64,000 bases of DNA, taken from positions 15,517 through 79,516 of the forward strand of contig DAHUYN010000004.1 in NCBI GenBank assembly GCA_027315165.1, given 5' to 3'. Positions 1 to 64,000 of this stretch are shown piece after piece. The translations under genes and the position numbers were made by a program. This DNA comes from Thermoplasmata archaeon. Its GTDB lineage: Archaea > Thermoplasmatota > Thermoplasmata > Lutacidiplasmatales > UBA184. Under the pieces are notes generated by a model. It was not told the origin of the DNA. It made no database searches and saw nothing but the letters and a program-made list of their open reading frames with translations. Each line of letters opens with the position of its first letter. Within the stretch, counting starts at the first letter, position 1.

Positions 1-224
1 TCGTCGAGGGCGCCCTGCTCCTGCAGTACCTCTCGACGGCCATTGCGCAGTCGACCGCCGGGAGCACGTTCAACCCGACTCCGATCTCGGAGCTCCAGGG
101 GCAGATCGCCCTCGTGGGAGCCCTCGCCATCCTGCCGAACCTGATCCTAGCGATGGCTCACTATCGGGCCCGGCGCTGGATCCTGGACGACCTCTGGGTC
201 TCCCGAGAGAGAGGCCCGCTCTGA
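1..224 (+). CDS. Partial CDS at the 5' window edge: hydrophobic C-terminal end of a membrane protein (...LLLQYLSTAIAQSTAGSTFNPTPISELQGQIALVGALAILPNLILAMAHYRARRWILDDLWVSRERGPL*)
   Basis: Reading frame open from position 3 to a TGA at 222-224. Composition is protein-like and not Arg-rich. It is absent from the ORF track because the start lies outside the window. Confidence 0.4.
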   Translation, partial: VEGALLLQYLSTAIAQSTAGSTFNPTPISELQGQIALVGALAILPNLILAMAHYRARRWILDDLWVSRERGPL

Positions 225-286
225 TCCCTCGGTCGAGGGCTACGCGCGTCCGCGGACGCCCGACCCGGGCGTCCGGTCTCTCGGCG

Positions 287-1027
287 TCACTGCCATCGGG
301 TGAGGATGTTGTCCCGCTGGAAGGTCTCCCGGCTGAGCGCGAACAGGCCGAGGACGACGAGCGCGAGGGCCCCGGAGATGTAGAGAAGGTTCGTGGTGTC
401 GAGCGGCACGACCCCGATCTCGCCGAGGACATAGAGGAGGACGAACGGGAAGAAGACGAGCGCCGAGAGCTGTTGCGCGCTCCGTACGTCGCTGACCCTC
501 GAGGAGATCAGGATCGAGGCTTCGACGGCGAAGAGGGCGACGAGCGGGGCCAGGGCGAGCAGGATGACCGCCATCTCCCAGTTGGGGAAGTAGAGGTAGC
601 CGAGCGTCTTCGAGGTCACGCGGTCCATGAGGATCATGAAGAGCGTCGCGCCGGCCCACACGGCGAGGATCGTGGGGAGCAGCGCGGCCAGGGTCTTTCC
701 CAGAAGGATCTCCCCATCGGTGGTCGGGGTCGCGAGGAGCGGCTCGAGGCTCTTCTCGACCTTCTCGCCGACGATGCTGTAGGAGGCGATCCCGACCGGG
801 ATCGTCGCGGCGCCGATCACGAAGAAGAAGCTGAAGGAATCGATGAGCCCCCCGAGGAGCGAGCTGGGGATCGCCGCGCCGGAGCGGTGCAGCAGGTAGT
901 CGACCAACAGGGGAAACCCGACGGCCACGGCGATCGGGAACCCGACGAGCCCGGCGGTGATGCTGCGACGGCGGCGCAGGAGCCCCAGATCGTGCGAGGC
1001 GACGATCCACACCTGCGAGAGCCTCAT
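287..1027 (-). CDS. ABC-2 type transporter permease
   Basis: 246 aa, MRLSQVWIVASHD..., six hydrophobic segments. Its ATG overlaps the upstream ATPase stop by 4 nt (ATGA), which is typical ABC-2 pairing. This is the C-terminal part of the long track ORF 287..2050. Confidence 0.8.
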   Translation of the reverse strand: MRLSQVWIVASHDLGLLRRRRSITAGLVGFPIAVAVGFPLLVDYLLHRSGAAIPSSLLGGLIDSFSFFFVIGAATIPVGIASYSIVGEKVEKSLEPLLATPTTDGEILLGKTLAALLPTILAVWAGATLFMILMDRVTSKTLGYLYFPNWEMAVILLALAPLVALFAVEASILISSRVSDVRSAQQLSALVFFPFVLLYVLGEIGVVPLDTTNLLYISGALALVVLGLFALSRETFQRDNILTRWQ

Positions 1028-1956
1028 GCGCCCGGCTCCTTCTCGTGGATCAGCTTGAGGTAGACGTCCTCGAGGGACGGCGCCAGCGCAGAGAGCTCGG
1101 TCAGCTTGCCACCGGCGGCGAGAACGGCTTCGGCGATCTCCGGGTTCTCCCGCTCGGCGTCGCGGACCTCGACGAGGAGGGTGCGCCCCTGCCACTCGAG
1201 GTGCCGGGGTGCGAGCCGGTCGCGGAGGGCCGCCTGGAGGGGCTCCGAGACGCTTGCGAACCGGACGAGGGTCCGGTTCCCCCAGAGCTCGGCCCGGAGC
1301 TGCTCGGGAGACCCGACCCGGAGGAGACGGGTGCGCAGGATGCCGACCCGGTCGCAGATCCGCTCGGCCTCGTCGAGGTGGTGCGTGTTGAGGAAGATCG
1401 TGCGGCGCTCCCGCTTCAGCTCGAGAATGAAGTCGCGGACCGTCTTCGCGGCCTCGGGGTCGAGGTTCGCGGTCGGCTCGTCCAGGAACAGGAGGACCGG
1501 GTCGTGTACCAAGGCTCGCGCGATGGCGACCTTCTGCTTCATCCCCTTCGAGTAGCTGCCGACGGGGAGGTCGCGCTTCTCCCAGAGCTCCATCATCCGC
1601 AGGAGACGCTCGATGTTCCCGCGAAGCGTCGCCGCGTCGAGACCCTGGAGCCGACCGAAGTACTCGAGGTTCTGATAGGCGCTCGCCGCTTCGTAGAGCC
1701 CCACGTTCTCGGGCAGGATCCCGATCTGCCGTCGCAGCCGAAGCTCGTCGCGCGCGTTGCCGACCTCGCAGCCGGCGACCGTGGCGGAGCCGCTCGATTT
1801 CGAGATGAGGCTCGTCAACATCCGCACGGTCGTCGTCTTGCCGGCCCCGTTGGGGCCGAGAAGGCCGAACACCTCGCCCTCGCGGACCCGAAGGCTGACC
1901 CGGTCGACCGCGGTGAGGTCGCCGAAGGTCTTCGTCAGCCCCTCCGCGTCGATCAT
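1024..1956 (-). CDS. ABC transporter ATP-binding protein (ABC-2/CcmA-like)
   Basis: 310 aa starting MIDAEGLTKTF. Walker A GPNGAGKTT, signature YSKGMKQKVAIARAL, Walker B LLFLDEPTANLD, H-loop NTHHLDEAERI. A TATA-like GTCTTATTCG lies about 30 nt upstream on the coding strand. Confidence 0.9.
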   Translation of the reverse strand: MIDAEGLTKTFGDLTAVDRVSLRVREGEVFGLLGPNGAGKTTTVRMLTSLISKSSGSATVAGCEVGNARDELRLRRQIGILPENVGLYEAASAYQNLEYFGRLQGLDAATLRGNIERLLRMMELWEKRDLPVGSYSKGMKQKVAIARALVHDPVLLFLDEPTANLDPEAAKTVRDFILELKRERRTIFLNTHHLDEAERICDRVGILRTRLLRVGSPEQLRAELWGNRTLVRFASVSEPLQAALRDRLAPRHLEWQGRTLLVEVRDAERENPEIAEAVLAAGGKLTELSALAPSLEDVYLKLIHEKEPGA

Positions 1957-2109
1957 CTGGGGTCCCGCGCGCAGCACCGCGGGGTCGAATAAGACCTCGA
2001 GGGCCTGAGGACGGGGGCCTCCGACGGGGGGACGCGACCGCACGACGCACTTCCCGGGGCGCACGCGCTTGGAGACGTCGCCTCGGCCCGGCAGGTTGAT
2101 GTCGCGCGG

Positions 2110-3096
2110 GTGCTCTCCGTCGGTATGACGTCCCAGCGGGTGCTCGACTGGCTCCTCGAGCCGGACGCGCCTTCGGTCCGGTATCTGACGTTGAAGAGGC
2201 TCCTCGGCCGGAGCGAGTCGGATCCCGAGGTCCGCGAGGCGAAGCGGGCGATCCCCCGCGTCGGATGGGTCGCCGAGGCGCTGGCCCGGCGCCACCCCGC
2301 GGGGTGGTGGGAGCGCGACGGGAAGCCGATGTATCCCAAGTACACGGGAACCCACTGGCAGCTGCTCGCGCTCTCGGACCTCGCGGCCACGCGAGAGATC
2401 CCCGAGGTCGAGGCGTCCTGTGAGCTCTGGATGGCTCGCTCGCCCCTGAAGGGCGGCGGTGTGGGGGGAATGTCGGGGGGGAACGGGCACCACTGCTACA
2501 CGGGGAACATGGCCCGCGCTCTGCTGCGCATGGGCTACGAGGAGGATCCGCGCGTTCGCGAAGCGCTTCGCTGGCTCGTCGTGACGGCCAACCCCCGCGG
2601 GGGCTGGTCGTGCTTCAGCTGGGGGGACAAGCCCTCGCCGGGCCGCTCCCTCGATGCCTGGGAGGGCCTCAGCGCGTTCGCCGCGTATCCTCGAGAGAAG
2701 TGGAACGCCTCGATGCAGGCGTGCGTCGAGCGGGCGGCGGAGTTCTACCTCGAGCGGGAGCTCCACCGACAGGGCTCGCGCTACGCGCCGTGGTACCGCT
2801 TCCACTGGCCGGTCCACTACTACTACGACCTGCTCGTGGGGCTGGACGTGCTTACCGAGCTCGGCTACGGCGCCGATCGCCGCCTTCGCTACGCGATCGA
2901 CCACCTCAAGCGCAAGCGTCGGAGCGATGGGCGATGGGCCCTCGAGGCGGTCCACCCGGACGTCGACGCCGGGCGCCGAGCCTGGTATCGGGCGCATCCG
3001 AAGGACCGGCCGACCCCGCTCACGTTCGAGCCCGCGCGTCGTCCGAGCAAGATGGTCACGCTTCGCGCGCTGACCGTGCTGTCGCGGGTCCCCTAA
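2110..3096 (+). CDS. Hypothetical protein with alpha/alpha-toroid-like repeats (prenyltransferase / squalene-oxidase-repeat or LanC-like); function unknown
   Basis: 328 aa. Repeated G-x-W / GGW motifs (ANPRGGWSCFSWGD, RRSDGRWALEA, GNGHHCYTGN). Composition is not Arg-biased. Confidence 0.5.
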   Translation: MLSVGMTSQRVLDWLLEPDAPSVRYLTLKRLLGRSESDPEVREAKRAIPRVGWVAEALARRHPAGWWERDGKPMYPKYTGTHWQLLALSDLAATREIPEVEASCELWMARSPLKGGGVGGMSGGNGHHCYTGNMARALLRMGYEEDPRVREALRWLVVTANPRGGWSCFSWGDKPSPGRSLDAWEGLSAFAAYPREKWNASMQACVERAAEFYLERELHRQGSRYAPWYRFHWPVHYYYDLLVGLDVLTELGYGADRRLRYAIDHLKRKRRSDGRWALEAVHPDVDAGRRAWYRAHPKDRPTPLTFEPARRPSKMVTLRALTVLSRVP

Positions 3097-3297
3097 CCCG
3101 TACCCCTCTACGTTCGCGACGGGCCGCGGCCGCGCCGGGACTGCGATCGAGGGCGCCGTGCGTGGCGCCCGTTCGAGAAGCGGTCCGGGTCGTCTTGCCG
3201 GGGATCGGGAGCGCTCCCTCGTCGTCCCGGCTCTCCGGCACGGATCGCCTCCGACGTTGAGGTCGGGACGCGGCCCACCCCACCGGGCGGAGACTCG

Positions 3298-5886
3298 GTG
3301 CGCCCGTGCGGAGGGCTTATCGGCCGACAACGAGTTGGCTCGGTCGTGTCGCGCCGAGGGCGCGGGAGGGCACTCCCGCCCGGCTCGCTGACGCTCGCCC
3401 TCCTGCTCCTGCTCGCAGGACTTCTCGCTCCGCAGGTGCTGTCGGGAGCGGCGCTCCCCTCGCACGCGCCGGGTCTCTCGGCGGCCGCCGCGGTTCCTTC
3501 GAGCCGTCTCGCGACGGCCTCGTCGGCCGGCGCGTGGAGCACGGCGAGCCATCGTCCCTCCCCAGGGCTCGCGCCCTACCGTCTCGCGACGGCTCCGAGG
3601 GCGGGCGCCTCCTGCCCGTTCTCGAGCTCTCCCGGCTGGCTCGCCTACGATCCGAACGATCAGGAGTTCTGGGTGGCCACGCCGCCCGATTGCGTCGATG
3701 TCTTCAACACCGGCTTCAACATGACGCAGCTCACCGCCGGGACGGACCCGTTCGGCGTCGCGGTCGACGCGGCCGCGCACGCGGTGTTCGTGACGAACAC
3801 GGGCTCGAACAACGTGACCGTGTTCAACGACACGACGCAGGCGAGCGTCGCCTCGATCTCGGTCGGGACCGCCCCTCTCGGCGTCGCATACGACCCGGCG
3901 ACCGACGAGCTGTACGTCGCGAACTCGGGGTCGAACTCGGTCTCCGTCATCTCGGTGTCGACGTTGACCGTGGTGGCGAACGTCTCCGTCGGGACCGGCC
4001 CCGCCGGGGTCGACGTCGATACCGCTTCCGGACAGGTATTCGTCGCGGACAACGGCTCGAATGCCGTGAGCGTGATCCGCACGAGCAACCACACCGTCGT
4101 CGCCACCCTTCCCGCGGGCACCGGTCCGCTCGGGGTCGCGGTCGCCACCGGGCTCGGGCTGGCGTTCGTGACCAACTACGGCTCCAACAACGTCACGGTG
4201 GTCAACGCGAGCCAGGATTTCGTCACCGCCACCATCCCCGTCGTCGGACCCGGTCTCGATCTGCAGGGTATCGCCTTCGACCCGCAGACGGGGTCGATGT
4301 GGATCGGCGCCGGGTTCTGGTACGCGGTCGTGCTCAACGTGAGCGCGCTGTCGGTGGGGGGCTACTACGCGACGGACCCGTCCGGTGTCGCCTACGATTC
4401 GACGACCGGAGAGGTCTGCCTGACGAACACCGGCAACTTCACGTTCGAGTGCCTTCGCTCGCCGTTCGACGCGTGGACGGCGGCCTTCGGAGAGTCGGGT
4501 CTTCCCCCCGGCACCGCGTGGACGGTGAGCCTCGGCAACGGAGCGCAGTCGTCGACGACGGCCTCGATCGACGTCGGAGTCGTTCCCTGGGTGTACGGGG
4601 CGGGCCAGGTCTCCTCCTCCTACACGATCCTCACGGCCGCGCCGTTCCTCCCGACGCCCGCCTCCGGGTCGATCGGGTTCTCGAATTTCGGCCCGTCGAC
4701 GAAGTGGTACAACGTGACGTTCGCCCCTTCCGCGGGGCTGTTTGCGGTGACCTTCCTCGAGAGCGGGCTCCCGCCCACGGCGAGCTGGTCGGTGACCCTC
4801 AACAACACGACGGTGCGCTCGAACGCCTCCTCGATCACGATCTACGAACCGAACGGGACAGCGCTGCCTTTCCAGGTGAGCCCCCCCGTCGGCTACACGG
4901 CGTCGCCGGCCACGGGACGGCTCACGATCGCCGGCGCGGCGGTGAACGTCTCCGTGACGTTCTCTCCGTCGGTCCCGTCGACCTCTCGCGTCAGCTTCTT
5001 CGAGACGGGCCTCCCCGTCAACTCGACCTGGTACCTCCTCGTCGCCGGGGTCTGGTACGGAGTCCCGACGGCCACGCTGTCGCTCTCGCTCCCGAACGGG
5101 ACCTACGCGTTCGCATTGGGACCCCTTCCAGGCTACGTCGCGAGTCCCTCCTCGGGGACCGTGGCGGTCTCCGGGGTTCCTGTGACGGTCACCCTCCGCT
5201 TCACCGCGTCGACGACCCCGTCGTACCTCGTGACGCTCTCGGAGTCCGGCCTACCCAGCGGGACGCCCTGGGGCGTCACGATCGGCGGCACGGTCGTGGC
5301 GGGCAGTTCGACCGCGTTCACGACCCAGCTCCCGAACGGCACCTACGCCTACGGGGTCCAGGTCGTGGTCGGCTACATACCGTCCGTCGCGCAGGGCACT
5401 CTCACGGTCGCGGGCGCGCCGGCGACGCTCGACGTCGTGTTCGCCCCGGCACCGCCTTCGCTCGCCCTTTCGGTGTCCCTCCATGAGCTGGTCGTGACGG
5501 CGAGCTGTCTCGCCAACGGGAACGTCTCGAACGTCGTCGCGCTGTCGGCCCAGGCGTCCGGCGGCCTCCCGCCGTACTCGTACTTCTGGAGCGTGCCCTC
5601 GGGCAACGCCTCCGGTCCTCTCGCCTACGCGACGATCGTCGTGACGGCCCCCGTCGCGCTTCGTTGGGTTTCCGTGACCGTGACCGACGCGTCGGGGAAC
5701 CAGACCTCCGCTTCCGTCCTGCCTCCGAGCGTTCTCCCGCCGTGTCCCCCGCCTCCGCCCTCCCCGAACTTCCCGAGCGCGACCCCGGCCGCGCTCACGA
5801 CCGTCTACGCCCTCGTGGCCCTCTCGGTCGTCGTGGCCGCGGTCGCGATCGCCGCGGTGCTCGTCGTCTACCGCAGAAAGCCGTAG
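3298..5886 (+). CDS. Secreted cell-surface protein: N-terminal signal peptide, about five YVTN-family 40-residue beta-propeller repeats, about five ~90-aa E[ST]GLPxGTxW repeat domains, a Pro-rich linker and a C-terminal TM anchor
   Basis: Signal-like LTLALLLLLAGLLAP. YVTN motifs FVTNTGSNNVTVF / YVANSGSNSVSVI / FVADNGSNAVSVI / FVTNYGSNNVTVV. Repeats FGESGLPPGTAWTVSL, FLESGLPPTASWSVTL, FFETGLPVNSTWYLL, LSESGLPSGTPWGVTI. C-terminus PPCPPPPPSP...VVAAVAIAAVLVVYRRKP. Many N-x-S/T sequons. The true start may be an internal GTG (the N-region is 30 aa long if it starts at 3298). Confidence 0.75.
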   Translation: MRPCGGLIGRQRVGSVVSRRGRGRALPPGSLTLALLLLLAGLLAPQVLSGAALPSHAPGLSAAAAVPSSRLATASSAGAWSTASHRPSPGLAPYRLATAPRAGASCPFSSSPGWLAYDPNDQEFWVATPPDCVDVFNTGFNMTQLTAGTDPFGVAVDAAAHAVFVTNTGSNNVTVFNDTTQASVASISVGTAPLGVAYDPATDELYVANSGSNSVSVISVSTLTVVANVSVGTGPAGVDVDTASGQVFVADNGSNAVSVIRTSNHTVVATLPAGTGPLGVAVATGLGLAFVTNYGSNNVTVVNASQDFVTATIPVVGPGLDLQGIAFDPQTGSMWIGAGFWYAVVLNVSALSVGGYYATDPSGVAYDSTTGEVCLTNTGNFTFECLRSPFDAWTAAFGESGLPPGTAWTVSLGNGAQSSTTASIDVGVVPWVYGAGQVSSSYTILTAAPFLPTPASGSIGFSNFGPSTKWYNVTFAPSAGLFAVTFLESGLPPTASWSVTLNNTTVRSNASSITIYEPNGTALPFQVSPPVGYTASPATGRLTIAGAAVNVSVTFSPSVPSTSRVSFFETGLPVNSTWYLLVAGVWYGVPTATLSLSLPNGTYAFALGPLPGYVASPSSGTVAVSGVPVTVTLRFTASTTPSYLVTLSESGLPSGTPWGVTIGGTVVAGSSTAFTTQLPNGTYAYGVQVVVGYIPSVAQGTLTVAGAPATLDVVFAPAPPSLALSVSLHELVVTASCLANGNVSNVVALSAQASGGLPPYSYFWSVPSGNASGPLAYATIVVTAPVALRWVSVTVTDASGNQTSASVLPPSVLPPCPPPPPSPNFPSATPAALTTVYALVALSVVVAAVAIAAVLVVYRRKP

Positions 5887-5958
5887 GCGAGCCCTCGGAC
5901 GCTCCCCGAGGGCTCCGCGGCACGCGCGATCGGAGGGCCGACGGCCCCGCCTACGTCC

Positions 5959-8916
5959 TCACTCCGCGGACCGGACCGCCTCGGCGGGCGGGAGACGCGC
6001 GGCGCGAACCGAGGGGACGGCGATCGCCGCGAGGACGAGCACGTAGGCCACGACCGCGATCTCGGCGATCGTGGTCCACGGACCGACGAACGTCGTGATC
6101 CCCTCGGCGGCGGCGGAGGCGCTCACGGTCAGGTTGTAGACGATGAGGACCCCGAGCACGACGCCGATCGCGACGCCGAGCAGCGTGACGACGCTGTACT
6201 CGAGCAGGTAGGCTCGAACGACCATCGCCTGCGTGAACCCGGCGGCCCGGAGCATCCCGATCTGCCGACGGCGCTCGACGACGGCGCGCAGCGCGAGGAT
6301 CCCCATCGCGGCGATGCCGACCGCGAGACCGAGGCCCACGAAGATCTCGAGGAGGCCGATGAAGCCCTCGGTCGTGTTGAACGAGGTGGCCAAGAGCGCC
6401 TTGATGTTGAAGAGGACGAGGCCGAAGGCGAAGTACGCCTTGAGGAGATTCTGCGAGGCCAGCGTCGTGCTGACGCCAGGGGCGGCCGTGATCAGGTACG
6501 CCCCCACCGTCGTGAAGCCGAGACCCGCGGCCGTCGCGGGGTTCAGCCAGACGCCGGTCAGCGCCGCCTCCTTGAGGATGCCGATGACGGTGACGTTGAC
6601 GGCACGGCCGCCCGAGACGGGTGCGACGGAGATCGTCGTGCCGACCACGAGGTGCGGGTGGGGTCCGGTCGACCCGCCCACGATCGAGGCGGTCGGGGGC
6701 GCGTACGTGTTGTCGACGATCGCGACGGTGGCGTTCGTCGAGAGCTCCTCGAAGACCGCCGCGGCGCTGAGGTCGCCGAGCGTCGAGGCGAAGGTGAACC
6801 GGTTCGTCGTGTAGAAGTCGGCCGGGCCGGTCGTGTTCACCGGGGCCGCGAGGAGCCGGTCCGAGTACGGGTTCGCATCGTAGCCGGGCACGGTGACCTC
6901 GCCCGCCCCGACGACCAGCTCCGCGGCGTTGACGAACTCGGGGGCGAGGGTCGCATTGCTCTCGATGGACCCCCAGAGGTCCGGGATCGGGGTCTGGGAG
7001 GCTCCGAAGTACGTGTAGCCACCGGCCTCGTTGGCGACGACGTTGTCGAGGTTCCCCTGGATCGTCGAGCCGAACGCGGCGGTCGCGACCATCGTGAAGA
7101 CCACGAGGGCGAAGATGGTGAGGCTCACCGCGGACCGGGTCGGCTGGCGGGTGGGATAGTCGAGTCCGACCCGGATGACCGGGCTCGATTGTCCCCGCCG
7201 GCCGAGGACGCGCCGGAGCAGCGTGGCGAGGAGCGGCGCGTTGAAGAGGAAGACCATCAGCGTCCCGCCGACCATGAGGATCCCCTCGACGAAGACGATG
7301 AAGATCCCGCCCGTGTGCGCGCTGCCGAGGAGGAGGGCGTGGAGCGGGACCCACCCGGCCCAGACGGTGAGACCGATGCCGACCGCTGTGAAGACGGGTC
7401 GGTTCCGAAGGAAGCGGGCGGCGACGAGCCCCGCCCCGAGGACCACGAGCGCCCCCGAGAGGATCGGATAGGAGATGTCCGACGCCCCGGAGTAGGTCGC
7501 CCGGAACGCGAGGAGCCCGAGGACCACGAGGGCCCCCCCGAGGTAGGCGAGCACGGTGTAGGTGCGCACGGCGGGGCGCGGCTCGGGTACATCGCGGATC
7601 GCCCGGACGATGTTGAGGCGGCTCACACGCGTGCAGGCGAAGACGACGGTCGCGACGGTGAGCAGAAAGCCGATCACGTAGGCCAGGAGCAGGCTTTGCC
7701 CGGTCACCGTGAACGACTGCAGGATCGCCGCCTCGGGGATCCCTTCGCCCTTGAGGACGCTCCCGGCGAGGTAGACCAGGAGGTAGCCGACCCCGACCCC
7801 GAGACCCGTGCCGGCCAGCGCACTGCCGGCCGCGTAGGCGACCCCTTCGAAGTAGTACGTGTAGACGAGCTCCCGCCGTCGCATCCCGATGGCCCGGAGC
7901 ATCCCCATCTCGCCCTTTCGCTCCTCGGCGAGCATGACGAAGATGCCGACGATGAGGAGGGCCCCGGCGACGATCGAGAAGAGGCCGAGGACGAGGAAGA
8001 CGGTCATCGTGCTCTGGCTGCTCTGGGCGGACTGTTCGAGGCCCGTCTCGAGCGGCGTCGCGACGCTGAGGCCGTAGGTCGCGAGGACGCTCGCGAGCGT
8101 CACGTTCAGCGACGCGCTGACGCGAGTCGAGATCGCCGCGCCGTGCGCGTTCGAGCCGGAGTTCGTCACGGCGAGGTAGTTGATCCGCCCCGAGGCGTTC
8201 TCGAGAAGCTGGGCGGTCGCGAGCGAGACGAACACGTTGCCCGGCGTGAGGCCGCCCGTGATGAAGCCCCCACGGACGTTCTCCTGTACGATCGCCTCGA
8301 CGTGAAGGGGGATCCCGACCTGGCCGAACACGAGGAGCGGGTCGCCGACGGTTGCGTTGACGGTCTGGGCGGCCTGGTCGTCCAGGAAGACGCCCGATCC
8401 GCTCGGACCTTCGAGCGGGGTCCCGTTGTCGGCGAGGAAGGGACCGAGGGCCGAGCTCTGGTTCGCGTTCACCCCGATCAGGTTGAGGGCGGTCGCGGGG
8501 ATCCCGGTGGCCCGGTCGTAGATGGCGCCGCTGTCGACGATCTCCGGCGTGACCCCGGCGATGTCCGGGTCGCCCGCGACGAGCGCCGCGGTCTGCGTGT
8601 ACGCCGCGTAGGGGAAGTAGCTCAGCCCCCCGGTCGGGCTCGTTCCCGTGACCGACTCGTCGACGTAGCCGGCGCCGATGTAGGTGTAGTGGAAGGAGAG
8701 CTGCTGGACGGTGTCGCCGACGATGAGGCTACCGGCGACGATCGTCGTGCCGACGAGGAGCCCCGCGATGAGGAGGACCGTGCGGGCCCGGCCGCGGCGG
8801 ACGTTCCGCATCGCGATGCGGAAGGAGAGTCGGTGGCGGAGCCCGAGGAGCGCGGTGGCGAGCCCGACGACGGCGAGGAGGAGGAGAAGGAGACCGACGG
8901 TCGAGAGCGTCGCCAC
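5959..8916 (-). CDS. MacB/FtsX-family ABC transporter permease with two FtsX modules and large extracytoplasmic domains
   Basis: 985 aa. N-terminal TM (LLLLLAVVGLATALL), a large extracellular domain, TM bundle, a second extracellular domain and a second TM bundle (FtsX-like ...LRAIGMRRRELVYTYYFEG... and ...LRAAGFTQAMVVRAYLLEY...). It sits immediately downstream of its ATPase. Confidence 0.8.
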   Translation of the reverse strand: MATLSTVGLLLLLLAVVGLATALLGLRHRLSFRIAMRNVRRGRARTVLLIAGLLVGTTIVAGSLIVGDTVQQLSFHYTYIGAGYVDESVTGTSPTGGLSYFPYAAYTQTAALVAGDPDIAGVTPEIVDSGAIYDRATGIPATALNLIGVNANQSSALGPFLADNGTPLEGPSGSGVFLDDQAAQTVNATVGDPLLVFGQVGIPLHVEAIVQENVRGGFITGGLTPGNVFVSLATAQLLENASGRINYLAVTNSGSNAHGAAISTRVSASLNVTLASVLATYGLSVATPLETGLEQSAQSSQSTMTVFLVLGLFSIVAGALLIVGIFVMLAEERKGEMGMLRAIGMRRRELVYTYYFEGVAYAAGSALAGTGLGVGVGYLLVYLAGSVLKGEGIPEAAILQSFTVTGQSLLLAYVIGFLLTVATVVFACTRVSRLNIVRAIRDVPEPRPAVRTYTVLAYLGGALVVLGLLAFRATYSGASDISYPILSGALVVLGAGLVAARFLRNRPVFTAVGIGLTVWAGWVPLHALLLGSAHTGGIFIVFVEGILMVGGTLMVFLFNAPLLATLLRRVLGRRGQSSPVIRVGLDYPTRQPTRSAVSLTIFALVVFTMVATAAFGSTIQGNLDNVVANEAGGYTYFGASQTPIPDLWGSIESNATLAPEFVNAAELVVGAGEVTVPGYDANPYSDRLLAAPVNTTGPADFYTTNRFTFASTLGDLSAAAVFEELSTNATVAIVDNTYAPPTASIVGGSTGPHPHLVVGTTISVAPVSGGRAVNVTVIGILKEAALTGVWLNPATAAGLGFTTVGAYLITAAPGVSTTLASQNLLKAYFAFGLVLFNIKALLATSFNTTEGFIGLLEIFVGLGLAVGIAAMGILALRAVVERRRQIGMLRAAGFTQAMVVRAYLLEYSVVTLLGVAIGVVLGVLIVYNLTVSASAAAEGITTFVGPWTTIAEIAVVAYVLVLAAIAVPSVRAARLPPAEAVRSAE

Positions 8917-8925
8917 GGGACCCCG

Positions 8926-9606
8926 TTATTCGGTCAAGAAGCGGCCGTCGCGCATGTGCAGCGTCCGGTCGCACGCGGAGGCCACCTCCGCGTCGTGGGT
9001 GACGACCACCATCGTCTGGTGGAACTCATGGTTGAGCTGTCGCAAGAGCTCGGTCACCTGCTTTGAGCCCTCGGCGTCGAGGTTCCCGGTGGGCTCGTCC
9101 GCCCAGACGATCGCCGGGTGCGCGACGAGAGCCCGGGCGAGCGAGACTCGTTGCTGCTGGCCGCCGGAGAGCTCCGACGGTCGGTGGCGCAGCCGGTCGC
9201 CGAGGCCCATCTGCGTCAGGATCGCCTTCGCGGCCTCGCGCGCCTCGCGGGCCGAGCGCCCGGCGATGAGCAGGGGCATCTCGACGTTCTCCTCGGCCGA
9301 GAGGATCGGGAGCAGGTTGTAGGACTGGAAGACGAAGCCGGTCCGCCGGGCCCGGTACTCGCTTTTCCTTGCGTCGGGCATCTTGTGGATGTCGGTGCCC
9401 TCGACGGTGACAACGCCCTTCGAGATGTCGTCGAGGCCGCTGAAGCAGTTGAGAAAGGTCGTCTTCCCGCACCCGGACGGGCCCATGACGGCCAGGATCT
9501 CCCCTCGGAAGATCTCGACGTCGATCCCGCGGAGCGCCGGCACGGCCGTCTCGCCGGAGCCGTAGACCTTCCAGACATCCCGGCCGACCACGACGGGCTC
9601 GGGCAC
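8926..9606 (-). CDS. ABC transporter ATP-binding protein, MacB/LolD-like
   Basis: Walker A GPSGCGKTT, signature LSGGQQQRVSLARAL, Walker B IVWADEPTGNLD, H-loop VVVTHD. The preferred start is the in-frame GTG giving VPEPVVVGRDVWKVYG. The track ORF extends to 9819, but its N-terminus is Arg/Pro-rich junk. The promoter lies just upstream. Confidence 0.85.
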   Translation of the reverse strand: MPEPVVVGRDVWKVYGSGETAVPALRGIDVEIFRGEILAVMGPSGCGKTTFLNCFSGLDDISKGVVTVEGTDIHKMPDARKSEYRARRTGFVFQSYNLLPILSAEENVEMPLLIAGRSAREAREAAKAILTQMGLGDRLRHRPSELSGGQQQRVSLARALVAHPAIVWADEPTGNLDAEGSKQVTELLRQLNHEFHQTMVVVTHDAEVASACDRTLHMRDGRFLTE

Positions 9607-9626
9607 GCTCGGGCGTGGCCGGGTCG

Positions 9627-9642
9627 CATATAGCCATATAGC
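9627..9642 (-). promoter_or_regulatory. Archaeal TATA-like box, direct repeat GCTATATG GCTATATG on the coding strand, about 20-35 nt upstream of the GTG start of the MacB-like ATPase
   Basis: The only AT-rich patch in about 500 bp of GC-rich DNA. Position and spacing fit a leaderless archaeal promoter. Confidence 0.4.
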
Positions 9643-10034
9643 CCGGGGTCGGGGAGTCGTAGGGTCGTGTGGCTCGAAGCCTCGTCCCTCCTCGACGAAC
9701 CCCCAGACGTTGGGCCCGCTGCCGGCGCGGGGCCCGGCCGCACGCCTCGGCGGTGGGCGCCTCGGGTCTCGTGCCCGTGGACCGAGGGCGCGAGCGACCG
9801 GAGCGGGGTACGGGCCCACGGAGCCGAGACGAACGCCTCGACAGCCTCCCCGAGGATACGAAGGACCGAAGGCCTCGGCACCCAGCGGCAGGCGCGAGGC
9901 GGAGGCGCGCCCGGGTCGGCCTCTGCGAGCCGGGCTCGTTCCGGCCCCCGGCGGCGACGAGCCGGGGCGACGCGGGGGCGGCGCTCGACGGAGGCTCTAA
10001 GGCCCCCGAGACGCTGCCGCCTTCCAGGTGCGCC

Positions 10035-10235
10035 ATGGTCCAGAAGGTGAGCGAGGTCGTCGGGACGTCGCGAGAGAGCTTTGCCAAGGCCGCGGAGAAC
10101 GCCGTCGTGACCGCGGCGAAGACGGTCCGGAACATCCGTTGGTTCCGGGTCACTGAGTTCGAGGGGTCGGTGAAGGACCAGAAGGTCGCCGAGTATCACA
10201 CGACGGTCAAGATCTACTTCGACCTCGAGCCGTAG
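10035..10235 (+). CDS. Dodecin (flavin-binding dodecameric protein)
   Basis: 66 aa, MVQKVSEVVGTSRESFAKAAENAVVTAAKTVRNIRWFRVTEFEGSVKDQKVAEYHTTVKIYFDLEP. This matches the dodecin pattern (VGTS..S...A...A...A......W.EV.....V.....Y.V.V...F). Confidence 0.75.
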   Translation: MVQKVSEVVGTSRESFAKAAENAVVTAAKTVRNIRWFRVTEFEGSVKDQKVAEYHTTVKIYFDLEP

Positions 10236-10517
10236 GCGTGCAACGCGATCGGCGACGAGCGGCTCGACGCGCGCGCAGCCCTCGAACGGGGCCGAGACGC
10301 TCCTACGCCGCCTCGCCCTCGCGTCCCGGTGCCTCTCGGCGGAGCTCTCGAGCTCCGACGGGACCCACGAGCGGCGCCGAGTCGGCGCAGGCACGTCGGG
10401 CGGGTGAGCCGGCTGGCTAGCGCGAGACCCGGCGCTCGCTCCCTCCCGCGCAGGGGCCGTGGCCCTCACGCCTCGGCAGGGCCGCCCGTCGACCTCGACA
10501 CGGTCGTACCGCGCGCG

Positions 10518-11252
10518 GTGACGCTCGATGCCTGGTACACGCTGATCTATCTGAGGACGCAGGATCGCGAGCGGCTCGAGCGCCTCCGGACGCGCGCCTG
10601 GAGCGGCCCGCTCGTCGCCGCCGGTCTCGACCGGGCGGCGGCCTTGAGGGCGGTCGAGGAGTTGTTCGCCCACGGTGCCGTCGTCGAAGCCCTCGGTCGC
10701 ACGCCCCCGATCCCGGTCCAATGCGCCTGGCTCGCGCGCCACGTCGGCCGACGGGTCCGCTTTGGCGACGTGGCCGACCGCCTCGACGCGGCCCTCTCTC
10801 GGTCCCGCGTCCGTACCGCCCCCGGGGCGCTCGAGGCCCTCGAACGGCTCGCCTCGTCCGGAGTCCGCCTGGGGGTGGTGTCGAACGTGCGCTTCGAGTC
10901 CGGAGCGGCCACGCGGGGCGTTCTCTCCGTCGCCGGAGTGCTCGAGCACGTGGGCCCGCTCGTGCTCTCGTGCGAGCAGCCCTGGTCGAAGCCGCGCCCG
11001 GAGCCGTTCCGACTCTGCCTCCGACAACTCCGGGTCCGGGCCGCCGAAGCCCTCCACGTCGGCGACCTCCCGTACGACGCGATCGGGGCGCGACGCGCCG
11101 GTCTCGAGCCCGTGCTCTACACCGGGCTCCATCGGTGGGAGGTGCCGCGGCCCCGGTTTCCTCGCTTGGTGAGGCCGCAGCGGACGTTCGCCCGGTGGGT
11201 CGACGCGCCGACCGTGCTCTTGCGAGGGTCGACCTCGCGGCGAGCTCGATAG
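10518..11252 (+). CDS. HAD-superfamily hydrolase (subfamily IA-like)
   Basis: Motif II GVVSNV, motif III SKPRPEPF, motif IV VGDLPYDAIGARRAG. The first motif reads TLDAWYTL rather than DxDxT. The start is taken at an in-frame GTG; the 5' end is uncertain. Confidence 0.5.
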   Translation: MTLDAWYTLIYLRTQDRERLERLRTRAWSGPLVAAGLDRAAALRAVEELFAHGAVVEALGRTPPIPVQCAWLARHVGRRVRFGDVADRLDAALSRSRVRTAPGALEALERLASSGVRLGVVSNVRFESGAATRGVLSVAGVLEHVGPLVLSCEQPWSKPRPEPFRLCLRQLRVRAAEALHVGDLPYDAIGARRAGLEPVLYTGLHRWEVPRPRFPRLVRPQRTFARWVDAPTVLLRGSTSRRAR

Positions 11253-11381
11253 CGGACCGCCGACGGTCCCCGACGTACCGGGTCGTGCGCGAGGGGCGTC
11301 CGAAGGGAGGCCCGGGGAGGTCGGGAGCTCCCGTCCCGACGGTCAGACGCTATCATCTTCTCCGCGTCCTCTCGGGCGGAC

Positions 11382-11921
11382 GTGGACCCGATCTCCTGGC
11401 TCCTCGCCTCGGCCGAGGATCCGTACCTCTACCTTCCGTTGCTGTTCCTCTTCGCGACCCTCGCGGCGGTGCTCCTTCCCGTCCCGGTCGAGATCGGACT
11501 GCTCAACCCGTTCCTCTCCCCGGTCCTCCTCGTCCTCGTCGCCTCAGCGGGGAAGGCCTTCGGGGGCGCCCTCGTCTTCCCTCTCGGACGCCGGATCGGA
11601 TCGAGGCTCGAACGCGAGATGGCACGCAGCCCTCGCGCCGCTCGGGTCCATGGGTGGGTCGAGCGGCTGGTCGGCGCGTACGGCTACTGGGCCCTCTTCG
11701 GACTGCTCTCGGTGCCGTTCATGACCGACTCGATCCCGGTCTACGTCTTCTCGATCCTCGGCCCGACCGACCGCTCCGGCGCGCCGTCGGCGGCGGCCGC
11801 CGGGTCCGGCCGTCGCGTCCACGGCTGGCGGGTGGGCCCCTTCGTGGCCGTCAACTTCGCCGCCGCCGTCGTGCGGTGCTCGGCGTTCCTCGTCGTGCCG
11901 TGGCTCCTCGGCTGGCGGTAG
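11382..11921 (+). CDS. DedA/VTT-domain-like membrane protein
   Basis: 179 aa with a GTG start and four hydrophobic segments. ...YWALFGLLSVPFMTDSIPVYVFSIL resembles the DedA/SNARE-associated family. Confidence 0.45.
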   Translation: MDPISWLLASAEDPYLYLPLLFLFATLAAVLLPVPVEIGLLNPFLSPVLLVLVASAGKAFGGALVFPLGRRIGSRLEREMARSPRAARVHGWVERLVGAYGYWALFGLLSVPFMTDSIPVYVFSILGPTDRSGAPSAAAAGSGRRVHGWRVGPFVAVNFAAAVVRCSAFLVVPWLLGWR

Positions 11922-11933
11922 GACGGGTCGTCG

Positions 11934-13163
11934 TTACCGGCGGCGTCGACGCGCGAGAACGACGGCCACGGCGACGACCGCGACGATCGCGACCGCACCG
12001 ACCGCCGCGTAGAGAAGGAGCGTGTCGCCCGGCGCCGTCGTGCCCGGGAGGTGGATCGGCGTGCCGGGGGTATAGGGGATGAGCTGGTCGCCGGGGAAGG
12101 TGCTCACGTAGTAGCCGCTCGAGACCTGTCCGAGGAAGAAGCCGAAGACCGAGGCGCCCGGCAGCTGGCCGGTGCTGTGCGGCGCGTCCGGCTCGTAGAG
12201 GTCGACCCAACTGTAGGCCGACGGGTCGGCCTTCGCGAGGGTCGGGATCGTGACCGTGCAGTTCGCCGGCTCGCCGAGGTCGGCGGCGACCTGGCAGGTC
12301 GTGTTGACGAAGGTGTTGTTGACGTTCGCGTACGGCCACCGGTAAAAGTTGTTCGGGGCCCTCGTGTCCTGGCCGCCTCCGGAGACGAACAGCGGGATCC
12401 CCGAGAAGTTCTCGGGATGGAAGCGGAGGACGCTGAGGAAGCTCCAGACCCGGTCGACCGAGGTGTTCTGGGGGCTCGGGTAGGCCCCGCACTCGTCGTA
12501 GAAGAGTCCCGTCGGCGCCGAGCCCGTGGCCTCGTTGTAGTCGACCGTCTCGAAGATGTCCGAGATGGTCCCCGCGGTCGCGACGGCCGTGAACATGCCG
12601 GGGTGGTGGCCCGCGAGCGAGAGCACACCGAGACTTCCCATGCTGAACCCGATGAGGTAGATGTGCGAGAGGTGCCGAAGCGAGGACTCGTGGGCGATCG
12701 CGTCGAGGACGTCCTGCTCCTGCGGGCCGCCGCAGGGCGAGTTCACGTAGAACCCCTCGGCGGAGCGCGTGTTGATCGAGATCAGGATGAAGCCGTCCTT
12801 CGAGGCGTTGTCGACGAGCGACGTCGTCATGTCGACGGCGCCCCCGATCCCCCCGCGCACCCAGGTGGTCGAGGTCCCGACGCCGTGGAGGAACACGGCG
12901 AGCGGGTAGCTCTGGCTCGCGGCGTAGCCCGCGGGCAGCCACTCGAGGTACGAGAGCGGGAAGCCGTCGACGCTCGAGGTGTAGCTCTCGTTGTCGGTCG
13001 GCGGAGGGCTGGCGGCCGTCCGGGCCTGCGCGAGCACGAGCCCCGTACGCGACGGCGGTGCCGTCGGGCCGAGCGCGACCGAGGAGGTCGTCGGAACGGC
13101 CGCGAGCAGCGAGACGAGGAGCAGCACCGTTCCGAGGCGAACGAGCGACCTACGGTGCGACAT
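11934..13163 (-). CDS. Secreted alpha/beta-hydrolase (esterase/lipase-like) with a C-terminal TM anchor
   Basis: Signal peptide MSHRRSLVRLGTVLLLVSLLAAVP. Nucleophile elbow GFSMGS (GxSxG). Many sequons. C-terminal TM LLLYAAVGAVAIVAVVAVAVVLARRRRR. A TATA-like CCTAATAG lies about 50 nt upstream. Confidence 0.7.
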   Translation of the reverse strand: MSHRRSLVRLGTVLLLVSLLAAVPTTSSVALGPTAPPSRTGLVLAQARTAASPPPTDNESYTSSVDGFPLSYLEWLPAGYAASQSYPLAVFLHGVGTSTTWVRGGIGGAVDMTTSLVDNASKDGFILISINTRSAEGFYVNSPCGGPQEQDVLDAIAHESSLRHLSHIYLIGFSMGSLGVLSLAGHHPGMFTAVATAGTISDIFETVDYNEATGSAPTGLFYDECGAYPSPQNTSVDRVWSFLSVLRFHPENFSGIPLFVSGGGQDTRAPNNFYRWPYANVNNTFVNTTCQVAADLGEPANCTVTIPTLAKADPSAYSWVDLYEPDAPHSTGQLPGASVFGFFLGQVSSGYYVSTFPGDQLIPYTPGTPIHLPGTTAPGDTLLLYAAVGAVAIVAVVAVAVVLARRRRR

Positions 13164-13305
13164 CGAAGTCCTCGGGGGCCCGGTGGGTCCCTCGGGGTCG
13201 GTCGGAGCACGGCGCTATTAGGGCGTTTCCCGCCCCTACACACACGCACGGCCCCGGCCCGCTCCGGCGCTCCGGGTCGGCGTTCGGCGCGACCGAGGGC
13301 GCCGA

Positions 13306-14112
13306 CTACTCGAAGGAGACGTCCGAGCGGAGGTAGGCGCGGACGGCCAGGAGGAGCGCGACGCCGGTCTCGATGCCGAGCACGAGAAGCTGCAGCCAGT
13401 CCGTCGGGGTGAGGCTGCCGTTGTAGGCCCCCCGAACGGCGTCGGCGACGTAGGTGAGCGGGTTCAGTCGGAAGAGGACCTGCAGCGCCACCGGCAGGCG
13501 GTTCGAGAGCGGGTAGAAGACGGTGCTCGCGAAGTTCACGACGAAGATGATCAGGATCTGCACGCTGTTGTAGGCGGTGTTCGACTTGACGAGGGCGGCG
13601 AGCAGGAGCATCACGGCCCCGAAGAAGATCGAGCCGAGCGTGATCGTTGCGAGCATGCCGAGGACACCTACGAGGCCCACGGGGACGGCCCCGAGGAGGG
13701 CGAAGGCGATGCCGAGCATCACGACCGCCCCGCCGAGACCGAAGAGGAGCGACGTCAGCATGATCCCGAGCAGGTAGTCGAGGCGGGTGATCGGTCCCAC
13801 GAGGAGCTGCGAGAGCATCCCCCAGCGTCGATCGGCCCACAGCATGCCGCCGCCGACGGTCCCCGCCATCACGGCCTGGAACGCCATGATCCCGGGCGTG
13901 AGGAAGTCGAGGTAGCTTCCCCCGCCCGAGCCGGCGGAGCCGAGCGACTGGAAGCCGAAGCCGAAGAACACGAGGTAGAGGCCCGGGAGCCCGACCAGGA
14001 TGATCAGGCTCCCCGGATCCGTGTTGACGACGGTGTTCCGGTAGACGAGCCGGAGCAGGTTAGGGAGCCTCGTTCGTCTCCCCCCTGTGCCCGACGGATC
14101 TGAGGAAGACAT
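13306..14112 (-). CDS. ABC-2 type transporter permease
   Basis: 268 aa with six TM segments and an ABC-2 signature region. It follows its ATPase directly. The annotated ATG overlaps the ATPase stop by 53 nt, so the real start may be internal. Confidence 0.75.
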   Translation of the reverse strand: MSSSDPSGTGGRRTRLPNLLRLVYRNTVVNTDPGSLIILVGLPGLYLVFFGFGFQSLGSAGSGGGSYLDFLTPGIMAFQAVMAGTVGGGMLWADRRWGMLSQLLVGPITRLDYLLGIMLTSLLFGLGGAVVMLGIAFALLGAVPVGLVGVLGMLATITLGSIFFGAVMLLLAALVKSNTAYNSVQILIIFVVNFASTVFYPLSNRLPVALQVLFRLNPLTYVADAVRGAYNGSLTPTDWLQLLVLGIETGVALLLAVRAYLRSDVSFE

Positions 14113-15064
14113 CCTCGAGCGTGTTCTTCCGGACGTTGAGCCACTCGAGCGCCACCCCGTCGCTCCGCGACAGCTCGGCGACGAGCGCGAGGACCTCCTT
14201 GGGATCGTCGCTCAGGACGACCGCCGAGTCCCCCGAGGTCGTCACCGTCGCGCCGGGGGCGAGCCGTCGCGAGAGCGCGCCGTAGAACGCCGGCCCGTGT
14301 CCGGCTCCGACCGTGAGCTCGACGGTCTTCCGGCCTCCGTAGAGCCGCTTGAGGTTCTCGAGCGAATCGAGGACGAGGATCTTCCCCTCGTCGATCACCG
14401 CCACCCGGTCGCACAGGTAGTCGGCCTCCTCGAGATTGTGGGTCGTGAAGAGGACCGTGAGGCCCCGACGGGCCTCCGCCCGGATCGAGTCGAGGAGGGT
14501 CCGGCGCATGATGACGTCGAGACCGACCGTCGGCTCGTCGAGGAAGAGGAGGTCCATGTCGTGCATGAACTCCCTCGCGACCTGGACACGGCGCTTCTGG
14601 CCGCCCGACAGGTCGAACGCCCGCTTGCGCCGGATGTCGGTGAGGCCGAACCGCTCCAAGAGCGTCTCGCGCCGCCGGGCCCGCTCGGCCTTGGGGACCC
14701 CCCAGAGGAGGCCGTACAGGTCGAGGTTCCCCTGGACGGTCGTGAAGTCGAACGACTCCCCCTGCTGGACGACACCGATGCGTTCGCGGATGCGGCGGCC
14801 GTCCCGGGCCGGGTCGAGGCCGAGCACCCGCAGCGTTCCCTCCGACGGGCGGAGCAGGGTCGTCATCAGCTTGATCAGGGTCGACTTGCCGGCGCCGTTG
14901 CGCCCGAGCAGGCCGAAGACCTCGCCCCGCCGGACGCTGAAGCTCACGCCGTCCACGGCGTACCGCGTGCGGTCGTAGCTGAACCGGAGACCCTCGGCGC
15001 GGATCGCCGGCGTCGTGGCCGACCCGTCGGGCGCGGGGGAGGTGGAGGCGCTCGTGGCGGCCAT
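14060..15064 (-). CDS. ABC transporter ATP-binding protein
   Basis: Walker A GRNGAGKST, Q-loop, signature LSGGQKRRVQVAREF, Walker B LLFLDEPTVGLD, H-loop FTTHNLEEADY. A TATA-like CCATTTACCG lies about 27 nt upstream of the ATG. Confidence 0.85.
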   Translation of the reverse strand: MAATSASTSPAPDGSATTPAIRAEGLRFSYDRTRYAVDGVSFSVRRGEVFGLLGRNGAGKSTLIKLMTTLLRPSEGTLRVLGLDPARDGRRIRERIGVVQQGESFDFTTVQGNLDLYGLLWGVPKAERARRRETLLERFGLTDIRRKRAFDLSGGQKRRVQVAREFMHDMDLLFLDEPTVGLDVIMRRTLLDSIRAEARRGLTVLFTTHNLEEADYLCDRVAVIDEGKILVLDSLENLKRLYGGRKTVELTVGAGHGPAFYGALSRRLAPGATVTTSGDSAVVLSDDPKEVLALVAELSRSDGVALEWLNVRKNTLEDVFLRSVGHRGETNEAP

Positions 15065-15289
15065 CGACGCGCGGGGAGGGAGCGGCCACGGTAAATGGCT
15101 TGGGGGACCCGCCCGACCGCCCTCGTTCCCAGCCCTCGGAAGACCGGCGGTCGACCGAGGTCGAGGGGCGCGACGAGCGCCTCGGTGCCCGAGCGCCGAG
15201 GCGCCGCGGAGGGCCTACCTTGAATAGCGCGGAATGGTGAACCCTCCGCCGAAGCCGGCGGGCGCCTCCGGGGGAGTCAGAGCGAACGG

Positions 15290-17068
15290 GTGTCGGCGGT
15301 CCTCGAAAGTCCGCGCGAGACGACGCGGAAGAACATCCCGTGGGTCTACCTGAGCACCTTCTCGTTCTTCCTCGCCGGCGCGGTGTTCTACCTCTCGCTG
15401 GCCCGTCTTCTCTCCCCCGACCAGTTGGGAACGGTCGTCGTCGTCCTCGCGGTCGTGACCCTCGTCAGCGCGGTCTTCTCCCTCGGTCTCGGCCAGGGTT
15501 TCCAGCACTTCCTCTCCTACTACCTTGGCCGCCGCGAGGGGGCGACCCTCCGGACGCTCGTGAGGAGCGGTCTCCTCGCCGCGCTCGTCCTCGCGCTCGC
15601 GGCGGGAGCCACGACCTACCTGCTCGCGCCCGTGCTGAGCAGCGCGTTCCTGCACGACTCCGCCTACACGGGCCTCATCCAGTCCGTCTCCCTCTACGGG
15701 GCCCTCCTGACGGCGGGGACCTTGCTCCAATCGGTCCTTCTCGGACTCCAACGCTTCGTCCTCTACTCCGCGCTCTCGGTCGTCAACAACGTCGCGATCT
15801 ACGGATTCCCGTTCCTCTTCCTCCGTGACCGGGTCGGCGTGGATTCGGTGATCATGGGGTGGACGGTCGGCGCCGCCCTCGGCTTCGCGCTGTACTTCGT
15901 GGCCGTCATCCGCGACATCTGGACGCGCCCGGGAACGCCGACCGGGCCGCCCTCGCTCCGCGGGGCCGAGCTCTACCGGACCGTCCTCACCTACTCCCTC
16001 CCGCTGTTCGCCGCGTCGGTCATCGCGACGGGGGCCACCTACATCGACCGACTCATCCTCGCGACGCTCTCGAACCTCTCGAGCGTCGGGGTCTACAACT
16101 ACGCGATCCTGGTCGGGACCGGGAGCGTCATCGTCGTCGCGCCGTTCGCCACGATCCTGATCCCGAAGATCTCGGAACAGTTCGGCCGGGGGGACCGCGC
16201 GGCGATCCGGGGGACGGTCCGCACCGCGATCTCCCTCATCGTCCTCCTCTACGCGCCGATCGCGCTCGCCCTCGCGGCGATCGGTCCCGTCCTGCTCCGC
16301 TACCTGGTCGGTCCGAGCTTCGTCCCCGCCGCGGGTCCGATGGCCGTGCTCGTCATCGTCGGCGCCGTCGCCATCCCCTACTCGGTGCTCTCGAGCCTCG
16401 CCGCCGGCGTCCGTCGGACCGGCGCCCTCGTCTACGCCTCCCTTTTCGCGATCGGCGCGAACGCCGCGCTCTCCTTCCTGCTCGTGCCCCGCTTGGGAAT
16501 GATCGGAGCCGCGGCCGGCAACTCCTCGATGACCTGGGGGATCGCGCTCGTCCTCCTGCTCGTTCTGAGGGACACCGGGCTCGTCGAGTTCGACCGAGCC
16601 GCGCTCGCGCGCATCTGGGTCTCCTCCGCGGTGCTCGGTGCGGTGGTCGGCGTCCCGCTCTACCTGCTCGACGACCCGGCCTGGCTCGTGCCTCCGCTGC
16701 TCCTCGTCGGGCTCGGGGTTCTCTTGGTCCTCCTGCGGTACACGAGGGCCGTGTCGGGCGAGGTCCGGGACTTCCTCGAGGAGATGCTGCCCCATCCCCT
16801 CGGGTTCGTCCGCCCGGTCCTCCGCTGGGTGGCCCCAACTGTGGCACCGACAACGGCGATCGGGCTCCCGTCGTCGCTCGCGGCCCCGGCCGGAGCGACG
16901 GAGCCACCGGTCCGAGGCGGCGAGGACCCGGACGGTTCCGCCGTGAGGACCCTCCCGGCCGACTCCGACGCCCTCGGGCCCGGTGGTAGGCCGGCGAGGG
17001 CGGCGAACGTCCGCGGCGACGCCGGGAGCGCCTCGACGGACCCACCACCTCTGCCAAGGGCGCGGTAG
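15290..17068 (+). CDS. Polysaccharide biosynthesis protein / oligosaccharide flippase (MOP superfamily, Wzx-like) with a C-terminal extension
   Basis: GTG start. 12 or more TM helices across about 480 aa, with the layout typical of Wzx/MurJ-type flippases. The low-complexity Pro/Ala-rich tail may not all be translated. Confidence 0.75.
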   Translation: MSAVLESPRETTRKNIPWVYLSTFSFFLAGAVFYLSLARLLSPDQLGTVVVVLAVVTLVSAVFSLGLGQGFQHFLSYYLGRREGATLRTLVRSGLLAALVLALAAGATTYLLAPVLSSAFLHDSAYTGLIQSVSLYGALLTAGTLLQSVLLGLQRFVLYSALSVVNNVAIYGFPFLFLRDRVGVDSVIMGWTVGAALGFALYFVAVIRDIWTRPGTPTGPPSLRGAELYRTVLTYSLPLFAASVIATGATYIDRLILATLSNLSSVGVYNYAILVGTGSVIVVAPFATILIPKISEQFGRGDRAAIRGTVRTAISLIVLLYAPIALALAAIGPVLLRYLVGPSFVPAAGPMAVLVIVGAVAIPYSVLSSLAAGVRRTGALVYASLFAIGANAALSFLLVPRLGMIGAAAGNSSMTWGIALVLLLVLRDTGLVEFDRAALARIWVSSAVLGAVVGVPLYLLDDPAWLVPPLLLVGLGVLLVLLRYTRAVSGEVRDFLEEMLPHPLGFVRPVLRWVAPTVAPTTAIGLPSSLAAPAGATEPPVRGGEDPDGSAVRTLPADSDALGPGGRPARAANVRGDAGSASTDPPPLPRAR

Positions 17069-17124
17069 CCGCGCTCGCCGCGGCCCCGGAAACGGCTTAT
17101 CCGACGCCCGCGCTTCTCGCGACC

Positions 17125-17529
17125 GTGGCGTTCCCCTACCTCGACCTCGTCCCGCTCCTCATCTTGGCCTACGTCGTGTACCTCGGGGTCACTCGGAAGG
17201 ACGGACGGTACCCGATCGGGCTCGCCCTCGTCCTGCTCGTCATCGCGGCGATCGTCGATGCCGCGGGGGACCCGAGCGGCGCGAACACGCTCGCCACGTT
17301 CGTCTTCTACCTGCTCGCGGGCGGGGTCCTGCTCCTGCTTGTCGAGCACGTTCGAGAAGCTCGCTCGGGGCCGGATCGGTCGCCGGGGTCGGAGCCTCGA
17401 GCCCCGGAGACCTACGGCGCCACGGACCCCGCCCGGAGCGACCCCGGGCCGCAGAACGGATCGACCCCGGCCCCCTCGGACATCGAGGAGCCGACCGACG
17501 GCCCCGCGCTAGGCTCCGGCACCGTCTAG
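17125..17529 (+). CDS. Small membrane protein, hypothetical
   Basis: 134 aa. Three hydrophobic helices followed by an acidic Pro-rich tail. Confidence 0.35.
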   Translation: MAFPYLDLVPLLILAYVVYLGVTRKDGRYPIGLALVLLVIAAIVDAAGDPSGANTLATFVFYLLAGGVLLLLVEHVREARSGPDRSPGSEPRAPETYGATDPARSDPGPQNGSTPAPSDIEEPTDGPALGSGTV

Positions 17530-18747
17530 CAGCATCGAGCAGACCTCGCAGAGGGGCTCTCCGCTCGGCCCCTGGCGGCCCGCCGCGCAGGTCTTGCACA
17601 GGGGGCGTCCACAGGAACCGCAGGCCCCTGCCCCCGACCTTCCGTGGGGATCGAGCGTCCGGCCGCACGCGGCGCAGGTGCCCTCGGCCGACGTCGGGGC
17701 CGGCACGGGGGGTCGGCGACGCACGATCGTCGCGAGCTCCGAGGCCAGCGCGTCGAGCGCCTCGACGGGTCGGTCGCCGTCCGCGAACGGCGCGGGCGCC
17801 TCGTGGTCCCGCTCGGTCTCCTCGTAGATGGGCCGCCGTTCGTGGAGGTGCGCCCTCGAGGGCCGGTGTGGGGGGCCGTGGCGCGGGACGCTCGGGGCCG
17901 TCGGCGGGGGGCGCGGGGTCGCGCCGCGCGCGAGGGCGTCGAGCGTCTCGAGCACCTGGGCGAGGTCCGCCTCCGAGAGACGTCGGTCCCGCGCCAATCC
18001 CTCGAGGACGCCCTCCTTGCGCGCCTGCTCGACGGCGTTCTCCCACCAGTCCGTGGGGGGCTTGGCCGTCGAGGGCTCAGGGCGACCGAGCTCTCGGGGC
18101 CGCGAGGGTGGCGACGGGCGGGGAGGGGGGGCCGTGGGACGGCTCAAGGGCGCGCCTGGGGGCGGAGCCATCGGCCCCCTCGCGACGTCATCGAAGGGTC
18201 GGACCGCCCGCACGGTCGACCGCATCGCCTCCCACTCCTCGGCGGGAACGGCGACCATCCCCTCGCCGACGCGGTCGCCCGGACGGGGGGACGCGGAGGT
18301 GTCCTCGTGCACGGCCGCGGCAGCGACGCCGCCCCCGACCGCGATCGCCCCGAGGCCGCTGAAGTAGATCCATAGGGGGATCCGGGTCCCGAACGCCCCG
18401 GTGTGGAAGAGGTAGCTATAGACGGCGAGCCCCAGGCAGGTCCCCCCGAACAGGAGGAGCGGGAGGCTTTCCTCCCAGGGTCCCTGGGGGCGCTCCGGTT
18501 TGGCGCGGGCCCTCGTCTCCCGCCGCCGTGGGGGGACGGAGCGGCCGGCGAGCCCGGCCGGTCGCAGCCGACCGCTCGCATCGACGGTACCGGCCCTCGC
18601 GCTCGGGGCCGGGTCCGGCCCACGGGATGCCATTGAGGGTCTATCGGAGGCCGGGCGGCTCGTTAACTCTTCCCTCGAGAGGGCCGGGGGGTTGGGCTCC
18701 GAAGAAGAAGGCCCCCCCGAGGGGGGGAAAGGGTTCGGGGGCGCCAC
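17509..18747 (-). CDS. Hypothetical membrane protein with Pro-rich linkers and a C-terminal double zinc-ribbon
   Basis: TM segments LLLFGGTCLGLAVYSYLF and IPLWIYFSGLGAIAVGGGVAAAAV. C-terminus CAACGRT...CGSCGRPLCKTCAAG...CEVC (four CxxC pairs). The real start is probably an internal Met, because the N-terminus of the track ORF is Pro-rich. Confidence 0.4.
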   Translation of the reverse strand: MAPPNPFPPSGGPSSSEPNPPALSREELTSRPASDRPSMASRGPDPAPSARAGTVDASGRLRPAGLAGRSVPPRRRETRARAKPERPQGPWEESLPLLLFGGTCLGLAVYSYLFHTGAFGTRIPLWIYFSGLGAIAVGGGVAAAAVHEDTSASPRPGDRVGEGMVAVPAEEWEAMRSTVRAVRPFDDVARGPMAPPPGAPLSRPTAPPPRPSPPSRPRELGRPEPSTAKPPTDWWENAVEQARKEGVLEGLARDRRLSEADLAQVLETLDALARGATPRPPPTAPSVPRHGPPHRPSRAHLHERRPIYEETERDHEAPAPFADGDRPVEALDALASELATIVRRRPPVPAPTSAEGTCAACGRTLDPHGRSGAGACGSCGRPLCKTCAAGRQGPSGEPLCEVCSMLLDGAGA

Positions 18748-18784
18748 TCGCCCCCACTCCTCGGTCTCCGAGCGGGTGGGCCGA

Positions 18785-19348
18785 TCAGCAGGAGCCCACG
18801 CTCGTACACTGCGTGACGAGGTCGCTGACCGCGGTGATCGTCACGGGGGACGACCCGGCGCCGAGGTCGTAGACGACCGAGACGATCTGAACGCCCGGGG
18901 CGGCGAACGTCGCGCTCGTCTCGACCCAGAGCGTGATCGGGCTCGCCGTCACGCCGTTGATGAAGACCTGGACCTGGTACTCCAGGTTCGCGGTCGGAGC
19001 GGGGCTGCCGGCCGTGATCGTCAGGTTGATCTTCTGGAGGAAGTCGCCGACGTTCGCGACCGCGTTGAGGTAGTAGAAGTCGGTCGTCGTCGCGGTCGTC
19101 GCGGTGAGGATCGCCGGGACCCCCGCGCTGCTCGTCGACACCGGCGAGGTCGCCGACGCCTGCAGGATGAGGATCGCGGAGGTCGAGACGCCCGCGGGTG
19201 GGGCGCCCGTCGCCGCGTACGAGCCGCCCTGAGGCGGCGGGCTCGTCAGCGTCGTGATCGTCGTTGCCATCACAAATCCCCCCGTCATCGCGATCATCGC
19301 GGCGACGGTCGCCAGATAGATCGTTCGGCGTCGAAGACGTTCTCCCAT
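18785..19348 (-). CDS. Secreted/anchored hypothetical protein (signal-anchor plus Thr/Ser-rich beta-rich domain, two C-terminal Cys)
   Basis: 187 aa, MGERLRRRTIYLATVAAMIAMTGGFVMATT.... Composition is protein-like. An AT-rich promoter lies about 50 nt upstream. Confidence 0.4.
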   Translation of the reverse strand: MGERLRRRTIYLATVAAMIAMTGGFVMATTITTLTSPPPQGGSYAATGAPPAGVSTSAILILQASATSPVSTSSAGVPAILTATTATTTDFYYLNAVANVGDFLQKINLTITAGSPAPTANLEYQVQVFINGVTASPITLWVETSATFAAPGVQIVSVVYDLGAGSSPVTITAVSDLVTQCTSVGSC

Positions 19349-19391
19349 GGTTACCCTGCCCGGACCGGGCGAAAGAACATCCTATGCCTAT

Positions 19392-19401
19392 GTATTAATA
19401 C
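19392..19401. promoter_or_regulatory. Perfect palindrome GTATTAATAC inside the only AT-rich patch between divergent genes (secreted protein on the minus strand, NUDIX on the plus strand); candidate bidirectional TATA or regulator site
   Basis: Sequence cctatgcctatGTATTAATACgtattcttg. It is about 50 nt from the ATG at 19348 and about 110 nt from the ATG at 19509. Confidence 0.35.
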
Positions 19402-19508
19402 GTATTCTTGCGGCGGCGGCCGTCCGAGCGGCGGTCGAGGGGGTGCCGGGGAATCTTCGAGGCGGGCGGTGCGACCACCGTTATGCGTCCCTCGTCCCTC
19501 GGACGGCG

Positions 19509-19916
19509 ATGCCCAGGTACCCGCCCGGCCCGAAGCTCACGGTCGACGCCGTGTGGATCCGCAGGGGCCGCGTGCTGCTGGTGCGCCGGGGCCGCGAGCC
19601 GTTCCGGGGCCGGTGGGCGTTCCCGGGAGGGTTCGTCGAGGTCGGGGAGACGATGGAGGCGGCCGTCAGCCGCGAGCTCTTGGAGGAGACGGGCCTCGAG
19701 GCCCGGCCCCGAGGCGTCGTCGGGGTCTTCTCGAGGCCGGACCGGGACCCCCGGGGGCACTCCGTGAGCGTCGCCTACCGGATGGTGGGTCGGGCCGGAA
19801 CGCCCGTCGGCGGCGACGACGCCGCGGAGGCCGCCTGGGTCCCGGTCGAGCGTGCGACGACGCTCGCCTTCGACCATGACGAGATCCTGCGGGCCGCCCT
19901 CCGGTCGCGTCGTTAG
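19509..19916 (+). CDS. NUDIX hydrolase
   Basis: Nudix box GGFVEVGETMEAAVSRELLEETGL (G-x5-E-x7-REUxEExGU). 135 aa from the internal ATG. The track ORF starts at 19347, but that N-terminus overlaps the divergent promoter. Confidence 0.75.
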   Translation: MPRYPPGPKLTVDAVWIRRGRVLLVRRGREPFRGRWAFPGGFVEVGETMEAAVSRELLEETGLEARPRGVVGVFSRPDRDPRGHSVSVAYRMVGRAGTPVGGDDAAEAAWVPVERATTLAFDHDEILRAALRSRR

Positions 19917-20563
19917 ACCGCGGTCTTCGACGGCGCGAACGACGGCAGCCGCATCAGGTGTGCGCCGGCCAGGATCGCCCAGAGCAGGATGGGCGCGATG
20001 ATGAGCCGCTCCCACAGGCCGAGGTAGCCCGCCCCGCCGGGGTCGACCTCGAAGAGGACGAGCGCGACGAGCGTGACGACGCCCGAGAGGAACGTGTAGC
20101 CGCGGTAGCCGTCCCAGCGGGTGTCGCGGAAGGTGCCGACACCGAGGCAGAGGAGCGCGATGCCCGAGGCGATGAACGTCGAGGCGCTGACGGCCGTGTG
20201 GATGTGGTCCTGCAGGTCCCCGTTGTTCGTCTCGTGGAAGATGCCGACGAGGATCGCCGACAGCTCCGCGACGACGAGGAAGGCGAGTCCGAGCCTCGCG
20301 AGGGTCTTGGCGGGGAACGCCCGTCGTGCGAGGAGCGTGCCGACGACGCCGGCGAGGCCCAAGAGAATGATGGAGCCGTTGAAGAGCCCGGCGGTCGGGG
20401 ACTGGGGACCGCCGAGGTCGCTCACGTAGTTGGCGAGATCGGAGTAGCCCGGATACCGCAGCTGGACGACGACCATCGCGAGGACGAACTGGAGGGAACC
20501 GAGGGCGAGGAGGGCGCCCCCGAGCCGGGCCGTGCCGGGGACGAGGGGCCCGAGCCGCGTCAT
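19913..20563 (-). CDS. DUF998-like integral membrane protein
   Basis: 216 aa with six TM segments. YPGYSDLANYVSDLG resembles DUF998-family proteins. Confidence 0.55.
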   Translation of the reverse strand: MTRLGPLVPGTARLGGALLALGSLQFVLAMVVVQLRYPGYSDLANYVSDLGGPQSPTAGLFNGSIILLGLAGVVGTLLARRAFPAKTLARLGLAFLVVAELSAILVGIFHETNNGDLQDHIHTAVSASTFIASGIALLCLGVGTFRDTRWDGYRGYTFLSGVVTLVALVLFEVDPGGAGYLGLWERLIIAPILLWAILAGAHLMRLPSFAPSKTAV

Positions 20564-20597
20564 CGGGGGAGCCGCTTCTCCTTCGGCCGTTGCGCGC

Positions 20598-20741
20598 TCA
20601 CTCGTCGCGCGCGTTCCGCTCGTAGGAGGCGTCGCTCGTCTTCTTCAGTCGGGCGCCGTCCCGGTCGCAGACGGGTCGGGCGCTCGGGGGCACGTCGATC
20701 ACGTAGCCGCCTCCGCACTTGGGGCACTCGTAGTAGGGCAT
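20598..20741 (-). CDS. Tiny zinc-ribbon protein (47 aa): MPYYECPKCGGGYVIDVPPSARPVCDRDGARLKKTSDASYERNARDE
   Basis: It has its own near-leaderless promoter, TTATATAT, 29 nt upstream of the ATG. CPKC plus a downstream Cys/Asp. It is the C-terminal part of an otherwise junk 411-aa shadow ORF. Confidence 0.45.
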   Translation of the reverse strand: MPYYECPKCGGGYVIDVPPSARPVCDRDGARLKKTSDASYERNARDE

Positions 20742-20768
20742 CGAAGGCCTCGGGCCAGGGTAGGTTCT

Positions 20769-20780
20769 GGATATATAAGG
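20769..20780. promoter_or_regulatory. Palindromic TATA box (gATATATAAgg / ccTTATATATc) serving divergent genes
   Basis: It is 29 nt upstream of the minus-strand zinc-ribbon ATG and about 55 nt upstream of the plus-strand methyltransferase GTG. Confidence 0.45.
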
Positions 20781-20831
20781 CGGTCCGGCCGGGCGCCCGG
20801 GCCCACGAACGGCTATCTGGCGCGGCGGTTC

Positions 20832-21785
20832 GTGTCGGCCACGACCGCGCCTTCTCCGCCGAAGCTCCGACCGCGATCTTCCCGCGGCGTCGCCCGTCCG
20901 AGGCCTGCGAGCGGCCACCGCCCGGTCCCGGCGACGCAGGCCCGGTTCCGTGACCTCGACCGCTACCGGGTCGAGCGGGAGTGGCTCCGGTACGAGGGGA
21001 CGCCACAGCGCGACCTGTTCCGGGAGCTCCGAGCCCGGTTCCTCGAGCGGCACCGCGACCGTCAGGGCTGGTCGCTGGACCTCGGCTCCGGACCGGGCCG
21101 GTTCGCGCCCTACATCGGCGCTGGCGACGCGACGACGGTGCTCGTCGACCTCTCGCTCGAGATGCTCCGGTTCGCCCACGAGGTCGCGCCGGGACCTCGA
21201 GCCCCGTCCCTCGTGCGGGCCGATGCGCTCGCTCCGCCGTTCCGTCCGGCCGCGTTCACGGCGGTGGTCGCGCTCGGCAACCCGCTCGGCTTCGCGGGCG
21301 GGCTCGCCGAGAAGCTCTTGGACCACGCGTCCCGGCTCGTCCGCCCGGGCGGCGTTCTCCTCCTCGAGGCGGTCGCGGGGCCCGGGGAGTCGTCGACGTA
21401 CCTGCGGCGCCTCCCGCCCAGCGCGGTCGCGCGCCTGCTCGCCGCCCCCCTCAATCTCGTCCGCAGTCGCCTGCTGCGGGAGGGCTTTCGGTCCGGGGTC
21501 CCGCGCAAGGAGGAGACGGGCGAGTTCCGGCGTTTCTCCCCGGACGAGCTGGCCCGCGCGCTCGCAGCGCGCGGGTTCAAGGTCGAGGAGCGTCTCGCCG
21601 TCGCCCCCTGTCTCGGAGGCGATCCCGAGCGCGTCGCCGCGGTGCGCCCGGACGGGCACGCCTGGCGAAACCTCCTCGAGCTCGAGGAGACGGTCGGGCG
21701 GCTTCCCGACCGGTGGCCGAGGGCGGCGGCGTGGCTCGTGGCCGCTCGACGCGCGGATGTCCCACGCGCCGATGCGAGCGATTAA
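20832..21785 (+). CDS. Class I SAM-dependent methyltransferase
   Basis: Motif I WSLDLGSGPGRF, motif II VLVDLS, post-I acidic loop ADALAPPF. The start is set at the first in-frame GTG after the bidirectional promoter. The track ORF extends to 20532, which would overlap the divergent genes. Confidence 0.6.
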   Translation: MSATTAPSPPKLRPRSSRGVARPRPASGHRPVPATQARFRDLDRYRVEREWLRYEGTPQRDLFRELRARFLERHRDRQGWSLDLGSGPGRFAPYIGAGDATTVLVDLSLEMLRFAHEVAPGPRAPSLVRADALAPPFRPAAFTAVVALGNPLGFAGGLAEKLLDHASRLVRPGGVLLLEAVAGPGESSTYLRRLPPSAVARLLAAPLNLVRSRLLREGFRSGVPRKEETGEFRRFSPDELARALAARGFKVEERLAVAPCLGGDPERVAAVRPDGHAWRNLLELEETVGRLPDRWPRAAAWLVAARRADVPRADASD

Positions 21786-21808
21786 GTAGCCCCCCCACCC
21801 CTGAATCA

Positions 21809-24439
21809 GTGGGCCAGGGGCGTCCCGTGGCACGAACGAAGGCGAGCGGCCGCACGAACGCCCCGGCGTCGGGCCGGTCCCCCTCCCGCGCCGCCCCGTT
21901 GCCCCCGAAGGTCCGGGTCCCCTCCGAGGAGGACCTCGAGCTCGCGCGGAGCGACGCCCTCCTGCAGCTCCGCATCGGGCGCTCCGCGCACTACTACTCG
22001 ATCCTCGTCGCGATGGCGCTGCTGTTCGACGCGGCGCTCGTCCTCTACATCCAGCCGAACATCACGTCGGTCGAGCCGGCGCAGATCCGGTCGGTCTTCT
22101 TCCTGCTCTTCCCGCTGATCGGTGGGATTTTCCTGGCGCTCTTCGGGCTCCGTGTGAAGTGGGAGACCTACCAGCTCTGGCCGTGGGAGGCCCACTTCTC
22201 GATGAGCCTCGCCGCGGTCGCCTACAACGGGGTGCTCGTCTACATCTTCTTCGCCTCGCTGCTCCACTTCGGCCCCACCGGCCACTGGTCGCTCCTCCCG
22301 TGGTTCTACCCCGGCGTTCTCGGCGGCCTCTCCCTCGCCCTCCTCGGGCTGTCGCTCACCTGGAGCGAGTGGACGCAGCGAAAGACGGTGAGCCTGGTCG
22401 CGGCGCTCCTCCCCGTGCCGTTCGCCGCGGTCGTCTACGGCTTCGGGCTCACGGCGTCGTCCATCGTCGATGCGCTGGCCCTCTCGCTCAGCACCGCCGC
22501 GGTCCTCTACCTGATCTCGGGAGGCTTCCTCCACATCATCTCCTCGGGCACGCGGACCCACGAACGGGAGGTGATCACCTCGGGACAGAGCCGCCTGTTC
22601 CAGGTCGCCGAGGAGGTCCGCCAGAAGGAGGAGGCGTTCCGGTTCCGCGAGGGGACGCTCCTCAAGCGCGAGGCCGACGCGGAGGACCTCGAGGCGAGCC
22701 TCTCGAGACAGCATCAGGCGCTCGACGAGGCCCGCGCGCAGCTCGCCCAGCAGGAGACCGAGCTCGGACAGCGGCTCGCCGACCTCCGCACGGCGGAGGA
22801 GAGCTGGGCGACGCGGTCGGCCGAGGCGAACGCTCTCCAACAGGCGGCGAAGGACCGCGAGTCGGCGCTCGCGCTCCGCGAGAAGGACCTCGCGGGCCAG
22901 AGCCCGCGGCTGGCGGAGCGGGAGCGCACCGTCACGCAGCGCGAGGGCGAGCAACGACAGCGGGAGGTCGAGCTCGGGCGGCGCGAGCAGGAGCTGCAAC
23001 GACGGCTCTCGGGGATCCCCGAGAGCGAGGCCGCCCTTGAACGCCGACGTCAGGAGGTCGACCGGCGCACCGCGGAGCTTCTTCAGCGGGAGAGCACGCT
23101 GCGCACGCGGGAGGCCGCGGCCGGGAACGCCGCCGCGTCCACCGCGGGAGCCACCCCCGGCGGGCTCGAGGAGCGTGAGGCGCACCTCGCGCAGCTGAAG
23201 ATGACGCTCGACGAGCAGAACCTCGCGCTCGGACGACGCGCCCGCCAGATCGACGAGATGCTCAAGGACGTCCTGCGGCGCGAGGAGGGCCTCGGCCGCC
23301 GGGAGTCCGACCTCACCGGGCGCGAGGGTGCCCTCACGCAGCGCGAGACGGACGCGAAGGGGCAGTTCGACCTCGGCGAGAGCCGCCGCCAGCAGTACGA
23401 GGGCGCGATGCAGCAGTACGCCGACCGCCTCAAGCAGGTCGACGTCAAGGAGGCGACCGTCAACGCTCGGCGCCTCGAGATCGAACGCCAGGGCACGCTC
23501 GCGCAACAGCGCGAGGCCCAGCTCAAGGAAAGGGACCAGCAGCTCGCCGTTCAGCGGACCTCGCTCGATCGGCTGCAGCGGGTCCTCGCCGAGCGGCAGA
23601 AGAGCCTCGAGGCGCGCGAGGACGAGCTCGCGCTCCGCCGACAACAGACGGGCGGCGTCGCGGCGCCGACCGCCGAGCTCGCCGAGGCGGAGCCGCTCGC
23701 CCGGCCCGTCGCCACACGCTTTAAGGACCGCGAACCCACCGGAACGCCCCGGCTCGACGACCTGCTCCAGGGCGGGCTCGGCGCGAAGAGCCACCTGCTC
23801 CTGCTCGGCGACGCGTTCGTCGGGAAGGAGGTCGTCCTCTACGCGTTCCTCGCCGAGGGGCTCAAGCGGGGCGAGCCGGCCGTCATCGTGACGACCTCCC
23901 GCTCCCCCGAGGAGGTCGGCCAGCAGATCGGGCTCGTCGCGCCCCAGTTCCGCGAGTACGAGCAGATGGGCAAGGTCGCGTGGGTCGATGCCACAGCCTC
24001 GACACAGACCGGGACCTCGAGCCGGAAGATCTCCGGCCCGGACGACCATGCCGGGATCCTTTCGGCCGTCGTCGCCGCCTGCAAGCGGTTTGACGGCGCC
24101 GGCGCGAAGGCCGTCCGGGTCGGGTACCTCGGGCTCACCTCGACCCTGGCCCACGCCGACGACCGGGCGGCGACGGTCTTCGTCCAGAACTTCGTCGGGA
24201 TCCTCAAGCCTCGAGCGGCGCTCGCGATGTACACGGTCGAGGCCGGGGCGCTCCCCGAGGCCCGCGTCGAGGGGATCCTCTCGCGGATGGACGGGGCGAT
24301 CCGCTTTCGGCAAGAGCGCGACAAGACGTTCCTCCAGGTCGCCGGTCTCGGCGAGGTCGAGACGCGCGAGTGGGTCGAGTGCCGGGCCACGAACCGGGCT
24401 CTCGTCATCGGGTCGTTCACGCTCGAGCGCATCCGATAA
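21809..24439 (+). CDS. Large membrane protein: N-terminal 6-8 TM domain, about 470-aa charged coiled-coil, and a C-terminal KaiC/RecA-like domain with degenerate Walker A/B (predicted pseudo-ATPase)
   Basis: TM region ILVAMALLFDAALVLYI...VPFAAVVYGFGL. Coiled-coil heptad-like ERE/QRE repeats (LAQQETELGQRLADLRTAEE...). C-terminal HLLLLGDAFVGKEVVLYAFLAEGLKRGEPAVIVTT, where Walker A is GxxxxGKE rather than GKS/T, and the Walker B position reads VRVGYLGLTS with no Asp. The GTG start is uncertain by a few tens of nucleotides. Confidence 0.7.
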   Translation: MGQGRPVARTKASGRTNAPASGRSPSRAAPLPPKVRVPSEEDLELARSDALLQLRIGRSAHYYSILVAMALLFDAALVLYIQPNITSVEPAQIRSVFFLLFPLIGGIFLALFGLRVKWETYQLWPWEAHFSMSLAAVAYNGVLVYIFFASLLHFGPTGHWSLLPWFYPGVLGGLSLALLGLSLTWSEWTQRKTVSLVAALLPVPFAAVVYGFGLTASSIVDALALSLSTAAVLYLISGGFLHIISSGTRTHEREVITSGQSRLFQVAEEVRQKEEAFRFREGTLLKREADAEDLEASLSRQHQALDEARAQLAQQETELGQRLADLRTAEESWATRSAEANALQQAAKDRESALALREKDLAGQSPRLAERERTVTQREGEQRQREVELGRREQELQRRLSGIPESEAALERRRQEVDRRTAELLQRESTLRTREAAAGNAAASTAGATPGGLEEREAHLAQLKMTLDEQNLALGRRARQIDEMLKDVLRREEGLGRRESDLTGREGALTQRETDAKGQFDLGESRRQQYEGAMQQYADRLKQVDVKEATVNARRLEIERQGTLAQQREAQLKERDQQLAVQRTSLDRLQRVLAERQKSLEAREDELALRRQQTGGVAAPTAELAEAEPLARPVATRFKDREPTGTPRLDDLLQGGLGAKSHLLLLGDAFVGKEVVLYAFLAEGLKRGEPAVIVTTSRSPEEVGQQIGLVAPQFREYEQMGKVAWVDATASTQTGTSSRKISGPDDHAGILSAVVAACKRFDGAGAKAVRVGYLGLTSTLAHADDRAATVFVQNFVGILKPRAALAMYTVEAGALPEARVEGILSRMDGAIRFRQERDKTFLQVAGLGEVETREWVECRATNRALVIGSFTLERIR

Positions 24440-24463
24440 GGCGGCCCGCGGGTCCGGGCGCGC

Positions 24464-25165
24464 ATGTCGTCGTCCGCCTCGGGCGAGCCGCTCGCGACGC
24501 CCCCCGACGGCCTCGAGGCCGCGCGGGGGAACGCGTTCGGGCTCGGCGTGGGGGCGCGCACGCTCACCGTCTACGCGGCGACCTCGCTCGTCTTCGCGTT
24601 CGCGGCGCTCGTCGTCGAGCTCGCGGTCGGCGACCCGCTGGCCTCACGGCATCCGGGCTCGTTGTACTACAGCGTCGCCGATGCCGTGTGGCACCTGGCG
24701 ACGGGCCTCGCCCTCGCGCTGCCGACACGAAAGCGCGCGCTGATCGTCACGATGCCGTTCCTCTCGCTCGCGATCGACGTGGACCACGTCTTCGGGGCCG
24801 CGCTGCCGAGCGTCGTGGGCCGCGAGTCGCACGACCTCTTCTTCCTCGCCCTCGTCACGGCGGTGCTGTGGCGGTTCCTCGGTCGGACCCCCGCCCTCCT
24901 CGGCGCGGCCGCGACGCTCCTCCACCTCGGCGTCGACGGCGGCTCCTTCCCGCTCCTCGCCCCGATCACGACCTCCGTGTGGCCGTTCCCCGCCGGCGTC
25001 GCGATCGCCTCGATCGCGCTCTCCGCGCTGCTCGTCGCGTCGACCCAGCGATCGCTGCGAGAGCTCGCCCGGCCCCGCGAGGCCCTCCCGCTCGTCGTCG
25101 CGGTCGCGGCGATCGTCGTCGTCGGGGCGTTCGTCCCCTGGGTGAGGGTCTTCAACGGCGCCTGA
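24464..25165 (+). CDS. Integral membrane protein, possibly a membrane-bound metal-dependent hydrolase (YdjM/DUF457-like)
   Basis: 233 aa with 5-6 TM segments. Conserved His/Asp near TM ends (WHLATG, IDVDHVFG, LLHLGVDG). Confidence 0.5.
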   Translation: MSSSASGEPLATPPDGLEAARGNAFGLGVGARTLTVYAATSLVFAFAALVVELAVGDPLASRHPGSLYYSVADAVWHLATGLALALPTRKRALIVTMPFLSLAIDVDHVFGAALPSVVGRESHDLFFLALVTAVLWRFLGRTPALLGAAATLLHLGVDGGSFPLLAPITTSVWPFPAGVAIASIALSALLVASTQRSLRELARPREALPLVVAVAAIVVVGAFVPWVRVFNGA

Positions 25166-25189
25166 GCGGGGCCGCCGGCCGGCGCCGGC

Positions 25190-25531
25190 TCAGACCCGGT
25201 GCCGGCAGTGCGCCTGGATCTTTTCCGAGAGCGCGGGGAACTGCCAGTGGGGGCCGAACTCGTCCAGGTGCGCGTGCGGGGCCGTCCGCGACCAGTAGAA
25301 CCAGTCGTCGCAGACCCCCTCGCTCCGCTCGACCATCATGCCGGACGAGTAGATGCGGTTGCGCCGCGTGAGGTGGTTCAGGGCGTGCTGCGTCTCGACG
25401 AGCATGTCCTCGCCCATGATCTTCGAGCCGACGGCATCGTAGAGCTCGTGAACGCACCACGGACGGTCCGGGTGCTCGTCGAGGTATCCCTGCAGCCTCG
25501 CCATCAGGTTCTCCGAGGAGGTCGTGGCCAT
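25190..25531 (-). CDS. Hypothetical protein
   Basis: 113 aa. Natural composition (MATTSSENLMARLQGYLDEHPDRPWCVHELYDAVGSKIMGEDMLVETQHALNHL...). No family recognised. Confidence 0.45.
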   Translation of the reverse strand: MATTSSENLMARLQGYLDEHPDRPWCVHELYDAVGSKIMGEDMLVETQHALNHLTRRNRIYSSGMMVERSEGVCDDWFYWSRTAPHAHLDEFGPHWQFPALSEKIQAHCRHRV

Positions 25532-25658
25532 GCTCCCCCAAAGTCGCCGGGGCTACTTGAACCCCAGAGGTCCCGCGGAATCGGGATTCCCGGCCCGCCG
25601 TCGCTCGGTCGGGCGAGCGGCCGACGCGCCCCGAAGCGCCGAGGCGGTGAGAGGGCCG

Positions 25659-26114
25659 TCAGTCCTTGTGCACGACGACCTGGACGAGGGTGTCGTGCCA
25701 CGCCTTCGGGTTCTTCCAGGGATTGTCCTCGTAAACCTCCCGATAGATCCCCGCACGTCGGATCGTCCCCTCCTTGCGACGCCACCGGAGCCAGTCGGTG
25801 AGCCCGTGGTAGACGACGCGCGGTGAGACCTGCTCCGGGTCGAATCGCACCTCGGCCACGGCGGACGCCTTGTACGTTCGCCGCGTCATCCGTCCCTCGG
25901 GGCGCGCCCGGCCGAAGACCTCGACGGCGACCTCCCAGGTCCTCTCCCGAGGCTGTTGGAAGAACCAGCGCCCGGTGCGGAGCTTGTGGGCCTTGGCCCA
26001 ACGGCCGACCCCCTCGAGCTCCCGCTTGATGCGGGCCTCGTTCCACGGCCCCACCCAGCGCACCGCGACCACCTTCGCCGCCTTCGCCCGCCCGAAGCGG
26101 AAGTCCACGAGCAT
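25659..26114 (-). CDS. GyrI-like / AraC-effector-binding-like small-molecule-binding domain protein
   Basis: 151 aa. C-terminal AGIYREVYEDNPWKNPKAWHDTLVQVVV fits G.Y.E.Y..DP...P.E..T.I..PV of GyrI-like domains. Confidence 0.45.
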   Translation of the reverse strand: MLVDFRFGRAKAAKVVAVRWVGPWNEARIKRELEGVGRWAKAHKLRTGRWFFQQPRERTWEVAVEVFGRARPEGRMTRRTYKASAVAEVRFDPEQVSPRVVYHGLTDWLRWRRKEGTIRRAGIYREVYEDNPWKNPKAWHDTLVQVVVHKD

Positions 26115-26187
26115 GTCTCCTCGAAGGCCCGTCGCCCGGACCTACCCGACGGGAAGGAGCCGAGGTAGATGCGGGTTTCGCCGCGCC

Positions 26188-27456
26188 TCAGGTGTGCGCC
26201 GCGCGCGTTTCGTCGGTCCGCGGCGACAGGTAACCGATCTGTCGCTCGACGGCGTGGGCTGCCCGCTCGGCGCTCGCGCGGGCCGCGCCGACGGTAGCGC
26301 CCCGGGCGACGGCCACGCCGAGGCGACGCGCCTCGTAGCCCTCGGGCTTTCCGAAGAGAAAGAGCCGGACGGAGGGGTCCGCGAGCGCCTCGGAGACCCC
26401 GCCGAACACCGGGGCCCAGCCGGCGTCGGCCCCGAGGATGACGTGCGCGGCCGCGGGGACCGTCGGTTCCGGACCCTGGTAGGGAAGGCCGAGGATCGCC
26501 CGGGCGTGGAGCGCGAACTCGCTGTTCCACTGGCTCCCCAGCGTGACCAGACCGGTATCGTGCGGTCGCGGCGAGACCTCGCTGAAGAGCACGTCCGTGC
26601 CGCGGACGAAGCACTCGACCCCGAAGACGCCGAACCCGCCGAGCCGATCGGTGACCTGGGTCGCGGTCGATGCGAGGGTCGCGCGGACGTCCCGCGCGAG
26701 GTCTGCCGGCTGCCAGCTCTCGTGGTAGAGCGTCGAGGGACGCTCGTGCGCGATCGGCTCGAGGGTCGTGGTCGTCGAGCGGCCCGCCGAGTCGTAGTGA
26801 CGGACGGCGAGAACGGTGACCTCGAGGTCGAAGCGGACGAACTCCTCGAGCATCACGCGGGGCCGGGGAACGCGCCCGCCGTGCGCGGCCGCCTCGTACG
26901 CGGCCGGGACCTCGTCGGAGGAGCGGACGACGCTCATGCCATGGCCCGAGCTGCTCGTCATCGCCTTGACGAGGCAGGGGAACCCGAGATCGCGCGCGGC
27001 CTTGCGGGCCGTGCCGACGTCGTCGGCGAAGGCGTAGCGGGAGCTCCGCACTCGGGCCTGCTCGACGGCCAGCCGACGGATCCGCTCGCGGTCCATCGTG
27101 GCGCGCGTCGCCTCGGCGCCGGGGATCACCGTCCAGCCCTCCCGCTCGAGGTCGACGAGCGCGTCGGTGTCGATCTGCTCGATCTCGGGGACGAGGAGGT
27201 CCGGCTGCTCCCGGCGCACGAGCGCCTTGAGGGCGGCGCCGTCGGTCATCGGCAGCACGTGGTGGCGGTGCGCCACCTGCATCGCGGGCGCGCCCTCGTA
27301 GCGGTCGACCGCGACGACCTCGGCGCCGAGGCGCATGGCCTCGAGCGCGACCTCGCGGCCGAGCTCGCCGCTCCCGAGCAGAAGGAGCCGGGGCGCGTCG
27401 CCGACGAGAGGGGTTCCGAGCTGCCGGCGGAACGGCACGCCCCGGGACGGCGGCAC
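26188..27456 (-). CDS. purT: Formate-dependent phosphoribosylglycinamide formyltransferase (GAR transformylase 2)
   Basis: 422 aa with an ATP-grasp domain. N-terminal LGTP...RLLLLGSGELGREVALEA, FPCLVKAMTSSSGHGMSVV. Overall collinear with PurT. Confidence 0.85.
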   Translation of the reverse strand: MPPSRGVPFRRQLGTPLVGDAPRLLLLGSGELGREVALEAMRLGAEVVAVDRYEGAPAMQVAHRHHVLPMTDGAALKALVRREQPDLLVPEIEQIDTDALVDLEREGWTVIPGAEATRATMDRERIRRLAVEQARVRSSRYAFADDVGTARKAARDLGFPCLVKAMTSSSGHGMSVVRSSDEVPAAYEAAAHGGRVPRPRVMLEEFVRFDLEVTVLAVRHYDSAGRSTTTTLEPIAHERPSTLYHESWQPADLARDVRATLASTATQVTDRLGGFGVFGVECFVRGTDVLFSEVSPRPHDTGLVTLGSQWNSEFALHARAILGLPYQGPEPTVPAAAHVILGADAGWAPVFGGVSEALADPSVRLFLFGKPEGYEARRLGVAVARGATVGAARASAERAAHAVERQIGYLSPRTDETRAAHT

Positions 27457-27463
27457 GACCCGA

Positions 27464-27748
27464 CTACTCGTCGTCGGAGATCTGGCGGGGCTTCGGGATC
27501 ACCTTCGGCTGCTCGGCCAGGGTCGGCATGCCGGTCTTCCCCTCGACGATCTCGCAGTCCTGCCAGTTGACGCCGACGGTGACGGCGGGGAAGGCGACCT
27601 TGAGCGTATAATTGGCGAGCTTGCCGACGACGAGGCCCTGGGCACCCTCGACGAGGTTGCCGTTCATCACGGAGAGGTCCCGTGTGACCGTGACGCGGGT
27701 CTGGCCGATGACGATCCGTTCGAGCTCGCTGCGGTCCCGCATGGTCAC
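27464..27748 (-). CDS. Small beta-rich hypothetical protein (possibly PRC-barrel/TRAM-like), directly upstream of purT
   Basis: 94 aa. An 8-nt gap to purT suggests an operon. Natural composition. Confidence 0.45.
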   Translation of the reverse strand: MTMRDRSELERIVIGQTRVTVTRDLSVMNGNLVEGAQGLVVGKLANYTLKVAFPAVTVGVNWQDCEIVEGKTGMPTLAEQPKVIPKPRQISDDE

Positions 27749-27803
27749 GTGCGCGCGCGATGGCGGGTACCGCTCTTAAGCGCTCGCTCGAGGGCGCCCC
27801 CTC

Positions 27804-27819
27804 AAAGACTTTAGGTAGG
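27804..27819 (+). promoter_or_regulatory. Promoter motif AAAGACTTTAGGTAGG (BRE-like AAAG plus TATA-like TTTAGGTA), 29 nt upstream of the ATG at 27849
   Basis: A near-identical motif in reverse orientation (AAAGTCTTTAGTAGGT) sits upstream of the giant surface-protein gene at 33766-33781. Confidence 0.45.
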
Positions 27820-27848
27820 ACCCCTCGTTAACGGCCCTGCCGGAACTC

Positions 27849-28058
27849 ATGGGGGAGACGGGACGGTCGCCCGAGAAACCGGAGAAGACGGTCCATCTGC
27901 GCATCGACCCGAACGATGAGAGCACGACCCTCGAGGACGTCCTCACGAAGATCTCGGAGCTCCAGCGCCGGCACCCCGACCGCGAGGTCTTCTTCGACGG
28001 CGATGAGTACGCGATCTGCTCCCGCCCCAAGCGTCCCCGTGCCGCGGTCTCCCACTAG
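27849..28058 (+). CDS. Small acidic protein (69 aa), hypothetical
   Basis: MGETGRSPEKPEKTVHLRIDPNDESTTLEDVLTKISELQRRHPDREVFFDGDEYAICSRPKRPRAAVSH. It lies immediately downstream of the strong promoter motif. Its 3' end overlaps the proposed tpiA start. Confidence 0.35.
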   Translation: MGETGRSPEKPEKTVHLRIDPNDESTTLEDVLTKISELQRRHPDREVFFDGDEYAICSRPKRPRAAVSH

Positions 28059-28749
28059 GCCCCGGGGGCTCGGGTCCCCGCTCCTCCTGCTCAACCTCAA
28101 GGCCTATCCGAACGCCTTCGGACCCGCGGCCGAGCGCCTGGGCCGGCTCTTGGAGGCGCGGGGCGTCGAGCACGGGGTCGAGGTGGCGATCGCTCCCGCG
28201 GCCCCGGACGTGGGGCTCCTCGCGAGGTCGCTCGGGATCCCGGTGCTCGCGCAACACGTCGACCCGGGCGGACCCGGCGCGCGCACGGGCTGGCTTCCCG
28301 CGGCCGCCCTGCGAGGCGCGGGCGCCACCGGCAGCCTGTTGAACCACTCCGAGCACCGGACCCCGCTGGCCGAGCTCCGTGCCGCGGTCGCCGCGTTGCG
28401 AGAGGTGCATCTCGTCTCGGTCGTCTGCGCCAAGGACGCGGTCGAGGCCCGGCGCCTCGCCGCCCTCGAGCCCGAGTTCCTCGCGGTCGAGCCGCCCGAG
28501 CTGATCGGCGGCACGATCTCGGTCTCGAGCGCGAGACCCGAGGTCGTCTCGGAGAGCGTCGTGGGCGTGCATCGAGCGTCGCCGACGACCCGCGTCCTCT
28601 GCGGCGCGGGCGTGCACGACCGGGCCGACGTCCGAAAGGCGCTCGAGCTCGGCGCGGCGGGCGTCCTCGTCGCGAGCGCCGTCACGAGGGCTTCCGACCC
28701 CAAGGCCGCGCTCGACGAGCTCCTCGCCGGGTTCCCGCCACGCCGCTAG
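28003..28749 (+). CDS. tpiA: Triosephosphate isomerase, archaeal short type
   Basis: ...LLLLNLKAYPNAFG..., active-site region GSLLNHSEHR, CGAGV (the C-terminal loop motif). The archaeal-sized body is about 225 aa. The ATG at 28003 is the first in-frame ATG; the start could also be a non-ATG codon near 28060. Confidence 0.8.
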   Translation: MSTRSAPAPSVPVPRSPTRPRGLGSPLLLLNLKAYPNAFGPAAERLGRLLEARGVEHGVEVAIAPAAPDVGLLARSLGIPVLAQHVDPGGPGARTGWLPAAALRGAGATGSLLNHSEHRTPLAELRAAVAALREVHLVSVVCAKDAVEARRLAALEPEFLAVEPPELIGGTISVSSARPEVVSESVVGVHRASPTTRVLCGAGVHDRADVRKALELGAAGVLVASAVTRASDPKAALDELLAGFPPRR

Positions 28750-29105
28750 CCCTCCTCCCCGACGAGCCCGAGAGGCTTTGACCCGGGAGCGTCTCCCGAT
28801 GGTCGGGGGGGCATGAGCACGAAGTTGACGGCGGACGCGTACGGCCTCCTCGACGGCCGATGAGCCCCGAACGGCGCTCGCGCGCCCGAGCGGGGGGACA
28901 ACGACGGGCTCGCGGACGGCCCCGACCTCGGGTCCGGTCGAGCCGCGCCGGCGCGAGTACGAGCACCCGCACTCCGAAGCGAGGGGCCCGGGTCCCGCTG
29001 CGCGACGAGCTCGAGTCGCTCACCCGGCGTCTTCAGTGGGAGCGGCCTCCCGCCCCGCCCGCCACGACGCGGGCCCCGCGCCCGGTCGGGTCGCTTCGGA
29101 TCCTG

Positions 29106-30248
29106 ATGGTCGGCTGGGAGTTCCCGCCGCACCACACCGGCGGGCTCGGCGTGCACTGCTACGAGCTCTGCCGCGAGCTGACCCGGCTCGGCCACAAGGT
29201 CACCTTCCTCACGCCGTTCCACGGCCCCTTCACGCCCGTCGAGGGGGTAACGTTCCGCTGGCCCGGCAGCGACCCGGCCGTCGACGCGCGGCTTCCGGGG
29301 ACCTACGACTTCGGTCCCGGGCCGGGGCCGTCCGCGCTCGCGGCGATCGACCTCTACAACGACTGGATCGGTGCGCTCCCCGAGGTCGCCGAGCACGACC
29401 TCCTCCATGTTCACGACTGGTTCGGGACCGTCGGAGCCGTCCGAGCGGCGCACCGGACCCGCCTGCCCCTCGTGATGACCGTCCACTCGACGGAGTACGA
29501 CCGCTCGCTGGGCCATCCCTGGGCCCACATTCTCGCGCGCGAGCAGACGGGACTCGACCACGCCGACCGAGTGATCGCGGTGAGTCGCCACCTCGGCCAG
29601 CAGCTGAGAGAGCGCTACGGGGTCCCCGAGGGGAAGCTGAGGGTCGTCTACAACGCCGTGCGCCCGAGCCCGAGGCTGGCGCGGCTCGAGCACTCGAGGT
29701 CGATCGTGCTGTACGTCGGCCGCCTCGCCGCGATGAAGGGCGTCGACACCTTCCTGCGCGCGGCCCAGCGCGTCTCCGAGCACGCCCCGGGGACGCTGTT
29801 CATCGTGGCCGGCGAGGGGCCGGAGTATCCGCGACTCCTCACGCTCGCGGCCCACCTCGGGATCTCCGACCGGGTCCTGTTCCTCGGGCACGTCTCCGAG
29901 GAGGAGCGGGACCTCCTGCTCGCCTCCGCCTCGGTGTTCGTCCTCCCGTCCGTCGTCGAGCCGTTCGGCATCGCCGCGCTCGAGGCGATGGCCGCCGGGG
30001 TCCCGGCCGTCGTGTCGAAGACGAGCGGTGTCGCCGAGATCGCCGACAGCGTCTTCGCGGTCGACTTCTGGGACACCGAGGAGTTCGCGAGCCGGATCAC
30101 CGAGCTGCTGCGATACCCCGAGCTCCGGAGCGCCATGGGGGCGCGCGCCCAATGGACGGCGCTCAAGGAGGGCTGGGCCGAGCGGGCGCTCCAGACGGTC
30201 CAGGTCTACGGGGAGCTGACGGGCGGGAAAGGCGCCCGGACGCGCTGA
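29106..30248 (+). CDS. Glycosyltransferase family 4 (GT-B fold)
   Basis: N-terminal ILMVGWEFPPHHTGGLGVHCYEL. EX7E motif SVVEPFGIAALEAMAAGVP. 380 aa from the ATG. The upstream part of the track ORF is Arg-rich junk. Confidence 0.8.
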   Translation: MVGWEFPPHHTGGLGVHCYELCRELTRLGHKVTFLTPFHGPFTPVEGVTFRWPGSDPAVDARLPGTYDFGPGPGPSALAAIDLYNDWIGALPEVAEHDLLHVHDWFGTVGAVRAAHRTRLPLVMTVHSTEYDRSLGHPWAHILAREQTGLDHADRVIAVSRHLGQQLRERYGVPEGKLRVVYNAVRPSPRLARLEHSRSIVLYVGRLAAMKGVDTFLRAAQRVSEHAPGTLFIVAGEGPEYPRLLTLAAHLGISDRVLFLGHVSEEERDLLLASASVFVLPSVVEPFGIAALEAMAAGVPAVVSKTSGVAEIADSVFAVDFWDTEEFASRITELLRYPELRSAMGARAQWTALKEGWAERALQTVQVYGELTGGKGARTR

Positions 30249-30360
30249 GCCAACCGCCCGCGCGCCCGCCCGAAAGACGACCCCCTCGAGGAACCCCGGA
30301 CCGCCGGCGGCCCGAGCGCCGGGCGGACCCGGGTTCCTCGACCCGGGATCCTGTGGACCT

Positions 30361-33300
30361 CTACGGGGGCGGCGTCGGACCGGTGGGCCCACCGCTCGGC
30401 GGCGCCGAGGCGGCGGCGGCGCCCGCGGGAGGCTGCGCCGGGACACCGGAGCCGGGGCGCTTGCGACCGAGGAAGAGGAGCCACCCGATGACGGCGACGA
30501 CGAGCGCCAGGAGCAGCCCGGCGGCCAGCCCGTAGACTTCGGTGCTCGAGGTCGAGCTCGTCCCGGTCTTCGTCGTCCCCGACGGGGTCGAGGGGGTCGC
30601 GTACGCCGCGAGGTAGACCGTGACGCCGTTCCCGGCGACCACGACGGTCCCGCTCGCCGAGCTGACGTTGTAGCCCGAGGGCACCGTCACCGTGTAGGGG
30701 TAGCGGCCCGCCGAGACGTGGAACGTCACGGTCGTCGAGGTGGCGGACTGGCTCGAGCCGTTGAGGTTCACCGACCACGAGCTCCCGGACGGGAGTCCGC
30801 TCAAGACGAACTGGACCGAGAAGCTCACCGACGTCGACACGGTGAACGCGATGGGGACGTCCACCGCCGCGCCACCGACCGTGACCGTGCCGGAGGCAGG
30901 GGCGATCGTGAAGCCCGAGATCGCGCCGACCGTGAAGGCGTAGGTGCCGTTCGTCTCGTTGAAGGTGAGGTTGTCGCTCGTGGACGACTGGGTCACGCCC
31001 GCGAGCGTCACGGACCAGCTCGCACCCGCCGGCAGGGACGTCTCGGTGAAGGTCACCGCGTAGACGACCGGCGAGAAGGAGACCGCGACGACCTGGCTGA
31101 GGCCGTTCTCGATCCCCGTCCCCGACGCCGGGCTCGGCGCGTAGCGCGTGTCGGAAGAGGCGACCGAGTACGAGTAGGGCGTGTCGGCCCCGTTGGTCTG
31201 CGAGACGACGATCGTCCCGCCGCCGACCCCGCTCTGGGCGACCCCGTTGAGCGTGACCGACCACGGCGTGCCCGAGGGCAGCCCGTTGGACGTGAACGTC
31301 ACGGTCGCCGAGGTCCACGGGGTCATCAGCGGATACGCATCCGTCGCGCCCGAGACCGTGTAGGACGTGTCGCCGATCCCGTCGCTCCCCGGGAGCGTCT
31401 GCTGGGGTCCCGAGTAGTGGTCGAGCCCGCTGTAGCCGGTCCAGTAGTTCCCGCCGATCGGGTAGGGGGCGTTCCAGGTGCCGGCGACGGTGTTCCCGGA
31501 CTGGGTGAACGCGGTCGAGTTGACGTTGTTGTGGTAGAACTGTCCCACCGAGGACACCGTGATCGTCACCGACGAGACGTCGCGGAGGTCGTTCCCCGAG
31601 ACCGTCGCGAGGTTGTCCCCGTAGAGATAGACGCTGGAGCCGCCGCCGAACCGGTTGTTCGTGAGCTCGGAGGGGTAGCTGCTGTACTCGAGGTCGAGGG
31701 CGTAGCCGACCGCCCCCTGAAGGAGGTTCTGCGTGATGTCGACGCCGAAGGAGTTGGAGTAGTCGTAGACGGCGTCGTAGCCCGCGTTGCGGAGGTCGTT
31801 GCCGCTGATGAGGTCCAGACCGGCGTCGTGCTCGAGGTCGACGGCGGTGTTCGTGACGTTGACGGCCCGGTTGTCCGAGACGGTCACGCCGAGGCCCGAG
31901 TACGAGTAGATTCCCTCGTACCCCGCGTAGGAGAGGTCGTTGCCCGAGACGACGGTAGGCGCGTAGTCGCAGTACTCGAGGTAGACGGCGTCGGTACCGG
32001 CATGCGTGATATTGTTGCCGAGGATCGAGACGGCCCCCTCGGACTCGTAGACGTAGACCCCGTAGAGGAGGGCGTGGGTGATGTTGTTGTCCGTGACGTT
32101 CAGCGCGGCGGTCGAGTAGGCGAAGTTGTCGTAGTAGACGCCGGCGTACCCGGCCCCGGCGAGGTCGTTCCCGGCGATCGTGAGCGCGGCGCCGCCCGAC
32201 TGGTACGCGTCGTAGATCGAGGTCGAGGACGTGTTCGCGAGAACGCTGTCGGTGATCGTGACCGGTCCGTAGCTCAGGTAGAGGTAGACCGCGTCCGACG
32301 AGGCGTTGCTGATGTGGTCGGAAACGACGCTCAGGGAGCCGTAGGAGCTGTCCGAGTAGATCCCATAGCCGGCGTTGTCCATCACATTCCCCTGGACGAG
32401 CGTCGGGCCGTAGGCGGAGTAGACCTCGACGGCCGAGCCGTAGGTGGGGGCGTAGGACATGCTGTTGTTGACGATCCAGGTCGGGCCGTAGCTCGCATCG
32501 ACGTACACGGCCTCGTTCGTGAAGTTCGTGACGACGTTGTTCGAGACCGTTACCGCGGTCGTCTCGTAGAGGTAGACGCCCACGTTCTGAGCGCCCGTGA
32601 GGTTGTTCCCATCGAGGAGGACCCCGCTGGAGAGGGCGACCTCGATGCCGTCGCCCAGCGCGCCGGAGACCGGGATGTCGTTGCCGGTCACGAGGAGGTT
32701 GTGGTCGTTGGAGTCGTAGATGCCGTAGGAGTCGTGCCCGAGGAAGTTGTCGTGCTCGGAGACGTTGGTGCTCGCGCTCGCCCAGACGCCTTCGGACGAG
32801 ACGGAGGTGGCGGCGGTCTCCGTGATGAGGACGTTCGTCGAGCCGTAGACGCCGACCCCGGTGTAGGTCGAGGAGGCGTTGTTCCCCTCGAAGACCACAT
32901 TGAGGCACGTGCTCGCCTGGAAGCCGTAGTAGGTCGAGGCCCCGTTGTTCCCGATCACCGAGAGGTCGCTGACGAGGTAGGCCGCGAGGGCGTAGTCGAA
33001 GAGACCCGCGCCGCCCTCGAGGTAGTTGTTCTCGACGAGGAGCCCGCTCGAGCTGAACAGGTCGATGGCGTGGTTGGCCGTCGCGTTCGCGACATTGCCC
33101 GAGATGGTGACGCCGCTCGCGTCGATGACGTAGATCCCCTCGTAGGCTCCGGTCGCGTTGTTGCCGGTCACCGAGCCACCGGTGGTGCCCGCCTCCGCGA
33201 TGGCGATGTTGCCGGCGCGCTCGACGTGGTTGCCGGAGACGACCGTTCCGGTCGAGTTCAGGACCTCGATGTCGATGTTCGAACCGGCGACCGCGTTCCC

Positions 33301-33720
33301 GGAGACCGTCGCGTACGTCGAGTTCTCGACGAGGATCCCGAGGGTGGCGTTCGTGCTCGCGAAGTCCTCGACGGTGACCGCCGTTGCGTTCGCGACCGTG
33401 ACGGCCGCGCCGTCGCCGCCCAGCAGGCCCACCGTGTAGTTGACCGCAAAGCCGCTGCCGTTGACGACGACCCCGCTCGCCAGGACGACCAGGGCGCCGC
33501 TGAAGGGGGCCGTCAGGTGATAGACACCCGCCGAGACCGAGATCGGGGCCAACGGGTTGCTCACCGAGCCGTTCGGATCGATCGTGACGACCCCGAGGCT
33601 CGCGGCGGGGGAGACGAGGGTGCCCGGCGATCCGGCCCGGGCGGACCCGACGACGGCGAATCCGGCGACGAGCAGCACTGCGACGATCGCGAGCGAGGTC
33701 CACATCGAAGAGATCTTCAT
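30361..33720 (-). CDS. Giant secreted cell-surface protein: signal peptide, right-handed parallel beta-helix (pectin-lyase-fold/NosD-like) repeats, four ~90-aa GLPxGTxWSVTL repeat domains, a Thr/Ser-rich stalk and a C-terminal TM anchor
   Basis: MKISSMWTSLAIVAVLLVAGFAVVGSARA signal. Dozens of PbH1-like repeats (GNNxxG/IxxxxSxNN). Repeats TFTSNGLPSGTPWSVTLNGV, FTETSLPAGASWSVTLAGV, FVLSGLPSGSSWSVNLNGS. C-terminus GLAAGLLLALVVAVIGWLLFLGRKRP followed by a Pro/Ala tail. Extremely sequon-rich. Confidence 0.8.
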   Translation of the reverse strand: MKISSMWTSLAIVAVLLVAGFAVVGSARAGSPGTLVSPAASLGVVTIDPNGSVSNPLAPISVSAGVYHLTAPFSGALVVLASGVVVNGSGFAVNYTVGLLGGDGAAVTVANATAVTVEDFASTNATLGILVENSTYATVSGNAVAGSNIDIEVLNSTGTVVSGNHVERAGNIAIAEAGTTGGSVTGNNATGAYEGIYVIDASGVTISGNVANATANHAIDLFSSSGLLVENNYLEGGAGLFDYALAAYLVSDLSVIGNNGASTYYGFQASTCLNVVFEGNNASSTYTGVGVYGSTNVLITETAATSVSSEGVWASASTNVSEHDNFLGHDSYGIYDSNDHNLLVTGNDIPVSGALGDGIEVALSSGVLLDGNNLTGAQNVGVYLYETTAVTVSNNVVTNFTNEAVYVDASYGPTWIVNNSMSYAPTYGSAVEVYSAYGPTLVQGNVMDNAGYGIYSDSSYGSLSVVSDHISNASSDAVYLYLSYGPVTITDSVLANTSSTSIYDAYQSGGAALTIAGNDLAGAGYAGVYYDNFAYSTAALNVTDNNITHALLYGVYVYESEGAVSILGNNITHAGTDAVYLEYCDYAPTVVSGNDLSYAGYEGIYSYSGLGVTVSDNRAVNVTNTAVDLEHDAGLDLISGNDLRNAGYDAVYDYSNSFGVDITQNLLQGAVGYALDLEYSSYPSELTNNRFGGGSSVYLYGDNLATVSGNDLRDVSSVTITVSSVGQFYHNNVNSTAFTQSGNTVAGTWNAPYPIGGNYWTGYSGLDHYSGPQQTLPGSDGIGDTSYTVSGATDAYPLMTPWTSATVTFTSNGLPSGTPWSVTLNGVAQSGVGGGTIVVSQTNGADTPYSYSVASSDTRYAPSPASGTGIENGLSQVVAVSFSPVVYAVTFTETSLPAGASWSVTLAGVTQSSTSDNLTFNETNGTYAFTVGAISGFTIAPASGTVTVGGAAVDVPIAFTVSTSVSFSVQFVLSGLPSGSSWSVNLNGSSQSATSTTVTFHVSAGRYPYTVTVPSGYNVSSASGTVVVAGNGVTVYLAAYATPSTPSGTTKTGTSSTSSTEVYGLAAGLLLALVVAVIGWLLFLGRKRPGSGVPAQPPAGAAAASAPPSGGPTGPTPPP

Positions 33721-33765
33721 TCGAACGGCTCCTAGAGCGGGTTCCGCGTAGAACTCCGCTGAGCG

Positions 33766-33781
33766 ACCTACTAAAGACTTT
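33766..33781 (-). promoter_or_regulatory. Promoter motif AAAGTCTTTAGTAGGT, about 48 nt upstream of the surface-protein ATG (33720)
   Basis: It matches the 27804-27819 motif at 14 of 16 positions. The core AAAGNCTTT is itself palindromic. Confidence 0.4.
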
Positions 33782-34173
33782 GGGCGCGGACGAGCGGGCG
33801 TCGGCGGCTCTCGGCGGTCTCGGCGAGACCGTTCGGGAAGGGATCGCGTCCGCAGGCCTGCCCCGATAGGTTACGGACCTCTCGACGGGGCGTCGGCGTC
33901 CCGGCGCGGACGAGCGCCCACCGCTTCCGGTCAGGCCCTGATATAGCCCCCGCCGGCCTTGCGCACGCGCCGGGAGCGCATGAGCGAGTACCGGGCCTTT
34001 GCGCCCCGCGACACAGCCCCGACCCCTGGGGGGGGAATTCTCGGTACCGCGCGGCCCTCTCCGACGCCGGAGGGGGAGGCCGGGTCGACGGGGTCCGCCC
34101 CTCCCCGGACCGTGCTCGTTCGACAGAGCCCTCCCACGGCGGGTCGCCCGGGACGACCCTCGTAGGAGCCCGA

Positions 34174-35352
34174 ATGCAGATCGTCCTCTACCTCCACCTG
34201 CACCAGCCGTGGCGCCTCGCCCGGTTCCGCTACCTCGACCTCGGCAGCGGTCGGTCCTACTTCGACGAGCCGAGGAACCTCGAGCTGTTCCGCGGCATCG
34301 CCGAGAGGTCGTACCGACCCGCGCTGGGCCGGCTGCTCTCGGCCCTCGAGGCCCACCCGGAGTTCCGGTGTAGCCTTTCGATCACCGGAACGTTCGTCGA
34401 GCAGGCCGACCGGGCGGCCCCCGACGTGCTCGAGCTGGTCCGCGCGCTCGTACGGACCGGCCGGGTCGCGCTCGTCGCCGAGACGTACTACCACTCCCTC
34501 GCCTTCCTGCTCCCTCCGCCCGAGCTCGCCGAGGAGGTGGCGCTGCACCGCCAGATGCTCTGGGACCGGTTCGGGGCCCGTCCGAAGGTGCTCCGCATGA
34601 CCGAGCTCGCCTACTCGGACGAACTGGCGCGCTTCGCGGAGTCCCAGCGATTCCACGGCATGCTCGCGGAGGGCTGGGAGGGGATCCTCCACGGGCATCC
34701 CCCGACGCATGTCTACTGTGCCGCGAGCGCTCCGACGGTGCAGCTCCTGCTGCGACACTACCCGCTCAGCGACGACGTCGGGTTCCGCTTCTCCTCGAGG
34801 GAATGGAGCGAGTACCCGCTCACGAGCGAGAAGTACGCGGGCTGGATCGCGGCGACTCCGGGAGAGGTCGTCAACCTCTTCATGGACTTCGAGACGTTCG
34901 GGGAGCATCACAAGGCCGACACCGGTATCCTCGAGTTCCTGAGCGCGCTGCCCGAGGCCGTCGCGGTGCACCCCCGCCTCGGCTGGGCCACGGTCGAGGA
35001 GGCGATCCACCTCCCCCCACGCGAGTCCGTCTCCGCGCCCGTGACCGTGAGCTGGGCCGACCAGAACCGGGACCTCGGTGCCTGGCTGGGCAACGACCTC
35101 CAGCGCTCGGCGTTCGAGGCCGCCAAGAAGGTGGGTGTGCTCGTCGAGAAGGCGGGGGATCCCGAGCTCCTCACGAGCTGGCGTCGGCTTCTCACCTCGG
35201 ACCACTTCTACTACATGTACGTGAGCGGGCACGGCGCCGACGCCGGCGTCCACCAGTACTTCAGCTCCTACGGGAGTCCGTACGACGCGTACGCCAACTA
35301 CATGAACGCGCTCACTGACCTGCGGCAGAGGGCCGTGGCCCGGCTCCGGTAG
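34174..35352 (+). CDS. Glycoside hydrolase family 57 (alpha-amylase / alpha-glucan-active enzyme)
   Basis: N-terminal MQIVLYLHLHQPWR (the GH57 HxHQP region). 392 aa. Confidence 0.75.
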   Translation: MQIVLYLHLHQPWRLARFRYLDLGSGRSYFDEPRNLELFRGIAERSYRPALGRLLSALEAHPEFRCSLSITGTFVEQADRAAPDVLELVRALVRTGRVALVAETYYHSLAFLLPPPELAEEVALHRQMLWDRFGARPKVLRMTELAYSDELARFAESQRFHGMLAEGWEGILHGHPPTHVYCAASAPTVQLLLRHYPLSDDVGFRFSSREWSEYPLTSEKYAGWIAATPGEVVNLFMDFETFGEHHKADTGILEFLSALPEAVAVHPRLGWATVEEAIHLPPRESVSAPVTVSWADQNRDLGAWLGNDLQRSAFEAAKKVGVLVEKAGDPELLTSWRRLLTSDHFYYMYVSGHGADAGVHQYFSSYGSPYDAYANYMNALTDLRQRAVARLR

Positions 35353-35366
35353 GACCTCGCGCCCCC

Positions 35367-37232
35367 ATGATCTCGCATCTCGCTGGGAACGGCCGGGTCC
35401 TTCTCACCGTCGACGAGGACGGTGTCTGGACGGACCTGTTCTACCCGTATCCGGGCCAGTTCCAGAACCTTCGCGAGGCTCGGCTGGGCCTGTACGATGT
35501 GGGGGGCCGACGGTTCGCCTGGCTTCAAGGGGAGACCGGCTGGCTCGCGCGGAGCGCGGTCCTCGACCGCGGTGAGAGCCCCGAGTTCCGCTGGAGCGGA
35601 GACGGGCTCGTCCTCACGGTCGAGGATCGCGTCCATCCGAACCACGACCTCGTGATCCGAACGCTCCGCCTCGCCAGCGACCGACCCCGGGAGCTCCGCC
35701 TGTTCGCCTACCACTCGCTCAAGATCGCGGAGTCGATGTACCAGGAGACCGCGTACGTCGACCCGGACCGACACGCGCTCGTGCACTACAAGCGGGGTCT
35801 CTACTTCGAGTTCTTCAGCGACCCGACGTTCACGGGAGCGGCCTGCGGCGAGCACACGCTCAAGGGGCTGCAGGGCTCCTACGTCGACGCCGAGGACGGC
35901 CGCCTCGAGGGACGCGCGATCGCGCACGGCGCCGCCGACAGCGTCCTCGAGTGGGACGTCCACCCGACCCCCGGACACCCGGCGCTCGTGCGCCTCATGC
36001 TCGCCCTCGGGCGCGGGCCCGAGGCTGCGCGGCGCGTGCACCAGTACGTGGCGACGGGGGGCGCGGAGCGGTTCGAACGAGAGGCGGCGGCGTTCTGGCG
36101 GGGCTGGGCCACGCGAGCCTGGCCCGAGCTGCCTCGGGACCTCTCGGACCGGGCCAAGACGCTCTACCGAAGCTCTACGAGAGTGATGCGGCTCGCCACG
36201 GGTACGAACGGGGCGATCATCGCCTCGCCGGACACGACCTCGCTCGTCGTCGGCGGCGACACCTACAACTACTGCTGGTGGCGCGACGGCGCCTACGTGA
36301 GCAAGGCGATGGACGAGGCCGGCCTCTATCAGCAGGCCCAGCGGTTCCTCTCCTTCGCGCAGCACTGCCAGAGCCCCGACGGCTCTTGGGTCCACCGACA
36401 CTTCCCGGACGGCGCCATCGGCAGCACCTGGCATCCTCCCCCGTTCCTGCAGATCGACCAGACGGCCTCGGTCATCGCCGCCACCTGGCACCATTTCAAG
36501 CGGGCCGGTGACGCCGACGTCCTCCTCGACCTCTGGCCGATGGTGAAGGGGGCGGCGAACTTCCTCACGGAGTTCCGCGATGCCGAGACCGGCCTGCCGG
36601 CCCCGTCGTTCGACCTCTGGGAAGAGCGCCGGGCCATCCATCTCTACTCGAGCGCGGCGGTCGTGCACGCCCTCGAACGTGCCGCCCGCGTCGCCGAGCA
36701 GCTCGGCAAGGACCCCGAACGCTGGCGACAGGCCTCTCGCGACTATCACGACCGAGCGCTCGAGCGGTTCTGGGACGCGGCCGAAGGACGGTTCGTCCGG
36801 TCCCTCTCGCCTCGGGACGACCGGAAGGACGCATCGACGCTCCTCGCGCTGAAGCTCGGCCTGCTCCCGCCGGAAGACCCGAGGTTCCGGACGACGGTCG
36901 ACACCCTCGAGCAGCGGCTTTGGAACCCCACGCAAGGCGGTCTCGCCCGGTACGAGGGGGACAGCTACTACGGCACGGAGAACCCGTGGATCGTCTGCAC
37001 GCTCTGGCTCGCCGAGGCCCGGCTCGCCCTGGGTGACCGGGAGCGCTGCCGGCAGCTCCTCGAGTGGGCGGCGGCGCATGCCACGGCGACGTTCCTTCTC
37101 CCCGAGCAGGTCGATGCCGCCACGGGCGGCCCCAAGAGCGCGACGCCGCTCACCTGGTCGCACTCGACGTTCGTCGATGTCGCCCACAAGTACTCTCGCG
37201 CCCAGGTCGGCGCGCCGTCGGAGGAGGACTAG
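35367..37232 (+). CDS. Glycoside hydrolase family 15 (glucoamylase/trehalase-like)
   Basis: N-terminal HLAGNGRVLLTVDEDGVWTDLFYP matches the GH15 LIGNGR...W start. The (alpha/alpha)6 region carries ...YNYCWWRDGAYV... and ...ENPWIVCTLWLAEA.... 621 aa. Confidence 0.8.
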   Translation: MISHLAGNGRVLLTVDEDGVWTDLFYPYPGQFQNLREARLGLYDVGGRRFAWLQGETGWLARSAVLDRGESPEFRWSGDGLVLTVEDRVHPNHDLVIRTLRLASDRPRELRLFAYHSLKIAESMYQETAYVDPDRHALVHYKRGLYFEFFSDPTFTGAACGEHTLKGLQGSYVDAEDGRLEGRAIAHGAADSVLEWDVHPTPGHPALVRLMLALGRGPEAARRVHQYVATGGAERFEREAAAFWRGWATRAWPELPRDLSDRAKTLYRSSTRVMRLATGTNGAIIASPDTTSLVVGGDTYNYCWWRDGAYVSKAMDEAGLYQQAQRFLSFAQHCQSPDGSWVHRHFPDGAIGSTWHPPPFLQIDQTASVIAATWHHFKRAGDADVLLDLWPMVKGAANFLTEFRDAETGLPAPSFDLWEERRAIHLYSSAAVVHALERAARVAEQLGKDPERWRQASRDYHDRALERFWDAAEGRFVRSLSPRDDRKDASTLLALKLGLLPPEDPRFRTTVDTLEQRLWNPTQGGLARYEGDSYYGTENPWIVCTLWLAEARLALGDRERCRQLLEWAAAHATATFLLPEQVDAATGGPKSATPLTWSHSTFVDVAHKYSRAQVGAPSEED

Positions 37233-37235
37233 CCT

Positions 37236-38282
37236 GTGCCGCGCGCGAGCCCCCGACGGTCCGCCGGCTCGGGACGGCTGGAGGGATCCGTGCTCGGGAT
37301 CGACCTCGGCGCGACGAAGGTCGTCGCGGGTCTCGTCTCACCCGAGGGGAAGGTCACCGCGGAGGCGGACCGCCGCGTACATCGGAACGACGGTCCACGA
37401 GGGGTCCTCGCGACGCTTCTTGAGGTCGCGCAAGGGCTTGCACAAGAGGGCCGACGCGTCGACGCCGTCGGCGTGGCGGTCGCCGCACAGGTCGACTCCG
37501 AGAGCGGCCGGGTCCTCTACGCCCCCAACCTCCGGTGGAGGGACGTTCCCCTGGGCGCCTGGCTCGCTCGACGCCTCGCCGTTCCGGTCCTTCTCGAGAA
37601 CGACGTCCGGTCCGCGACGTGGGGGGAGTGGCGCCACGGGGGCCACGAAGGCATCGGCAATCTCGCCTGCCTCTACGTCGGGACGGGCGTCGGGGGCGGC
37701 TTCGTCGTCGACGGTCGGCTGCTCGGAGGGGCCTGCCAGGCGGCCGGCGAGGTCGGACACCTCACGGTCGTCGCGGAGGGGAGGAAGTGCTCCTGCCCGA
37801 ACCGTGGGTGTCTCGAGGCGTACGTGGGCGGCTGGGCGATCGGCGCGCGCGCCCGCGAGGAGGCCCGGGCCCACCCGCGAGAGGCGGCGGCGATGCTCGA
37901 GCGCGCGGGAGGCCTTCGCCAGCTCGATGCGACGGTCGTGACCGCACTCGCGCGAGAGCGGGACCCCGCGGCGCACCGCCTGATGGAGGAGACGGGCACC
38001 TGGCTCGCCGCCGGCGCCGTCTCGATCGTGAATGCGTTCAATCCCGAGCGACTCTTGCTCGGAGGCGGCGTCCTCGAGGGCTACCCCGACCTGGCCCGCT
38101 CCGTCGCGCGCGCCGTGGCCCGTCGAGCCCAGCCCCCCGCGGCCGCGGCCGTTCGGGTCGGCCGGGTGCGCCTCGGCGCCTGGGGGCCCGTGATCGGCGC
38201 GGCGTCGAGGGTTCGCGACCGCCTCGAGGCCCGCGGGCCTCACGGCGGTGCGCCTCGCGCGAGAGGGAGGTCGCGCCGTTGA
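37236..38282 (+). CDS. ROK-family sugar kinase (glucokinase-like)
   Basis: LGIDLGATKV (ATP-binding), CxCGxxGCxE zinc motif KCSCPNRGCLEAY. GTG start at 37236 or at 37290. The stop overlaps the next gene's TTG start (TTGA). Confidence 0.8.
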   Translation: MPRASPRRSAGSGRLEGSVLGIDLGATKVVAGLVSPEGKVTAEADRRVHRNDGPRGVLATLLEVAQGLAQEGRRVDAVGVAVAAQVDSESGRVLYAPNLRWRDVPLGAWLARRLAVPVLLENDVRSATWGEWRHGGHEGIGNLACLYVGTGVGGGFVVDGRLLGGACQAAGEVGHLTVVAEGRKCSCPNRGCLEAYVGGWAIGARAREEARAHPREAAAMLERAGGLRQLDATVVTALARERDPAAHRLMEETGTWLAAGAVSIVNAFNPERLLLGGGVLEGYPDLARSVARAVARRAQPPAAAAVRVGRVRLGAWGPVIGAASRVRDRLEARGPHGGAPRARGRSRR

Positions 38283-40699
38283 AGGTCCGGGGCGACCGAG
38301 TCGCGTTCGGGGGACCCGGGATCGCCCCGCGCTGGAGCCACGGCAACAAGGAGGGGGTCGGGACCGCCTATTCGCAGGACAGCCGGCTCTGGTACACGCT
38401 GCATCGAGGGATCGTCACCGAGGTCTACTACCCCCTGATCGACCATCCGCAGACCCGCGACCTCCAGTTCCTCGTGACCGACACCGAGGGCCGTTTCCAG
38501 GAGGAGCGGCATCAGCTCGATACCCACATCGAGCGCATGACCGACCACACCCTCGGCTACCGTCTCGAGAACCGGGACCCTAGCGGGCGCTACACGATCT
38601 TCAAGGAGGTGATCGGCGCGCCCCACCTCCCGTGCCTGCTCCAGCGGAGCCGCCTCGAGGACCACCGTCCCGGCGGGCCGCCGCTCTCGTTGTACCTCCT
38701 CGCCGCCCCGCACCTCGACGTCGGAGGCTACGGCAACAACGCCTACGTCATCGAGATGCCCGGCCGAACGCTCCTCGCGGCGGAGCGGAACGGCACCTGG
38801 CTCGCCCTCGGGGCGAGCGTCCCGTTCCGCGCGAGCTCCGTCGGCTACGTCGGCGCGTCGGACGGCTGGACCGATCTCAACGCGCACCGGGCACTGACCT
38901 GGCAGTTCGACCGCGCCCCCGAGGGTAACACCGCCCTCGTGGCCGAGCTCGAGATGACTCCCGGGACCGAGTTCACCGTCGGACTCGCCTTCGGTCGCGG
39001 GCTCCCGCACGCCGTGGCGGCGCTCCTCGAGGCGCTCCGACTGCCCTATAGCGAGCACCGGAGCCGCTTCCGCGCCCAGTGGGACCGTGTGAGCCACCGA
39101 CTCAAGCCGCTCAAGGACCGCTCGCACGACGAGGGGAACCTCCTCCACTCGAGCTACAGCCTCCTGCTCGCCCACGAGGACAAGACGTTCCCCGGTGCGT
39201 TCGTCGCCTCCCTCTCGATCCCGTGGGGCCACGCCAAGAGCGACAACGACCGGGGCGGCTACCACCTCGTGTGGACGCGCGACCTCGTCCAGATCGCCCT
39301 CGGACTCCTCGCGGCCGGCGACGAGGTGACACCGCTGCGGACGCTCGCCTACCTGATGGCGAGCCAGGGCGCGGACGGGGGGTTCCCGCAGAACTTCTGG
39401 CTCGATGGAACCCCGTACTGGACGGGCGTGCAGCTCGACGAGGTCGCGTTCCCGATCCTGCTGGCCTTCCGGCTGCACCGGGCGAGAGCGCTCGGAGAGC
39501 TCGACCCCTACCCGATGGTCCTGGCGGCCGCGAGATTCCTCCTGACGCGGGGCCCCGCGACGCAGCAGGACCGATGGGAGGAGGTCGGCGGCTACTCGCC
39601 GTCGACGCTTGCGATCGTCACGACGGCGCTCCTGGGCGTCGGCGCGATGGCGCGCGAGCGCGGCGACAGCGCCTCGGCCGCGCTCGTCGAGGGCTACGCG
39701 GACTTTCTCGAGGCGCACGTCGAGCGGTGGACGGTCACGAATCGCGGCACGCTCGTCCCGGGCATCTCCCGACACTACGTTCGCATCCTCCCGATCGACC
39801 GGGGCGACCCCTCCCCCGATGAGGATCTCGAGTCCGCGGTCGTGCGTCTCGAGAACCTTCCGCCCGGTCACGCGACGGAGTTCCCGGCGCGCGAGATCGT
39901 CGACGCCGGCTTTCTCGAGCTCGTACGATACGGTCTCCGGCGTCCCGACGACCCGTTGGTCGTCGACTCCCTCCGGGTCGTCGACGCGCTCCTGCGCGTC
40001 GAGACCCCCGAGGGAGCCGCCTGGCGGCGCTATCCGCATGACGGCTACGGCGATCGCGACGACGGATCCGCCTACGACGAGTGGGGCGTCGGCCGGGCCT
40101 GGCCCCTCCTCACGGGCGAGCGGGGCCACTACGAGCTCGCTCGAGGCGCCGACCCGTCCCCGTACCTCCGCGCCCTCGAGCGCTTCGCCGGCTCCACCGG
40201 TCTCCTGTCCGAGCAGGTCTGGGACGGGGACGACCTGCCCGCCGTGCATCTGTGGCGGGGTGGCCCGACGGGGTCGGCCCGACCTCTCGCCTGGGCGCAC
40301 GCGGAGTACCTCAAGCTGCTGCGGTCGGCGCACGACGGCCACGTCTTCGACCGCCTCCCCGAGGTCCACGACCGATACCGGTCCCCGCGGCGGCGCGGGC
40401 GCTCGGAGGAGTTCTGGACCGCGGCGAGGGCCCCGAAGGCGGTCGACGCGGGCGCTCGCCTGTGGATCGTCGCGGAGGAGCCGTTCCGGCTCCACGCCTC
40501 GACCGACGATTGGGGCCACGTCCTCGACACCGACAGCGTCGAGGCCCCGCTCGGCCTCCACTACGTGAGGCTCGACGAGATGCCGGCGGCGGGGGGCCGC
40601 CTCGATTTCACGCGACGCTGGCTCCGGACGGGAGCCTGGGAGGGCACGGACCACGCCGTCGAGGTCGTCGCACCCCCCGTCGTCGCATCCCGCCTCTAG
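38279..40699 (+). CDS. Glucoamylase / glucodextranase, GH15 with an N-terminal beta-sandwich domain
   Basis: TTG start giving LKVRGDRVAFGGPGIAPRWSHGNKEGVGTAYS...LWYTLHRGIVTEVYYPLIDHPQTRDLQFLV, which is the bacterial/archaeal glucoamylase N-domain. The catalytic (alpha/alpha)6 domain carries ...GGYHLVWTRD... and ...WEEVGGYSPSTLA.... 806 aa. Confidence 0.8.
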   Translation: MKVRGDRVAFGGPGIAPRWSHGNKEGVGTAYSQDSRLWYTLHRGIVTEVYYPLIDHPQTRDLQFLVTDTEGRFQEERHQLDTHIERMTDHTLGYRLENRDPSGRYTIFKEVIGAPHLPCLLQRSRLEDHRPGGPPLSLYLLAAPHLDVGGYGNNAYVIEMPGRTLLAAERNGTWLALGASVPFRASSVGYVGASDGWTDLNAHRALTWQFDRAPEGNTALVAELEMTPGTEFTVGLAFGRGLPHAVAALLEALRLPYSEHRSRFRAQWDRVSHRLKPLKDRSHDEGNLLHSSYSLLLAHEDKTFPGAFVASLSIPWGHAKSDNDRGGYHLVWTRDLVQIALGLLAAGDEVTPLRTLAYLMASQGADGGFPQNFWLDGTPYWTGVQLDEVAFPILLAFRLHRARALGELDPYPMVLAAARFLLTRGPATQQDRWEEVGGYSPSTLAIVTTALLGVGAMARERGDSASAALVEGYADFLEAHVERWTVTNRGTLVPGISRHYVRILPIDRGDPSPDEDLESAVVRLENLPPGHATEFPAREIVDAGFLELVRYGLRRPDDPLVVDSLRVVDALLRVETPEGAAWRRYPHDGYGDRDDGSAYDEWGVGRAWPLLTGERGHYELARGADPSPYLRALERFAGSTGLLSEQVWDGDDLPAVHLWRGGPTGSARPLAWAHAEYLKLLRSAHDGHVFDRLPEVHDRYRSPRRRGRSEEFWTAARAPKAVDAGARLWIVAEEPFRLHASTDDWGHVLDTDSVEAPLGLHYVRLDEMPAAGGRLDFTRRWLRTGAWEGTDHAVEVVAPPVVASRL

Positions 40700-40760
40700 C
40701 GCGACCCTCGGGCCGCCGCGCTCGCGGCGCGATCGCCCCTTCGACGGGTCGACGTTCGCG

Positions 40761-42158
40761 TCAGAGGAGCGATACGATCGGCTTCCCCTGCATCCGCTCC
40801 GGGAGCTCGAGCCCCATCCGCTTGAGGATCGTCGGCCCCATGTCGAGGATCGACTCCTCGCCGACCCGGCCTCGCGGCGCCCGTCCCGGCTCCGACATCA
40901 GGTAGATCCCGTCGAAGGAGTGGACGGAGTCGTCCGGTCCCGTGTCGTTCTCCGTGAGGAACAGGCTGTTGTGGCCGAGGGTTCCGGCGGACCGCCACTT
41001 GAGGTTGGCGAAGTAGACCATGAGGTCGGGCGCGTCGCCCTGGACCTCCCGATAGATCTTCGCGGGCGCGCGGACGTCCGGCCGGAGGGGCTGGCCGTTG
41101 GGCAGCGTGACCTCGGAGAGCTGCGTCGTGATCCGCTGCGTGATCGCCGGGATCTGGAAGGAGGGCAGGATCCCCTCGGGCTCGCGTCCCTTCACGTTGA
41201 AGAAGATGCGGGCATAGTAGCCGCCCGCGCCCCAGGCCGTCGTCTTGGACCAGTCGACCGAGAGCTTCTCGATCGGCGTCCCCCGCGCCGGGGCCGGAGC
41301 CTTGAGGGCGAGGTAGCCCTTCTGAATGAGCCATTCGTTGATGCAGAAGCAGCCGTCCATCGCCATGCTCCCGTGGTCCGACAGCACGAACGTCGTCACG
41401 TCGTCGCCGACGAGCTCGAGGAGCTTTCCGATCTCCTCGTCGAGCATCGTGTAGTAGCGGTCGACGAGGGCCCGGTACGAGGGGACGTCCTCGTAGCGCG
41501 GGTGGGTCGTGTCGAAGAACTTCCAGAAGGTGTGGTGGATGCGGTCCGGCCCGATCTCGTGGAGCGCGAAGAGGTCCCAAGGCTCCTTCTTCCACAGGTG
41601 GCGCGCGACGGCCCATCGCTTCTGCGTCATGTCGATGAGCTCGTTCCCGATCCTCTCCCGGTCCTCGGCCCGGAACGTGACGTCGAACTCGTAACCGCCC
41701 GCGACGCCGAGGATCTCGGGGATGAGCGAGGCCGGGGTCGCGAAGTCCTTCGCCCCGTCCGGCGTGAGGAAGTCGGAGATGTAGACGCCGTTGAGGGTGG
41801 GCGGCGGGTACCCGGGGGGCATCCCGATGACGCAGACCCGCTTGCCGGCGCGCGAGAGCAGTTCCCAGGCCGGCGGGTGCGGCAGCATCTGGGGCGTGGG
41901 CGAGTAGGTGTCCCAATAGGTCCCCGGCCTTCGGTGACGGAACCCGTAGATCCCGAGAGAACCCGGGTCCATTCCCGTGAACATGACGGCCCAGGCGGGC
42001 ACCGTGATCGGCGGGTCGCAGCTTCGCAGGACGCCGTAGCTCGCGCGAGCCATGAGCGCCCTCATGTGGGGCATCTTGGGGAGGAACTTGTCGTAGAGCA
42101 GCTCGGGAGGCATCGAGTCGAGCCCCAGCACCAGCGTGCGCGCCTTCGGGTCGGCCAT
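40761..42158 (-). CDS. Alkaline-phosphatase-superfamily type I phosphodiesterase / nucleotide pyrophosphatase-like protein
   Basis: MADPKARTLVLGLDSMPPELL start. Metal-site-like TVPAWAVMFTG and VLSDHGSMAMD. 465 aa. Confidence 0.75.
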   Translation of the reverse strand: MADPKARTLVLGLDSMPPELLYDKFLPKMPHMRALMARASYGVLRSCDPPITVPAWAVMFTGMDPGSLGIYGFRHRRPGTYWDTYSPTPQMLPHPPAWELLSRAGKRVCVIGMPPGYPPPTLNGVYISDFLTPDGAKDFATPASLIPEILGVAGGYEFDVTFRAEDRERIGNELIDMTQKRWAVARHLWKKEPWDLFALHEIGPDRIHHTFWKFFDTTHPRYEDVPSYRALVDRYYTMLDEEIGKLLELVGDDVTTFVLSDHGSMAMDGCFCINEWLIQKGYLALKAPAPARGTPIEKLSVDWSKTTAWGAGGYYARIFFNVKGREPEGILPSFQIPAITQRITTQLSEVTLPNGQPLRPDVRAPAKIYREVQGDAPDLMVYFANLKWRSAGTLGHNSLFLTENDTGPDDSVHSFDGIYLMSEPGRAPRGRVGEESILDMGPTILKRMGLELPERMQGKPIVSLL

Positions 42159-42267
42159 CGAGAGGGGCCGGCCACACTACGGTTAAAAACCTGACTCCGG
42201 CGGCAGCAGTCCGGGGTGGCGCGCGCATACGAGGGCGCGCTCGCTCGGACCCGAGCGCACCCGCCCC

Positions 42268-42777
42268 TCAGTCCATCTGACGGCGGAAGCGCTCCTCGAG
42301 CTCGCTCGCGAACCGCTTGAGCCGGTCGGCCCGGTCGGGATGGCTCGGATGGACGACCAGCTCGGCTACCTGGGCGCCGTGCCGAAGCGTCAGCCGCTCC
42401 TCGTCGGGGAGCCGCTCGTCGGGGCTCCCGTTCCAGCTGAGCCCACGGATCGACAGGCGGCGTCGAGGAAGATCCGGGTCGCGAACGATGAGGTACAGGT
42501 GCCCCCAGTGCTCCGCCCCTCGAAGCGGGATGCGCTCGAGCACGGCCCGCTTCCACGCCCGGACCCCCTCGGGCAGGTCGGTGAGCTCCCACCACGGGGA
42601 CAGGTACACGAGCGCGTACCGCTCGTACTCGAGCGCCCCGCGGATCGCCAGATCGAGGTAGCCGAGCATCATCGTCGGAGGCACGGGCGACGAGGAGGAC
42701 GACGTCTCGGTGCGCGCCGCTCCCCCGCCGGCGCCTCCGCGTTCCGGTAGGGGCTCCTCCTCAGGCATTCCCGGCAC
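42268..42777 (-). CDS. Hypothetical protein
   Basis: 169 aa. The likely real start is the internal MMLGYLDLAIRG. Natural composition. Confidence 0.4.
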   Translation of the reverse strand: MPGMPEEEPLPERGGAGGGAARTETSSSSSPVPPTMMLGYLDLAIRGALEYERYALVYLSPWWELTDLPEGVRAWKRAVLERIPLRGAEHWGHLYLIVRDPDLPRRRLSIRGLSWNGSPDERLPDEERLTLRHGAQVAELVVHPSHPDRADRLKRFASELEERFRRQMD

Positions 42778-43005
42778 ACAACCGGGTTCACCTCTTGAGC
42801 CTAGTCAACGAGAAAGACGGCCCGCCCTTCACGGGGAATGAAGGGTGGAGCGAGCGAGTGGCGGACGTCCGCACCATGGGGCTTGGACCCCGTCGCTAGT
42901 CTGCCCGCCGTCGACCCGTTGTCCTGGGGTTCGCCCCCGAAGAGGAGTTTGTCGGGTTCTGCCCGCACGCTCCACCCTGACCACCACCGAGGAGGAGGTG
43001 ATCGG

Positions 43006-43242
43006 GTGTACGTAGGCATCGATGCCCATCAACGCGACTGTCACGCCACCGTGCTGAACGACGCCGGGGAGACCGTTTCGACGGCCCGCTTTCCGACAAC
43101 CCCGAAGGCGCTCACCCAGTGGGCGGAGAGACTTCCGAAGGGATCAGTGCTCGCCCTCGAGGCGAGCACCGTGGGCCCCGTCCGACCCTGGGGGTCACCA
43201 CAAGCCAGCACTCTCCGCGAACGCTGCGGCCAGCCCCTCTAA
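43006..43242 (+). pseudogene. IS110-family transposase, N-terminal (DEDD) fragment, truncated
   Basis: A GGAGGAGGTGA RBS-like run, then GTG and VYVGIDAHQRDCHATVLNDAGETVSTARFPTTPKALTQWAERLPKGSVLALEASTV (the IS110 N-terminal signature). It diverges after EASTVG and stops at 43240-43242. Confidence 0.6.
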
Positions 43243-43371
43243 CCGTCCTTCACTCGACGCCGGCCCTTTGGTTCCTCCGCGTCGCCCTCATGGCTTTGAC
43301 GTGTACCCCGCCGGGTTGCACCGGGTGAGGGGTGCGCGGAGAGGGTGGTTCGGCCATGGGTCCAGCTCCGG

Positions 43372-44385
43372 TCATGCTTCCTTTTTCATCTTCTTCGAGA
43401 GCTCCGCGGGCGCGAGGTAGTTCAGCGAGGAGTGCGAGCACTCCTCGTTGTAGTGGCGTGGCGATGTCACCAGATGGTCTCGGGTTTCCGTGAACGGCCT
43501 CGGTGGGGGCGTCCAGAGGTAGTCCATCTTGAGGTGACCGTGGTAGCTCTCGATCATCCCGTTGTCCTCCGGCCTCTTCTTGCGGATCGCCTCCACCTCG
43601 ATCCCCCCCACCTTCATGCTCTCCCGGAACACGTGTGCGATGAACTGGCTCCCGGCGTCCGACCGCAGGACCACCCCGTCGGCGCGCAGGCACCGAGGGA
43701 ACTCCCGAGCGACCGCCGCCAGGACCACGTCGATGGCCTCGGTCGCCCCGCAGTTCGGGAGGAAGCTGTACGCCAGCACCTCGCGCGTGCAGCCGTCGAG
43801 GATCGAGGTCAGCGGGCACGGACCCCGATCGGTGGTGTCGATGTAGGTGAGGTCGGTGTACCATTTCTGGTTCGGTCGATCCGCCTCGAGGACTCCCGTC
43901 GATGGAAGACGAGGGCGAGGGAAGTGGGCCGGTCGGAGGAGCCGCTCTTCCTTCATCAGCCGGTAGACCCGCTTGCGGTTGATTGTGCGACCCTCGCGCC
44001 GGAGCATCGCCCATACCCGACGGTGACCGTACGTCACCAGCTGGAGGGCGACCCGACGGACTGCGGTCCGGGTCTCGGCCTCGTCCGGCCATCGGTGCGC
44101 GACATGAGGCCGAGGTGCACAGTAGAGGGCCCGACGAGAGATCCCGGACATCCGGGTGGCCCTCGAGAGGGAGCTGATCCCGCGCTCCCGCATCGTGGTC
44201 ACGAGCTCCCTCCGTCGTTTTTTCCCACGGTGCCCTCCAGGTGCTACCGGAGGACGTCGTTGGCGATTGCGTAATCGGCGACGAGCTTCTTCAGACGCGA
44301 GTTCTCGTGTCGGAGGGCGGTCCCCGCGCTGCCCTCGCGGTTCTTCAGTCCGACCTTCATCCCGGTGAGGGCCTTTTGCTTCCAC
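43372..44385 (-). CDS. IS3-family transposase OrfB (integrase core, rve domain)
   Basis: DDE triad context: QKWYTDLTYI, VLRSDAGSQF, EDNGMIESYHGHLK. Confidence 0.85.
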   Translation of the reverse strand: MEAKGPHRDEGRTEEPRGQRGDRPPTRELASEEARRRLRNRQRRPPVAPGGHRGKKRRRELVTTMRERGISSLSRATRMSGISRRALYCAPRPHVAHRWPDEAETRTAVRRVALQLVTYGHRRVWAMLRREGRTINRKRVYRLMKEERLLRPAHFPRPRLPSTGVLEADRPNQKWYTDLTYIDTTDRGPCPLTSILDGCTREVLAYSFLPNCGATEAIDVVLAAVAREFPRCLRADGVVLRSDAGSQFIAHVFRESMKVGGIEVEAIRKKRPEDNGMIESYHGHLKMDYLWTPPPRPFTETRDHLVTSPRHYNEECSHSSLNYLAPAELSKKMKKEA

Positions 44386-44510
44386 TCATAGAACGCTGTG
44401 GAGCTGATGCCGTGACGCCGACAGATCTCGGAGACGTTCGCTCTGGGTTGGAGGCCTTCCAGGACGACCTGGAGCTTCTCCTCGGTCGACCAGACCTTGC
44501 GGGTCGTCAT
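44244..44510 (-). CDS. IS3-family transposase OrfA (HTH / leucine-zipper)
   Basis: MTTRKVWSTEEKLQVVLEGL...ISSTAFYEWKQK...LKKLVADYAIANDVLR. It overlaps orfB by 142 nt with orfB in the -1 frame. Confidence 0.75.
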   Translation of the reverse strand: MTTRKVWSTEEKLQVVLEGLQPRANVSEICRRHGISSTAFYEWKQKALTGMKVGLKNREGSAGTALRHENSRLKKLVADYAIANDVLR

Positions 44511-44730
44511 GGATACCCCGGAGGCCGGCACGAAGCCGGCAGCCCTCTTTGAGGTTCGGTCTCCCCCCAGACCCTCCTCAGCCACCCGGGCAGGTCCAAC
44601 CTACGTACGTGTGCAGTTCTGCAGGGGTACGCGCCAGCTTCCCTGCGCTCGGCCGGGCCGGTCCCTCGGTGCTTTGAACCCTTATGAACGGCTCGGGATA
44701 GGAGCGGGTCGACGTTGCGTCGGGGGGAGG

Positions 44731-45201
44731 CTACGCCGGAGTCGTCGAAATGACGACTTCCCCTACGAGATTGAACGTCCCTGCGACCGAGGGCGTCTGG
44801 ATTGTTACAACAACTGCTTGGCAGCCCAAGCACGCCTCGCCGAATGGTGCCACGCCCGTCACAGAAAACGGTGCACCTACAGACGCATTCGCAATCGTCG
44901 CCAGGACATACTGGCCGCCTGCAGCATGCTGCGGCTGCGTCTGTCCAATCAGGGTGCAGTTGAACAATGCTCCCGGGGGGAAATCCAACGGCCCGGTCGC
45001 GTAGCAGGTGCCCGAAAGAGCCGGGAACACGAGCCCTGTCGAGTTTACCGAGACGGCCCAGACCGGGGTCCACGAGAGACTGGATACCGTCATAGAACCG
45101 GGCGATTCCGCAACGTGCTGTGCGCTGAGGATGACTAGGATCACGACCGCGCTAGCGGCGAAGCCGCCGCCAATGCCCGTCATTGTGGAGCTCCTCGGCA
45201 T
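44731..45201 (-). CDS. Small secreted Cys-containing hypothetical protein (cargo between the IS fragments)
   Basis: Signal peptide MTGIGGGFAASAVVILVILSAQHVAES. Local GC is lower. A TATA-like ATTTAGCTACTATGG lies about 35 nt upstream. A same-locus plus-strand ORF is a less likely alternative. Confidence 0.4.
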   Translation of the reverse strand: MPRSSTMTGIGGGFAASAVVILVILSAQHVAESPGSMTVSSLSWTPVWAVSVNSTGLVFPALSGTCYATGPLDFPPGALFNCTLIGQTQPQHAAGGQYVLATIANASVGAPFSVTGVAPFGEACLGCQAVVVTIQTPSVAGTFNLVGEVVISTTPA

Positions 45202-45276
45202 GTCCCTCAGGCCCCTTAGCTCACGTCCATAGTAGCTAAATCGCCTCGCCTCTAGTTGAACAATTGGTGGCCCCGC

Positions 45277-45480
45277 CTATGGATACCTGTAGCCGGAGCT
45301 TACGGTAGTCCCGACGCTGAACTCCGGATGGCCAGAAACCTCGGGGCCCCAGAATGAGGTAGCGAGGCGGTAGGTGTGCCACGAGCCGCTCCACCAGTAC
45401 GGCATAGTAGCGTTGAATGTCCCTATCGGGCCGGACAGCCCCACATACGACGGCGACCCCTGGGCTGAGTTCGTAGACAT
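45277..45480 (-). CDS. Small hypothetical Trp/Tyr-rich protein (67 aa)
   Basis: MSTNSAQGSPSYVGLSGPIGTFNATMPYWWSGSWHTYRLATSFWGPEVSGHPEFSVGTTVSSGYRYP. This is the only non-junk segment of a long shadow ORF. Confidence 0.25.
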   Translation of the reverse strand: MSTNSAQGSPSYVGLSGPIGTFNATMPYWWSGSWHTYRLATSFWGPEVSGHPEFSVGTTVSSGYRYP

Positions 45481-45546
45481 ATTCCAAATCAAAGCGGGTC
45501 CGCTTTGAAGCGGTTGCCCGTAGAAGCTGACCAAGGGCTCCTCTAG

Positions 45547-46131
45547 CTGGCCCAACTCGACCTCCCGGGGAAGCAGATCGAGGAGGTCGAGGGGCAGCTG
45601 GTCCAGCTCGGGGTCGACGACCCGGCGGTCCAGAGGCTGATGACGCTCCCTGGGCTCGACTTCTATTCGGCGCAGGTGATTCTCGAGGAGATCGGGGACA
45701 TCACACGGTTCCCGACGGAGAGGCACCTCTCGAGCTACGCGGGGCTGGTGCCGCGCGTGATGCAGAGCGGAAACACGCTGCGCATGGGCCGGATCCACAA
45801 GCAGGGACCCCGAGCCCTTCGGTGGATTCTCACGACGTGCGCCCACGCAGCGGTGAAGGCCCCCGGGAAGTTCCAGCGGCTCTTCCGGCGGTGGGAGAAG
45901 CGGCTCGGGAAGGGGAAGGCGATCGTGGCCGTGGCGCATCGGATGATCGAGGTCATCTTCGCGCTCCTCGCACGCAACGAGGCGTACTCGGAGGAGCGGG
46001 CGGAGAAGACCCACGCCAAGATCGTCCGGATGAGAAGCCGGGCGCGAGCGCTGCCGGCTCGCGACCCTGAGACACGATGGAACGCGCTCGGCGCCGAGGC
46101 CCAGCAAGTACTAAGAGGAGCGAGAGGATGA
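45547..46131 (+). pseudogene. IS110-family transposase, C-terminal fragment (no start; begins right after an in-frame TAG)
   Basis: LAQLDLPGKQIEEVEGQLVQL...LPGLDFYSAQVILEEIGDITRFPTERHLSSYAGLVPRVMQSGN...RWILTTCAHAAV is the IS110 C-terminal domain signature. Confidence 0.7.
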
Positions 46132-46222
46132 CCGCCCGTCAGCGGGCAGGACCGCTTTCAGAGGAGTGCCGGGGGCCCGAACGCTTCCGGCCCCGCATCG
46201 GCTCCCCCGAAGGCCTTAAGCA

Positions 46223-46233
46223 CCACATATGTA
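46223..46233. repeat. 11-mer CCACATATGTA (copy 1), followed by the palindrome ATGCATATGCAT, immediately upstream of vapB
   Basis: The same 11-mer recurs at 47719-47729, and again as CCACATATGT at 47731-47740. Confidence 0.3.
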
Positions 46234-46244
46234 GATGCATATGC

Positions 46245-46457
46245 ATGTCGTCGAGGAACATCGCCGTTCGCAAGGACGTCTACGACGCACTTCGCCGGGA
46301 GAGACGACCGAACGAGAGCTTCACGAAGGCCCTCCTTCGGCTGCTCAACCAGAGGGGGCCGCTCGACGACCTTGTCGGCGTCTGGCCCGAGAAGGCGCCT
46401 GCCTCAGAACACCGGCTCCTGGCGGCCTCGAGGGTCGTTACGGGCGGTCGACGATGA
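46245..46457 (+). CDS. vapB: Type II antitoxin, VapB-like (archaeal putative-antitoxin family)
   Basis: MSSRNIAVRKDVYDALRRERRPNESFTKALLRLL is the archaeal VapB-type signature. A 4-nt ATGA overlap with vapC. Confidence 0.7.
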   Translation: MSSRNIAVRKDVYDALRRERRPNESFTKALLRLLNQRGPLDDLVGVWPEKAPASEHRLLAASRVVTGGRR

Positions 46458-46864
46458 AGGCGCTCGACACCCCTGCGCTGCTCGAGATCCTTCGAGGGCG
46501 CCCGCCCGCGAAGGCGCTCCTCCGGTCGCTCGCCGGCGAGGAGCTCGCGACGACGGAGCTGAACCTCTACGAGCTCGACAGCCTCGCCCGCATCGAGGGA
46601 CCTCGAGGCCTCGAGCGGCGCCTCACGGCGATCGAGAGGCTCCGCCGCCGCCTCACGACCCTCCCGATCGACGAGCGGGCCACGCGGGCCGCCGCCGCGG
46701 TCTCGAGAGGGCACCGACGGGGCAACGCTCGTGAGCTGTCCCTCATGCTCGGAGCCGCGGTCGCCGCCGGGTGCTCCGAGTGGATCACGACCCGGTCGCT
46801 CGCGCCGACTGAGATGCCTGGGCACCTCAAACTGAGGCTGGTCGGCCAAAGGGCCACTACGTAG
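46454..46864 (+). CDS. vapC: PIN-domain toxin VapC
   Basis: MKALDTPALLEIL (LDT..L), acidic residues at ELNLYELD, PIDERAT, LMLGAAVAAGCSEWITT. 136 aa. Confidence 0.8.
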   Translation: MKALDTPALLEILRGRPPAKALLRSLAGEELATTELNLYELDSLARIEGPRGLERRLTAIERLRRRLTTLPIDERATRAAAAVSRGHRRGNARELSLMLGAAVAAGCSEWITTRSLAPTEMPGHLKLRLVGQRATT

Positions 46865-47141
46865 TGCCTATTGCGTAACTCACACTCCTACGATAGCTAT
46901 GTCGGACAAACGGAGCGCGTTTGTCAGAGGAAACGGGCGGAAACGGCCCCCGGGCGCGTTTTCGCAGGGGAGGGGCCTACCAGGGGCCTCGACGGTCGGA
47001 TCGGTGGTTGTACTAAAGAAGGGAGTCACAGCATCGATAGATACGTTCCTGACAAGGCCCAGTAGCCCATCTCACGCACTCACCTGTCGCGTAGGGCTCT
47101 CGAGCAGAAGCCGCCGAGCGCCTGCCTCTCCTCGAGAAGTG

Positions 47142-47170
47142 GTATAACTGGAGTTATACGAACCCCTTTT
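47142..47170 (+). terminator. Perfect 7-bp hairpin GTATAAC-TGGA-GTTATAC followed by gaaccCCTTTT: candidate intrinsic terminator-like element or protein-binding palindrome in the ORF-free tract
   Basis: Read directly from the sequence. T-tracts are rare in this GC-rich DNA. Confidence 0.25.
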
Positions 47171-47718
47171 CGGCCCCCGATCGCCCTCGAGAGCCCCCCT
47201 CTCTGGACGGACGGAGAGCCCGGCCAGGGCCCCTCGCACTCGACTGGGGGGCCCGAGGGGCCGCGCTCGCTCCCCGCACCCTCACCTTGCGTATCGACCT
47301 CCCCTGGCGCGGCGGCTCGCGGGGACTGTGGCGGCTACGCCGCCCGTCGCGGACTCGCCAGGACCGGGGACGCGATGTCCGCCGAGGACGACCGCGCGTC
47401 TCGCGGATCGCGCCGCGAGTTTCGACTGCCTACCGAGGTTTGCGTGTCGCCACGCCGCGTCATACGCGGTCAGGGGGAGATCACGTGGCCAGATCCCCGT
47501 CGTGAAGCCACCTCGACTCCCCTCCCTCTGCCGAGCCGTTGCGAGTGGTGAGCTCGGTCGATGGCCGTCGCGAGTTGGAGAATATGCACTCTACAGTCAC
47601 GGTGGGTGCGCAACGGTCACGACTAAGGCATCTAGATGGCTCATCGCACCATCGGCGACTCCCGTCCTCGACCCGGACCGGACGCCGGCCAACCCGGGCT
47701 TCTCGTGGCCTCCAGAGT

Positions 47719-47743
47719 CCACATATGTATCCACATATGTGGA
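47719..47743. repeat. CCACATATGTA tCCACATATGT gga: tandem copies of the 11-mer seen at 46223; the second copy is embedded in the perfect palindrome TCCACATATGTGGA
   Basis: It lies just downstream of the stop of the minus-strand GNAT gene, at the right edge of the 880-bp ORF-free tract. Confidence 0.3.
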
Positions 47744-47751
47744 GTCGTAAC

Positions 47752-48318
47752 CTACGTTCGCGTACGCGTCTTTCGCGCTCGTTGCCACTCCCGCTTGAGC
47801 AGGCCGAAGACGAGGTCGTCGCGGGCGACACCGTCCTTGACGATCGCGCCTCGAAGCCGTCCCTCGAGGCGGAAGCCCGCCTTTTCCAAGACGTGCGCGG
47901 AGCGGTCGTTGCCGGGGAAGGTGCCCGCCTCGACGCGCTCGAGCGCGAGGGGTCCGAAGGCGAGCTCGAGCAGGCCCTCCAACATCTCGCTCGCGTAGCC
48001 GTGGCCCCAGTGCCGCACGCCCAGCCAGTAGCCCGCCTCGCCCCGCCGGTGCTCACGGTGGATCTCGTGCAACGACACGCCGCCGACCAGACGACCGCTC
48101 GAGCGCTCGATCGCCCACAGGGACAGGGCTTGACCGCGCCGGTGCTTGAGGCGCGTGCGCGCGAGCCACTCACGCTCCTGCGAGAGGGTGAGCGGATAGG
48201 GTACACCGAGGAGCCATCGAGAGACCCGGCGGTCCCGAAGCATCGCGTAGGCCTCGGGGAGGTGCCGCTCGCCCGGTCTCTCGAGACGAAGGCGCGCGAG
48301 CTCTCGAGGAAGTCTCAC
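47752..48318 (-). CDS. GNAT-family N-acetyltransferase (RimJ/RimL-like)
   Basis: 188 aa with a GTG start. ...GEAGYWLGVRHWGHGYASEML... (acetyl-CoA motif A) and ...HVLEKAGFRLEG.... Confidence 0.8.
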   Translation of the reverse strand: MRLPRELARLRLERPGERHLPEAYAMLRDRRVSRWLLGVPYPLTLSQEREWLARTRLKHRRGQALSLWAIERSSGRLVGGVSLHEIHREHRRGEAGYWLGVRHWGHGYASEMLEGLLELAFGPLALERVEAGTFPGNDRSAHVLEKAGFRLEGRLRGAIVKDGVARDDLVFGLLKREWQRARKTRTRT

Positions 48319-48534
48319 CGAAGCGAAGGAGCCAGGAGGGTCTACGATGTCGAGCTCAGCGTTCTCCGCGCTATACGGTTTCCCGACAGAGTCCCTCGAA
48401 GCCGTTGTTCAGACTCGCGCGAGGGAGACGGGAGGCGCTGGACATTCGACCTCCGGTAAAAAGCCCTATTATCTCCCGGCGCGCATGGGCCCGTGCAGCC
48501 GGGACTCCCGTCCACGCGTTGCAGAGAGACAGCA

Positions 48535-49503
48535 ATGATGGCAGCGGAGGCGAAGAAGGTCTGGATGGATGGGAAGCTCGTCGACGGCGCCGACGCGAAG
48601 GTGCACGTCCTGAGCCACACGCTCCACTACGGTGTGGGGGTCTTCGAGGGCATCCGCTGCTACGATACCCCGAGGGGGCCGGCGATCTTCCGTCTCGAGG
48701 AGCACGTCGCGCGGCTTCTCGCGTCGGCCAGGGTCTACCGGATGCCGAGCCCGTACTCGCACGAGCAGATCTGCCGCGCGATCGTCGATACGCAGGCCGC
48801 CAACGGGATCACCCCGTCCTACATCCGACCGATCCTCTACCGTGGCGAGCCCGCTCTCGGTGTGAAGAACCAGAAGGGGAAGGTCTCGCTCGCGGTCGCC
48901 GCGATCCCCGCGAAGAAGTACCTCGGTGAGTCCTCGGACTCTGGTGTCCGGGCCAAGATCTCGCCGTTCCGAAAGTTCCACTCCGACTCGATCCCGAGCT
49001 TCGCCAAGACCTGTGGCAACTACATCAACAGCTACCTCGCCGGCATCGACGCGGCCGAGGACGGCTACGAGGAGGCGATCCTCCTCGACCACAACGGCTT
49101 CCTGGCCGAGGGGACGGGAGAGAACCTCTTCCTCGTTCGGGACGGCGTACTCTACACGCCGGGGCCGGAGTCGGATATCCTCCTCGGGATCACGAGGGCC
49201 TCCGTGATCGAGATCGCGAACGACCTCGGGCTCAAGGTGGTCGAGAAGCTGCTCACGGTCAACGAGCTGCTCGTCGCCGAGGAGGCGTTCTTCTCGGGGA
49301 CCTACGCCGAGATCGCTCCGATCCGCGAGGTCGGGCATTATCCGATCGGGACCGGCAAGCCGGGTCGCCTCACACGCGACATCCAGGACGTCTTCTACAA
49401 GCTCGTACGAGGAGAGGAGCCCCGCTACGCCAAGTGGCTCCACCCGGTCACGACGACCGCCGCCCCCGTGGCGCGGACCGCGCGACGGGCCGGGACCGCC
49501 TAG
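48535..49503 (+). CDS. ilvE: Branched-chain amino acid aminotransferase
   Basis: MMAAEAKKVWMDGKLVDGADAKVHVLSHTLHYGVGVFEGIRCY..., PLP-lysine region FRKFHSDSIPSFAKTCGNYINS, EGTGENLFLV. Start set at the internal Met doublet. Confidence 0.85.
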   Translation: MMAAEAKKVWMDGKLVDGADAKVHVLSHTLHYGVGVFEGIRCYDTPRGPAIFRLEEHVARLLASARVYRMPSPYSHEQICRAIVDTQAANGITPSYIRPILYRGEPALGVKNQKGKVSLAVAAIPAKKYLGESSDSGVRAKISPFRKFHSDSIPSFAKTCGNYINSYLAGIDAAEDGYEEAILLDHNGFLAEGTGENLFLVRDGVLYTPGPESDILLGITRASVIEIANDLGLKVVEKLLTVNELLVAEEAFFSGTYAEIAPIREVGHYPIGTGKPGRLTRDIQDVFYKLVRGEEPRYAKWLHPVTTTAAPVARTARRAGTA

Positions 49504-49976
49504 CGCGACCGACGGCGCGCGGGCGGTGCCGTCGGCTCCTCGACGTCGGGGTCCTCGACGACGGCCGGCGGAGGCTGGGGGAAGCCCCGGCGAGAGGTGT
49601 GGAGGTGCGGGTCCGGCCGCCAGACCAGCTCGACGCGGAGCCCGTCCGGCCCCTTGAGGAAGAGCGAACGCGAGTCATCCCGCTCCTTCTCGCCGACGAC
49701 GACGATACGGGCCCGTCGAACGCGGTTCTGAAGGCCGGTCCAGGTCGCGACACGCAGGGCGAGGTGGTGAATGCCGTCCGGCTTTCGTCCCTTCTCGGCG
49801 TCGCGCAGCCCGAGGACCTGGTCCCCGAAGAGGAGGAACGTGTGGTCCGGCCCCTCCCCGATCACGTCGAGGCCGAGCTGGTCGACGAAGAAGTGCCGGG
49901 CCTTGGCCCGGTCCGGGACGAGCAGGTCGACGTGGTCGAATCCGGTGAGCTCTATCTGCGAGACGGGCGGAGACAC
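49500..49976 (-). CDS. VOC-family (glyoxalase / bleomycin-resistance / dioxygenase fold) protein
   Basis: GFDHVDLLVPDRAKARHFFVDQLGL...IHHLALRV...GLRVELV. GTG start. The upstream 500 nt of the track ORF is non-coding. Confidence 0.65.
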   Translation of the reverse strand: MSPPVSQIELTGFDHVDLLVPDRAKARHFFVDQLGLDVIGEGPDHTFLLFGDQVLGLRDAEKGRKPDGIHHLALRVATWTGLQNRVRRARIVVVGEKERDDSRSLFLKGPDGLRVELVWRPDPHLHTSRRGFPQPPPAVVEDPDVEEPTAPPARRRSR

Positions 49977-50181
49977 ACGATCCCTCGAGCCAAAGGCTCG
50001 CCGCGGCGGAGCCGGCCACCGTATTTGGGCTCTTGGAGGTCCCGCGCCGGCGACACGACCCCGGTCGGGGACCGGGCCCGGTCCTCGCCGAAGCCACGCC
50101 AGTAGAGGAATTAAATAGGCGAAGAGAAGGGCGGCGTACCACCGGGTGTCGCCGTTGGAGAGGGAGGGGTCCGCGGAGCCC

Positions 50182-50226
50182 GAGCCCGCCCCGAACGAGC
50201 CCGCCCCGAACGAGCCCGCCCCGAAC
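50182..50226. repeat. Perfect tandem repeat, 3 x 15 bp (GAGCCCGCCCCGAAC)
   Basis: Read directly. It would encode EPAPN x3 if translated in the flippase frame. It sits between the divergent VOC and flippase genes. Confidence 0.9.
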
Positions 50227-50247
50227 GCCTCCCGTCTCGACGAGACG

Positions 50248-51837
50248 CTCCGCAGCATGAGCCGCGGGACGTCGGTGATGGTCGTCGCAACGCTCCTCGT
50301 CGTCGTCCTGCAGTTCTTCACACGCGCGATCGTCACGCGCAACGTCACGACGGACCAGTGGGGCGAGTTCAACCTCGGCTTCTCGCTCGCCTCCCTCCTC
50401 GCCCTCACCGCCGCCTTCGGGATCCCGACCGCGACCGCGAGGTCGCTCGCCTTCGAGCAGACGCTCGAGGCGCGGTTCGCGCTCGTGCGCAAGGCGATCT
50501 ACGTGAGCGTCCCGGTCGGGGCCGTCGCGGGCATCTTGGTCTACGTCTTCGCCGGCGCGATCGCCGCGCCGTTCGCCAAGGCCGGCCAACCGAGCCTGAC
50601 GCCCGTCTTCCAGCTGTTCTCGGTGAGCATCGCCCTGACGATGCTCTCGAACGTCCTCGTCGGGATCTTCCAGGGGCTCGAGCGGGCCGAGCCGTACGCG
50701 ATCTTCATCCAGATCGTCAACCCCGCGCTGTTCCTCGCCTTCACCGCGGCGCTCCTCGGGCTCCGGGCCGGGTTCGAGGGTGTGCTGATCGGCTACGTGC
50801 TCTCCTGGGTCGGCTCGTTCGCCGGGCTGGCCGTCTACACCTATCGCCGACTGCCCCCGCTCCTCCGCCGCCTCTCGACGAAGGAGTTTACGGGGGATGC
50901 GAGCGGTCGCGTCCCCTTCGTGGCCCTCTCGGTGACGCTGTTCGGCGTCGCCGCGCTCTCCTACGTCACCTCCTACGCCGACACGCTCTTGCTCGGCGTG
51001 TTCCGCGCGGCGACCCCCGTCGGCGAGTACTCCTCGGCGATGACGCTCACGCGGCTCCTCCTGGTCGGGACCGGTACGGTGACGTTCATCTACCTCCCGA
51101 TCACCTCGAGGCTGCGACGGCAGCGCGACTTCGAGGGCCTCCGGTCGACCTACATCACCGTGACGCGCTGGATGACCCTGCTCGCGGTCCCGTTCACGTT
51201 CGTCTTCTTCTTCGATGCCCGGTTCTCGCTCGCGTTCTCCTTCGGCCCCCTCCAGGTCGGCGGGAGCCAGGCCCTGATGATCCTCGTGGTCGCGAACACG
51301 CTCGCGATCGCGCTCGGCCCCTCCGTCTCGACCCTCGGCGGGCTCGGAGAGACGCGCCTGGTCCTGTGGTTCACCGTTGTCTCCGCCCTCTCGAACGTGG
51401 TGCTCTGCTTCGTCCTCATCCCGCCCTACGGGCTCGTCGGGGCCGCCGTGGCCTGGTCCGTCGCCCGGCTCGTGTTCCCCGCGCTCGCCCTCGCGAGGAT
51501 CTACCAGGAGCACCGCATCACGCCCTTCGGGCGCACCTTCGTCCGGCCCTCCCTGCTGAGCCTCGCCATCCTGCTGCCCGTCTTCGTCTTCCTCCTCCCC
51601 CGTCCGACCCTGATCTGGCTCCCGATCCTCGTCCTGTTCCCGCTCGTCGTCTTCCTCGGCTCGATTCTCCTCCTCCGGTGCGTCGAGCCGGGGGACCTCC
51701 ACTTCGCGATGACCCTCGAACGCCGCCTCGGCCCGGTCGCACGACCCATCCGTCGGCTCCTAGAGGCCCGCCTGGTCCCCGGCTCCGTGGTCCCCGAGAG
51801 CCTCCCGCCGCGTCGTCCGCGCGGACCGCCGCCCTAG
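50248..51837 (+). CDS. Polysaccharide biosynthesis protein / oligosaccharide flippase (MOP superfamily, Wzx-like), second copy
   Basis: 12 or more TM helices, a few tens of residues longer than the gene at 15290, with the same family layout. The start could instead be at 50146, which would include the tandem repeat. Confidence 0.7.
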   Translation, partial: LRSMSRGTSVMVVATLLVVVLQFFTRAIVTRNVTTDQWGEFNLGFSLASLLALTAAFGIPTATARSLAFEQTLEARFALVRKAIYVSVPVGAVAGILVYVFAGAIAAPFAKAGQPSLTPVFQLFSVSIALTMLSNVLVGIFQGLERAEPYAIFIQIVNPALFLAFTAALLGLRAGFEGVLIGYVLSWVGSFAGLAVYTYRRLPPLLRRLSTKEFTGDASGRVPFVALSVTLFGVAALSYVTSYADTLLLGVFRAATPVGEYSSAMTLTRLLLVGTGTVTFIYLPITSRLRRQRDFEGLRSTYITVTRWMTLLAVPFTFVFFFDARFSLAFSFGPLQVGGSQALMILVVANTLAIALGPSVSTLGGLGETRLVLWFTVVSALSNVVLCFVLIPPYGLVGAAVAWSVARLVFPALALARIYQEHRITPFGRTFVRPSLLSLAILLPVFVFLLPRPTLIWLPILVLFPLVVFLGSILLLRCVEPGDLHFAMTLERRLGPVARPIRRLLEARLVPGSVVPESLPPRRPRGPPP

Positions 51838-52490
51838 CCCGACCGGACGGTCCCGGGCGCCTGGCGCTGCCGCTGGAACTCGAGGGCGCGCCGCAGCACC
51901 TCGTCGAGGTCCTCGATCCCCTCGAGGGTGGCGACCCCTCCCGGAGCCCGACGGTCGGGCTCGGCCGACGGGACCATGTGGAAGCCGAACCGCTCGACGA
52001 TGGTCCTCGAGGCGGCGTTGTCACCGAGGACCGTCCCGCCCCCTCGCCGAACGCCGAGCTCGAGGCAGCTCCGGTACATCTCGATCGCGAGCGCTGTGCC
52101 GATCCCCCGACCCCGGTGGCCGTCGGCGACGAGGTAGCCGAAGCGGCCCCAGACGGGTTGCCCCGGTCGGGCGACGAACCGGATCGTCGCGTAGGCGCAG
52201 GGGGCCGCAATCGTCTCGGGGACGGCGACGAACACGAGGAACGTCAGGTTCGGCACGCGACGGAGAAGTCGGCGCGCCCAGCGCCTCGTACCCACCATCC
52301 AGAGGAAGAGCGGCACGAGGCGGAGCCGGTCCCGCGGGTACGGGTGGTGGAACCGACGGGCCTCGGCGGAGATCCCTCGGTAGAGTCGAACGAGCGCCGG
52401 GACGTCGCGAAGCCTCGCGGCCCGCCATTGGTAGCCGCGAGGGAACGGCCACGGCGCCGGGGGGTCGATGCGGGACGAATCGGCAGCCAT
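51834..52490 (-). CDS. GNAT-family acetyltransferase with a ~100-aa N-terminal extension (paralog A)
   Basis: HRGRGIGTALAIEM (motif A), FGF. A TATA-like CTTCTATACT lies 26-33 nt upstream of the ATG. Confidence 0.7.
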   Translation of the reverse strand: MAADSSRIDPPAPWPFPRGYQWRAARLRDVPALVRLYRGISAEARRFHHPYPRDRLRLVPLFLWMVGTRRWARRLLRRVPNLTFLVFVAVPETIAAPCAYATIRFVARPGQPVWGRFGYLVADGHRGRGIGTALAIEMYRSCLELGVRRGGGTVLGDNAASRTIVERFGFHMVPSAEPDRRAPGGVATLEGIEDLDEVLRRALEFQRQRQAPGTVRSG

Positions 52491-52515
52491 TCCTCACCCG
52501 GAGCGGAGGTTCGCG

Positions 52516-52525
52516 AGTATAGAAG
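52516..52525 (-). promoter_or_regulatory. TATA-like box (cTTCTATACt on the coding strand) for GNAT paralog A
   Basis: It is 26-33 nt upstream of the ATG at 52490. Confidence 0.35.
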
Positions 52526-52632
52526 GCATGGCTCTTGAACGCTCCCAGTAGCTTCTCCCAAACGAGCCCTTTCCCGCGACCGCGAGCTCCCGCGGTCGCT
52601 CCGGTCGAGGCGGCGAGATTCCCCGTCGCACT

Positions 52633-52640
52633 CTATATAC
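52633..52640 (+). promoter_or_regulatory. TATA-like box CTATATAC for GNAT paralog B
   Basis: It is about 45 nt upstream of the ATG at 52683. Confidence 0.35.
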
Positions 52641-52682
52641 CGGGAGACCGCGACCGGGCCGAGCCCAGGGAGCCGTCCGACG

Positions 52683-53339
52683 ATGCCCACCGAGCCCACG
52701 ACCCCGGCCGCCCCTCCGCCGAGCGGGCCGCGTCCCGAGGTCGACATCCGCCCGGCCCGATGGCGGGACCTGCCGACGCTCGTCCGGCTCTATCGGAGCC
52801 AGCCTCCCGCGTCGCGGGCCCTCTACCATCCCTTCCCGTTCGACCGACCTCGGCTCTACGCGATCTTCGCCTACATGGTCGCGACGCGGCCGTTCCTCAA
52901 GGGGATGGTCCGCCGAGGACGGTCGCGGACCGCCGTCCTCCTCGTCGCCCGCGTCGGGGGGTCTCGCCGCCCGATCGGCTACGGCAACGTGGCGTTCCAT
53001 CACGTCGAGGGCCACCCGCACGCGATCTTCGGCTACCTCGTCGACGAGCGCGCTCGCGGCCACGGCGTCGGGACCCGGCTCCACGAGGTGATGATCGACG
53101 AGGCGCTCCGCCTCGGCGTCACGAAGGGCGGCGGAATGGTCGTGGTCGAGAACACCGCGAACGTGCGGATCCTCGAGAAGCTCGGATTCCTCCTCACGCG
53201 CTCGGACATCGTCGACGCCGGAGCGCCCACCTCCGCCAACTACGTCTCCGAGGGCGACCTCGAGGCGATCGCCCGTCGGATCCGCGAGGGGCGCGTCGCC
53301 CCGAGCGGCCCGGACGCGGGCACCCCGGCTCCGCACTAG
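52683..53339 (+). CDS. GNAT-family acetyltransferase with an N-terminal extension (paralog B)
   Basis: It shares ARWRDLPTLVRLYR...YHPFPFDRPRLYAIFAYMVATR with paralog A (ARLRDVPALVRLYR...HHPYPRDRLRLVPLFLWMVGTR). Motif A ARGHGVGTRL. Confidence 0.7.
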   Translation: MPTEPTTPAAPPPSGPRPEVDIRPARWRDLPTLVRLYRSQPPASRALYHPFPFDRPRLYAIFAYMVATRPFLKGMVRRGRSRTAVLLVARVGGSRRPIGYGNVAFHHVEGHPHAIFGYLVDERARGHGVGTRLHEVMIDEALRLGVTKGGGMVVVENTANVRILEKLGFLLTRSDIVDAGAPTSANYVSEGDLEAIARRIREGRVAPSGPDAGTPAPH

Positions 53340-54355
53340 GCCTTGGCGCCGGCGAGCTGGGCTCGCGACCAGGTGATCGTGCGGTCCACGCCCTGCTCGA
53401 AGCCGACCCTCTCGGACCAGCCCAGCCTCTGGAGCCGGCCGTTGTCCGAGACGAGCGCCGGGCTCCCGACGACCTTCTTCTTGAGGTCGACGATCGGGAG
53501 CGAGCCCCCGACCTTCCGCCCGATCATCGCGGCCAGGTCCCCGACGGTCGTGCCCCGACCCGTCCCGAGGTTGATCGGGCCGGCGTCCTCGCTCGCGGCG
53601 ACCTGGACGAGCGCATCGATCGTGTCGTCGATGTACATCAGGTCGCGGACCGTGCTCGGGTCCCACAGCTCCATCCGACCCTCGGTCAGCGCCTGCCGGA
53701 TCAGCTGCGGGACGATGTAGTCGCCCGCCTGACCGACCCCGAAGGTGTTGAAGTTGCGGACGATCGCGACCGACCGGCCGTAGTTGCGCTTGTAGGAGCC
53801 CGCGAGGTCCTCACCGATGATCTTCGTCACCGAGTACGGATCGCTCCCCTTCCTCGGGTGGCCCTCGTCGATCGGAAGCCGCTCGGGCGCGCCGTAGACC
53901 GCCGCGCTCGACATGAAGACGACCCGCGAGGTCGCGGGCGCGTGCCGCAGGATGTTCTCGAGCCCGACGACGTTCACGTCGAAGGCGAGGGGGAAGTCCT
54001 GCTTGCAGGCGCGCGGGTTCGCGACGGCGGCGAGATGGAAGACGACCTCGGGGGAGCGCTCGGCCATCCCGCGTCGTACCTCCTCGCCGTGGCGGATGTC
54101 GAGCGGGACCGTCTCAAAGCCGTTCTGCGAAGCGAGCGAGGCCCAGTCCGGCCTCGCGACGGAGAGGTTGTCGGCCCCGGTGACACTCGCCCCCGCCTTC
54201 GAGAGCCGGAGGCAGAGGTGCGAGCCGAGGAACCCCGCGGCGCCGGTGATCAGGACCCGCTTGCCGGAGAAGCTCCGCTCGGCCTCGTCGATCGTGGGCG
54301 CCACGGGCCGTCGCGTGCGGGGCGGGGGTATAATGGTGGCGGAACGGTCTCGCAC
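53336..54355 (-). CDS. NAD-dependent epimerase/dehydratase (extended SDR; UDP-sugar epimerase or decarboxylase-like)
   Basis: Rossmann motif VLITGAAGFLGSHL, catalytic triad region MSSAAVYG...YSVTK. The real start may be internal (the N-terminal 25 aa are Pro/Arg-rich). Confidence 0.85.
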   Translation of the reverse strand: MRDRSATIIPPPRTRRPVAPTIDEAERSFSGKRVLITGAAGFLGSHLCLRLSKAGASVTGADNLSVARPDWASLASQNGFETVPLDIRHGEEVRRGMAERSPEVVFHLAAVANPRACKQDFPLAFDVNVVGLENILRHAPATSRVVFMSSAAVYGAPERLPIDEGHPRKGSDPYSVTKIIGEDLAGSYKRNYGRSVAIVRNFNTFGVGQAGDYIVPQLIRQALTEGRMELWDPSTVRDLMYIDDTIDALVQVAASEDAGPINLGTGRGTTVGDLAAMIGRKVGGSLPIVDLKKKVVGSPALVSDNGRLQRLGWSERVGFEQGVDRTITWSRAQLAGAKA

Positions 54356-54466
54356 GCCTGGGGCCGTCGGGACCCCGCACGGGCGCCGAGTCCGGTGTAG
54401 GTCTTACATAGGCTTCCCGTCTCTCCTCGCCAAGACCCGGGGCTCGCCGGGCGGACGCAGAGCCTG

Positions 54467-56950
54467 ATGCCTCGAGAGGCGGTAGCGGCGGAACCGGCGC
54501 GCGACGCCGTCGACGCGCCCGTCGCTCGCCCGTCGGTCCGAACCCGGCTCCGTCGGATCTCCGCCTACTGGTTCCCCAAGCGCCCCGTCCCCGCGCGCGC
54601 CGACGGGCTCCTCGTGCCCCCAGGACGCGAGCGCTGGGGCTACCTCGTCGCGGTCCTGCTCGCGCTCGCGGCCGCGGCGTTGTACGAGCACTTCTCGCTC
54701 GTCGCCCCGGTCCCGCCCGGCGGTGACGAGGGGTCGTGGCTCGTCCTCTCCTACCCGTATGTGGGCCTGCCGTTCCCGACGCAGGCCGTGCCCTGGACCT
54801 ACCCACCCGCCTCGATGCCGTTCCTCGGCCTCTCGGTGATCGCGGCGGGCGGGCCTCTTGGCGGGGCCCGGCTCTTCGCGGGGCTTCTCATCGTCGGCCT
54901 CGGCGTCTCCCTCTACGAGATGGGCCGGTCCCTGTTCCAGCTGCGGACGGTCGCCCTCGTCGTCGAGGCGACGCTGTTCGTCCAGCCCGACTTCCAGCAG
55001 CTCTACTACTTCGGCTCGTTCCCCAACATGTTCGGCCTGATCTTCTTCTTCCTCGCCATCGCCTACGCCGCGCGCTTCGTGCGCTCCCGTCGCGACCGGT
55101 ATCTCGCGCTGTTCTGGGTCTCGATGACGATCGCCGTGCTCGCCCACGAGCTCGTCGCGGTGTTCCTCCTCGGACTCGTCCTCACGACGGCGGTCCTCCT
55201 CCTGCTCTACCAGCGGCTCCCGCGCGAGCTGTTCGTGCGCCCCGCGGGGTATCTCGGCCTCGCCGGCTTCGGGGCCGCCACGCTCGCCTACTACGAGGGG
55301 ACCCGCCTCGCCAAGACGGCGACACCGAACTACACGACGACCGCCTCGCTCGCCCAGACGATGAGCCGGCAGCTGTTCCCGACGGTCCTCAAGCCGTTCT
55401 ACCTCCAGAACTTCTCGTCGACCGTGAACGGCTCGGGGTTCGCGGTGACGCCGATCTGGTCGCTCGAGCTCGTCCTCGTCGTGGTCGGGCTCCTGCTCGG
55501 CGTCTTCCTGTTCGTCCGCTGGGCCCGCCCCCGGCTGGTCGAGGTGCGCCACATCCTCCTCGCGGCCTGGCTGATCTCGGTCTTCGGCGTCGCCATCGCC
55601 TGCTGGGTCCTCGGGCTCGGGGCGGACTACCGGCGGTTCGCCTACTTTCTCTACCCGCTCACGATCGTCTCGGCCGGCCTCGGGCTCGACCTGTTCCTCT
55701 CCTGGCTCCTCACGCCCCCCCTTCCCGTCGTCGCCGTCAACGACTCCGCCCCCCTCTTCCGGGGCCTCCGGCCGGGCCCGTGGAGCCCGCGAGACCCGTC
55801 GCCGCGTCCGCGCGCCGTGGCCTTCGTCCTCATCGTCCTCACGCTGCTCCTCCTGACCTCGACCCTCGCCTACACCGTGCCGCAGGCCTCGAGCTACGCG
55901 AAGTTCTTCACGGCGACCGGGCATGACGGACAGTTCGTCTCCGCGATGCAGGCGATCTCGGCGTCGACCGTGTCGGGGGCGATCTACTCGTCGACGGAGT
56001 CCGTCGACCGATGGCCCGCGACCCTCACGGCACGCAATGTTTTCGAGGCGCGGGCCCCGACCGGCTTCACCTACACGCCGTCCCAGCTCCTGGGTGACGA
56101 GGAGGCGAACCTCGCTCTCTCCTACCGGTACACCGTGACGAACGGGCACGTGGCCGCGTCGATCCCCGGGGTCACCCCGGCGTACTTCAACGCCTCCCCC
56201 GTGATGTCGATCTACCTCTACGGGGTCCTCTACCAGGTCCTCTCGCTCACGCCGCAGAACATCTTCGTCGGCCTCGGGACGAACGCGACGACCTCGATCT
56301 TCACGAAGGGCGTCACGCCGGCGCCGCAGATCACGCTCCCGACGGACCCGACGAACGCGACCCTCACGCTCACCTACCCGGAGCCCGGCTACGAGGTCGT
56401 CGAGCAGGTCGCGACGCCGCCCGGCACCGACCAGCTCTCGATCACGCTCTCCGCGATCTCGAACGGCTCGGTCGCCTTCGGCGCCCTCCGTACGAAGCTC
56501 ACGTCGGCGACCGGTTCGTTCTCGAACGCGACCGCCCTCGGCCCCACGGGCTTCTCCTGGTTCACGAACACGACGGGCGGCAACGTGACCTCGTTCGGGA
56601 ATCTCACCTCCGGCGCTCTCACGGCCGTCGTGCCGGCGAACGCGACCACCGGCCGCGGGACGTCGGTGTCGATGCAGGTCAACGCGACGATCCCCGTCCC
56701 CGTGCTCTCGCTCTCGTTCACGATCGCCGCCCCCGGCACGTCGAACCCGACCTCGCAGATGAGCGGGTTCTTCAGCACCCCCGCGCTCTTTGAGACGTGG
56801 GGGGTCCGGTTCGCCCTCCTCTCGCTCGCCAACTCGAACACCGGCAGCGCGCCCAAGGCGTTCTACATGAACGAGTACGGCGGGACCGTCTTCTGGTCGG
56901 GGACCCTGTGGGTCGTCCTGCTCCTCCCCGTCGTTCTCGGTCCGGGCTGA
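54467..56950 (+). CDS. GT-C-fold-like integral membrane glycosyltransferase candidate (about 12 TM) with a ~400-aa sequon-rich extracytoplasmic C-terminal domain (paralog 1)
   Basis: First-loop acidic residue PPGGDEGSWLVLSYPYVGL, then MPFLGLSVIAAGGPLGGARLF, QQLYYFGSFPNMFGLIFFF, DYRRFAYFLYPLTIV. No WWDYG motif, so not a canonical AglB. Confidence 0.65.
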   Translation: MPREAVAAEPARDAVDAPVARPSVRTRLRRISAYWFPKRPVPARADGLLVPPGRERWGYLVAVLLALAAAALYEHFSLVAPVPPGGDEGSWLVLSYPYVGLPFPTQAVPWTYPPASMPFLGLSVIAAGGPLGGARLFAGLLIVGLGVSLYEMGRSLFQLRTVALVVEATLFVQPDFQQLYYFGSFPNMFGLIFFFLAIAYAARFVRSRRDRYLALFWVSMTIAVLAHELVAVFLLGLVLTTAVLLLLYQRLPRELFVRPAGYLGLAGFGAATLAYYEGTRLAKTATPNYTTTASLAQTMSRQLFPTVLKPFYLQNFSSTVNGSGFAVTPIWSLELVLVVVGLLLGVFLFVRWARPRLVEVRHILLAAWLISVFGVAIACWVLGLGADYRRFAYFLYPLTIVSAGLGLDLFLSWLLTPPLPVVAVNDSAPLFRGLRPGPWSPRDPSPRPRAVAFVLIVLTLLLLTSTLAYTVPQASSYAKFFTATGHDGQFVSAMQAISASTVSGAIYSSTESVDRWPATLTARNVFEARAPTGFTYTPSQLLGDEEANLALSYRYTVTNGHVAASIPGVTPAYFNASPVMSIYLYGVLYQVLSLTPQNIFVGLGTNATTSIFTKGVTPAPQITLPTDPTNATLTLTYPEPGYEVVEQVATPPGTDQLSITLSAISNGSVAFGALRTKLTSATGSFSNATALGPTGFSWFTNTTGGNVTSFGNLTSGALTAVVPANATTGRGTSVSMQVNATIPVPVLSLSFTIAAPGTSNPTSQMSGFFSTPALFETWGVRFALLSLANSNTGSAPKAFYMNEYGGTVFWSGTLWVVLLLPVVLGPG

Positions 56951-57022
56951 GCCACGAGCCTCAGGTCGCGCGTCGTCCTCGGAGCCGCCGAGGTGCCGGG
57001 CCCCCCTCGTCGGGAGGAGGGA

Positions 57023-59581
57023 CTACCGGGTCACCGGCCCGGTGGGAGGGCCGGCGCCGGCGATCGTGACGGGCCCGGGGATGGGGGACGGGAGGAGCAG
57101 CAGCCACCAGGGGCCCGCCACCGTCTCGACGGTCGCGCCGTACTCGGTCTCCAGATAGGCGACCAGAGGGAGGCCCGGCGAGGCCGCCGAGTTGTACACG
57201 AGGATCCACCGGACGCTCCAGTTCTCCCACTGCTGGTCCGCGGCGATCCACGGGCCGGGCCTCGGGAAGACGTTGACGAGCCCCGGCGTCGTCAGGTTGA
57301 GCGAGAAGGCGAGGCTCGAGTCGTTGCTCGCGGTCGCGGGCACGCTCTTGATCAGGATCGACGGACTGATGTTCAGCGCGGCGTTGTACGGCGTCACCTT
57401 GGCGAGCGCGGACGCCGGCGTCAGATTCGCGAACGTCGACACGTTCCCGCTCCGGAACTCCGTCAACCACGAGAAGCTCCCGTTCGTCGGGCCGTTGGCG
57501 ACGATCGTGCGGACCCCCGAGATCGTCGCGAGACGCGCCTCGAGATAGGAAAGGTGGAGGCCGGGCGCCGCCGTTGCGTTGAAGTTGACGAGGGCCGTCG
57601 GGGAGCTCGAGAGCGTCGTCACGGTCTCGTTGACGGTCACGAGCGGATTGACGAAGGTGAGCGAGTAGCCGAGCCCGCCCGCGATCGGGACGATCGGTGG
57701 GGCCGCCTGCCCCGAGGGAGAGACGATGACCGAGGCGCCGGTCGAGAACCCGACGAGGACCGAGCTCGACTGGAGGCGGAGGACCTGTCGGTAGGCATCC
57801 GAGGAGAACACGCCGTAGAGGGGGGTCGAGTTGAAGTTCGTCCCCGCGGCGCCCGGGATCGACGCCGACACGTACCCGTCCGTCGCCGTGTAGCGGGCTC
57901 CGAGCGTGATCGAGGCGAGCTCGCCGTCGAGGACCTGGATCGGCGTGTACTGCTGGCCGGTGCTGGCGAGGAGTGGCACCTCGTAGGTGATGCGGGACTG
58001 CGAGAGGGCGGACGGCCAGTGGCCGGCGTAGATCGAGGCGCTCAGGACGTTGCCGGGGATCCCGGACGCGGTCATCGCGTTGATCGCGTCGAGCATTGCC
58101 TGGTCGTGGCCCGTCTTGGCGTAGTAGCTCTCGTACGAGAGGCCCAGCGGGACCGTGTAGACGACCGCCGAGGCGCCGACGATCCCGACGAGCGCGAGCG
58201 TCAGGAGGACGTCGAGCCACGCGGCCCGGCGCCCGCTTCGCGTGAACCGCCAGCGGCGGCGCGTGTGACCGGGAAGGGGCGGGAGCGCGTCCACCGCCCG
58301 CTCGCTCGCCCAGTGGGTCAGCGCGAGGTCCGCGAAGTACATCAGGAGAAGGATCGCCGGGACGTAGAGGAAGTACTGGAACCGACGGTAGTCGGTGACG
58401 ACGTTGAGGACGTAGGCGGCCGTGATCCCGGCGAACGGCGCGAGGAACATCGCGGCGAGAAGGATCCAGGGCGTCGTGAGGTACTTCGGGGCCATCCACC
58501 GGAAGCCCAGGAAGAGGAGGAGCATCGCGACGGACGCACCGACAACGAAGTCGAAGCCCGCCGTCGTGCTCACCTGGGAGGTCGAGCCCGCGAGGACGTC
58601 GTAGATCGTCGAGAGATAGAGCGGCGTGAGCGCCGACGGGAGCAGGGAGCTCGACGTCGTCCCGCCGGTGACGAAGTAGCTGGGATGCCCGATGTTCGAG
58701 AGCGCGGTGATCCCGTAGTAGGCGCCGAGTCCGGCGGCGACGATGCCGGCGCCGAGGGCACCGGCCCGGCTCACCAGGAGCGTCCTCGGTAGACGGCCGG
58801 CGACGACGAGCCCCAGAGAGGCGAACAGGAGCGTCGCTGCGAGGACGACGGCGGAGAGCGAGTGAGCGAGCACGCAGCCGGCGACCGCGAGCCAGAAGCC
58901 GAGAAGGTGGCTCTGTCGGCGCGAGCGGAGGAACCGCATCAGAAAGCCGAGCGAGATCACGAGAAAGACGAGGGCGAAGAGATTCGGGTACCCGCCGAAG
59001 TAGTAGATCTGCAGGAAGTGGGGCTCGGCGAGCATCAGCCCCTCGGTCAGCAGCGCCAGTGACGGCCGCACCAGCAGGCTACGGGCCAGGAAGAAGACCC
59101 CGAAGCCGAAGGCGAGCATCACCGCGGCGATGTAGAGGCGGCCGCCGTTGAGCGGACCCCCGCCCGCGATCGTCGCGAGGCCGAGGAACGGGAACGAGAG
59201 CGGCGGATACCCGAACAGGGAGGAGACCGAGGCGTGCGCGAGCCCGACGTACGCGTACGAGGTGAGCAGCCAGGTCGACGGGTCCACTCCCGGTGGGATC
59301 GGATACGCCTCGGTCGACACGACCCAGAGGACGGCGAACACGACCCCGAGCGCGAGCGCGAAGACCGTGTACAGCCAGCCGTACGGGACATCGGCGGCGA
59401 GGCCCGAGGGCGTCCGGGGCTCGTCGGTATCGGTCGGAAAGACCCGCCCGACCCACGCGGAGAACGAGCGCCAGCGCTGGCGGATCCCCCCGACGACCCG
59501 CCGCGGGAACGAGCGCCTCTCCGCCACCGGGGCCGGTGCGGGGGCCGGCGGCGCCCCGGGGGCCGCAGGTGTCGCCGGCAT
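57023..59581 (-). CDS. GT-C-fold-like integral membrane glycosyltransferase candidate with a sequon-rich C-terminal domain (paralog 2, convergent with paralog 1)
   Basis: PPGVDPSTWLLTSYAYVGL, FPFLGLATIAGGGPLNGGRLY, LQIYYFGGYPNLFALVFLV, DYRRFQYFLYVPAIL. Collinear with paralog 1 along its entire length. Confidence 0.65.
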   Translation of the reverse strand: MPATPAAPGAPPAPAPAPVAERRSFPRRVVGGIRQRWRSFSAWVGRVFPTDTDEPRTPSGLAADVPYGWLYTVFALALGVVFAVLWVVSTEAYPIPPGVDPSTWLLTSYAYVGLAHASVSSLFGYPPLSFPFLGLATIAGGGPLNGGRLYIAAVMLAFGFGVFFLARSLLVRPSLALLTEGLMLAEPHFLQIYYFGGYPNLFALVFLVISLGFLMRFLRSRRQSHLLGFWLAVAGCVLAHSLSAVVLAATLLFASLGLVVAGRLPRTLLVSRAGALGAGIVAAGLGAYYGITALSNIGHPSYFVTGGTTSSSLLPSALTPLYLSTIYDVLAGSTSQVSTTAGFDFVVGASVAMLLLFLGFRWMAPKYLTTPWILLAAMFLAPFAGITAAYVLNVVTDYRRFQYFLYVPAILLLMYFADLALTHWASERAVDALPPLPGHTRRRWRFTRSGRRAAWLDVLLTLALVGIVGASAVVYTVPLGLSYESYYAKTGHDQAMLDAINAMTASGIPGNVLSASIYAGHWPSALSQSRITYEVPLLASTGQQYTPIQVLDGELASITLGARYTATDGYVSASIPGAAGTNFNSTPLYGVFSSDAYRQVLRLQSSSVLVGFSTGASVIVSPSGQAAPPIVPIAGGLGYSLTFVNPLVTVNETVTTLSSSPTALVNFNATAAPGLHLSYLEARLATISGVRTIVANGPTNGSFSWLTEFRSGNVSTFANLTPASALAKVTPYNAALNISPSILIKSVPATASNDSSLAFSLNLTTPGLVNVFPRPGPWIAADQQWENWSVRWILVYNSAASPGLPLVAYLETEYGATVETVAGPWWLLLLPSPIPGPVTIAGAGPPTGPVTR

Positions 59582-59695
59582 AGGCGTAGGGCTGCGAGCG
59601 GCCCTCGTATCTAAGTCTTGGGGAAACGCTGCGCCGCTTCGCTTCCGGCGCGCCTTGCGGTGCGTCGGAACGGCCTCCTCCTGGACCTTTCGGCC

Positions 59696-59710
59696 AAAGC
59701 GTTATAATGA
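59696..59710 (+). promoter_or_regulatory. BRE/TATA-like element AAAGCGTTATAATGA, about 30 nt upstream of the sulfatase-like ATG
   Basis: An AT-rich patch in GC-rich DNA at the appropriate spacing. Confidence 0.35.
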
Positions 59711-59738
59711 GGGCGAAGTCGGACTCCCCTTCGCACCG

Positions 59739-61178
59739 ATGGCGCCGCGCAATCTCGTCGTGATCGTCGCCGACACCCTCCGGGACCCGAAGGGCCTGCA
59801 AAGGGGGGGTCCGTCGTTGATGCCGTTCCTCGACGCGTTCGCCAAGAGCGGCGCCCGGTTCGAGCGCCTCCTCGCCAGCTCCTCCTGGACCGCTCCCAGC
59901 CACGTGAGCCTCCTCACGGGCCTCGACCCCTGGGAGACCCACTTCGAGGTCCCGGGGGCCTCGCGACGGCCGCCCCCTGCCGAGAGCGTCGCCGATGCCT
60001 GGGGGAAGGCGGGCGGCGTCTCCGCAGCCTTCTCGGCGAACTTCGTCGTCACGCCCGTCCTCGGGACGGCGACCGGCTACACGAGATTCAACCCGGGGTT
60101 CCCGTCGGGCACGGCGGGCAAGCTCCAGCTCGCGCTGCAGTTCAGCGGCTACGAGCGGCTCCTGTACTGGGCGGTCGAGGCGGGGTACCGCCCGACGGGG
60201 GGCCCGCTCGGCCGTCTCGGCTCGGCGGCGCTGAGCTGGGGGGGTACGGGTTTCTGCCGGTCGATCGGTGGGCTCCGCAACGGCGACACGATGGCCCGCT
60301 CGCTCGCGTCGTTCCTGCGCCGCCGCCGTCGAACGGGCGCGACGAAGCCCCTCCACCTGTTCTTCAACCTCGTCGAGGCCCACGAGCCCTACCTCCCTGG
60401 AGACAACGGAGGCCCGGCGGGAGGCCCTCGGGACCTCGCCCACCTGCCGAGCATCAACCTCGCGCGTCTCACCGATGCCCTGTCGCCCTACGGCTCTCCC
60501 GAGCGCTTCCAGGAGGTCTACCGGGCCTCGCTCCCCGTGCTCGACCGAGCGCTCGAGCGGATCGTCCGCGTCCTCCAGCGCTCGGGCGTCCTCGATAACG
60601 CGGTGCTCCTCTTCCTCTCCGACCACGGCCAGAGCCTCGGCGAGCAGGGGTTCTACGGCCACGGCTACTACCTCTTCGACGAGCTCGTCAAGGTCCCCGC
60701 CTACCTCTGGGAGTTCAAGGACGGCAAGCCGCTGCCCGCCCCTTCGCTGCCGACGGAGTGGGTCGACCACCGGCACCTGTTCGACCTCCTGCGGTCGGTC
60801 GCGCCCGACGGGGCCCCCGTGGCGCCTCAGGAGATCCTCACGGACAGCCTCGTCCGACGGGGGCCCGCCTGCTCCTACTTCGAGGGGCCGAGACCCCGGC
60901 CGCCCGGCGGCTTCGTCTTCAAGACCCCGCGCAGCCAGGTCTACCGCATGCTCCGGGTCCAGGCCGGCGAGGCCGCCGTGATGGGCATGTCGGACGGCGA
61001 GGGAAAGAATCTCCGCTCCGTCCCGACGCACAGTCTCGACCCGACCTCCCCCGAGCTCGAGGCGATCGCGCACCAGATCCTCGGGTCGATCCAGGGCGTG
61101 ACGGCCGCGACCTCGGGTCCCCAGAGCGCGCTCGATGCCCAGGTCGACGCCCGGCTCAAAAGCTGGGGCTACGACTGA
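59739..61178 (+). CDS. Sulfatase-like hydrolase/transferase (alkaline-phosphatase superfamily) with Thr at the nucleophile position
   Basis: VIVADTLRDP (metal site), SSSWTAPSHVSLLTG aligning to the sulfatase C-T-P-S-R-AALLTG with Cys replaced by Thr and Arg by His, FLSDHGQSLGEQG. The track ORF's upstream extension is junk. Confidence 0.75.
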   Translation: MAPRNLVVIVADTLRDPKGLQRGGPSLMPFLDAFAKSGARFERLLASSSWTAPSHVSLLTGLDPWETHFEVPGASRRPPPAESVADAWGKAGGVSAAFSANFVVTPVLGTATGYTRFNPGFPSGTAGKLQLALQFSGYERLLYWAVEAGYRPTGGPLGRLGSAALSWGGTGFCRSIGGLRNGDTMARSLASFLRRRRRTGATKPLHLFFNLVEAHEPYLPGDNGGPAGGPRDLAHLPSINLARLTDALSPYGSPERFQEVYRASLPVLDRALERIVRVLQRSGVLDNAVLLFLSDHGQSLGEQGFYGHGYYLFDELVKVPAYLWEFKDGKPLPAPSLPTEWVDHRHLFDLLRSVAPDGAPVAPQEILTDSLVRRGPACSYFEGPRPRPPGGFVFKTPRSQVYRMLRVQAGEAAVMGMSDGEGKNLRSVPTHSLDPTSPELEAIAHQILGSIQGVTAATSGPQSALDAQVDARLKSWGYD

Positions 61179-61391
61179 GCGGCGGCCCCATCCGGGGCGG
61201 CGCGCCGGGCCGAATGCGACGAGCCCCTCTCGCCAACACAGCCCTTAAGAGACACCGGACCCATCCGCGGCGGAACGGATGCGGGCTCACCGGAGGGGAT
61301 TCGGGGTCCCCCGTGGGGGTGCGGACCTCCATCGGGTTTCCGTCGCCACAACGGGGTCCAGCCCGGGACGGTCCGGTCTCAGGCAAGGGAC

Positions 61392-62864
61392 ATGAGACCC
61401 TCCAAGCGACGCGACTCGCTCCGGGCGCCCGTCGTCGTCGCGCTCTCGATCGTCGCCCTCATGACCATCGCCGGGACCGGCGTGAGCGGGGCCGCGGTCT
61501 CCGCTTCGGGCGGTGCGGGGGTCTCGGTCACCGTGACGCCGTCGCTCTCCTCGCTGCCGATCGGACCCTTCTCGAAGATCCAGCACGTCGTCATCGTGAT
61601 GATGGAGAACCGGCCGTACGACAACTACTACGGCGTGTACTGCACGGCCAAGACCAAGACCTGTCCGATGACGGCGAACGGTCTCCCCGCCAACCTCTGC
61701 GTCCCGCTCTACCCCTCGAAGGCCGGCTCGGCGTGCGAAGCTCCGTACAACTTCACGAGCTCCCACCTGGGTGGCGACCCGGACCTCCCCCATGCCTGGC
61801 AGAACGAGCACACGGCCTACGCGAACGGGTCGATGAACGGGTTCTACGGGGCCGAGGGGAACTCCAACCTGACGTTCGGCCACTTCAACGGGACGACGAT
61901 CCCGACCTACTGGGACCTGGCCCAGGAGTTCGGTCTGTCGGACGAGTTCTTCTCGAGCGTGATGTCGTTCAGCCTGCCCAACCACTGGTACCTCGTCGCC
62001 AGCCAGGCCCCCGCCATCGTCCTCGGGAGCTCCATCTGGAACGCCTCCTCGAACTTCGTGTATCTCAACGAGGCGAACTCGACCCCGACGATCGAGCAGG
62101 AGCTCAGCGCGCATCCCTCGGTCTCCTGGGCGTACTACGACTCGTCGCTCACGTCCTACCCGCGCGCCCTGTCGCTTCCCAGATACGACCCGCAGAGCGC
62201 CTACACCTTCTGGAATCCGCTCGCCGCGAAGAACCAGTCCTACTCCGGCACCGCCCCTTCGCACTTCCAGCCCCAGCAACAGTTCTTCTCCGACGTCTCG
62301 AACGGCGCCCTGCCCAACATCTCCTGGGTGATCCCGAACGGCCTCTACTCGGACCACACACCGGCGAACGTGACGTGGGGCGAGGACTTCGTCGCGTCGC
62401 TCGTGAACCTCGTCGAGACCTCCTCCTACTGGAACAGCACCGCCATCTTCCTCACGTGGGACGACTACGGCGGGTTCTACGACCACGTCGCGCCGCCCCA
62501 GGTCGACTCCGCCGGCCTGGGGATGCGGACCCCGCTGCTCGTGATCAGCCCGTGGACCCCGGCGGGGGTCGTCGGTCACAAGACGCTGTCGTTCGACTCC
62601 CTGTTGGCGTTCGTCGAGTGGCGCTGGGGACTCGGCTGCCTCGTCACGCGAGACTGCAACGCGACCATGCCTATCGGCTTCTTCAACTTCCACCTTCACC
62701 GGAATCCGGTGGGCTTCGAGCCCCCGAACGCGTCGACGTACCCCTATACCGCGCCCCCGACGGGGTCGCAGCCGTACATCATTTTGCCGAACACATTGCT
62801 ACAGATGATCCTCAACAAGACCTCGCCCGGCATCGTCGACCAGATCCCGGCCGACTACGACTAA
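61392..62864 (+). CDS. Secreted phosphoesterase-family protein (phospholipase C / acid phosphatase AcpA-like)
   Basis: Signal peptide. Hallmark [19 protein letters not shown]. ...[12 protein letters not shown].... More than 20 N-x-S/T sequons. Confidence 0.85.
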
Positions 62865-62957
62865 CGGTTTCGACGGGGTCCGTTGCCGTCCTCCGTACCC
62901 CGAGCTCCGCGCCGGCACGCCCGGGACGCCCGAACGCGACCTACATGCCAAAGCCTC

Positions 62958-64000
62958 ATGAACCGTGCACGCCTGCCCGACGAACGCATGCGCGCCTTGG
63001 GCCGGCCCGTCCTCGCGGCGCTCGCCGCCATCGCGCTCGTCCTCCTTCTGCTGCCGACGGCGACCGCGGCGAGCCCCTCGACCTCGAGCGCGGGGCACTA
63101 CACGGCCCCGAAAGCGCCGACCCCGTCGACCTTCCCGATCACCCACATCGTCTTCCTCATGCAGGAGAACCATGCCTACGACAACTTCTTTGGCGCCTAC
63201 TGCCCGACCCGCACGACCCTCTGCCAGCTCACGGGGAACGGGATCCCGGCGGGGACCTGCATTCCGACCTCGCTCACGAACCCGAACGCCAGCTGCATCG
63301 CGCCCTTCCCGCTCAACGAGAGCTTTGTGAACCACTCGTCGGGCGGAACGCACAACTGGCAGTCGTCGCACCTCGCCTACAACTCGGGGAAGATGAACGG
63401 CTTCTACGTGGCCTCACCGAACAACCGCTACGTGATGGGCTACTACAACGGCTCGACGATCCCGGAGTACTGGAACCTCGCCGAGCAGTACGCTCTCGGG
63501 GACTACTTCTTCTCGAGCGTCCTCGACTTCTCCCCGCCGAACCACTGGTACGCGCTCGCCGGCCAGGCGCCGAACGAGTCGTTGATCAACTACGCCCCGT
63601 CGCAGTCCGGCGGCTTCGGCGGACCGCTCACCGGGCCCCAGGAGATCTACCTCAACGAGTCGAACGCGACGACGACGCTGAACGACGCGCTCCAGCGCGC
63701 GAACCTCTCGTGGAACTACTACGATGACAGCCTCAACAACCAGAGCTACCAGCAGGCGCTGAACCTCACCCAGGCCGGCAGCCCGACACAGGTCAGCGTC
63801 TTCAACTACTGGAACCCGCTCGTCGCGAAGGCGGAGAGCTACACGAGCCCGATCGACTCCCACCTCCTGGACCGAAGCCGGTTCTTCACCGACGCCGCGA
63901 GCGGCAACCTGCCCTCGGTCTCCTGGGTGATCCCCGCGATCAACCAGTCGGACCACCCGATCGCCAGCATCGCCGCGGGGATGTCGTTCGTCGGCTCGGT
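62958..64000 (+). CDS. Secreted phosphoesterase-family protein, second paralog (3' end beyond the window)
   Basis: Signal MRALGRPVLAALAAIALVLLLLPTATAAS, hallmark ITHIVFLMQENHAYDNFFG. Collinear with the upstream paralog (PNHWYALAGQAP versus [12 protein letters not shown]). Open to the window end. The alternative start is the ATG at about 62988. Confidence 0.8.
   Translation, partial: MNRARLPDERMRALGRPVLAALAAIALVLLLLPTATAASPSTSSAGHYTAPKAPTPSTFPITHIVFLMQENHAYDNFFGAYCPTRTTLCQLTGNGIPAGTCIPTSLTNPNASCIAPFPLNESFVNHSSGGTHNWQSSHLAYNSGKMNGFYVASPNNRYVMGYYNGSTIPEYWNLAEQYALGDYFFSSVLDFSPPNHWYALAGQAPNESLINYAPSQSGGFGGPLTGPQEIYLNESNATTTLNDALQRANLSWNYYDDSLNNQSYQQALNLTQAGSPTQVSVFNYWNPLVAKAESYTSPIDSHLLDRSRFFTDAASGNLPSVSWVIPAINQSDHPIASIAAGMSFVGS

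Follow-up and report, generated by a model that had tools for sequence, protein, structure and literature searches.

The 64,000-nucleotide window analyzed here carries two genes for predicted surface proteins of modular build. Gene A (positions 3298..5886, forward strand) encodes a protein of 862 amino acids and gene B (30361..33720, reverse strand) one of 1119 amino acids, and the two open reading frames have GC3 values of 0.90 and 0.96, respectively. A preliminary description of the window had called both proteins giant; at these lengths they are large rather than giant. An FtsX permease gene adjoins A and glycogen genes adjoin B, neighborhoods that offer no functional clue.

From N- to C-terminus, protein A consists of a putative signal peptide, a YVTN β-propeller, four stalk repeats, a PKD-like domain, a proline-rich linker, a transmembrane (TM) helix, and a basic tail. 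The public protein P0271 is 100% identical to A, with its start called 125 codons later; the long form is backed by orthologs. The N-terminal hydrophobic segment (aa 25-53, 3370..3456, forward strand), which we read as a signal peptide, reached a Kyte-Doolittle peak of 2.14 in a 19-residue window, and an equivalent segment is present in the orthologs P0272, P0286, and P0298. The head (aa ~110-392, 3625..4473, forward strand) matched Pfam NHL (E = 1.3e-14) and YNCE (6e-8) as well as TIGR02276 (5e-29), the last with 100 bits in four stretches against a cut-off of 27.85, which places it among the YVTN/NHL β-propellers, as had been proposed. Alignment and Hidden Markov Model (HMM) matches delimited the repeats, all on the forward strand, as A1 (aa 393-481, 4474..4740), the most divergent copy, which contains an insertion, A2 (aa 482-563, 4741..4986), A3 (aa 564-643, 4987..5226), and A4 (aa 644-722, 5227..5463). 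Beyond them, on the same strand, lie the PKD-like Ig domain (aa 723-820, 5464..5757), a 12-amino acid proline-rich linker with no helical segment, the C-terminal TM helix (aa 833-858, 5794..5871; hydropathy peak 3.13), and the basic tail RRKP, presumably cytoplasmic (5872..5883). When GTDB species genomes were searched with protein A, no close relative was found, and the sole match was an irrelevant Bacteroidetes PKD.

Protein B, whose features all lie on the reverse strand, runs from a predicted signal peptide through a β-helix head, three stalk repeats, a serine/threonine-rich linker, and a TM helix to a tail rich in proline, glycine, and alanine. The signal peptide (aa 1-29, 33634..33720) has a hydropathy peak of 2.44 and ends in ...GSARA. 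The head (aa 30-805, 31306..33633) matched Pfam Beta_helix (PF13229, 3.6e-42, 144.1 bits against a cut-off of 25.9) and NosD (PF05048, 8.6e-35, 120.5 bits against 23.6), together with TIGR03804 repeats, and is therefore a right-handed parallel β-helix, again in line with the preliminary description. The repeats, likewise delimited by alignment and HMM matches, are B1 (aa 806-887, 31060..31305), B2 (aa 888-967, 30820..31059), which served as the unit for structure modeling with AlphaFold, and B3 (aa 968-1044, 30589..30819), which also gave sub-threshold Pfam matches to SpaA_4, SpaA_2, and SpaA. A 17-amino acid linker with no helical segment (aa 1045-1061, 30538..30588) leads to the TM helix (aa 1062-1085, 30466..30537; hydropathy peak 2.74), followed by a predicted cytoplasmic tail (aa 1086-1119, 30364..30465) made up of RKRP and 30 Pro/Gly/Ala-rich residues. 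A single C-terminal TM helix with a basic tail had been noted in both proteins and is borne out by this layout. The Pro/Thr-rich stretch reported ahead of the TM helix holds for proline in A, whereas the linker of B is rich in serine and threonine. No PGF motif precedes the TM helix in A or B, and no NCBIfam sorting-domain model, including PGF-CTERM, matched either protein at E≤1, consistent with the earlier impression that archaeosortase signals are absent.

The repeats of A and B belong to one module. An HMM built from the A copies alone recovered the three copies of B at E-values of 2e-10 to 4e-21, and the reverse search also succeeded. The closest pair of units, A2 and B2, is 45% identical, and the two proteins have in common the signature V-T-F-x-E-x-G-L-P-x-G-T-x-W-S-V ... 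P-N-G-T-Y-x-[YF] ... G-Y ... G ... V-x-G ... [IV]-x-F. Consecutive copies are nearly contiguous, with HMM envelopes meeting within 0-2 residues. The copy number is four in A (aa 393-722) and three in B (aa 806-1044) rather than the four to five each that had been counted, and the units span 77-89 amino acids, typically ~80, rather than ~90. No other open reading frame in the window carries the module. With a window G+C content of 70.3% and S, T, G, and V making up 50% of the units, the likeness between A and B might be thought a by-product of biased composition. We regard this explanation as practically untenable: the A-only HMM scored 156 bits on the stalk of B, whereas the best of 2000 shuffles of the same stalk reached -1.9 bits; several positions (F4, G8, L9, W15, and G38) are near-invariant; and the module has thousands of homologs, some of them in proteins of quite different composition. 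The shuffle control, the cross-HMM matches, and the family size together refute a compositional artefact.

The segment of A that follows the fourth repeat (aa 723-820) was considered as a fifth copy and rejected, since hhalign against the repeat profile gave a probability of only 3%. This segment is marked by a GG-x-PPY-x-Y-x-W motif and two near-invariant cysteines, the second within LPPCPPP. A profile of 16 orthologs matched the Ig domain of a phage decoration protein (5lxk_A) at 4e-6 and the PKD domains of collagenases and a protease at 0.0014-0.26, and the Pfam matches to PKD_6 (E = 0.065) and SprB (E = 0.009) were both under their cut-offs. The AlphaFold model of the segment is all-β (pLDDT 88), and a Foldseek search with it returned only generic Ig-like matches. 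We read this segment as a probable PKD-like Ig domain, different from the stalk repeat.

We then considered the fold of the stalk repeat itself. AlphaFold modeled B2 with eight strands at a pLDDT of 97.1, and the top Foldseek matches of the model were domains of carboxypeptidase N/D and SdrD. In sequence, the best PDB match of the repeat profile was a SpaA-like protein of the prealbumin fold, aligned through the motif PNG-x-Y...GY; the weak sequence echoes of prealbumin-like stalk domains include 9vo5_B (E = 0.002). The predicted structure is thus the well-known transthyretin/prealbumin-like (CnaB-type) β-sandwich: its 3D fold and topology match solved members of the superfamily that includes CnaB, SpaA, SdrD_B, and CarboxypepD_reg. 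The preliminary description had named PKD, CARDB, and Big folds for comparison, none of which is the fold of the repeat, and had allowed that the repeats might fall into a familiar Ig-like family such as PKD. PKD is an Ig-like β-sandwich of similar size, and A has a domain that appears to be PKD-like after its last repeat and ahead of its TM helix. However, the structural neighbors of the repeat are CnaB/transthyretin-like rather than PKD, no single repeat matched the Pfam PKD and PKD-like families (PF00801, PF18911, PF19408) at E≤10, and none of 73 diverse repeat units did so at E≤1. As a familiar β-sandwich, the module is less mysterious than it first appeared.

The earlier statement that the repeat fits no named family nevertheless stands. 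We scanned whole proteins, single repeats, the 73 units, and database homologs against Pfam and NCBIfam. None of the 73 units reached a Pfam gathering score, and NCBIfam gave no match to the repeat. The best Pfam matches (E = 0.005-0.09), to SpaA, SpaA_2, SpaA_4, PEGA, CarboxypepD_reg, and SdrD_B, involved one to three of the 73 units and were all below cut-off, with CarboxypepD_reg or PEGA matching in just one or two. The N-terminal half of the unit, E-x-G-L-P-x-G-T-x-W, is specific to the stalk-repeat family and sets it apart from the C-terminal domains of carboxypeptidase D/N, CarboxypepD_reg, and PEGA. DUF5979 rose slightly over its cut-off in two relatives, but the matches were out of register with the unit, each spanning parts of two repeats. 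We also rejected a Flg_new_2/InlB B-repeat label, because the match in P0078 sits on a separate domain ahead of the repeats.

Searches with the repeat revealed a very large family. At E≤1e-3, 8401 clusters at 50% identity matched, and 3848 did so at E≤1e-30, with 2 to 44 copies per protein. The relatives are archaeal and come mostly from Thermoplasmata MAGs. Among the best 150 representatives, ranked by total score and therefore biased toward many-copy proteins, 98 have a TM helix within their last 60 residues, and the N-terminus is hydrophobic in 100. The stalk repeat follows at least 10 unrelated head types. YVTN/NHL propellers form the largest group (23 of 123), and the other heads identified comprise DUF2341, pro-kumamolisin (sedolisin), Kelch, thermopsin, phosphoesterase, SBP_bac_5 (a solute-binding protein), Sortilin/BNR, and α/β-hydrolase (esterase) domains. 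In the thermopsin-headed member P0193, the head matched PF05317 at 7e-85. No β-helix head of the type found in B occurs among the best 150 representatives. A further homology search with the repeat profile returned four short fragments only, and cluster look-ups gave no informative names; mine-drainage fragments that consist solely of the stalk repeat carry the database label 'thermopsin precursor'. These results agree with the initial picture of modular surface proteins in which different N-terminal folds are set on a common stalk domain, one that is very common in archaea and familiar in fold yet has no Pfam or NCBIfam model.

Two sequence features of the repeat are strongly conserved across 1798 units. 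In the loop E-x-G-L-P-x-G-T-x-W, the glutamate is kept in 89%, the glycine and the leucine each in 96%, and the tryptophan in 98% of units. The sequon N-G-[TS] at profile positions 37-39 is kept in 84% of them, and there are 2.9 sequons per unit; the repeats of A contain nine, against 2.5 ± 1.4 in shuffled sequences. Judged from these sequons, the stalk repeat is probably N-glycosylated, although the conserved N-G could merely reflect a structural β-turn. The repeat might alternatively be a CnaB-type domain that owes its stability to an isopeptide bond, like the domains of Gram-positive pili. A database label would hint at this: four fragment relatives have been named DUF7619 by NCBI, and DUF7619 is counted among the isopeptide-domain families (PMC12617251). 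Lysine, however, is conserved at none of 75 profile positions, accounts for 1.2% of the 1798 units, and occurs only twice in all of A and three times in B, which makes a CnaB-type isopeptide bond unlikely. Nor could the label be reproduced: Pfam DUF7619 gave no match at E≤1 on the very fragments that bear the name, and the family is ~130 amino acids long (PMC12617251) against ~80 for the stalk repeat. We therefore rejected the DUF7619 identity and consider an isopeptide-stabilized stalk very improbable.

Taken together, we think it likely that the repeats form a spacer, stiff and probably N-glycosylated, by which the heads are tethered above the membrane. A and B would be type-I membrane proteins, exported by way of the N-terminal signal peptide and held in the cytoplasmic membrane by the single C-terminal TM helix, with the basic tail inside. 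Between head and anchor, three to four ~80-amino acid β-sandwiches are arranged head to tail with linkers of just 0-2 residues. From the typical size of Ig-like domains, we estimate that such an array would lift the head, a YVTN β-propeller in A and a pectate-lyase/NosD-like β-helix in B, off the membrane by ~10 nm or more; the rigidity and length assumed here are carried over from other arrays of Ig-like domains in tandem. In Thermoplasmata and in other archaea, the same stalk cassette may serve to keep propellers, proteases, phosphoesterases, and solute-binding proteins attached to the cell.

The preliminary description had regarded A and B as S-layer-type or cell-wall proteins. Large size, many sequons, export, and a C-terminal anchor are traits of many euryarchaeal S-layer glycoproteins, a profile that A and B share, their export being predicted. 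The modular build, the predicted Sec export, and the membrane anchoring through a shared stalk are upheld, but a lattice or wall role finds no support. The heads of A and B have two unrelated folds of enzyme- or binding-like character, the proteases, phosphoesterases, and solute-binding proteins found on the same stalk are typical tethered exoproteins rather than lattice subunits, and the PGF-CTERM signal is missing. We consider it quite improbable that A and B themselves form an S-layer lattice or belong to the cell wall.

The repeats might also act mainly as binding modules, recognizing carbohydrate, an S-layer canopy, or a partner protein; by analogy with SlaB and Saci1846, they would then dock a component of an outer S-layer or glycocalyx to the membrane. 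We judge this rather unlikely, although the loop E-x-G-L-P-x-G-T-x-W is conserved beyond the need of a passive spacer and could therefore mark a binding or glycan-related site, or an interaction surface. The transthyretin-like domains of carboxypeptidases and the B repeats of SdrD have binding or regulatory roles. Saci1846 and M164_1049 contain Ig-like domains, too, and help to anchor SlaA (PMC12207459, PMC6712394). Yet the SlaB structure 8qox gave no match at E≤10 either with the repeat profile or with a Thermoprotei family member, and SlaB ranked 28th among the structural matches, with many generic representatives of the fold ahead of it. A Pfam scan of ten proteins of the window recognized no S-layer gene, SlaA-like or other. 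Furthermore, a copy number that ranges from 2 to 44 is more in keeping with a module that sets length than with one that provides a specific docking site.

The stalk domain has practical consequences for annotation. Thousands of archaeal proteins labeled "hypothetical", "YncE family", or "thermopsin precursor" contain this unmodeled ~77-amino acid domain, and a single profile would flag them as surface-tethered and divide stalk from head. The conserved sequon offers a concrete candidate site of glycosylation. These findings support the view that archaea that lack an outer membrane retain exoenzymes, binding proteins, and adhesin-like heads by means of a common glycosylated β-sandwich stalk and a C-terminal TM helix. 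Since archaea use the stalk domain very commonly and its fold is familiar, even without a Pfam or NCBIfam model, the shared stalk is real yet fairly ordinary, and it reveals no new mechanism or new kind of system. More tentatively, the family, which comprises 8400 or more clusters at 50% identity and has no Pfam or NCBIfam model, may represent a dedicated N-glycan stalk module whose hallmark would be a near-universal N-G-[TS] sequon, an archaeal functional counterpart of CnaB/SdrD-B in which glycosylation replaces isopeptide cross-links as the stabilizer.

Among known systems, the CnaB/SpaA/SdrD-B stalks of Gram-positive adhesins and pili likewise occur in tandem and hold an adhesive head out from the cell surface. 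They differ in their anchor, which is LPXTG/sortase-dependent rather than a TM helix, and in their isopeptide triad, which is absent from the stalk repeat and in whose place a conserved N-G-[TS] sequon is found. SlaB of Sulfolobus acidocaldarius (8qox_B) resembles A and B in placing β-sandwich domains N-terminal to a C-terminal TM anchor (PMC10903991). It has a 132-amino acid coiled-coil helix, forms trimers, and bears no enzymatic head (PMC10903991), whereas short Pro-rich or Ser/Thr-rich linkers take the place of the long trimeric coiled-coil in A and B.

The thermopsin-like proteins of Sulfolobales (SSO1175, M164_1049, and Saci1846) share with A and B a signal peptide, an N-terminal head, β-sandwich repeats of ~79 amino acids, and one C-terminal TM helix, and they are cell-associated (PMC3958906, PMC6712394, PMC12207459). 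SSO1175 (SsMTP-1) combines a signal peptide and a thermopsin domain with two ~79-amino acid internal repeats and a C-terminal TM helix (PMC3958906) and is reported to be N-glycosylated (PMC6712394), while Saci1846 and M164_1049 provide the S-layer with a secondary membrane stalk (PMC12207459, PMC6712394). The SsMTP family (arCOG03671) is defined by the thermopsin domain PF05317, to which neither A nor B gave a match in the Pfam scan, their heads being a YVTN propeller and a β-helix. The hosts also differ, Thermoplasmata-like for A and B and Sulfolobales for SSO1175 and Saci1846, and the repeats of the two groups are linked just by their length (PMC3958906) and by repeat-only fragments that bear the label 'thermopsin precursor'. 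The stalk repeat might nonetheless share ancestry with the β-sandwich domains of SlaB and its thermopsin-like paralogs. In architecture, B matches surface proteins of DPANN archaea, which are of a different lineage and are known from prediction only; these proteins of 908-1320 amino acids combine a pectin-lyase-like β-helix with one to eight Ig-like folds and many N-glycosylation sites (bioRxiv 10.1101/2023.10.27.564410). The literature already describes the combination of a head, Ig-like repeats, and a C-terminal TM helix in Sulfolobus and in Nanobdella (PMC3958906, PMC6712394, PMC12207459, bioRxiv 10.1101/2023.10.27.564410).

At 70.3% G+C, the window has long spurious ORFs overlapping all its genes, and codon-position G+C was used to pick out the real genes. 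Gene A (3298-5886, plus strand; GC3 0.90) encodes an 862-aa protein. Its N-terminal region includes a hydrophobic segment (aa 25-53), its head is a YVTN/NHL beta-propeller (recognised by TIGR02276 with 100 bits, cut-off 27.85, and by Pfam NHL and YNCE), and beyond the stalk it has one C-terminal TM helix (aa 833-858), after which comes RRKP. Gene B (30361-33720, minus strand; GC3 0.96) encodes a 1119-aa protein that begins with a signal peptide and contains a right-handed beta-helix, scored by Beta_helix at 144 bits and by NosD at 120 bits. It also has a Ser/Thr-rich linker, a TM helix at aa 1062-1085 and a tail that starts with RKRP and continues in Pro/Gly/Ala. Models for PGF-CTERM or similar sorting signals matched neither protein. 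The public NCBI protein P0271 (737 aa) is 100% identical to A, and its gene call begins at the GTG of 'WVATPPD', aa 126 of A's ORF, which removes the signal peptide (window 3298-3675). The longer ORF is probably correct, because the orthologs P0272, P0286 and P0298 keep the hydrophobic N-terminal segment and the region upstream of the P0271 start is also alignable with P0272. Orthologs of A are 40-54% identical and share one layout: propeller, four repeats, PKD-like module, PPCPPP and TM helix.

Between head and TM helix, A carries four tandem stalk repeats, A1-A4 (aa 393-481, 482-563, 564-643 and 644-722), and B carries three, B1-B3 (aa 806-887, 888-967 and 968-1044). The tandem copies reported in the preliminary description are therefore present in both proteins, at numbers and a size below the 4-5 copies of ~90 aa given there, as units measure 77-89 aa. 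Copies are 19-45% identical to one another, and the HMM envelopes of successive copies lie 0-2 residues apart, forming an array without linkers. An HMM built from the A copies alone matched all three copies of B, with values between 2e-10 and 4e-21; the test also worked in reverse. Shared composition could in principle mimic such a match, an unlikely explanation here: the A-only HMM scored the B stalk at 156 bits, against -1.9 bits for the best of 2000 shuffles of that stalk. The similarity is thus real, and neither circular nor compositional. No other ORF in the window was found to contain the module. The closest A-B pairs track array position (A2-B2, 45%; A4-B3, 38%; A1-B1, 32% identity), and in both proteins the first copy diverges most. 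This pattern suggests that the stalk array moves or is passed on as a cassette, as opposed to separate amplification in A and in B.

The segment following A4 (5464-5757, plus strand; aa 723-820), in front of the TM helix, had been counted as a fifth copy, but is a different domain. Aligned with hhalign, the repeat profile and a profile of this segment from 16 orthologs gave a probability of 3%; the segment instead matches the Ig-like domain of a phage decoration protein (5lxk_A, 4e-6) and PKD domains of collagenases and proteases. Its model is all-beta (pLDDT 88). Two cysteines are near-invariant in the 16 orthologs, one in '..SCL..' and the second in LPPCPPP; they may form a disulfide that fixes the Pro-rich linker against the domain; alternatively, the second may be a site of modification.

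We aligned 73 diverse repeat units, seven from the window and the others from database matches, and used AlphaFold to predict the structure of B2 from this alignment. The model has eight strands (mean pLDDT 97.1) and places the repeat in a very familiar fold class. Solved structures listed for this fold include the B. anthracis TIE collagen-adhesin, streptococcal and corynebacterial pilins such as SpaA, the A2-A3-B1-B2 domains of SdrD, and the C-terminal domain of carboxypeptidase D. The best PDB match of the profile was a "SpaA-like prealbumin fold" protein (E 0.002), via a P-N-G-x-Y ... G-Y motif. Single units gave only sub-threshold Pfam matches (SpaA, SpaA_2, SpaA_4, PEGA, CarboxypepD_reg, SdrD_B), with none of the 73 reaching a gathering score, and NCBIfam gave no match; nor did the repeat fit cleanly to PKD, the preliminary description's example of a family whose match would have made the module unremarkable. 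A few NCBI fragments are labelled DUF7619, an isopeptide-type domain of ~130 aa (PMC12617251), a label that a Pfam scan did not reproduce. In the related protein P0078, an InlB-B-repeat-like domain of ~70 aa (Pfam Flg_new_2, 2e-7) directly precedes the stalk repeats, and P0101 and P0111 have a precomputed Flg_new_2 label and ~70-aa gaps between repeats that would fit such a domain. This companion domain accounts for some NCBI 'InlB B-repeat-containing' labels.

A full HMMER scan over 1.84 billion cluster representatives recovered 8401 proteins with the repeat at E<=1e-3 (3848 at E<=1e-30), with up to 44 copies in a single protein. Among the best 150 of the 8401, 98 have a TM helix within the final 60 residues and 100 start with a hydrophobic stretch; many of the remainder look truncated, as they stop at a repeat and have hardly any tail or none beyond it. 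Grouped by similarity, the sequence outside the repeats made 43 groups. YVTN/NHL propellers form the largest head group (23 of 123, 22 of them like A's head), and Pfam identified further heads as DUF2341, pro-kumamolisin activation domain (sedolisin-type), Kelch propeller, thermopsin (7e-85), phosphoesterase, family-5 solute-binding protein, Sortilin/BNR propeller and alpha/beta-hydrolase; several groups had no Pfam match. Named relatives belong to MAGs of Thermoplasmata, "Ca. Thermoplasmatota", "Ca. Lutacidiplasmatales", Thermoprotei and Nitrososphaerota and to acid-mine-drainage metagenomes, under the labels "hypothetical", "YncE family protein", "YVTN family beta-propeller protein" and "thermopsin precursor".

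Across 1798 units, conservation is seen at F4 (94%), E6 (89%), G8 and L9 (96% each), W15 (98%), N37 (88%), G38 (96%) and T/S39 (91%), joined by P10, G12, T13, Y40, Y/F42, G49, Y50, G57, V61, G63 and F72. An N-x-[ST] sequon occupies positions 37-39 in 84% of these units, which average 2.9 sequons each; A's repeats hold 9, against 2.5 +/- 1.4 in shuffles. The lack of a curated Pfam or NCBIfam model for this abundant stalk domain and its conserved sequon is the one mildly novel aspect. A Lys-Asn/Asp isopeptide bond defines many CnaB-type domains, and such a role is unlikely for the repeat: lysine makes up 1.2% of residues and is conserved at no position, which excludes the bond.

Gene B lies within a glycogen/starch-type group (28860-30248, 34174-35352 and 35367-37232, all plus strand) comprising a GT4/GT5 glycosyltransferase with a starch-synthase-like domain, a GH57 and a GH15 glucoamylase-like protein, with no functional link to B evident. 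Next to A on its downstream side, the oppositely oriented gene at 5959-8916 (minus) encodes a 985-aa ABC permease of FtsX type whose extracytoplasmic region is large. Further upstream (~1024-2000, minus) there is an ABC ATPase-like sequence; neither showed a link to A. The divergent pair 54467-56950 (plus) and 57023-59581 (minus) encodes proteins of ~830-850 aa, alike by eye, with multi-pass membrane regions and a large sequon-rich C-terminal extracellular part. These may be GT-C-type glycosyltransferases; only the first has a Pfam match, a weak one to PTPS_related (E 2.6e-5, below cut-off). Adjacent genes at 61392-62864 and 62883-64000 (both plus, the latter cut by the window end) encode similar-looking secreted proteins with many sequons. 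A Pfam scan of the former matched Phosphoesterase (PF04185), a head that bears the stalk repeat in other organisms; within the window, both lack the repeat.

Given what is established about Sec export, the positive-inside rule, archaeal N-glycosylation and tandem Ig-like stalks, we infer that A and B would be exported and then kept at the membrane by the C-terminal helix, with three or four beta-sandwiches making up a rigid, glycosylated rod that keeps the head off the membrane. Such a spacer or tether role is quite probable. The main rival, that the repeats dock an outer layer in the manner of the Sulfolobales proteins SlaB and Saci1846, draws on the highly conserved E-x-G-L-P-x-G-T-x-W loop and appears rather doubtful. 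The preliminary description was largely right in its interpretation apart from the fifth copy and its S-layer wording; that A and B are themselves lattice-forming S-layer proteins is unlikely.

The architecture has close counterparts. For SSO1175 (SsMTP-1) of S. solfataricus, a 2014 description gives a signal peptide, a thermopsin domain, two unnamed internal repeats of ~79 aa and a C-terminal TM helix (PMC3958906), and the protein is reportedly N-glycosylated (PMC6712394). Three Ig-like domains resembling those of SlaB are predicted in its homologs M164_1049 and Saci1846, which form a secondary stalk holding the SlaA canopy (PMC6712394; PMC12207459); SlaB itself combines three beta-sandwiches, a coiled coil and a TM helix (PMC10903991). 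Compared by description, the Sulfolobus repeats are likely homologous to the stalk family: the repeats are equally long, some family members have a thermopsin head, and repeat-only fragments bear "thermopsin precursor" labels. In Nanobdella, thermopsin-like and pectin-lyase-like proteins are predicted to have Ig-like folds, many sequons and a C-terminal TM helix (bioRxiv 10.1101/2023.10.27.564410), and the predicted architecture of the pectin-lyase-like proteins is the same as that of B. A and B are archaeal type-I surface proteins with a beta-sandwich stalk, a kind already known.

Follow-up and report, generated by a model that had tools for sequence, protein, structure and literature searches.

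Inactivated KaiC domains have already been recognised as an element of archaeal signalling proteins (PMC5847659). The locus described here, which lies in a window of 64 kb (the whole stretch of DNA analysed), encodes a soil Thermoplasmata protein that combines a long stalk, predicted to be a helical hairpin, with a KaiC-like domain in which all ATPase residues are replaced, an architecture not described before. The protein has three parts: a bundle of six transmembrane (TM) helices, a heptad rod, and a C-terminal domain with a KaiC/RecA fold. In contrast to KaiC, this last domain lacks the Walker A Thr, the catalytic Glu-Glu and the Walker B Asp. The window contains no second KaiC-like gene.

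The locus and its large gene

Positions 20598-24439 hold three genes, all found where the first-pass annotation had placed them: a minus-strand gene for a 47-aa Zn-ribbon protein, a class I SAM methyltransferase gene, and a large gene for a protein of 870 or 876 aa. A DUF998 gene, which follows the Zn-ribbon gene on the minus strand, is part of a conserved four-gene block.

19913..20563, minus strand: DUF998 membrane protein, 216 aa (Pfam DUF998, 101.3 bits)
20598..20741, minus strand: Zn47, a 47-aa Zn-ribbon protein (open reading frame; motif C6-x2-C9...C25-x2-D28)
20771-20778, no strand assigned: palindromic ATATATAA TATA box, 30 nt upstream of the Zn47 ATG
20832..21785, plus strand: class I SAM-dependent methyltransferase, 317 aa, GTG start (Pfam; start analysis; P0305)
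21781..21788, plus strand: AT-rich box TTAAGTAG, 38 nt ahead of the conserved large-gene start (family consensus gaTTAAGTAac)
21827..24439, plus strand: large protein, 870 aa (GC3; full-length homologues; conserved start context)

The open reading frame of the 876-aa product proposed at first was retained, but the comparative alignment favours GTG 21827, giving 870 aa, as the most likely start. The start context CCCGTGGC is conserved, and the identical NCBI protein P0001 also has 870 aa; residue numbers nevertheless follow the 876-aa numbering (alternative GTG 21809). GC3 reaches 0.935 over the whole reading frame and 0.89-0.97 per 300-nt block, charged rod included, and more than 120 homologues, with full-length identity of at least 45%, align across 95-100% of the protein. 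The coiled-coil region is therefore not a frame artefact, the possibility that the first-pass annotation had named as fatal to its reading. Every one of the more than 120 full-length orthologues comes from Thermoplasmata MAGs. High conservation together with an apparently single copy is compatible with structural housekeeping as well as with signalling.

The TTAAGTAG box occurs once in the window and is found, with at most one mismatch and at a fixed distance to the start, in 69 of 77 loci. The stop codon of the methyltransferase overlaps it in a frame that differs between loci, and the box is probably a TATA-like promoter element of the large gene. Since the large gene has a conserved AT-rich box of its own, co-transcription with the methyltransferase is not required.

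The inactivated KaiC domain

The C-terminal domain and the three elements that correspond to the active site of KaiC are located as follows.

23726..24436, plus strand: inactivated KaiC/RecA-fold (iKaiC) domain, aa 640-876 (Pfam, Foldseek, profile-versus-PDB alignments)
23807..23830, plus strand: degenerate P-loop GDAFVGKE, aa 667-674 (counterpart of GTGKT in KaiC and PH0284)
23885..23908, plus strand: IVTTSRSP, aa 693-700 (HMMER alignments to KaiC and PH0284)
24113..24142, plus strand: VRVGYLGLTS, aa 769-778, the Walker B-equivalent strand (HMMER alignment to 8zn5_B; AF2 strand)

The KaiC/RecA-like fold first assigned by eye is borne out by Pfam KaiC (PF06745), which matches aa 643-837 with 51.8 bits (cut-off 26.6), by an AF2 model of aa 599-876 with a pLDDT of 89.8, and by Foldseek, which returns PH0284 as the best relative (TM 0.82, E=1e-14) together with KaiC, FlaH, PH0186 and SSO2452. 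DUF835, named earlier as the closest idea, gave no match at E<=1, and the Pfam scan of the large protein detected no recognisable output domain.

The P-loop reads GDAFVGKE, as originally noticed, and retains its Lys, while the Walker A Thr/Ser has become Glu; 21 aligned sequences show no variation at G667, F670, G672, K673 and E674. The catalytic Glu-Glu of KaiC (VTFEESP) is replaced by S697-R698 (VTtSRSP), with R698 at least 90% conserved in 21 sequences. The loss of the Walker B Asp (RVVID in KaiC) was correctly foreseen, in that the strand holds no acidic residue, but the residue aligned to it by HMMER against 8zn5_B is L774 and not G775, as had been read. AF2 places this strand at domain residues 171-176, and G775 and L776 are invariant. 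Because these replacements of catalytic residues are conserved family-wide, with little or no variation at these positions in sets of 21 and 120 sequences, the non-catalytic role suggested from the sequence at first is the sensible reading.

The invariance of the P-loop Gly and Lys in the long forms of the family, as well as a Pfam KaiC score above threshold, would also be expected if the domain were still an active ATPase or kinase using a non-canonical site, with, for example, E674 standing in for Thr in Mg2+ coordination. This is very improbable, as three separate catalytic elements have been lost together and their losses conserved, and the NCBIfam KaiC equivalogs score far under their cut-offs (at most 45 bits versus more than 240). 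Furthermore, short forms of the family (549-671 aa), in which a Pro-rich linker joins both end domains and the long rod is absent, lack the P-loop Lys yet retain the other family motifs.

The membrane domain and the heptad rod

The remaining two parts of the protein, which precede the iKaiC domain, comprise the following features.

21914..22549, plus strand: N-terminal cytoplasmic helix and 6-TM bundle, aa 36-247 (hydropathy; AF2 model; invariant columns)
22574..23116, plus strand: rod arm 1, aa 256-436, about 26 heptads in a single unbroken register, consensus L-x-x-R-E-x-E
23117..23164, plus strand: variable Ala/Gly-rich linker, aa 437-452, the proposed hairpin turn (alignment, phase shift, covariation)
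23165..23644, plus strand: rod arm 2, aa 453-612, about 23 heptads in a single unbroken register

The polytopic membrane domain of the first-pass annotation corresponds to a bundle of six TM helices according to both hydropathy and the AF2 model (pLDDT 88.5; helices 40-81, 93-121, 128-151, 166-182, 190-209 and 216-247). It anchors the large protein, both ends of which are cytoplasmic. Its conserved motifs (DALLQLRIG, KWExYQLWPWExHF, LTWxxW and HxISSGTRxHERE) all face the cytoplasm. Outside the cell there are just short, variable loops, and therefore no obvious sensor. A search for structural relatives of the bundle detected none, and a profile search found just 72 clusters among 1.84 billion representatives. 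Most of the 72 clusters listed have lengths fitting the same architecture or are truncated fragments; among the ten that were scanned for domains, nine carry the KaiC-like domain and the tenth, P0265, is an ABC-permease fusion. Like the short forms, this distribution speaks for a coupling of the membrane and KaiC-like domains.

The rod covers about 360 aa (aa 256-612) instead of the 470 or so first attributed to a coiled coil, and its consensus L-x-x-R-E-x-E offers one hydrophobic position per heptad. Aliphatic residues make up 80% of position a, Arg/Lys 63% of d and Glu 47% of e, and the hydrophobic autocorrelation amounts to 0.575 at lag 7 and 0.47 at lag 35. As each heptad has a single hydrophobic residue and both e and g are acidic, the rod is a poor canonical coiled coil whatever its orientation. 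The very long coiled coil initially described is not supported: the heptads are not of the canonical a/d type, and covariation points to a folded-back hairpin and not to an extended rod of 470 aa. In the linker the alignment is variable and gapped and the heptad phase shifts, and the heptad arms that flank it are equally long, at about 160 residues (aa ~277-436 and 453-610). Indels in the arms are nearly all of exactly 7 residues, apart from one highly divergent sequence and a small number of changes of 1-2 residues where the arms end. Heptad deletions in a single arm occur while the other arm is unchanged, which speaks against paired arms. Directly after the turn, arm 2 holds a conserved QLKxxLDEQNxxLGR segment.

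In APC-corrected mutual information between the arms, computed from about 80-90 effective sequences, the maximum lies on the anti-diagonal i+j=887 (z=3.5). This axis is centred on the Ala/Gly linker, and of the top twelve anti-diagonals the majority fall inside 876-896. The band 885-893, predicted beforehand from the loop midpoint, beat 2000 of 2000 register-preserving permutations in both sequence sets. The ridge ranks first to fourth of about 40 bands in all six rod sub-segments, and it survives the removal of pairs less than 140 residues apart. Seven sum classes are possible, and a↔d' layers arise in that of 887 alone. This pattern suggests that the arms run antiparallel against each other and form a hairpin some 23 heptads and about 24 nm long, although a domain-swapped antiparallel dimer would give the same covariation, and that in each core layer Leu, Val or Ile at a would be paired with Arg at d'. 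As an antiparallel hairpin, the stalk would project into the cytoplasm and bring the iKaiC domain back towards the membrane domain, no more than a few nanometres away.

The very regular heptad periodicity could also belong to a rod extended over about 50 nm with no hairpin, be it a single alpha-helix or a parallel coiled coil of two or three chains, and the iKaiC domain would then be kept well away from the membrane. Judging from the heptad composition, a ladder of salt bridges within one helix, of the kind usual in single alpha-helices, could arise through E(g)→R(d) at i+4 and R(d)→E(g) at i+3, and in divergent homologues the mid-rod break is a one-residue phase shift with no Pro/Gly, followed by a longer part than the one before it. 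An extended rod is nonetheless somewhat unlikely given the anti-diagonal ridge at a loop-centred position and in the a↔d' register, the equal arms, the placement of the variable loop exactly mid-rod, and the direct adjacency of the end domains in the short forms.

Proposed role and companion genes

The large protein is tentatively regarded, at a little less than an even chance, as a scaffold or transducer that is non-catalytic, tethered to the membrane and based on the iKaiC domain. The signalling or cytoskeleton-like module first suggested for the locus is conjectural. Here, the functional head would consist of the 6-TM and iKaiC domains and may bind nucleotide or phosphate through the retained Lys without hydrolysing ATP, while the hairpin would serve as a fixed-length arm whose conserved tip-adjacent segments recruit or report to partners. 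Such a role would suit the proposed KaiC-centred archaeal signalling network.

KaiC-fold domains usually oligomerise, as in the hexamers of KaiC and PH0284, and the iKaiC domain could be just an oligomerisation module in a structural protein of the envelope or of the membrane skeleton, working as a fixed-length spacer or ruler that orders the inner membrane face, or acting in shape or division. This would agree with an apparently single-copy gene (80 loci in 80 MAG assemblies) conserved at no less than 45% identity over its full length, with the strict conservation of rod length and register, where arm indels are nearly always whole heptads, with the absence of a sensor or output domain, and with a strongly conserved promoter-like box belonging to the gene itself. 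It is unlikely, however, as no sign of polymerisation is seen, a single hydrophobic seam is weak for lateral assembly, and the hairpin model points the rod away from the membrane and not along it. Short family members are rod-free, so the rod is not the conserved core.

Returning to the scaffold or transducer, its genetic neighbourhood was counted in 80 loci from 80 different MAG assemblies of the clade. The methyltransferase lies upstream of the large gene in 78/80 loci (median gap 36 nt), and Zn47 and the DUF998 gene are each kept in 68/80, with an identical arrangement in L083. The conservation of the neighbourhood expected at the outset holds for the Zn47/methyltransferase/large-gene block in this one Thermoplasmata clade, but not beside the two divergent homologues examined, P0259 and P0244, which have other neighbours. 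The methyltransferase, Zn-ribbon and DUF998 genes are clade-specific companions, with only a putative link to the large protein.

The class I assignment of the methyltransferase stands, as in the correct reading frame it passes the Pfam cut-offs of Methyltransf_25, _11 and _23. Its start is GTG 20832, with no alternative in-frame start ahead of motif I; the identical P0305 likewise has 317 aa, and the protein belongs to a clade-specific orthologue family. As CheR does on chemoreceptor hairpins, the adjacent enzyme might methylate Glu, Gln or Arg of the arms, making the large protein an MCP-like adaptation device with tunable signalling from membrane head to tip. The methyltransferase is catalytically intact, directly upstream and co-distributed with the large gene in the clade, the rod, a predicted antiparallel hairpin, is rich in E, Q and R, and, in MCPs and the large protein alike, the most conserved part of the rod is near the turn. 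Such a device is nevertheless quite unlikely: the methyltransferase is a generic Methyltransf_25/11 protein with no CheR match, whose closest solved structures are the uncharacterised TM1389 (2avn) and PH0226 (1ve3), besides small-molecule methyltransferases; the rod matches neither MCPsignal nor HAMP; P0259 and P0244 have no adjoining methyltransferase; and the large gene has its own promoter-like box. Archaellum genes are, moreover, absent from Lutacidiplasmatales (PMC9287336).

The only Pfam match of Zn47 is ADK_lid, under its cut-off. Its identity is 75-98% in nearly all 68 loci, mostly above 85%, with two lower outliers, and the alignment shows the invariant motif MPYYECPxCGGGYV...CDRDGAxLK. 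Both the Zn-ribbon and its palindromic box were rightly recognised at first, but the TATA-to-ATG spacing leaves a leader of about 8 nt, so that the gene is not strictly leaderless. A TATA-like hexamer is present at -48..-28 of the Zn-ribbon gene in 67/68 loci, versus 0.17% of random windows, and this conservation supports the promoter proposed at first. The ATATATAA box, one of just 16 AT-rich 8-mers in the 64-kb window, may serve the methyltransferase too, on the opposite strand.

Genes, reading frame and distribution

At the ~71% G+C of the window, long spurious ORFs are common. Three real genes lie within 20598-24439 and, together with the gene behind the smallest of them, they make up the following four-gene block:

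19913-20563, minus strand: DUF998 gene
20598-20741, minus strand: Zn47, an ORF for a 47-aa putative Zn-ribbon protein, product MPYYECPKCGGGYVIDVPPSARPVCDRDGARLKKTSDASYERNARDE
20832-21785, plus strand: MTase, a class I SAM methyltransferase gene running from GTG 20832; 317 aa, as in the identical database protein P0305
21827-24439, plus strand: gene of the large protein, 870 aa (876 aa from GTG 21809, the version used for residue numbers)

The GTG start of the MTase lies ahead of its SAM-binding motif and has no in-frame alternative, and a gap of 23 nt separates this gene from the large ORF. The large ORF has an overall GC3 of 0.935, with 0.89-0.97 per 300-nt block from 21881 onward; in its upstream extension the GC3 signature matches the MTase frame. 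The first-pass annotation had allowed that the coiled-coil region might be a frame artefact. This is ruled out by GC3 together with the existence of full-length homologues.

A search of 5.8 billion proteins with the large protein returned 230 matches, the best 120 of which are 849-936 aa long and align, with 45-100% identity, over 95-100% of the query. Among these best 120, the named sources are all Thermoplasmata MAGs, and the annotations read only "ATPase domain-containing", "KaiC/GvpD/RAD55 family" or hypothetical. With each GTDB species represented by a single genome, 120 relatives turned up and 80 loci were retrieved, all but two labelled Thermoplasmata and the other two Methanobacteriota and "bacterium". 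Most of the 80 loci derive from MAG series of soils, peat, and acid soils (such as JOPF, SPRUCE, MFD, and AcS), and some relatives carry the label Candidatus Lutacidiplasmatales, an uncultured lineage of ~69% GC that is devoid of archaellum genes and predicted to be non-motile (PMC9287336). The gene ranks among the most conserved "dark-matter" genes of uncultured soil archaea of the TMEG/Lutacidiplasmatales type. No description of its architecture was found in the searchable literature, a search outside which the 2017 mBio paper on KaiC hubs lies.

The inactivated KaiC domain and its membrane partner

The KaiC/RecA-like fold that had been read at the C terminus of the large protein is confirmed by three lines of evidence. 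Pfam KaiC (PF06745) scores 51.8 bits over aa 643-837 (cut-off 26.6); aa 599-876, modelled by AF2 from 120 sequences, reach a pLDDT of 89.8 with strands and helices in the expected order; and Foldseek with this model retrieves PH0284 as the best match (TM 0.82, E=1e-14), in a set at E ~1e-13 to 1e-14 that also includes KaiC, FlaH, PH0186, and SSO2452. The NCBIfam KaiC equivalogs stay at or below 45 bits against cut-offs >240, and FlaH at 15 bits against 194. The kinship with DUF835 (PF05763) suggested earlier did not hold, as the Pfam scan of the large protein gave no match at E<=1. In the whole study this domain occurred only in a 1010-aa AAA_16/DUF835/TPR protein (8791-11823 of locus L085), encoded two genes downstream of the divergent homologue P0244.

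HMMER alignments to the solved KaiC and PH0284 chains place the active-site replacements as follows.

Active-site positions of KaiC and their equivalents in the large protein
Walker A: GTGKT in KaiC, GDAFVGKE in the large protein (Thr to Glu), which departs from GxxxxGK[T/S]
Catalytic glutamates after strand 2: VTFEESP in KaiC, VTTSRSP in the large protein (Glu-Glu to Ser-Arg, S697-R698)
Walker B: RVVID in KaiC, RVGYL in the large protein (Asp to Leu 774)

The degenerate Walker A of the first-pass annotation stands, since GDAFVGKE aligns to GTGKT with an invariant Glu in place of Thr. The loss of the Walker B acidic residue stands as well, the equivalent strand (aa 769-778) having no Asp or Glu, but the lost Asp corresponds to L774 and not to G775, one residue off the original assignment. 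Among 21 diverse members G667, F670, G672, K673, E674, G775, and L776 are invariant and R698 nearly so, and the residues of the degenerate site are similarly conserved in 120 sequences. This family-wide invariance indicates a site under selection, not one in decay.

Disrupted catalytic motifs in a KaiC-superfamily domain, the mark of an inactivated KaiC (iKaiC) domain, are present here, and the large protein is classified as a new form of the known inactivated KaiC-domain proteins. Makarova, Galperin and Koonin are said to have noted such domains, and KaiC-like ATPases have reportedly been proposed as native signaling hubs of archaea. To our knowledge, studies exist for hardly any of the KaiC-like ATPases of archaea and for none of the inactivated ones; the present family supplies a well-defined and strongly conserved case of a dead KaiC domain wired to a membrane. 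With the archaeal KaiC-like ATPases (PF06745; PH0284, 2dr3; PH0186, 2zts; SSO2452, 2w0m) the large protein has in common the fold, the N-terminal "PTGxxxLDxLLxGG" motif, and the overall strand order. Unlike the single-domain ATPases, it adds an unrelated 6-TM domain and a ~360-aa rod, predicted to be a hairpin.

Degenerate KaiC/RecA-like domains are also known from DUF7504 (PF24336), DUF7090 (PF23365), and the sensory domain MEDS (PF14417), all thought to be non-catalytic. DUF7504 and DUF7090 are haloarchaeal; these two families and MEDS belong, as far as is known, to other lineages, in which the proteins are soluble or have different fusions. Several members of the present family, among them the divergent relatives P0266 and P0259, exceed the DUF7504 cut-off. 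The large protein itself has no DUF7504 match in the Pfam scan, and stays below the cut-offs of DUF7090 (19.7 against 27) and MEDS (20.8 against 29.8). The loss of catalytic residues is common to the large protein and the iKaiC domains treated in PMC5847659, where inactivated KaiC domains are cited as an element of archaeal signaling proteins. Neither the large protein nor its neighbor genes contain REC, PAS, HTH, HalOD, or similar signaling domains, and no second KaiC-like gene was found within the 64-kb window.

The N-terminal part of the large protein comprises six TM helices, joined on the outside by short, variable loops, and ahead of them a cytoplasmic helix (aa 40-62), as given by hydropathy and an AF2 model (pLDDT 88.5). 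By the positive-inside rule both of its ends would be cytoplasmic, which fits a KaiC domain located in the cytoplasm. The invariant motifs all lie at the cytoplasmic boundary.

Invariant motifs of the 6-TM domain
DALLQLRIG: ahead of TM1
KWExYQLWPWExHF: TM2-TM3 loop
LTWxxW: past TM4
HxISSGTRxHERE: past TM6

The same boundary holds conserved H61, H129, H242, and H251 together with E119, E127, E252, and E254 (window 21989-22564, plus strand), and H129 is retained even in all four divergent long homologues examined. It is conceivable that the cluster forms a metal or haem site.

No relative of this domain is known. Foldseek found no structural match below E=0.1, the best being cytochrome b561 at E=0.14, and a HMMER profile run against 1.84 billion representative proteins gathered only 72 clusters, most of which share the 850-970-aa architecture or represent pieces of it. 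GPxFxGKE is retained by the divergent, Lys-rich members (934-970 aa). Three short forms (P0264, P0268, and P0283, of 549, 566, and 671 aa; locus L087) combine the same membrane domain, through a Pro-rich linker, with a KaiC-like domain lacking the P-loop Gly-Lys. These short forms identify membrane domain and dead KaiC domain as the conserved pair, and the rod as an insert of variable length. A separate arrangement is seen in P0265 (1107 aa), where four tandem copies of the 6-TM domain are fused to an OppC-type ABC permease (BPD_transp_1, OppC_N).

The rod, its likenesses and possible roles

The region between both domains (aa 251-640) is composed of 15% Arg, 15% Glu, 14% Ala, 12% Leu, and 10% Gln. 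Across the family, the autocorrelation of hydrophobic positions reaches 0.575 at lag 7 and is still 0.47 at lag 35. One register extends over aa 256-436 and another over aa 453-612, separated by a variable, Ala/Gly-rich segment (aa 437-452), and divergent homologues likewise have two long single-register arms with a mid-rod break. The heptad reads L-x-x-R-E-x-E, with 80% Leu/Val/Ile at a, 63% Arg/Lys at d, 47% Glu at e, and 44% Glu/Asp at g. This is not the pattern of a canonical two-stranded coiled coil, in which a and d are both hydrophobic, and a code with Leu at a and Arg at d is unusual enough to be of interest for coiled-coil structural biology. The rod (22574-23644, plus strand; aa 256-612) comprises ~48 heptads without a stutter, even across the conserved P366 and P404. 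Arm indels are rare among 144 full-length sequences, and nearly all of them are of exactly seven residues. A precomputed match on most homologues, PF27881 ("CRWN_N (faint)"), was discarded as coiled-coil noise.

Pairing of the two arms was examined by APC-corrected mutual information in the 144 sequences (effective number 92). The top anti-diagonal is i+j=887 (z=3.5), and most of the twelve best lie within 876-896, control diagonals having no comparable cluster. The midpoint of the linker predicts 889, and the a-priori band 885-893 surpassed all 2000 permutations, in which arm-2 columns were shuffled within heptad phase. With the 129 sequences free of rod indels the permutation outcome was the same and 887 was again the top anti-diagonal. 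The ridge ranks first to fourth of ~40 bands in each of six rod sub-segments, and persists when pairs closer than 140 residues are removed. Among the seven i+j residue classes, only that of 887 pairs arm-1 a with arm-2 d and vice versa, a pairing typical of antiparallel coiled coils. This covariation favors, with statistical support, the rod as an antiparallel hairpin of ~23 heptads and ~24 nm, although it is equally compatible with intermolecular, domain-swapped antiparallel pairing and the number of sequences is modest.

In the window protein, the predicted layers run from R434-L453 and L431-R456 out to R280-L607 and F277-R610, most of them consisting of one aliphatic residue and one Arg, and the contact axis at i+j≈887 makes the structural model testable. 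The hairpin would return the KaiC-like domain to ~20-30 residues from the membrane domain, in agreement with the direct adjacency of both domains in the short forms. Covariation between the membrane and iKaiC domains is many-to-many in its top pairs and looks phylogenetic, with a cytoplasmic-face enrichment of 50% against 33%.

Three known systems resemble parts of this arrangement. As in SMC/Rad50/MukB, N- and C-terminal globular parts, the latter with a P-loop-type fold, would meet through a long intramolecular coiled coil whose antiparallel arms run to an apex. In contrast to these proteins, the N-terminal part of the large protein is a membrane domain and not half an ABC ATPase head, the predicted arm measures ~24 nm against ~50 nm and lacks both hinge and zinc hook, the RecA-like domain appears inactive from its motifs, and NCBIfam SMC scores only 11 bits. 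ArlH (FlaH) with ArlX (FlaX) offers a KaiC-fold protein anchored by a membrane scaffold that combines TM and coiled-coil parts, and FlaH (4yds) is among the best structural matches of the large protein; no archaellum genes were found in the neighborhoods examined. Identity with DUF835, MCPsignal, HAMP, CheR, the FlaH equivalog, or SMC was rejected, the matches being absent or far below cut-off.

The third likeness is to methyl-accepting chemotaxis proteins (MCPs) and their methyltransferase CheR, and with it comes the proposal that the neighboring MTase methylates the hairpin arms. A membrane anchor followed by a long antiparallel helical hairpin (a predicted one in the large protein), the most conserved part near the turn, whole-heptad indels, and a SAM methyltransferase encoded alongside are features of both systems. 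The assignment of the MTase to class I in the first-pass annotation proved sound: Methyltransf_25 (43.9 bits) and Methyltransf_11 (42.4 bits) are both over their Pfam cut-offs, and G48, G50, P51, G52, R53, and F54 of the SAM-binding motif (consensus GSGPGRF) are invariant in orthologues, so that the enzyme is, as far as its motifs tell, intact. Its homologues are same-clade orthologues named only "class I SAM-dependent methyltransferase", and its closest solved relatives are TM1389 and PH0226, both uncharacterised, or small-molecule methyltransferases; CheR is absent among its PDB and NCBIfam matches. The large protein further differs from MCPs in having one hydrophobic position per heptad and no four-helix-bundle core, in the KaiC-fold domain that follows the hairpin, and in belonging to a lineage predicted to be non-motile. 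It has no Pfam match to MCPsignal or HAMP, and symmetric paired arm indels of the MCP type were not found, its whole-heptad indels being mostly confined to one arm. Methylation of the arms after the manner of MCPs is unlikely on this evidence; should the rod prove to be a substrate of the MTase, the pair would represent an adaptation system evolved independently of chemotaxis.

The large protein itself we infer to be a non-catalytic, membrane-tethered scaffold or transducer. The 6-TM/iKaiC pair would form its head, and the hairpin an arm of fixed length with conserved segments near the tip. A structural or ruler role is the less likely reading. A fuller proposal, put forward here as a long shot, is an undescribed archaeal membrane device: the novel 6-TM domain docked to the dead KaiC would act as the head, the 24-nm antiparallel hairpin with its Leu/Arg layers would relay or read the membrane state to partners at the tip, modification of the arms by the MTase would mirror chemoreceptor adaptation, with no chemotaxis machinery involved, and Zn47 would serve as partner or regulator. 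The large protein would fit the proposed KaiC-centered signaling network of archaea (PMC5847659).

The gene block and its probable promoter boxes

Conservation of the neighborhood, which had been named as a check on the module, was found within the clade. The counts below come from tblastn of the window neighbors against the 80 loci, many of the loci without Zn47 being short or ending near the gene.

Window neighbors of the large gene in 80 homologous loci
MTase, directly upstream on the same strand: 78/80
Zn47, divergent: 68/80
DUF998 gene behind Zn47: 68/80
NUDIX: 22/80
PurT: 28/80
Downstream membrane gene of the window: 9/80

A group consisting of a 94-aa ORF, a 69-aa ORF, and the triosephosphate isomerase gene is found on either side of the block, differing by genome, which indicates that the four-gene block stayed whole while rearrangements disrupted its flanks. 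The block is clade-specific: next to the divergent homologues P0259 and P0244 lie unrelated genes.

The 94-aa and 69-aa ORFs, which travel with the isomerase gene, are 70-88% identical across the clade. Two further ORFs of the window, at 17509-18747 and 18785-19348, were matched by neither Pfam nor NCBIfam, lack counterparts in the 80 related loci, and appear to be lineage-specific.

17509-18747, minus strand: 412-aa Pro-rich ORF with a TM segment and a C-terminal CxxC...CxxC cluster
18785-19348, minus strand: 187-aa ORF with an N-terminal hydrophobic segment
27464-27748, minus strand: 94-aa ORF
27849-28058, plus strand: 69-aa ORF
28060-28749, plus strand: triosephosphate isomerase gene

Zn47 is mostly 85-98% identical across the clade, against ~50% for its neighbors. 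Its invariant motif is MPYYECPxCGGGYV...CDRDGAxLK, with C6, C25, and D28 invariant and C9 nearly so as candidates for two metal-binding knuckles (CxxC ... CxxC/D/H), and its sole Pfam match is ADK_lid, at 22.6 bits below the cut-off of 26.6. Its homologues come only from Thermoplasmata MAGs, and the same genomes encode paralogues of 62-64 aa with Lys/Arg-rich tails in another gene context (L081 7001-7195, L082 6184-6378); a universal small protein of the ribosome or RNA polymerase was ruled out on both grounds.

The TATA-like box of Zn47 is ATATATAA. Of 68 loci, 67 have a TATA-like hexamer at -48..-28, a feature of 0.17% of random windows; in most loci the hexamer starts 34-41 nt upstream of the ATG, a position that implies a leader of ~8 nt. 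The promoter recognized in the first-pass annotation is retained, but its leaderless spacing is not.

The large gene has an AT-rich box of its own, gaTTAAGTAac (window 21781-21788, plus strand), which is probably its TATA-like promoter element. With at most one mismatch it is found in 69 of 77 loci, and variants of it in most of the others. It lies 38 nt upstream of the conserved GTG/ATG, which in the window is GTG 21827 and not 21809, and ~9 nt past it follows a conserved (A/C)CCCAT or CCCTG. It has a single occurrence in the 64-kb window, where AT-rich 8-mers number only 16 in all. Two or three frames of the box contain a stop codon, and the MTase stop falls within it in a frame differing between loci, which argues for conservation at the DNA level. 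A leader RNA stem ACCCTG...CAGGGT, seen by eye upstream of the large gene, was dismissed after RNAalifold gave no consensus pairs. The conserved boxes provide a small but usable set of data on promoter geometry in a high-GC lineage; near-invariance of the kind seen in gaTTAAGTAac is unusual for a TATA box.

Follow-up and report, generated by a model that had tools for sequence, protein, structure and literature searches.

A nested insertion-sequence scar with a missing IS110 recombinase middle in a Thermoplasmata-like archaeon

Organization of the Locus

The window (the whole 64-kb stretch of DNA that was analyzed) contains a nested insertion-sequence scar that includes IS110 recombinase sequence lacking its middle. 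The scar, at 42801-46168, is one insertion in a 150-bp spacer bounded by a hypothetical gene and a vapBC toxin-antitoxin pair. Its features and left flank are as follows:

42791-42800, no strand: left flank of the insertion point, CCTCTTGAGC, a motif kept in the empty sites of two related genomes
42801-43005, plus strand: non-coding left end (LE) of a lineage A element of the IS110 family, starting CTAGTCA; 205 bp upstream of the GTG start at 43006
43006-43172, plus strand: first 56 codons of an IS110 recombinase, lineage A (VYVGIDAH...ALEASTV), from tblastn and DNA alignments
43173-43296, no strand: left 124 bp of the filler, with no relation to either IS110 or IS3
43293-43296, no strand: left copy of the IS3 target-site duplication GCTT, read from the sequence
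43297-44636, minus strand: IS3-family element, 1,340 bp, from Pfam domains, with ends from alignment with L004, L005, and L006
44637-44640, no strand: right copy of the target-site duplication GCTT, read from the sequence
44641-45546, no strand: right 906 bp of the filler, of reduced GC, from composition and alignment with the reference IS110 element
44731-45201, minus strand: cargo gene, from distant homologues and an N-terminal hydrophobic helix
45547-46131, plus strand: final 194 codons of a lineage B IS110 recombinase (Transposase_20), from Pfam and amino acid and nucleotide identity
46132-46168, plus strand: IS110 right end (RE), lineage B, ending ...CTTTCAGAGGAGTG, the point at which the sequence common to L088, L089, and L090 ends and their flanks diverge

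Read from left to right, 372 bp of the left part of a lineage A IS110 element are followed by 124 bp of filler and the IS3 element. Beyond the IS3 element come 906 bp of filler with one small foreign gene and then 622 bp of the right part of a lineage B IS110 element. An earlier, sequence-only reading of this DNA had reported IS110 pieces, an IS3 element and DNA of no recognized kind. All of these are present, with some coordinates corrected here.

The case for a single insertion rests on two related genomes (L093 and L103), in which the same flanking genes border the same spacer, empty of insertion sequence. In an alignment of both with the joined flanks of the block (42640-42800 fused to 46169-46290), the spacer minus the block measures 150 bp, versus 149 bp in L093. 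The motif C(C/T)TCTTGAG(C) stops exactly at the junction, and conserved CTCTTGAGC ends at 42800. The outer boundaries of the block are exactly the native IS110 ends, brought together at this one empty-site point, and the gene in the interior is apparently intact. To see whether the two pieces flank one target, a shared target or duplicated core was also sought in the flanks of 13 IS110 copies. Those flanks are unrelated, and it is the empty sites that settle the question.

Two Pieces from Two IS110 Lineages

The reference for the IS110 pieces is an element of 1,376 bp encoding a 377-aa recombinase, found in three contexts at 99.7-99.9% identity. Its termini, CTAGTCA... and ...AGAGGAGTG, occur in 13 copies and there are no terminal inverted repeats; the ends CTAGTCA and AGAGGAGT(G) are common to all copies of the family represented in the block.

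DNA identity of the left piece to full-length elements spans 42801-43172. Both tblastn and DNA alignments lose IS110 homology at 43172-43174, directly after ALEASTV, placing the true end at 43172/3. The N-terminal DEDD fragment that the sequence-only reading had drawn at 43006-43242 is real IS110 sequence up to that point, but 43174-43242 is read-through into unrelated DNA. What remains covers only profile positions 1-41 of 155 of the Pfam domain DEDD_Tnp_IS110 (PF01548) and scores 23 bits against a cut-off of 29. The stub is nevertheless 92-94% identical at the nucleotide level to full-length elements whose proteins carry PF01548; over the coding part it is 92-94% identical to lineage A copies and 80% identical to lineage B. 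Judged by alignment to homologues, the stub would retain the first D and the E, and no other DEDD residue. A protein search for closer relatives of the N-terminal stub returned none above 80%; lineage A itself was found by a DNA-pattern scan of metagenomes. Other truncated left ends of this IS110 family also occur in metagenomes (L101, P0124, and P0128).

The right piece is open from 45547 to its stop codon, contains a 163-aa ATG-started ORF from 45640 and is followed directly by the 37-bp RE. Transposase_20 (PF02371) matches 45547-46131 at 80.2 bits against a cut-off of 21.3, in agreement with the C-terminal IS110 fragment proposed earlier. The piece is 97.4% identical in amino acids to two 377-aa proteins (P0110 and P0114) and 98.4% identical in nucleotides to L088-L092. 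Alignment with the reference element puts the right-hand breakpoint within 45538-45547, with an in-frame TAG at 45544-45546. Between the two pieces, element positions 373-754 are absent, that is, 382 nt or codons 57-183 of the 377-aa protein. The sequence-only reading had estimated this gap at about 120 aa, and the alignment to full-length elements upholds it. Homologues carry KKKTDAIDS in the lost middle, and we infer that two of the four DEDD residues lie there. With the middle gone, the locus can make no IS110 recombinase.

Do the two pieces come from a single gene? Identity of the left piece is 91.6-94.1% with lineage A (L096, L097, L099, and L100) and 85.5% with lineage B. For the right piece it is 98.4% with lineage B (L088-L092) and, measured on the one full-length A copy, 73.9% with lineage A. 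The lineages themselves are 82.7% identical over the left, 76.1% over the middle and 75.0% over the right part. Lineage-diagnostic sites divide in the same way. On the left arm 39 of 47 are A-type, 6 are B-type and 2 are neither; on the right arm 148 of 150 are B-type, with 1 A-type and 1 neither. An A-type left piece and a B-type right piece are not halves of one gene, and the IS110 sequence at the locus appears to be a chimera of two elements. This goes against the main interpretation offered earlier, of one IS110 gene split in two. The second option of the same reading, recombination between two IS110 copies, fares better in that two lineages are indeed involved. Its caveat that the fragments might come from different IS110 subfamilies is borne out in part, at the level of lineages A and B. 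Among the IS110 copies fetched, neither a tandem A-B arrangement nor a natural A/B hybrid was seen.

The IS3 Element

The ends of the IS3 element were defined against three Thermoplasmata copies. On the plus strand they read TGACGTGTACCCC... and ...GGGGTACGCGCCA, and they form imperfect inverted repeats of the TG...CA type (IRL TGGCGCGTACCCC and IRR TGACGTGTACCCC, reverse complement). Both genes lie on the minus strand, orfA matching HTH_Tnp_1 (61 bits) and orfB matching HTH_21, rve, and rve_3 in Pfam. The closest copies, in Thermoplasmata MAGs, are 72-79% identical in amino acids.

The orfA gene begins with the ATG at 44510 and is cut off early by a TAG at 44244-44246. A slippery heptamer, A_AAA_AAC, follows at 44223-44217, and orfB is in the -1 frame, open over 44385-43372. 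In three relatives (L003, L004, and L005) the heptamer is in phase with orfA. The TAG sits 21 nt upstream of it, where relatives have GAG or GAA, and it is also present in an independent Logan contig (L001); TAG is used more often than any other stop codon in the window. With a stop ahead of the heptamer, the OrfAB fusion should not form, and this IS3 copy is probably dead. The sequence-only reading had called the element complete-looking; it does look so, but its orfA is cut short before the frameshift site.

A perfect GCTT on both sides of the element lies within the filler. This implies that the filler was continuous before the IS3 element arrived, and that the element entered the ~1,030-bp filler, not the IS110 gene. 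The earlier proposal that an IS3 insertion had split that gene does not hold. One point of caution is that the two full relatives whose flanks were read (L004 and L005) have no target duplications. The GCTT match could therefore be due to chance, with a risk of about 1 in 256.

Filler and Cargo Gene

The filler totals 1,030 bp (43173-43296 plus 44641-45546) at 62.7% GC, compared with ~70% in its surroundings, as expected from the lower-GC DNA noted earlier between the IS110 pieces. Its left part had zero matches among all fetched loci, and DNA resembling the filler was absent from viral contigs, plasmids, the fetched loci and the rest of the window. Two of its peptides, EFVDIF and ALKRLP, resemble IS110 homologues and raised the idea that it is a degraded IS110 middle. 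Local alignment of the filler to the 382 missing bases scored at the level of shuffled controls, and the idea was rejected. No microhomology accounting for the two IS110 breakpoints was found.

The cargo gene encodes a protein of 150 aa from an ATG at 45183, preceded by GAGGAG, or of 156 aa from 45201. An A/T-rich box, TTTAGCTA, lies at 45233-45240. The cargo gene has a GC3 of 0.70, whereas host genes have 0.87-0.94. The exact protein (P0095) is on record from one locus only, in a cluster of one member, and HMMER returns nine proteins at E <= 0.001, the query counted. Of these, seven are short (133-163 aa) and share conserved W, C, and PPF/CxxC motifs, and another is a repeat protein of 913 aa. 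Pfam gave no match to the protein. An AlphaFold2 model (pLDDT 79.9) places a Cys-containing, all-beta domain after an N-terminal hydrophobic helix, for which a Foldseek search of the PDB returned nothing significant (best E 0.02, TM < 0.3). There is one real gene in the filler, for a predicted membrane-anchored beta-sandwich protein of a small orphan family. Two small ORFs had been suggested here. The homologues and the hydrophobic helix support the 150/156-aa one, whereas exact look-up of the second (45236-45487 or 45277-45480) found no called protein on record.

A Structured RNA at the Left End

The LE carries a structured RNA, conserved among copies, which is a bridge RNA candidate. Ten left ends share a mean identity of 92%. 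In a structure specified for these ten, 95.2% of cells pair and 5 pairs covary, a level of covariation reached in 2 of 500 shuffles; slid controls pair at 35-54%. The closing helix would pair 42843-42856 with 42964-42977. An alternative from RNAalifold (columns 49-57 with 111-120) was set aside, being broken by L095. The long-range helix 43-56:164-177 is preferred because compensatory changes preserve it. Two short repeats are also present. The final bases of the RE recur in sense orientation as the 8-nt AGAGGAGT (LE positions 141-148), and the LE start recurs as CTAGTC (LE positions 96-101).

The LE has no match in Rfam. The whole window was scanned against Rfam at the gathering threshold, 42500-46400 and 46850-47760 were scanned against it by E-value, and tRNAs were also sought; none of these gave a meaningful hit. 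No loop of the candidate bridge RNA was matched to target or donor, and the flanks of identical copies differ.

How the Locus May Have Arisen

On balance, the block is probably a decayed pile-up at one point in the spacer, with an A-type piece at the left, filler and the IS3 element inside, and a B-type piece at the right. We infer the order and mechanism by which the IS110 elements came to share the site and lost their interior. Two related lineages would have met at one site, either by insertion of one beside the other or by homologous recombination producing an A/B hybrid. In the case of adjacent insertion, the second element may have been guided there by recognizing shared element ends; for IS621, the donor-end halves of IS110 sites alone are reported to be enough to drive recombination (bioRxiv 10.64898/2026.08.31.748434). 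An illegitimate deletion/insertion could then have removed element positions 373-754, and more if the elements were in tandem, leaving ~1 kb of lower-GC foreign DNA in place of the IS110 interior. The IS3 element next transposed into this filler, with duplication of GCTT, and the nonsense mutation in its orfA came after that.

What if the two pieces did begin as one element? A single IS110 copy might have been split in place with loss of its middle, its left arm being converted later from an A-type copy elsewhere, over a tract ending at the filler. The pieces do share an orientation and flank one empty-site point, and the 6 B-type sites among the 47 on the left arm would fit. In addition, the left breakpoint comes directly after a block of ~25 nt that is the best-conserved part of the IS110 gene and common to all lineages, so gene conversion (or an assembler) could switch copies there and the A/B switch could match the filler boundary. 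However, the lineages are only ~83% identical over the left arm, a poor substrate for conversion, the arm is A-type throughout, first bases included, and an A-type donor is absent from the window. We regard this history as unlikely. The position of the breakpoint beside a block found in all lineages also bears on whether the contig is an assembly chimera, in which the host flank and IS110-A positions 1-372 of one strain were joined to the rest from another, at the conserved block or within the IS3 element. Assemblies of two independent runs contain the right-hand junctions at 99.9-100% identity, and the right IS110 piece was recovered in Logan contigs from two sequencing runs; these and the NCBI contig with the cargo all represent the same locus. 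For the left junction (43172/3) and the full IS3 orfB, the record is a single NCBI MAG contig of 161,847 bp, the only source of the exact proteins encoded by the left-junction ORF (43006-43242) and by orfB. Exact look-ups of several ORF variants returned the source contig alone, and both Logan contigs break within the IS3 element, at 43566 and 44418. Such a mis-join is nonetheless quite improbable. GCTT on both sides of the IS3 element ties the left filler to the right filler, host synteny runs on at both sides in agreement with L093 and L103, and a shared block of 25 nt would be short for mis-joining relative to the usual final k-mer sizes.

A different idea is that the block was never pieced together at this site. 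It could be a non-autonomous IS110 derivative, with an LE and its guide RNA, an RE and, where the recombinase would be, a passenger gene, inserted as a unit by recombinase supplied in trans from intact copies. Such a unit would be a natural bridge-RNA system carrying cargo, in an archaeon. Native IS110 ends bound the block at its single insertion point, both ends have the family-wide terminal sequences, and the left-end RNA looks structurally intact. Yet the cargo protein and the composite come from one locus only, with no second copy or site in the DNA searched, and the IS3 insertion and stop codons indicate decay. In-place decay accounts for the same facts, and insertion as a cargo-bearing unit seems very improbable. 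The preferred reading remains a pile-up of A-type and B-type pieces that decayed where it lies.

Relationship to Known Elements

The IS110 group comprises bridge-RNA-guided DEDD recombinases such as IS621 (Durrant et al. 2024, PMC11208160), and its members have no terminal inverted repeats and a left end much longer than the right (PMC11208160). The pieces in the block resemble this group in the Transposase_20 domain, in a partial match to DEDD_Tnp_IS110 that falls below the cut-off, in having no terminal inverted repeats and in the lengths of their ends (LE 205 bp, RE 37 bp). The likeness may extend to the putative RNA, since the structured LE region holds a sense copy of the right-end terminus in the polarity described for the left donor guide. 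Unlike members of the group, the copy in the block is a two-lineage chimera without codons 57-183 that cannot encode a recombinase, and its LE RNA matches no Rfam family. There is also a difference from IS621, for which strict target choice is reported, in that near-identical intact copies of this IS110 family lie in unrelated flanks. The observation is relevant to the stringency of target choice in this branch.

The IS3 element is like IS911 and IS150 in its length of 1,340 bp, its imperfect TG...CA inverted repeats and its 4-bp target duplication. It is also typical in that orfA carries HTH_Tnp_1, orfB carries the rve DDE core in the -1 frame, and A_AAA_AAC is in phase in relatives. It departs from the programmed -1 frameshift of that family in that orfA ends at a TAG 21 nt before the heptamer, and its host is an uncultivated Thermoplasmata-like archaeon.

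The locus is a mobile-element graveyard, a product of ordinary genome decay, and not a new system. Like other prokaryotic "IS graveyards," it has truncated elements, elements inside other mobile DNA and hybrid ends of related copies; unlike them, its outer ends are native element ends at one empty-site point and its orphan gene is apparently intact. Comparison demonstrates its anatomy, the single insertion point, the differing lineages, the clean IS3 insertion and the nonsense codon. It has little general significance. It illustrates the accumulation and decay of such elements at a single site. The two IS110-family lineages and the IS3-family element were previously uncatalogued, and come from uncultivated, high-GC, Thermoplasmata-like archaea. 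The 10 left ends with their covariation-supported structure could seed a model of archaeal bridge RNA. A by-product is the small orphan family of predicted membrane-anchored beta-sandwich proteins.

Layout of the Locus

The locus is an ordinary, neatly resolvable insertion-sequence scar. Comparisons show one insertion point, element ends from two IS110 lineages (A and B), replacement of the element interior by foreign DNA (the filler, 43173-43296 and 44641-45546), and an IS3 that inserted cleanly and later acquired a nonsense mutation. The features that a sequence-only reading had placed at 42778-46131 (IS110 ends, IS3 orfA/orfB and lower-GC filler) are present according to Pfam and alignments.

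Features of the locus (window positions)
42801-43172, IS110 left piece, element positions 1-372
42838-43242, plus strand, ORF with DEDD_Tnp_IS110 (Pfam, short match, profile positions 1-41 only, 23 bits)
43297-44636, IS3 element, 1,340 bp, orfB side to orfA side; alignments stop there
43372-44385, minus strand, orfB with HTH_21, rve and rve_3 (Pfam)
44244-44585, minus strand, orfA with HTH_Tnp_1 (Pfam)
44731-45183/45201, minus strand, cargo gene, the only convincing gene in the filler
45547-46168, IS110 right piece, element positions 755-1376
45547-46131, Transposase_20 (Pfam, 80 bits)
46235-46864, VapB/PIN pair, downstream of the IS110 C-terminal piece

The Pfam scan gave no match for two small minus-strand ORFs between the IS3 and the IS110 C-terminal piece. 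No second copy of any block sequence occurs in the 64-kb window, and neither tRNA genes nor Rfam matches at gathering threshold were found.

Two IS110 Lineages at One Site

The same neighbours (phosphodiesterase, hypothetical gene, vapB/PIN) are found in two loci of related species, L093 (~80% nucleotide identity) and L103 (~73%), with no insertion sequence between them in either. Without 42801-46168, the spacer in the window measures 150 bp, compared with 149 bp in L093, and the conserved motif C(C/T)TCTTGAG(C) terminates exactly at 42800. Therefore, the outer block boundaries are native IS110 ends at one site.

The 163-aa C-terminal ORF shares a 90%-identity protein cluster with full-length 377-aa proteins, whose contigs supply a reference element, here termed lineage B. 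It is 1,376 bp long, and copies 99.7-99.9% identical lie in three different contexts (L088 4964-6339, L089 906-2281 and L090 380-1755; L091 is the same locus as L088). It begins with CTAGTCA, ends with AGAGGAGTG, and has non-coding ends of 205 bp (left) and 37 bp (right), the layout described for the IS110 group (PMC11208160). Homology to IS110 ends on the left at 43172-43174, directly after ALEASTV, and begins on the right at 45547 (45538 when a 6-nt deletion is permitted). Element positions 373-754 (codons 57-183) are missing, as the sequence-only reading had anticipated for the middle of the protein, and the filler has no significant similarity to these 382 bases.

The two pieces had been taken for halves of one gene, with a recombination between two IS110 copies as the alternative. 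Aligning them with full-length IS110 transposases defined the missing segment and put them in different lineages. Identity to lineage B is 85.5% (nucleotide) for the left piece and 98.4% for the right; against the same lineage B proteins it is 73-80 and 97.4% (amino acid). Scanning metagenome contigs with a conserved left-end motif recovered lineage A (L096, full length, and L097, L098, L099, and L100). The left piece is 91.6-94.1% identical to this lineage, whereas identity between the right piece and the corresponding part of L096 is only 73.9%. The lineages themselves share 82.7, 76.1, and 75.0% identity in their left, middle and right regions. Of 47 sites that tell A from B in the left piece, 39 are A-type (six B, two neither); in the right piece, 148 of 150 are B-type. 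The block is therefore a chimera of a lineage A left part and a lineage B right part.

Truncated left ends of this family also exist elsewhere (L101 5402-5576; proteins P0124 and P0128). One such stub holds left-end positions 1-177 only, and the others carry the left end plus 20-30 codons and then unrelated sequence. As their breakpoints differ, such stubs appear common. Copies of this family also often adjoin other transposase genes, DDE_3 (IS630-like) or ISAZ013-like (L089 2359-3420; L084 1947-3104; L088 3027-4238), suggesting that insertion sequences cluster in these archaeal genomes.

The IS3 Element

For orfB, the nearest relatives (72-79% amino acid identity) are in Thermoplasmata MAGs, which also hints at the taxon of the window. 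The element ends were set by DNA alignment with L004, L005, and L006. Its imperfect inverted repeats are TGGCGCGTACCCC and TGACGTGTACCCC, with tips TG...CA. GCTT abuts both ends (43293-96 and 44637-40), so this was a simple insertion into filler that was continuous beforehand. Between the left IS110 breakpoint and the nearer IS3 end are 124 bp, and 910 bp separate the farther end from the right breakpoint. The IS110 gene is not broken by the IS3, contrary to the earlier claim. Next to one IS3 end (43286-43296) the sequence is CCTCATGG(CTT), and CCTCATGG recurs at L004 3490-3499 beside the related copy; this may be a target preference of the IS3 lineage or a coincidence.

The element had seemed complete. 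Both ends and both genes are there, but orfA is cut short. In L003, L004, and L005, orfA passes through a phased A_AAA_AAC heptamer and ends shortly after, the usual IS3 arrangement, whereas the window copy stops before it: TAG at 44244-44246 replaces the relatives' GAG or GAA, 21 nt upstream of the heptamer. The same TAG is in L001, an independent Logan contig, and TAG is the most frequent stop among likely window genes (16/30). OrfAB production is therefore unlikely, and from its sequence this copy is probably unable to make the transposase.

Proposed Origin of the Chimera

How did A and B come to share a site? One might have inserted beside the other through shared element ends; for IS621, donor halves on their own are reported to drive recombination (bioRxiv 10.64898/2026.08.31.748434). 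Alternatively, homologous recombination could have produced an A/B hybrid. A subsequent illegitimate deletion/insertion would then have swapped out the IS110 interior.

As the main caveat, the left junction (43172/3) may instead reflect an assembly switch or gene conversion, since the left breakpoint directly follows the most conserved block of the IS110 gene. An assembly switch would also fit the record, as this junction and the complete orfB are found only in the 161,847-bp NCBI MAG contig; the Logan contigs, assembled from runs SRR13766252 and SRR10333326, cover only 43566-47395 and 44418-47370. The GCTT duplication is an argument for treating both parts of the filler as one unit. L001 and L002, these two Logan contigs, both end at 47370-47395, which may be a repeat or coverage boundary, and their opposite ends break within the IS3.

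The Filler and its Cargo Gene

Without the IS3 and one GCTT, the filler is 1,030 bp with 62.7% GC (window ~70%), and no match to it was found among the fetched loci, viral contigs or plasmids. Of the two small ORFs proposed here, one is a convincing gene with homologues and the other has no called protein on record by exact look-up. The cargo protein has 150 aa, or 156 aa from an upstream ATG, and its exact sequence is recorded from this locus only. HMMER against 1.84 billion representatives found nine proteins at E ≤ 0.001, query counted: the homologues comprise seven small proteins (133-163 aa) and a 913-aa repeat protein. When the query is aligned with the seven small ones (n = 8), two Trp and three Cys residues and a PF pair are conserved. 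In the AlphaFold2 model (pLDDT 79.9), a helix at the N-terminus precedes an all-beta domain, and the PDB gave no significant match. The gene's GC3 (0.70) is below that of host genes (0.87-0.94), taken here as a sign of foreign origin. One homologue (L086) has other small membrane proteins as neighbours and no insertion sequence close by.

GAGGAG precedes the ATG at 45183, and the TATA-like box suspected earlier corresponds to the A/T-rich TTTAGCTA ~50 nt upstream. It varies at 45238 (L001 position 2158, SRR13766252), where a minus-strand T to C change turns TTTAGCTA into TTCAGCTA.

A Candidate Bridge RNA

The left ends (n = 10) have a mean identity of 92%, above that of coding regions. In an analyst-specified structure of four helices, columns 43-56 pair with 164-177 to form the long closing helix, columns 60-67 pair with 102-109 in the inner one, and the other two are hairpins. 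It leaves 95.2% of cells paired; slid controls gave 35-54%. Five pairs show compensatory changes, a count matched by only 2/500 shuffles. Positions 141-148 are AGAGGAGT, identical to the right-end terminus in the same sense, the polarity of the IS621 left donor guide (PMC11208160), and positions 96-101 (CTAGTC) are identical to the left end's own start. The L088, L089, and L090 copies are near-identical, left-end RNA included, yet their flanks are unrelated, and neither a common target nor a duplicated core is obvious in them. Copies guided by a bridge RNA to an 11-14-nt target would not be expected to look like this. For this reason, and because target loops are unassignable, the RNA is only a candidate bridge RNA.

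Conserved Sites Downstream

The palindromic A/T-rich ATATGTAGATGCATATGCAT at 46228-46248, directly upstream of vapB, is kept in the window, L093 and L103, unlike the remaining spacer, and is likely a vapBC promoter or operator. Further on, 47126-47166 (41 nt) is 100% identical to L093, although identity in adjoining DNA is only 72-80%. An AT-rich hairpin, GTATAAC-TGGA-GTTATAC, lies inside this stretch, which has no Rfam match and may be a regulatory site or small RNA.
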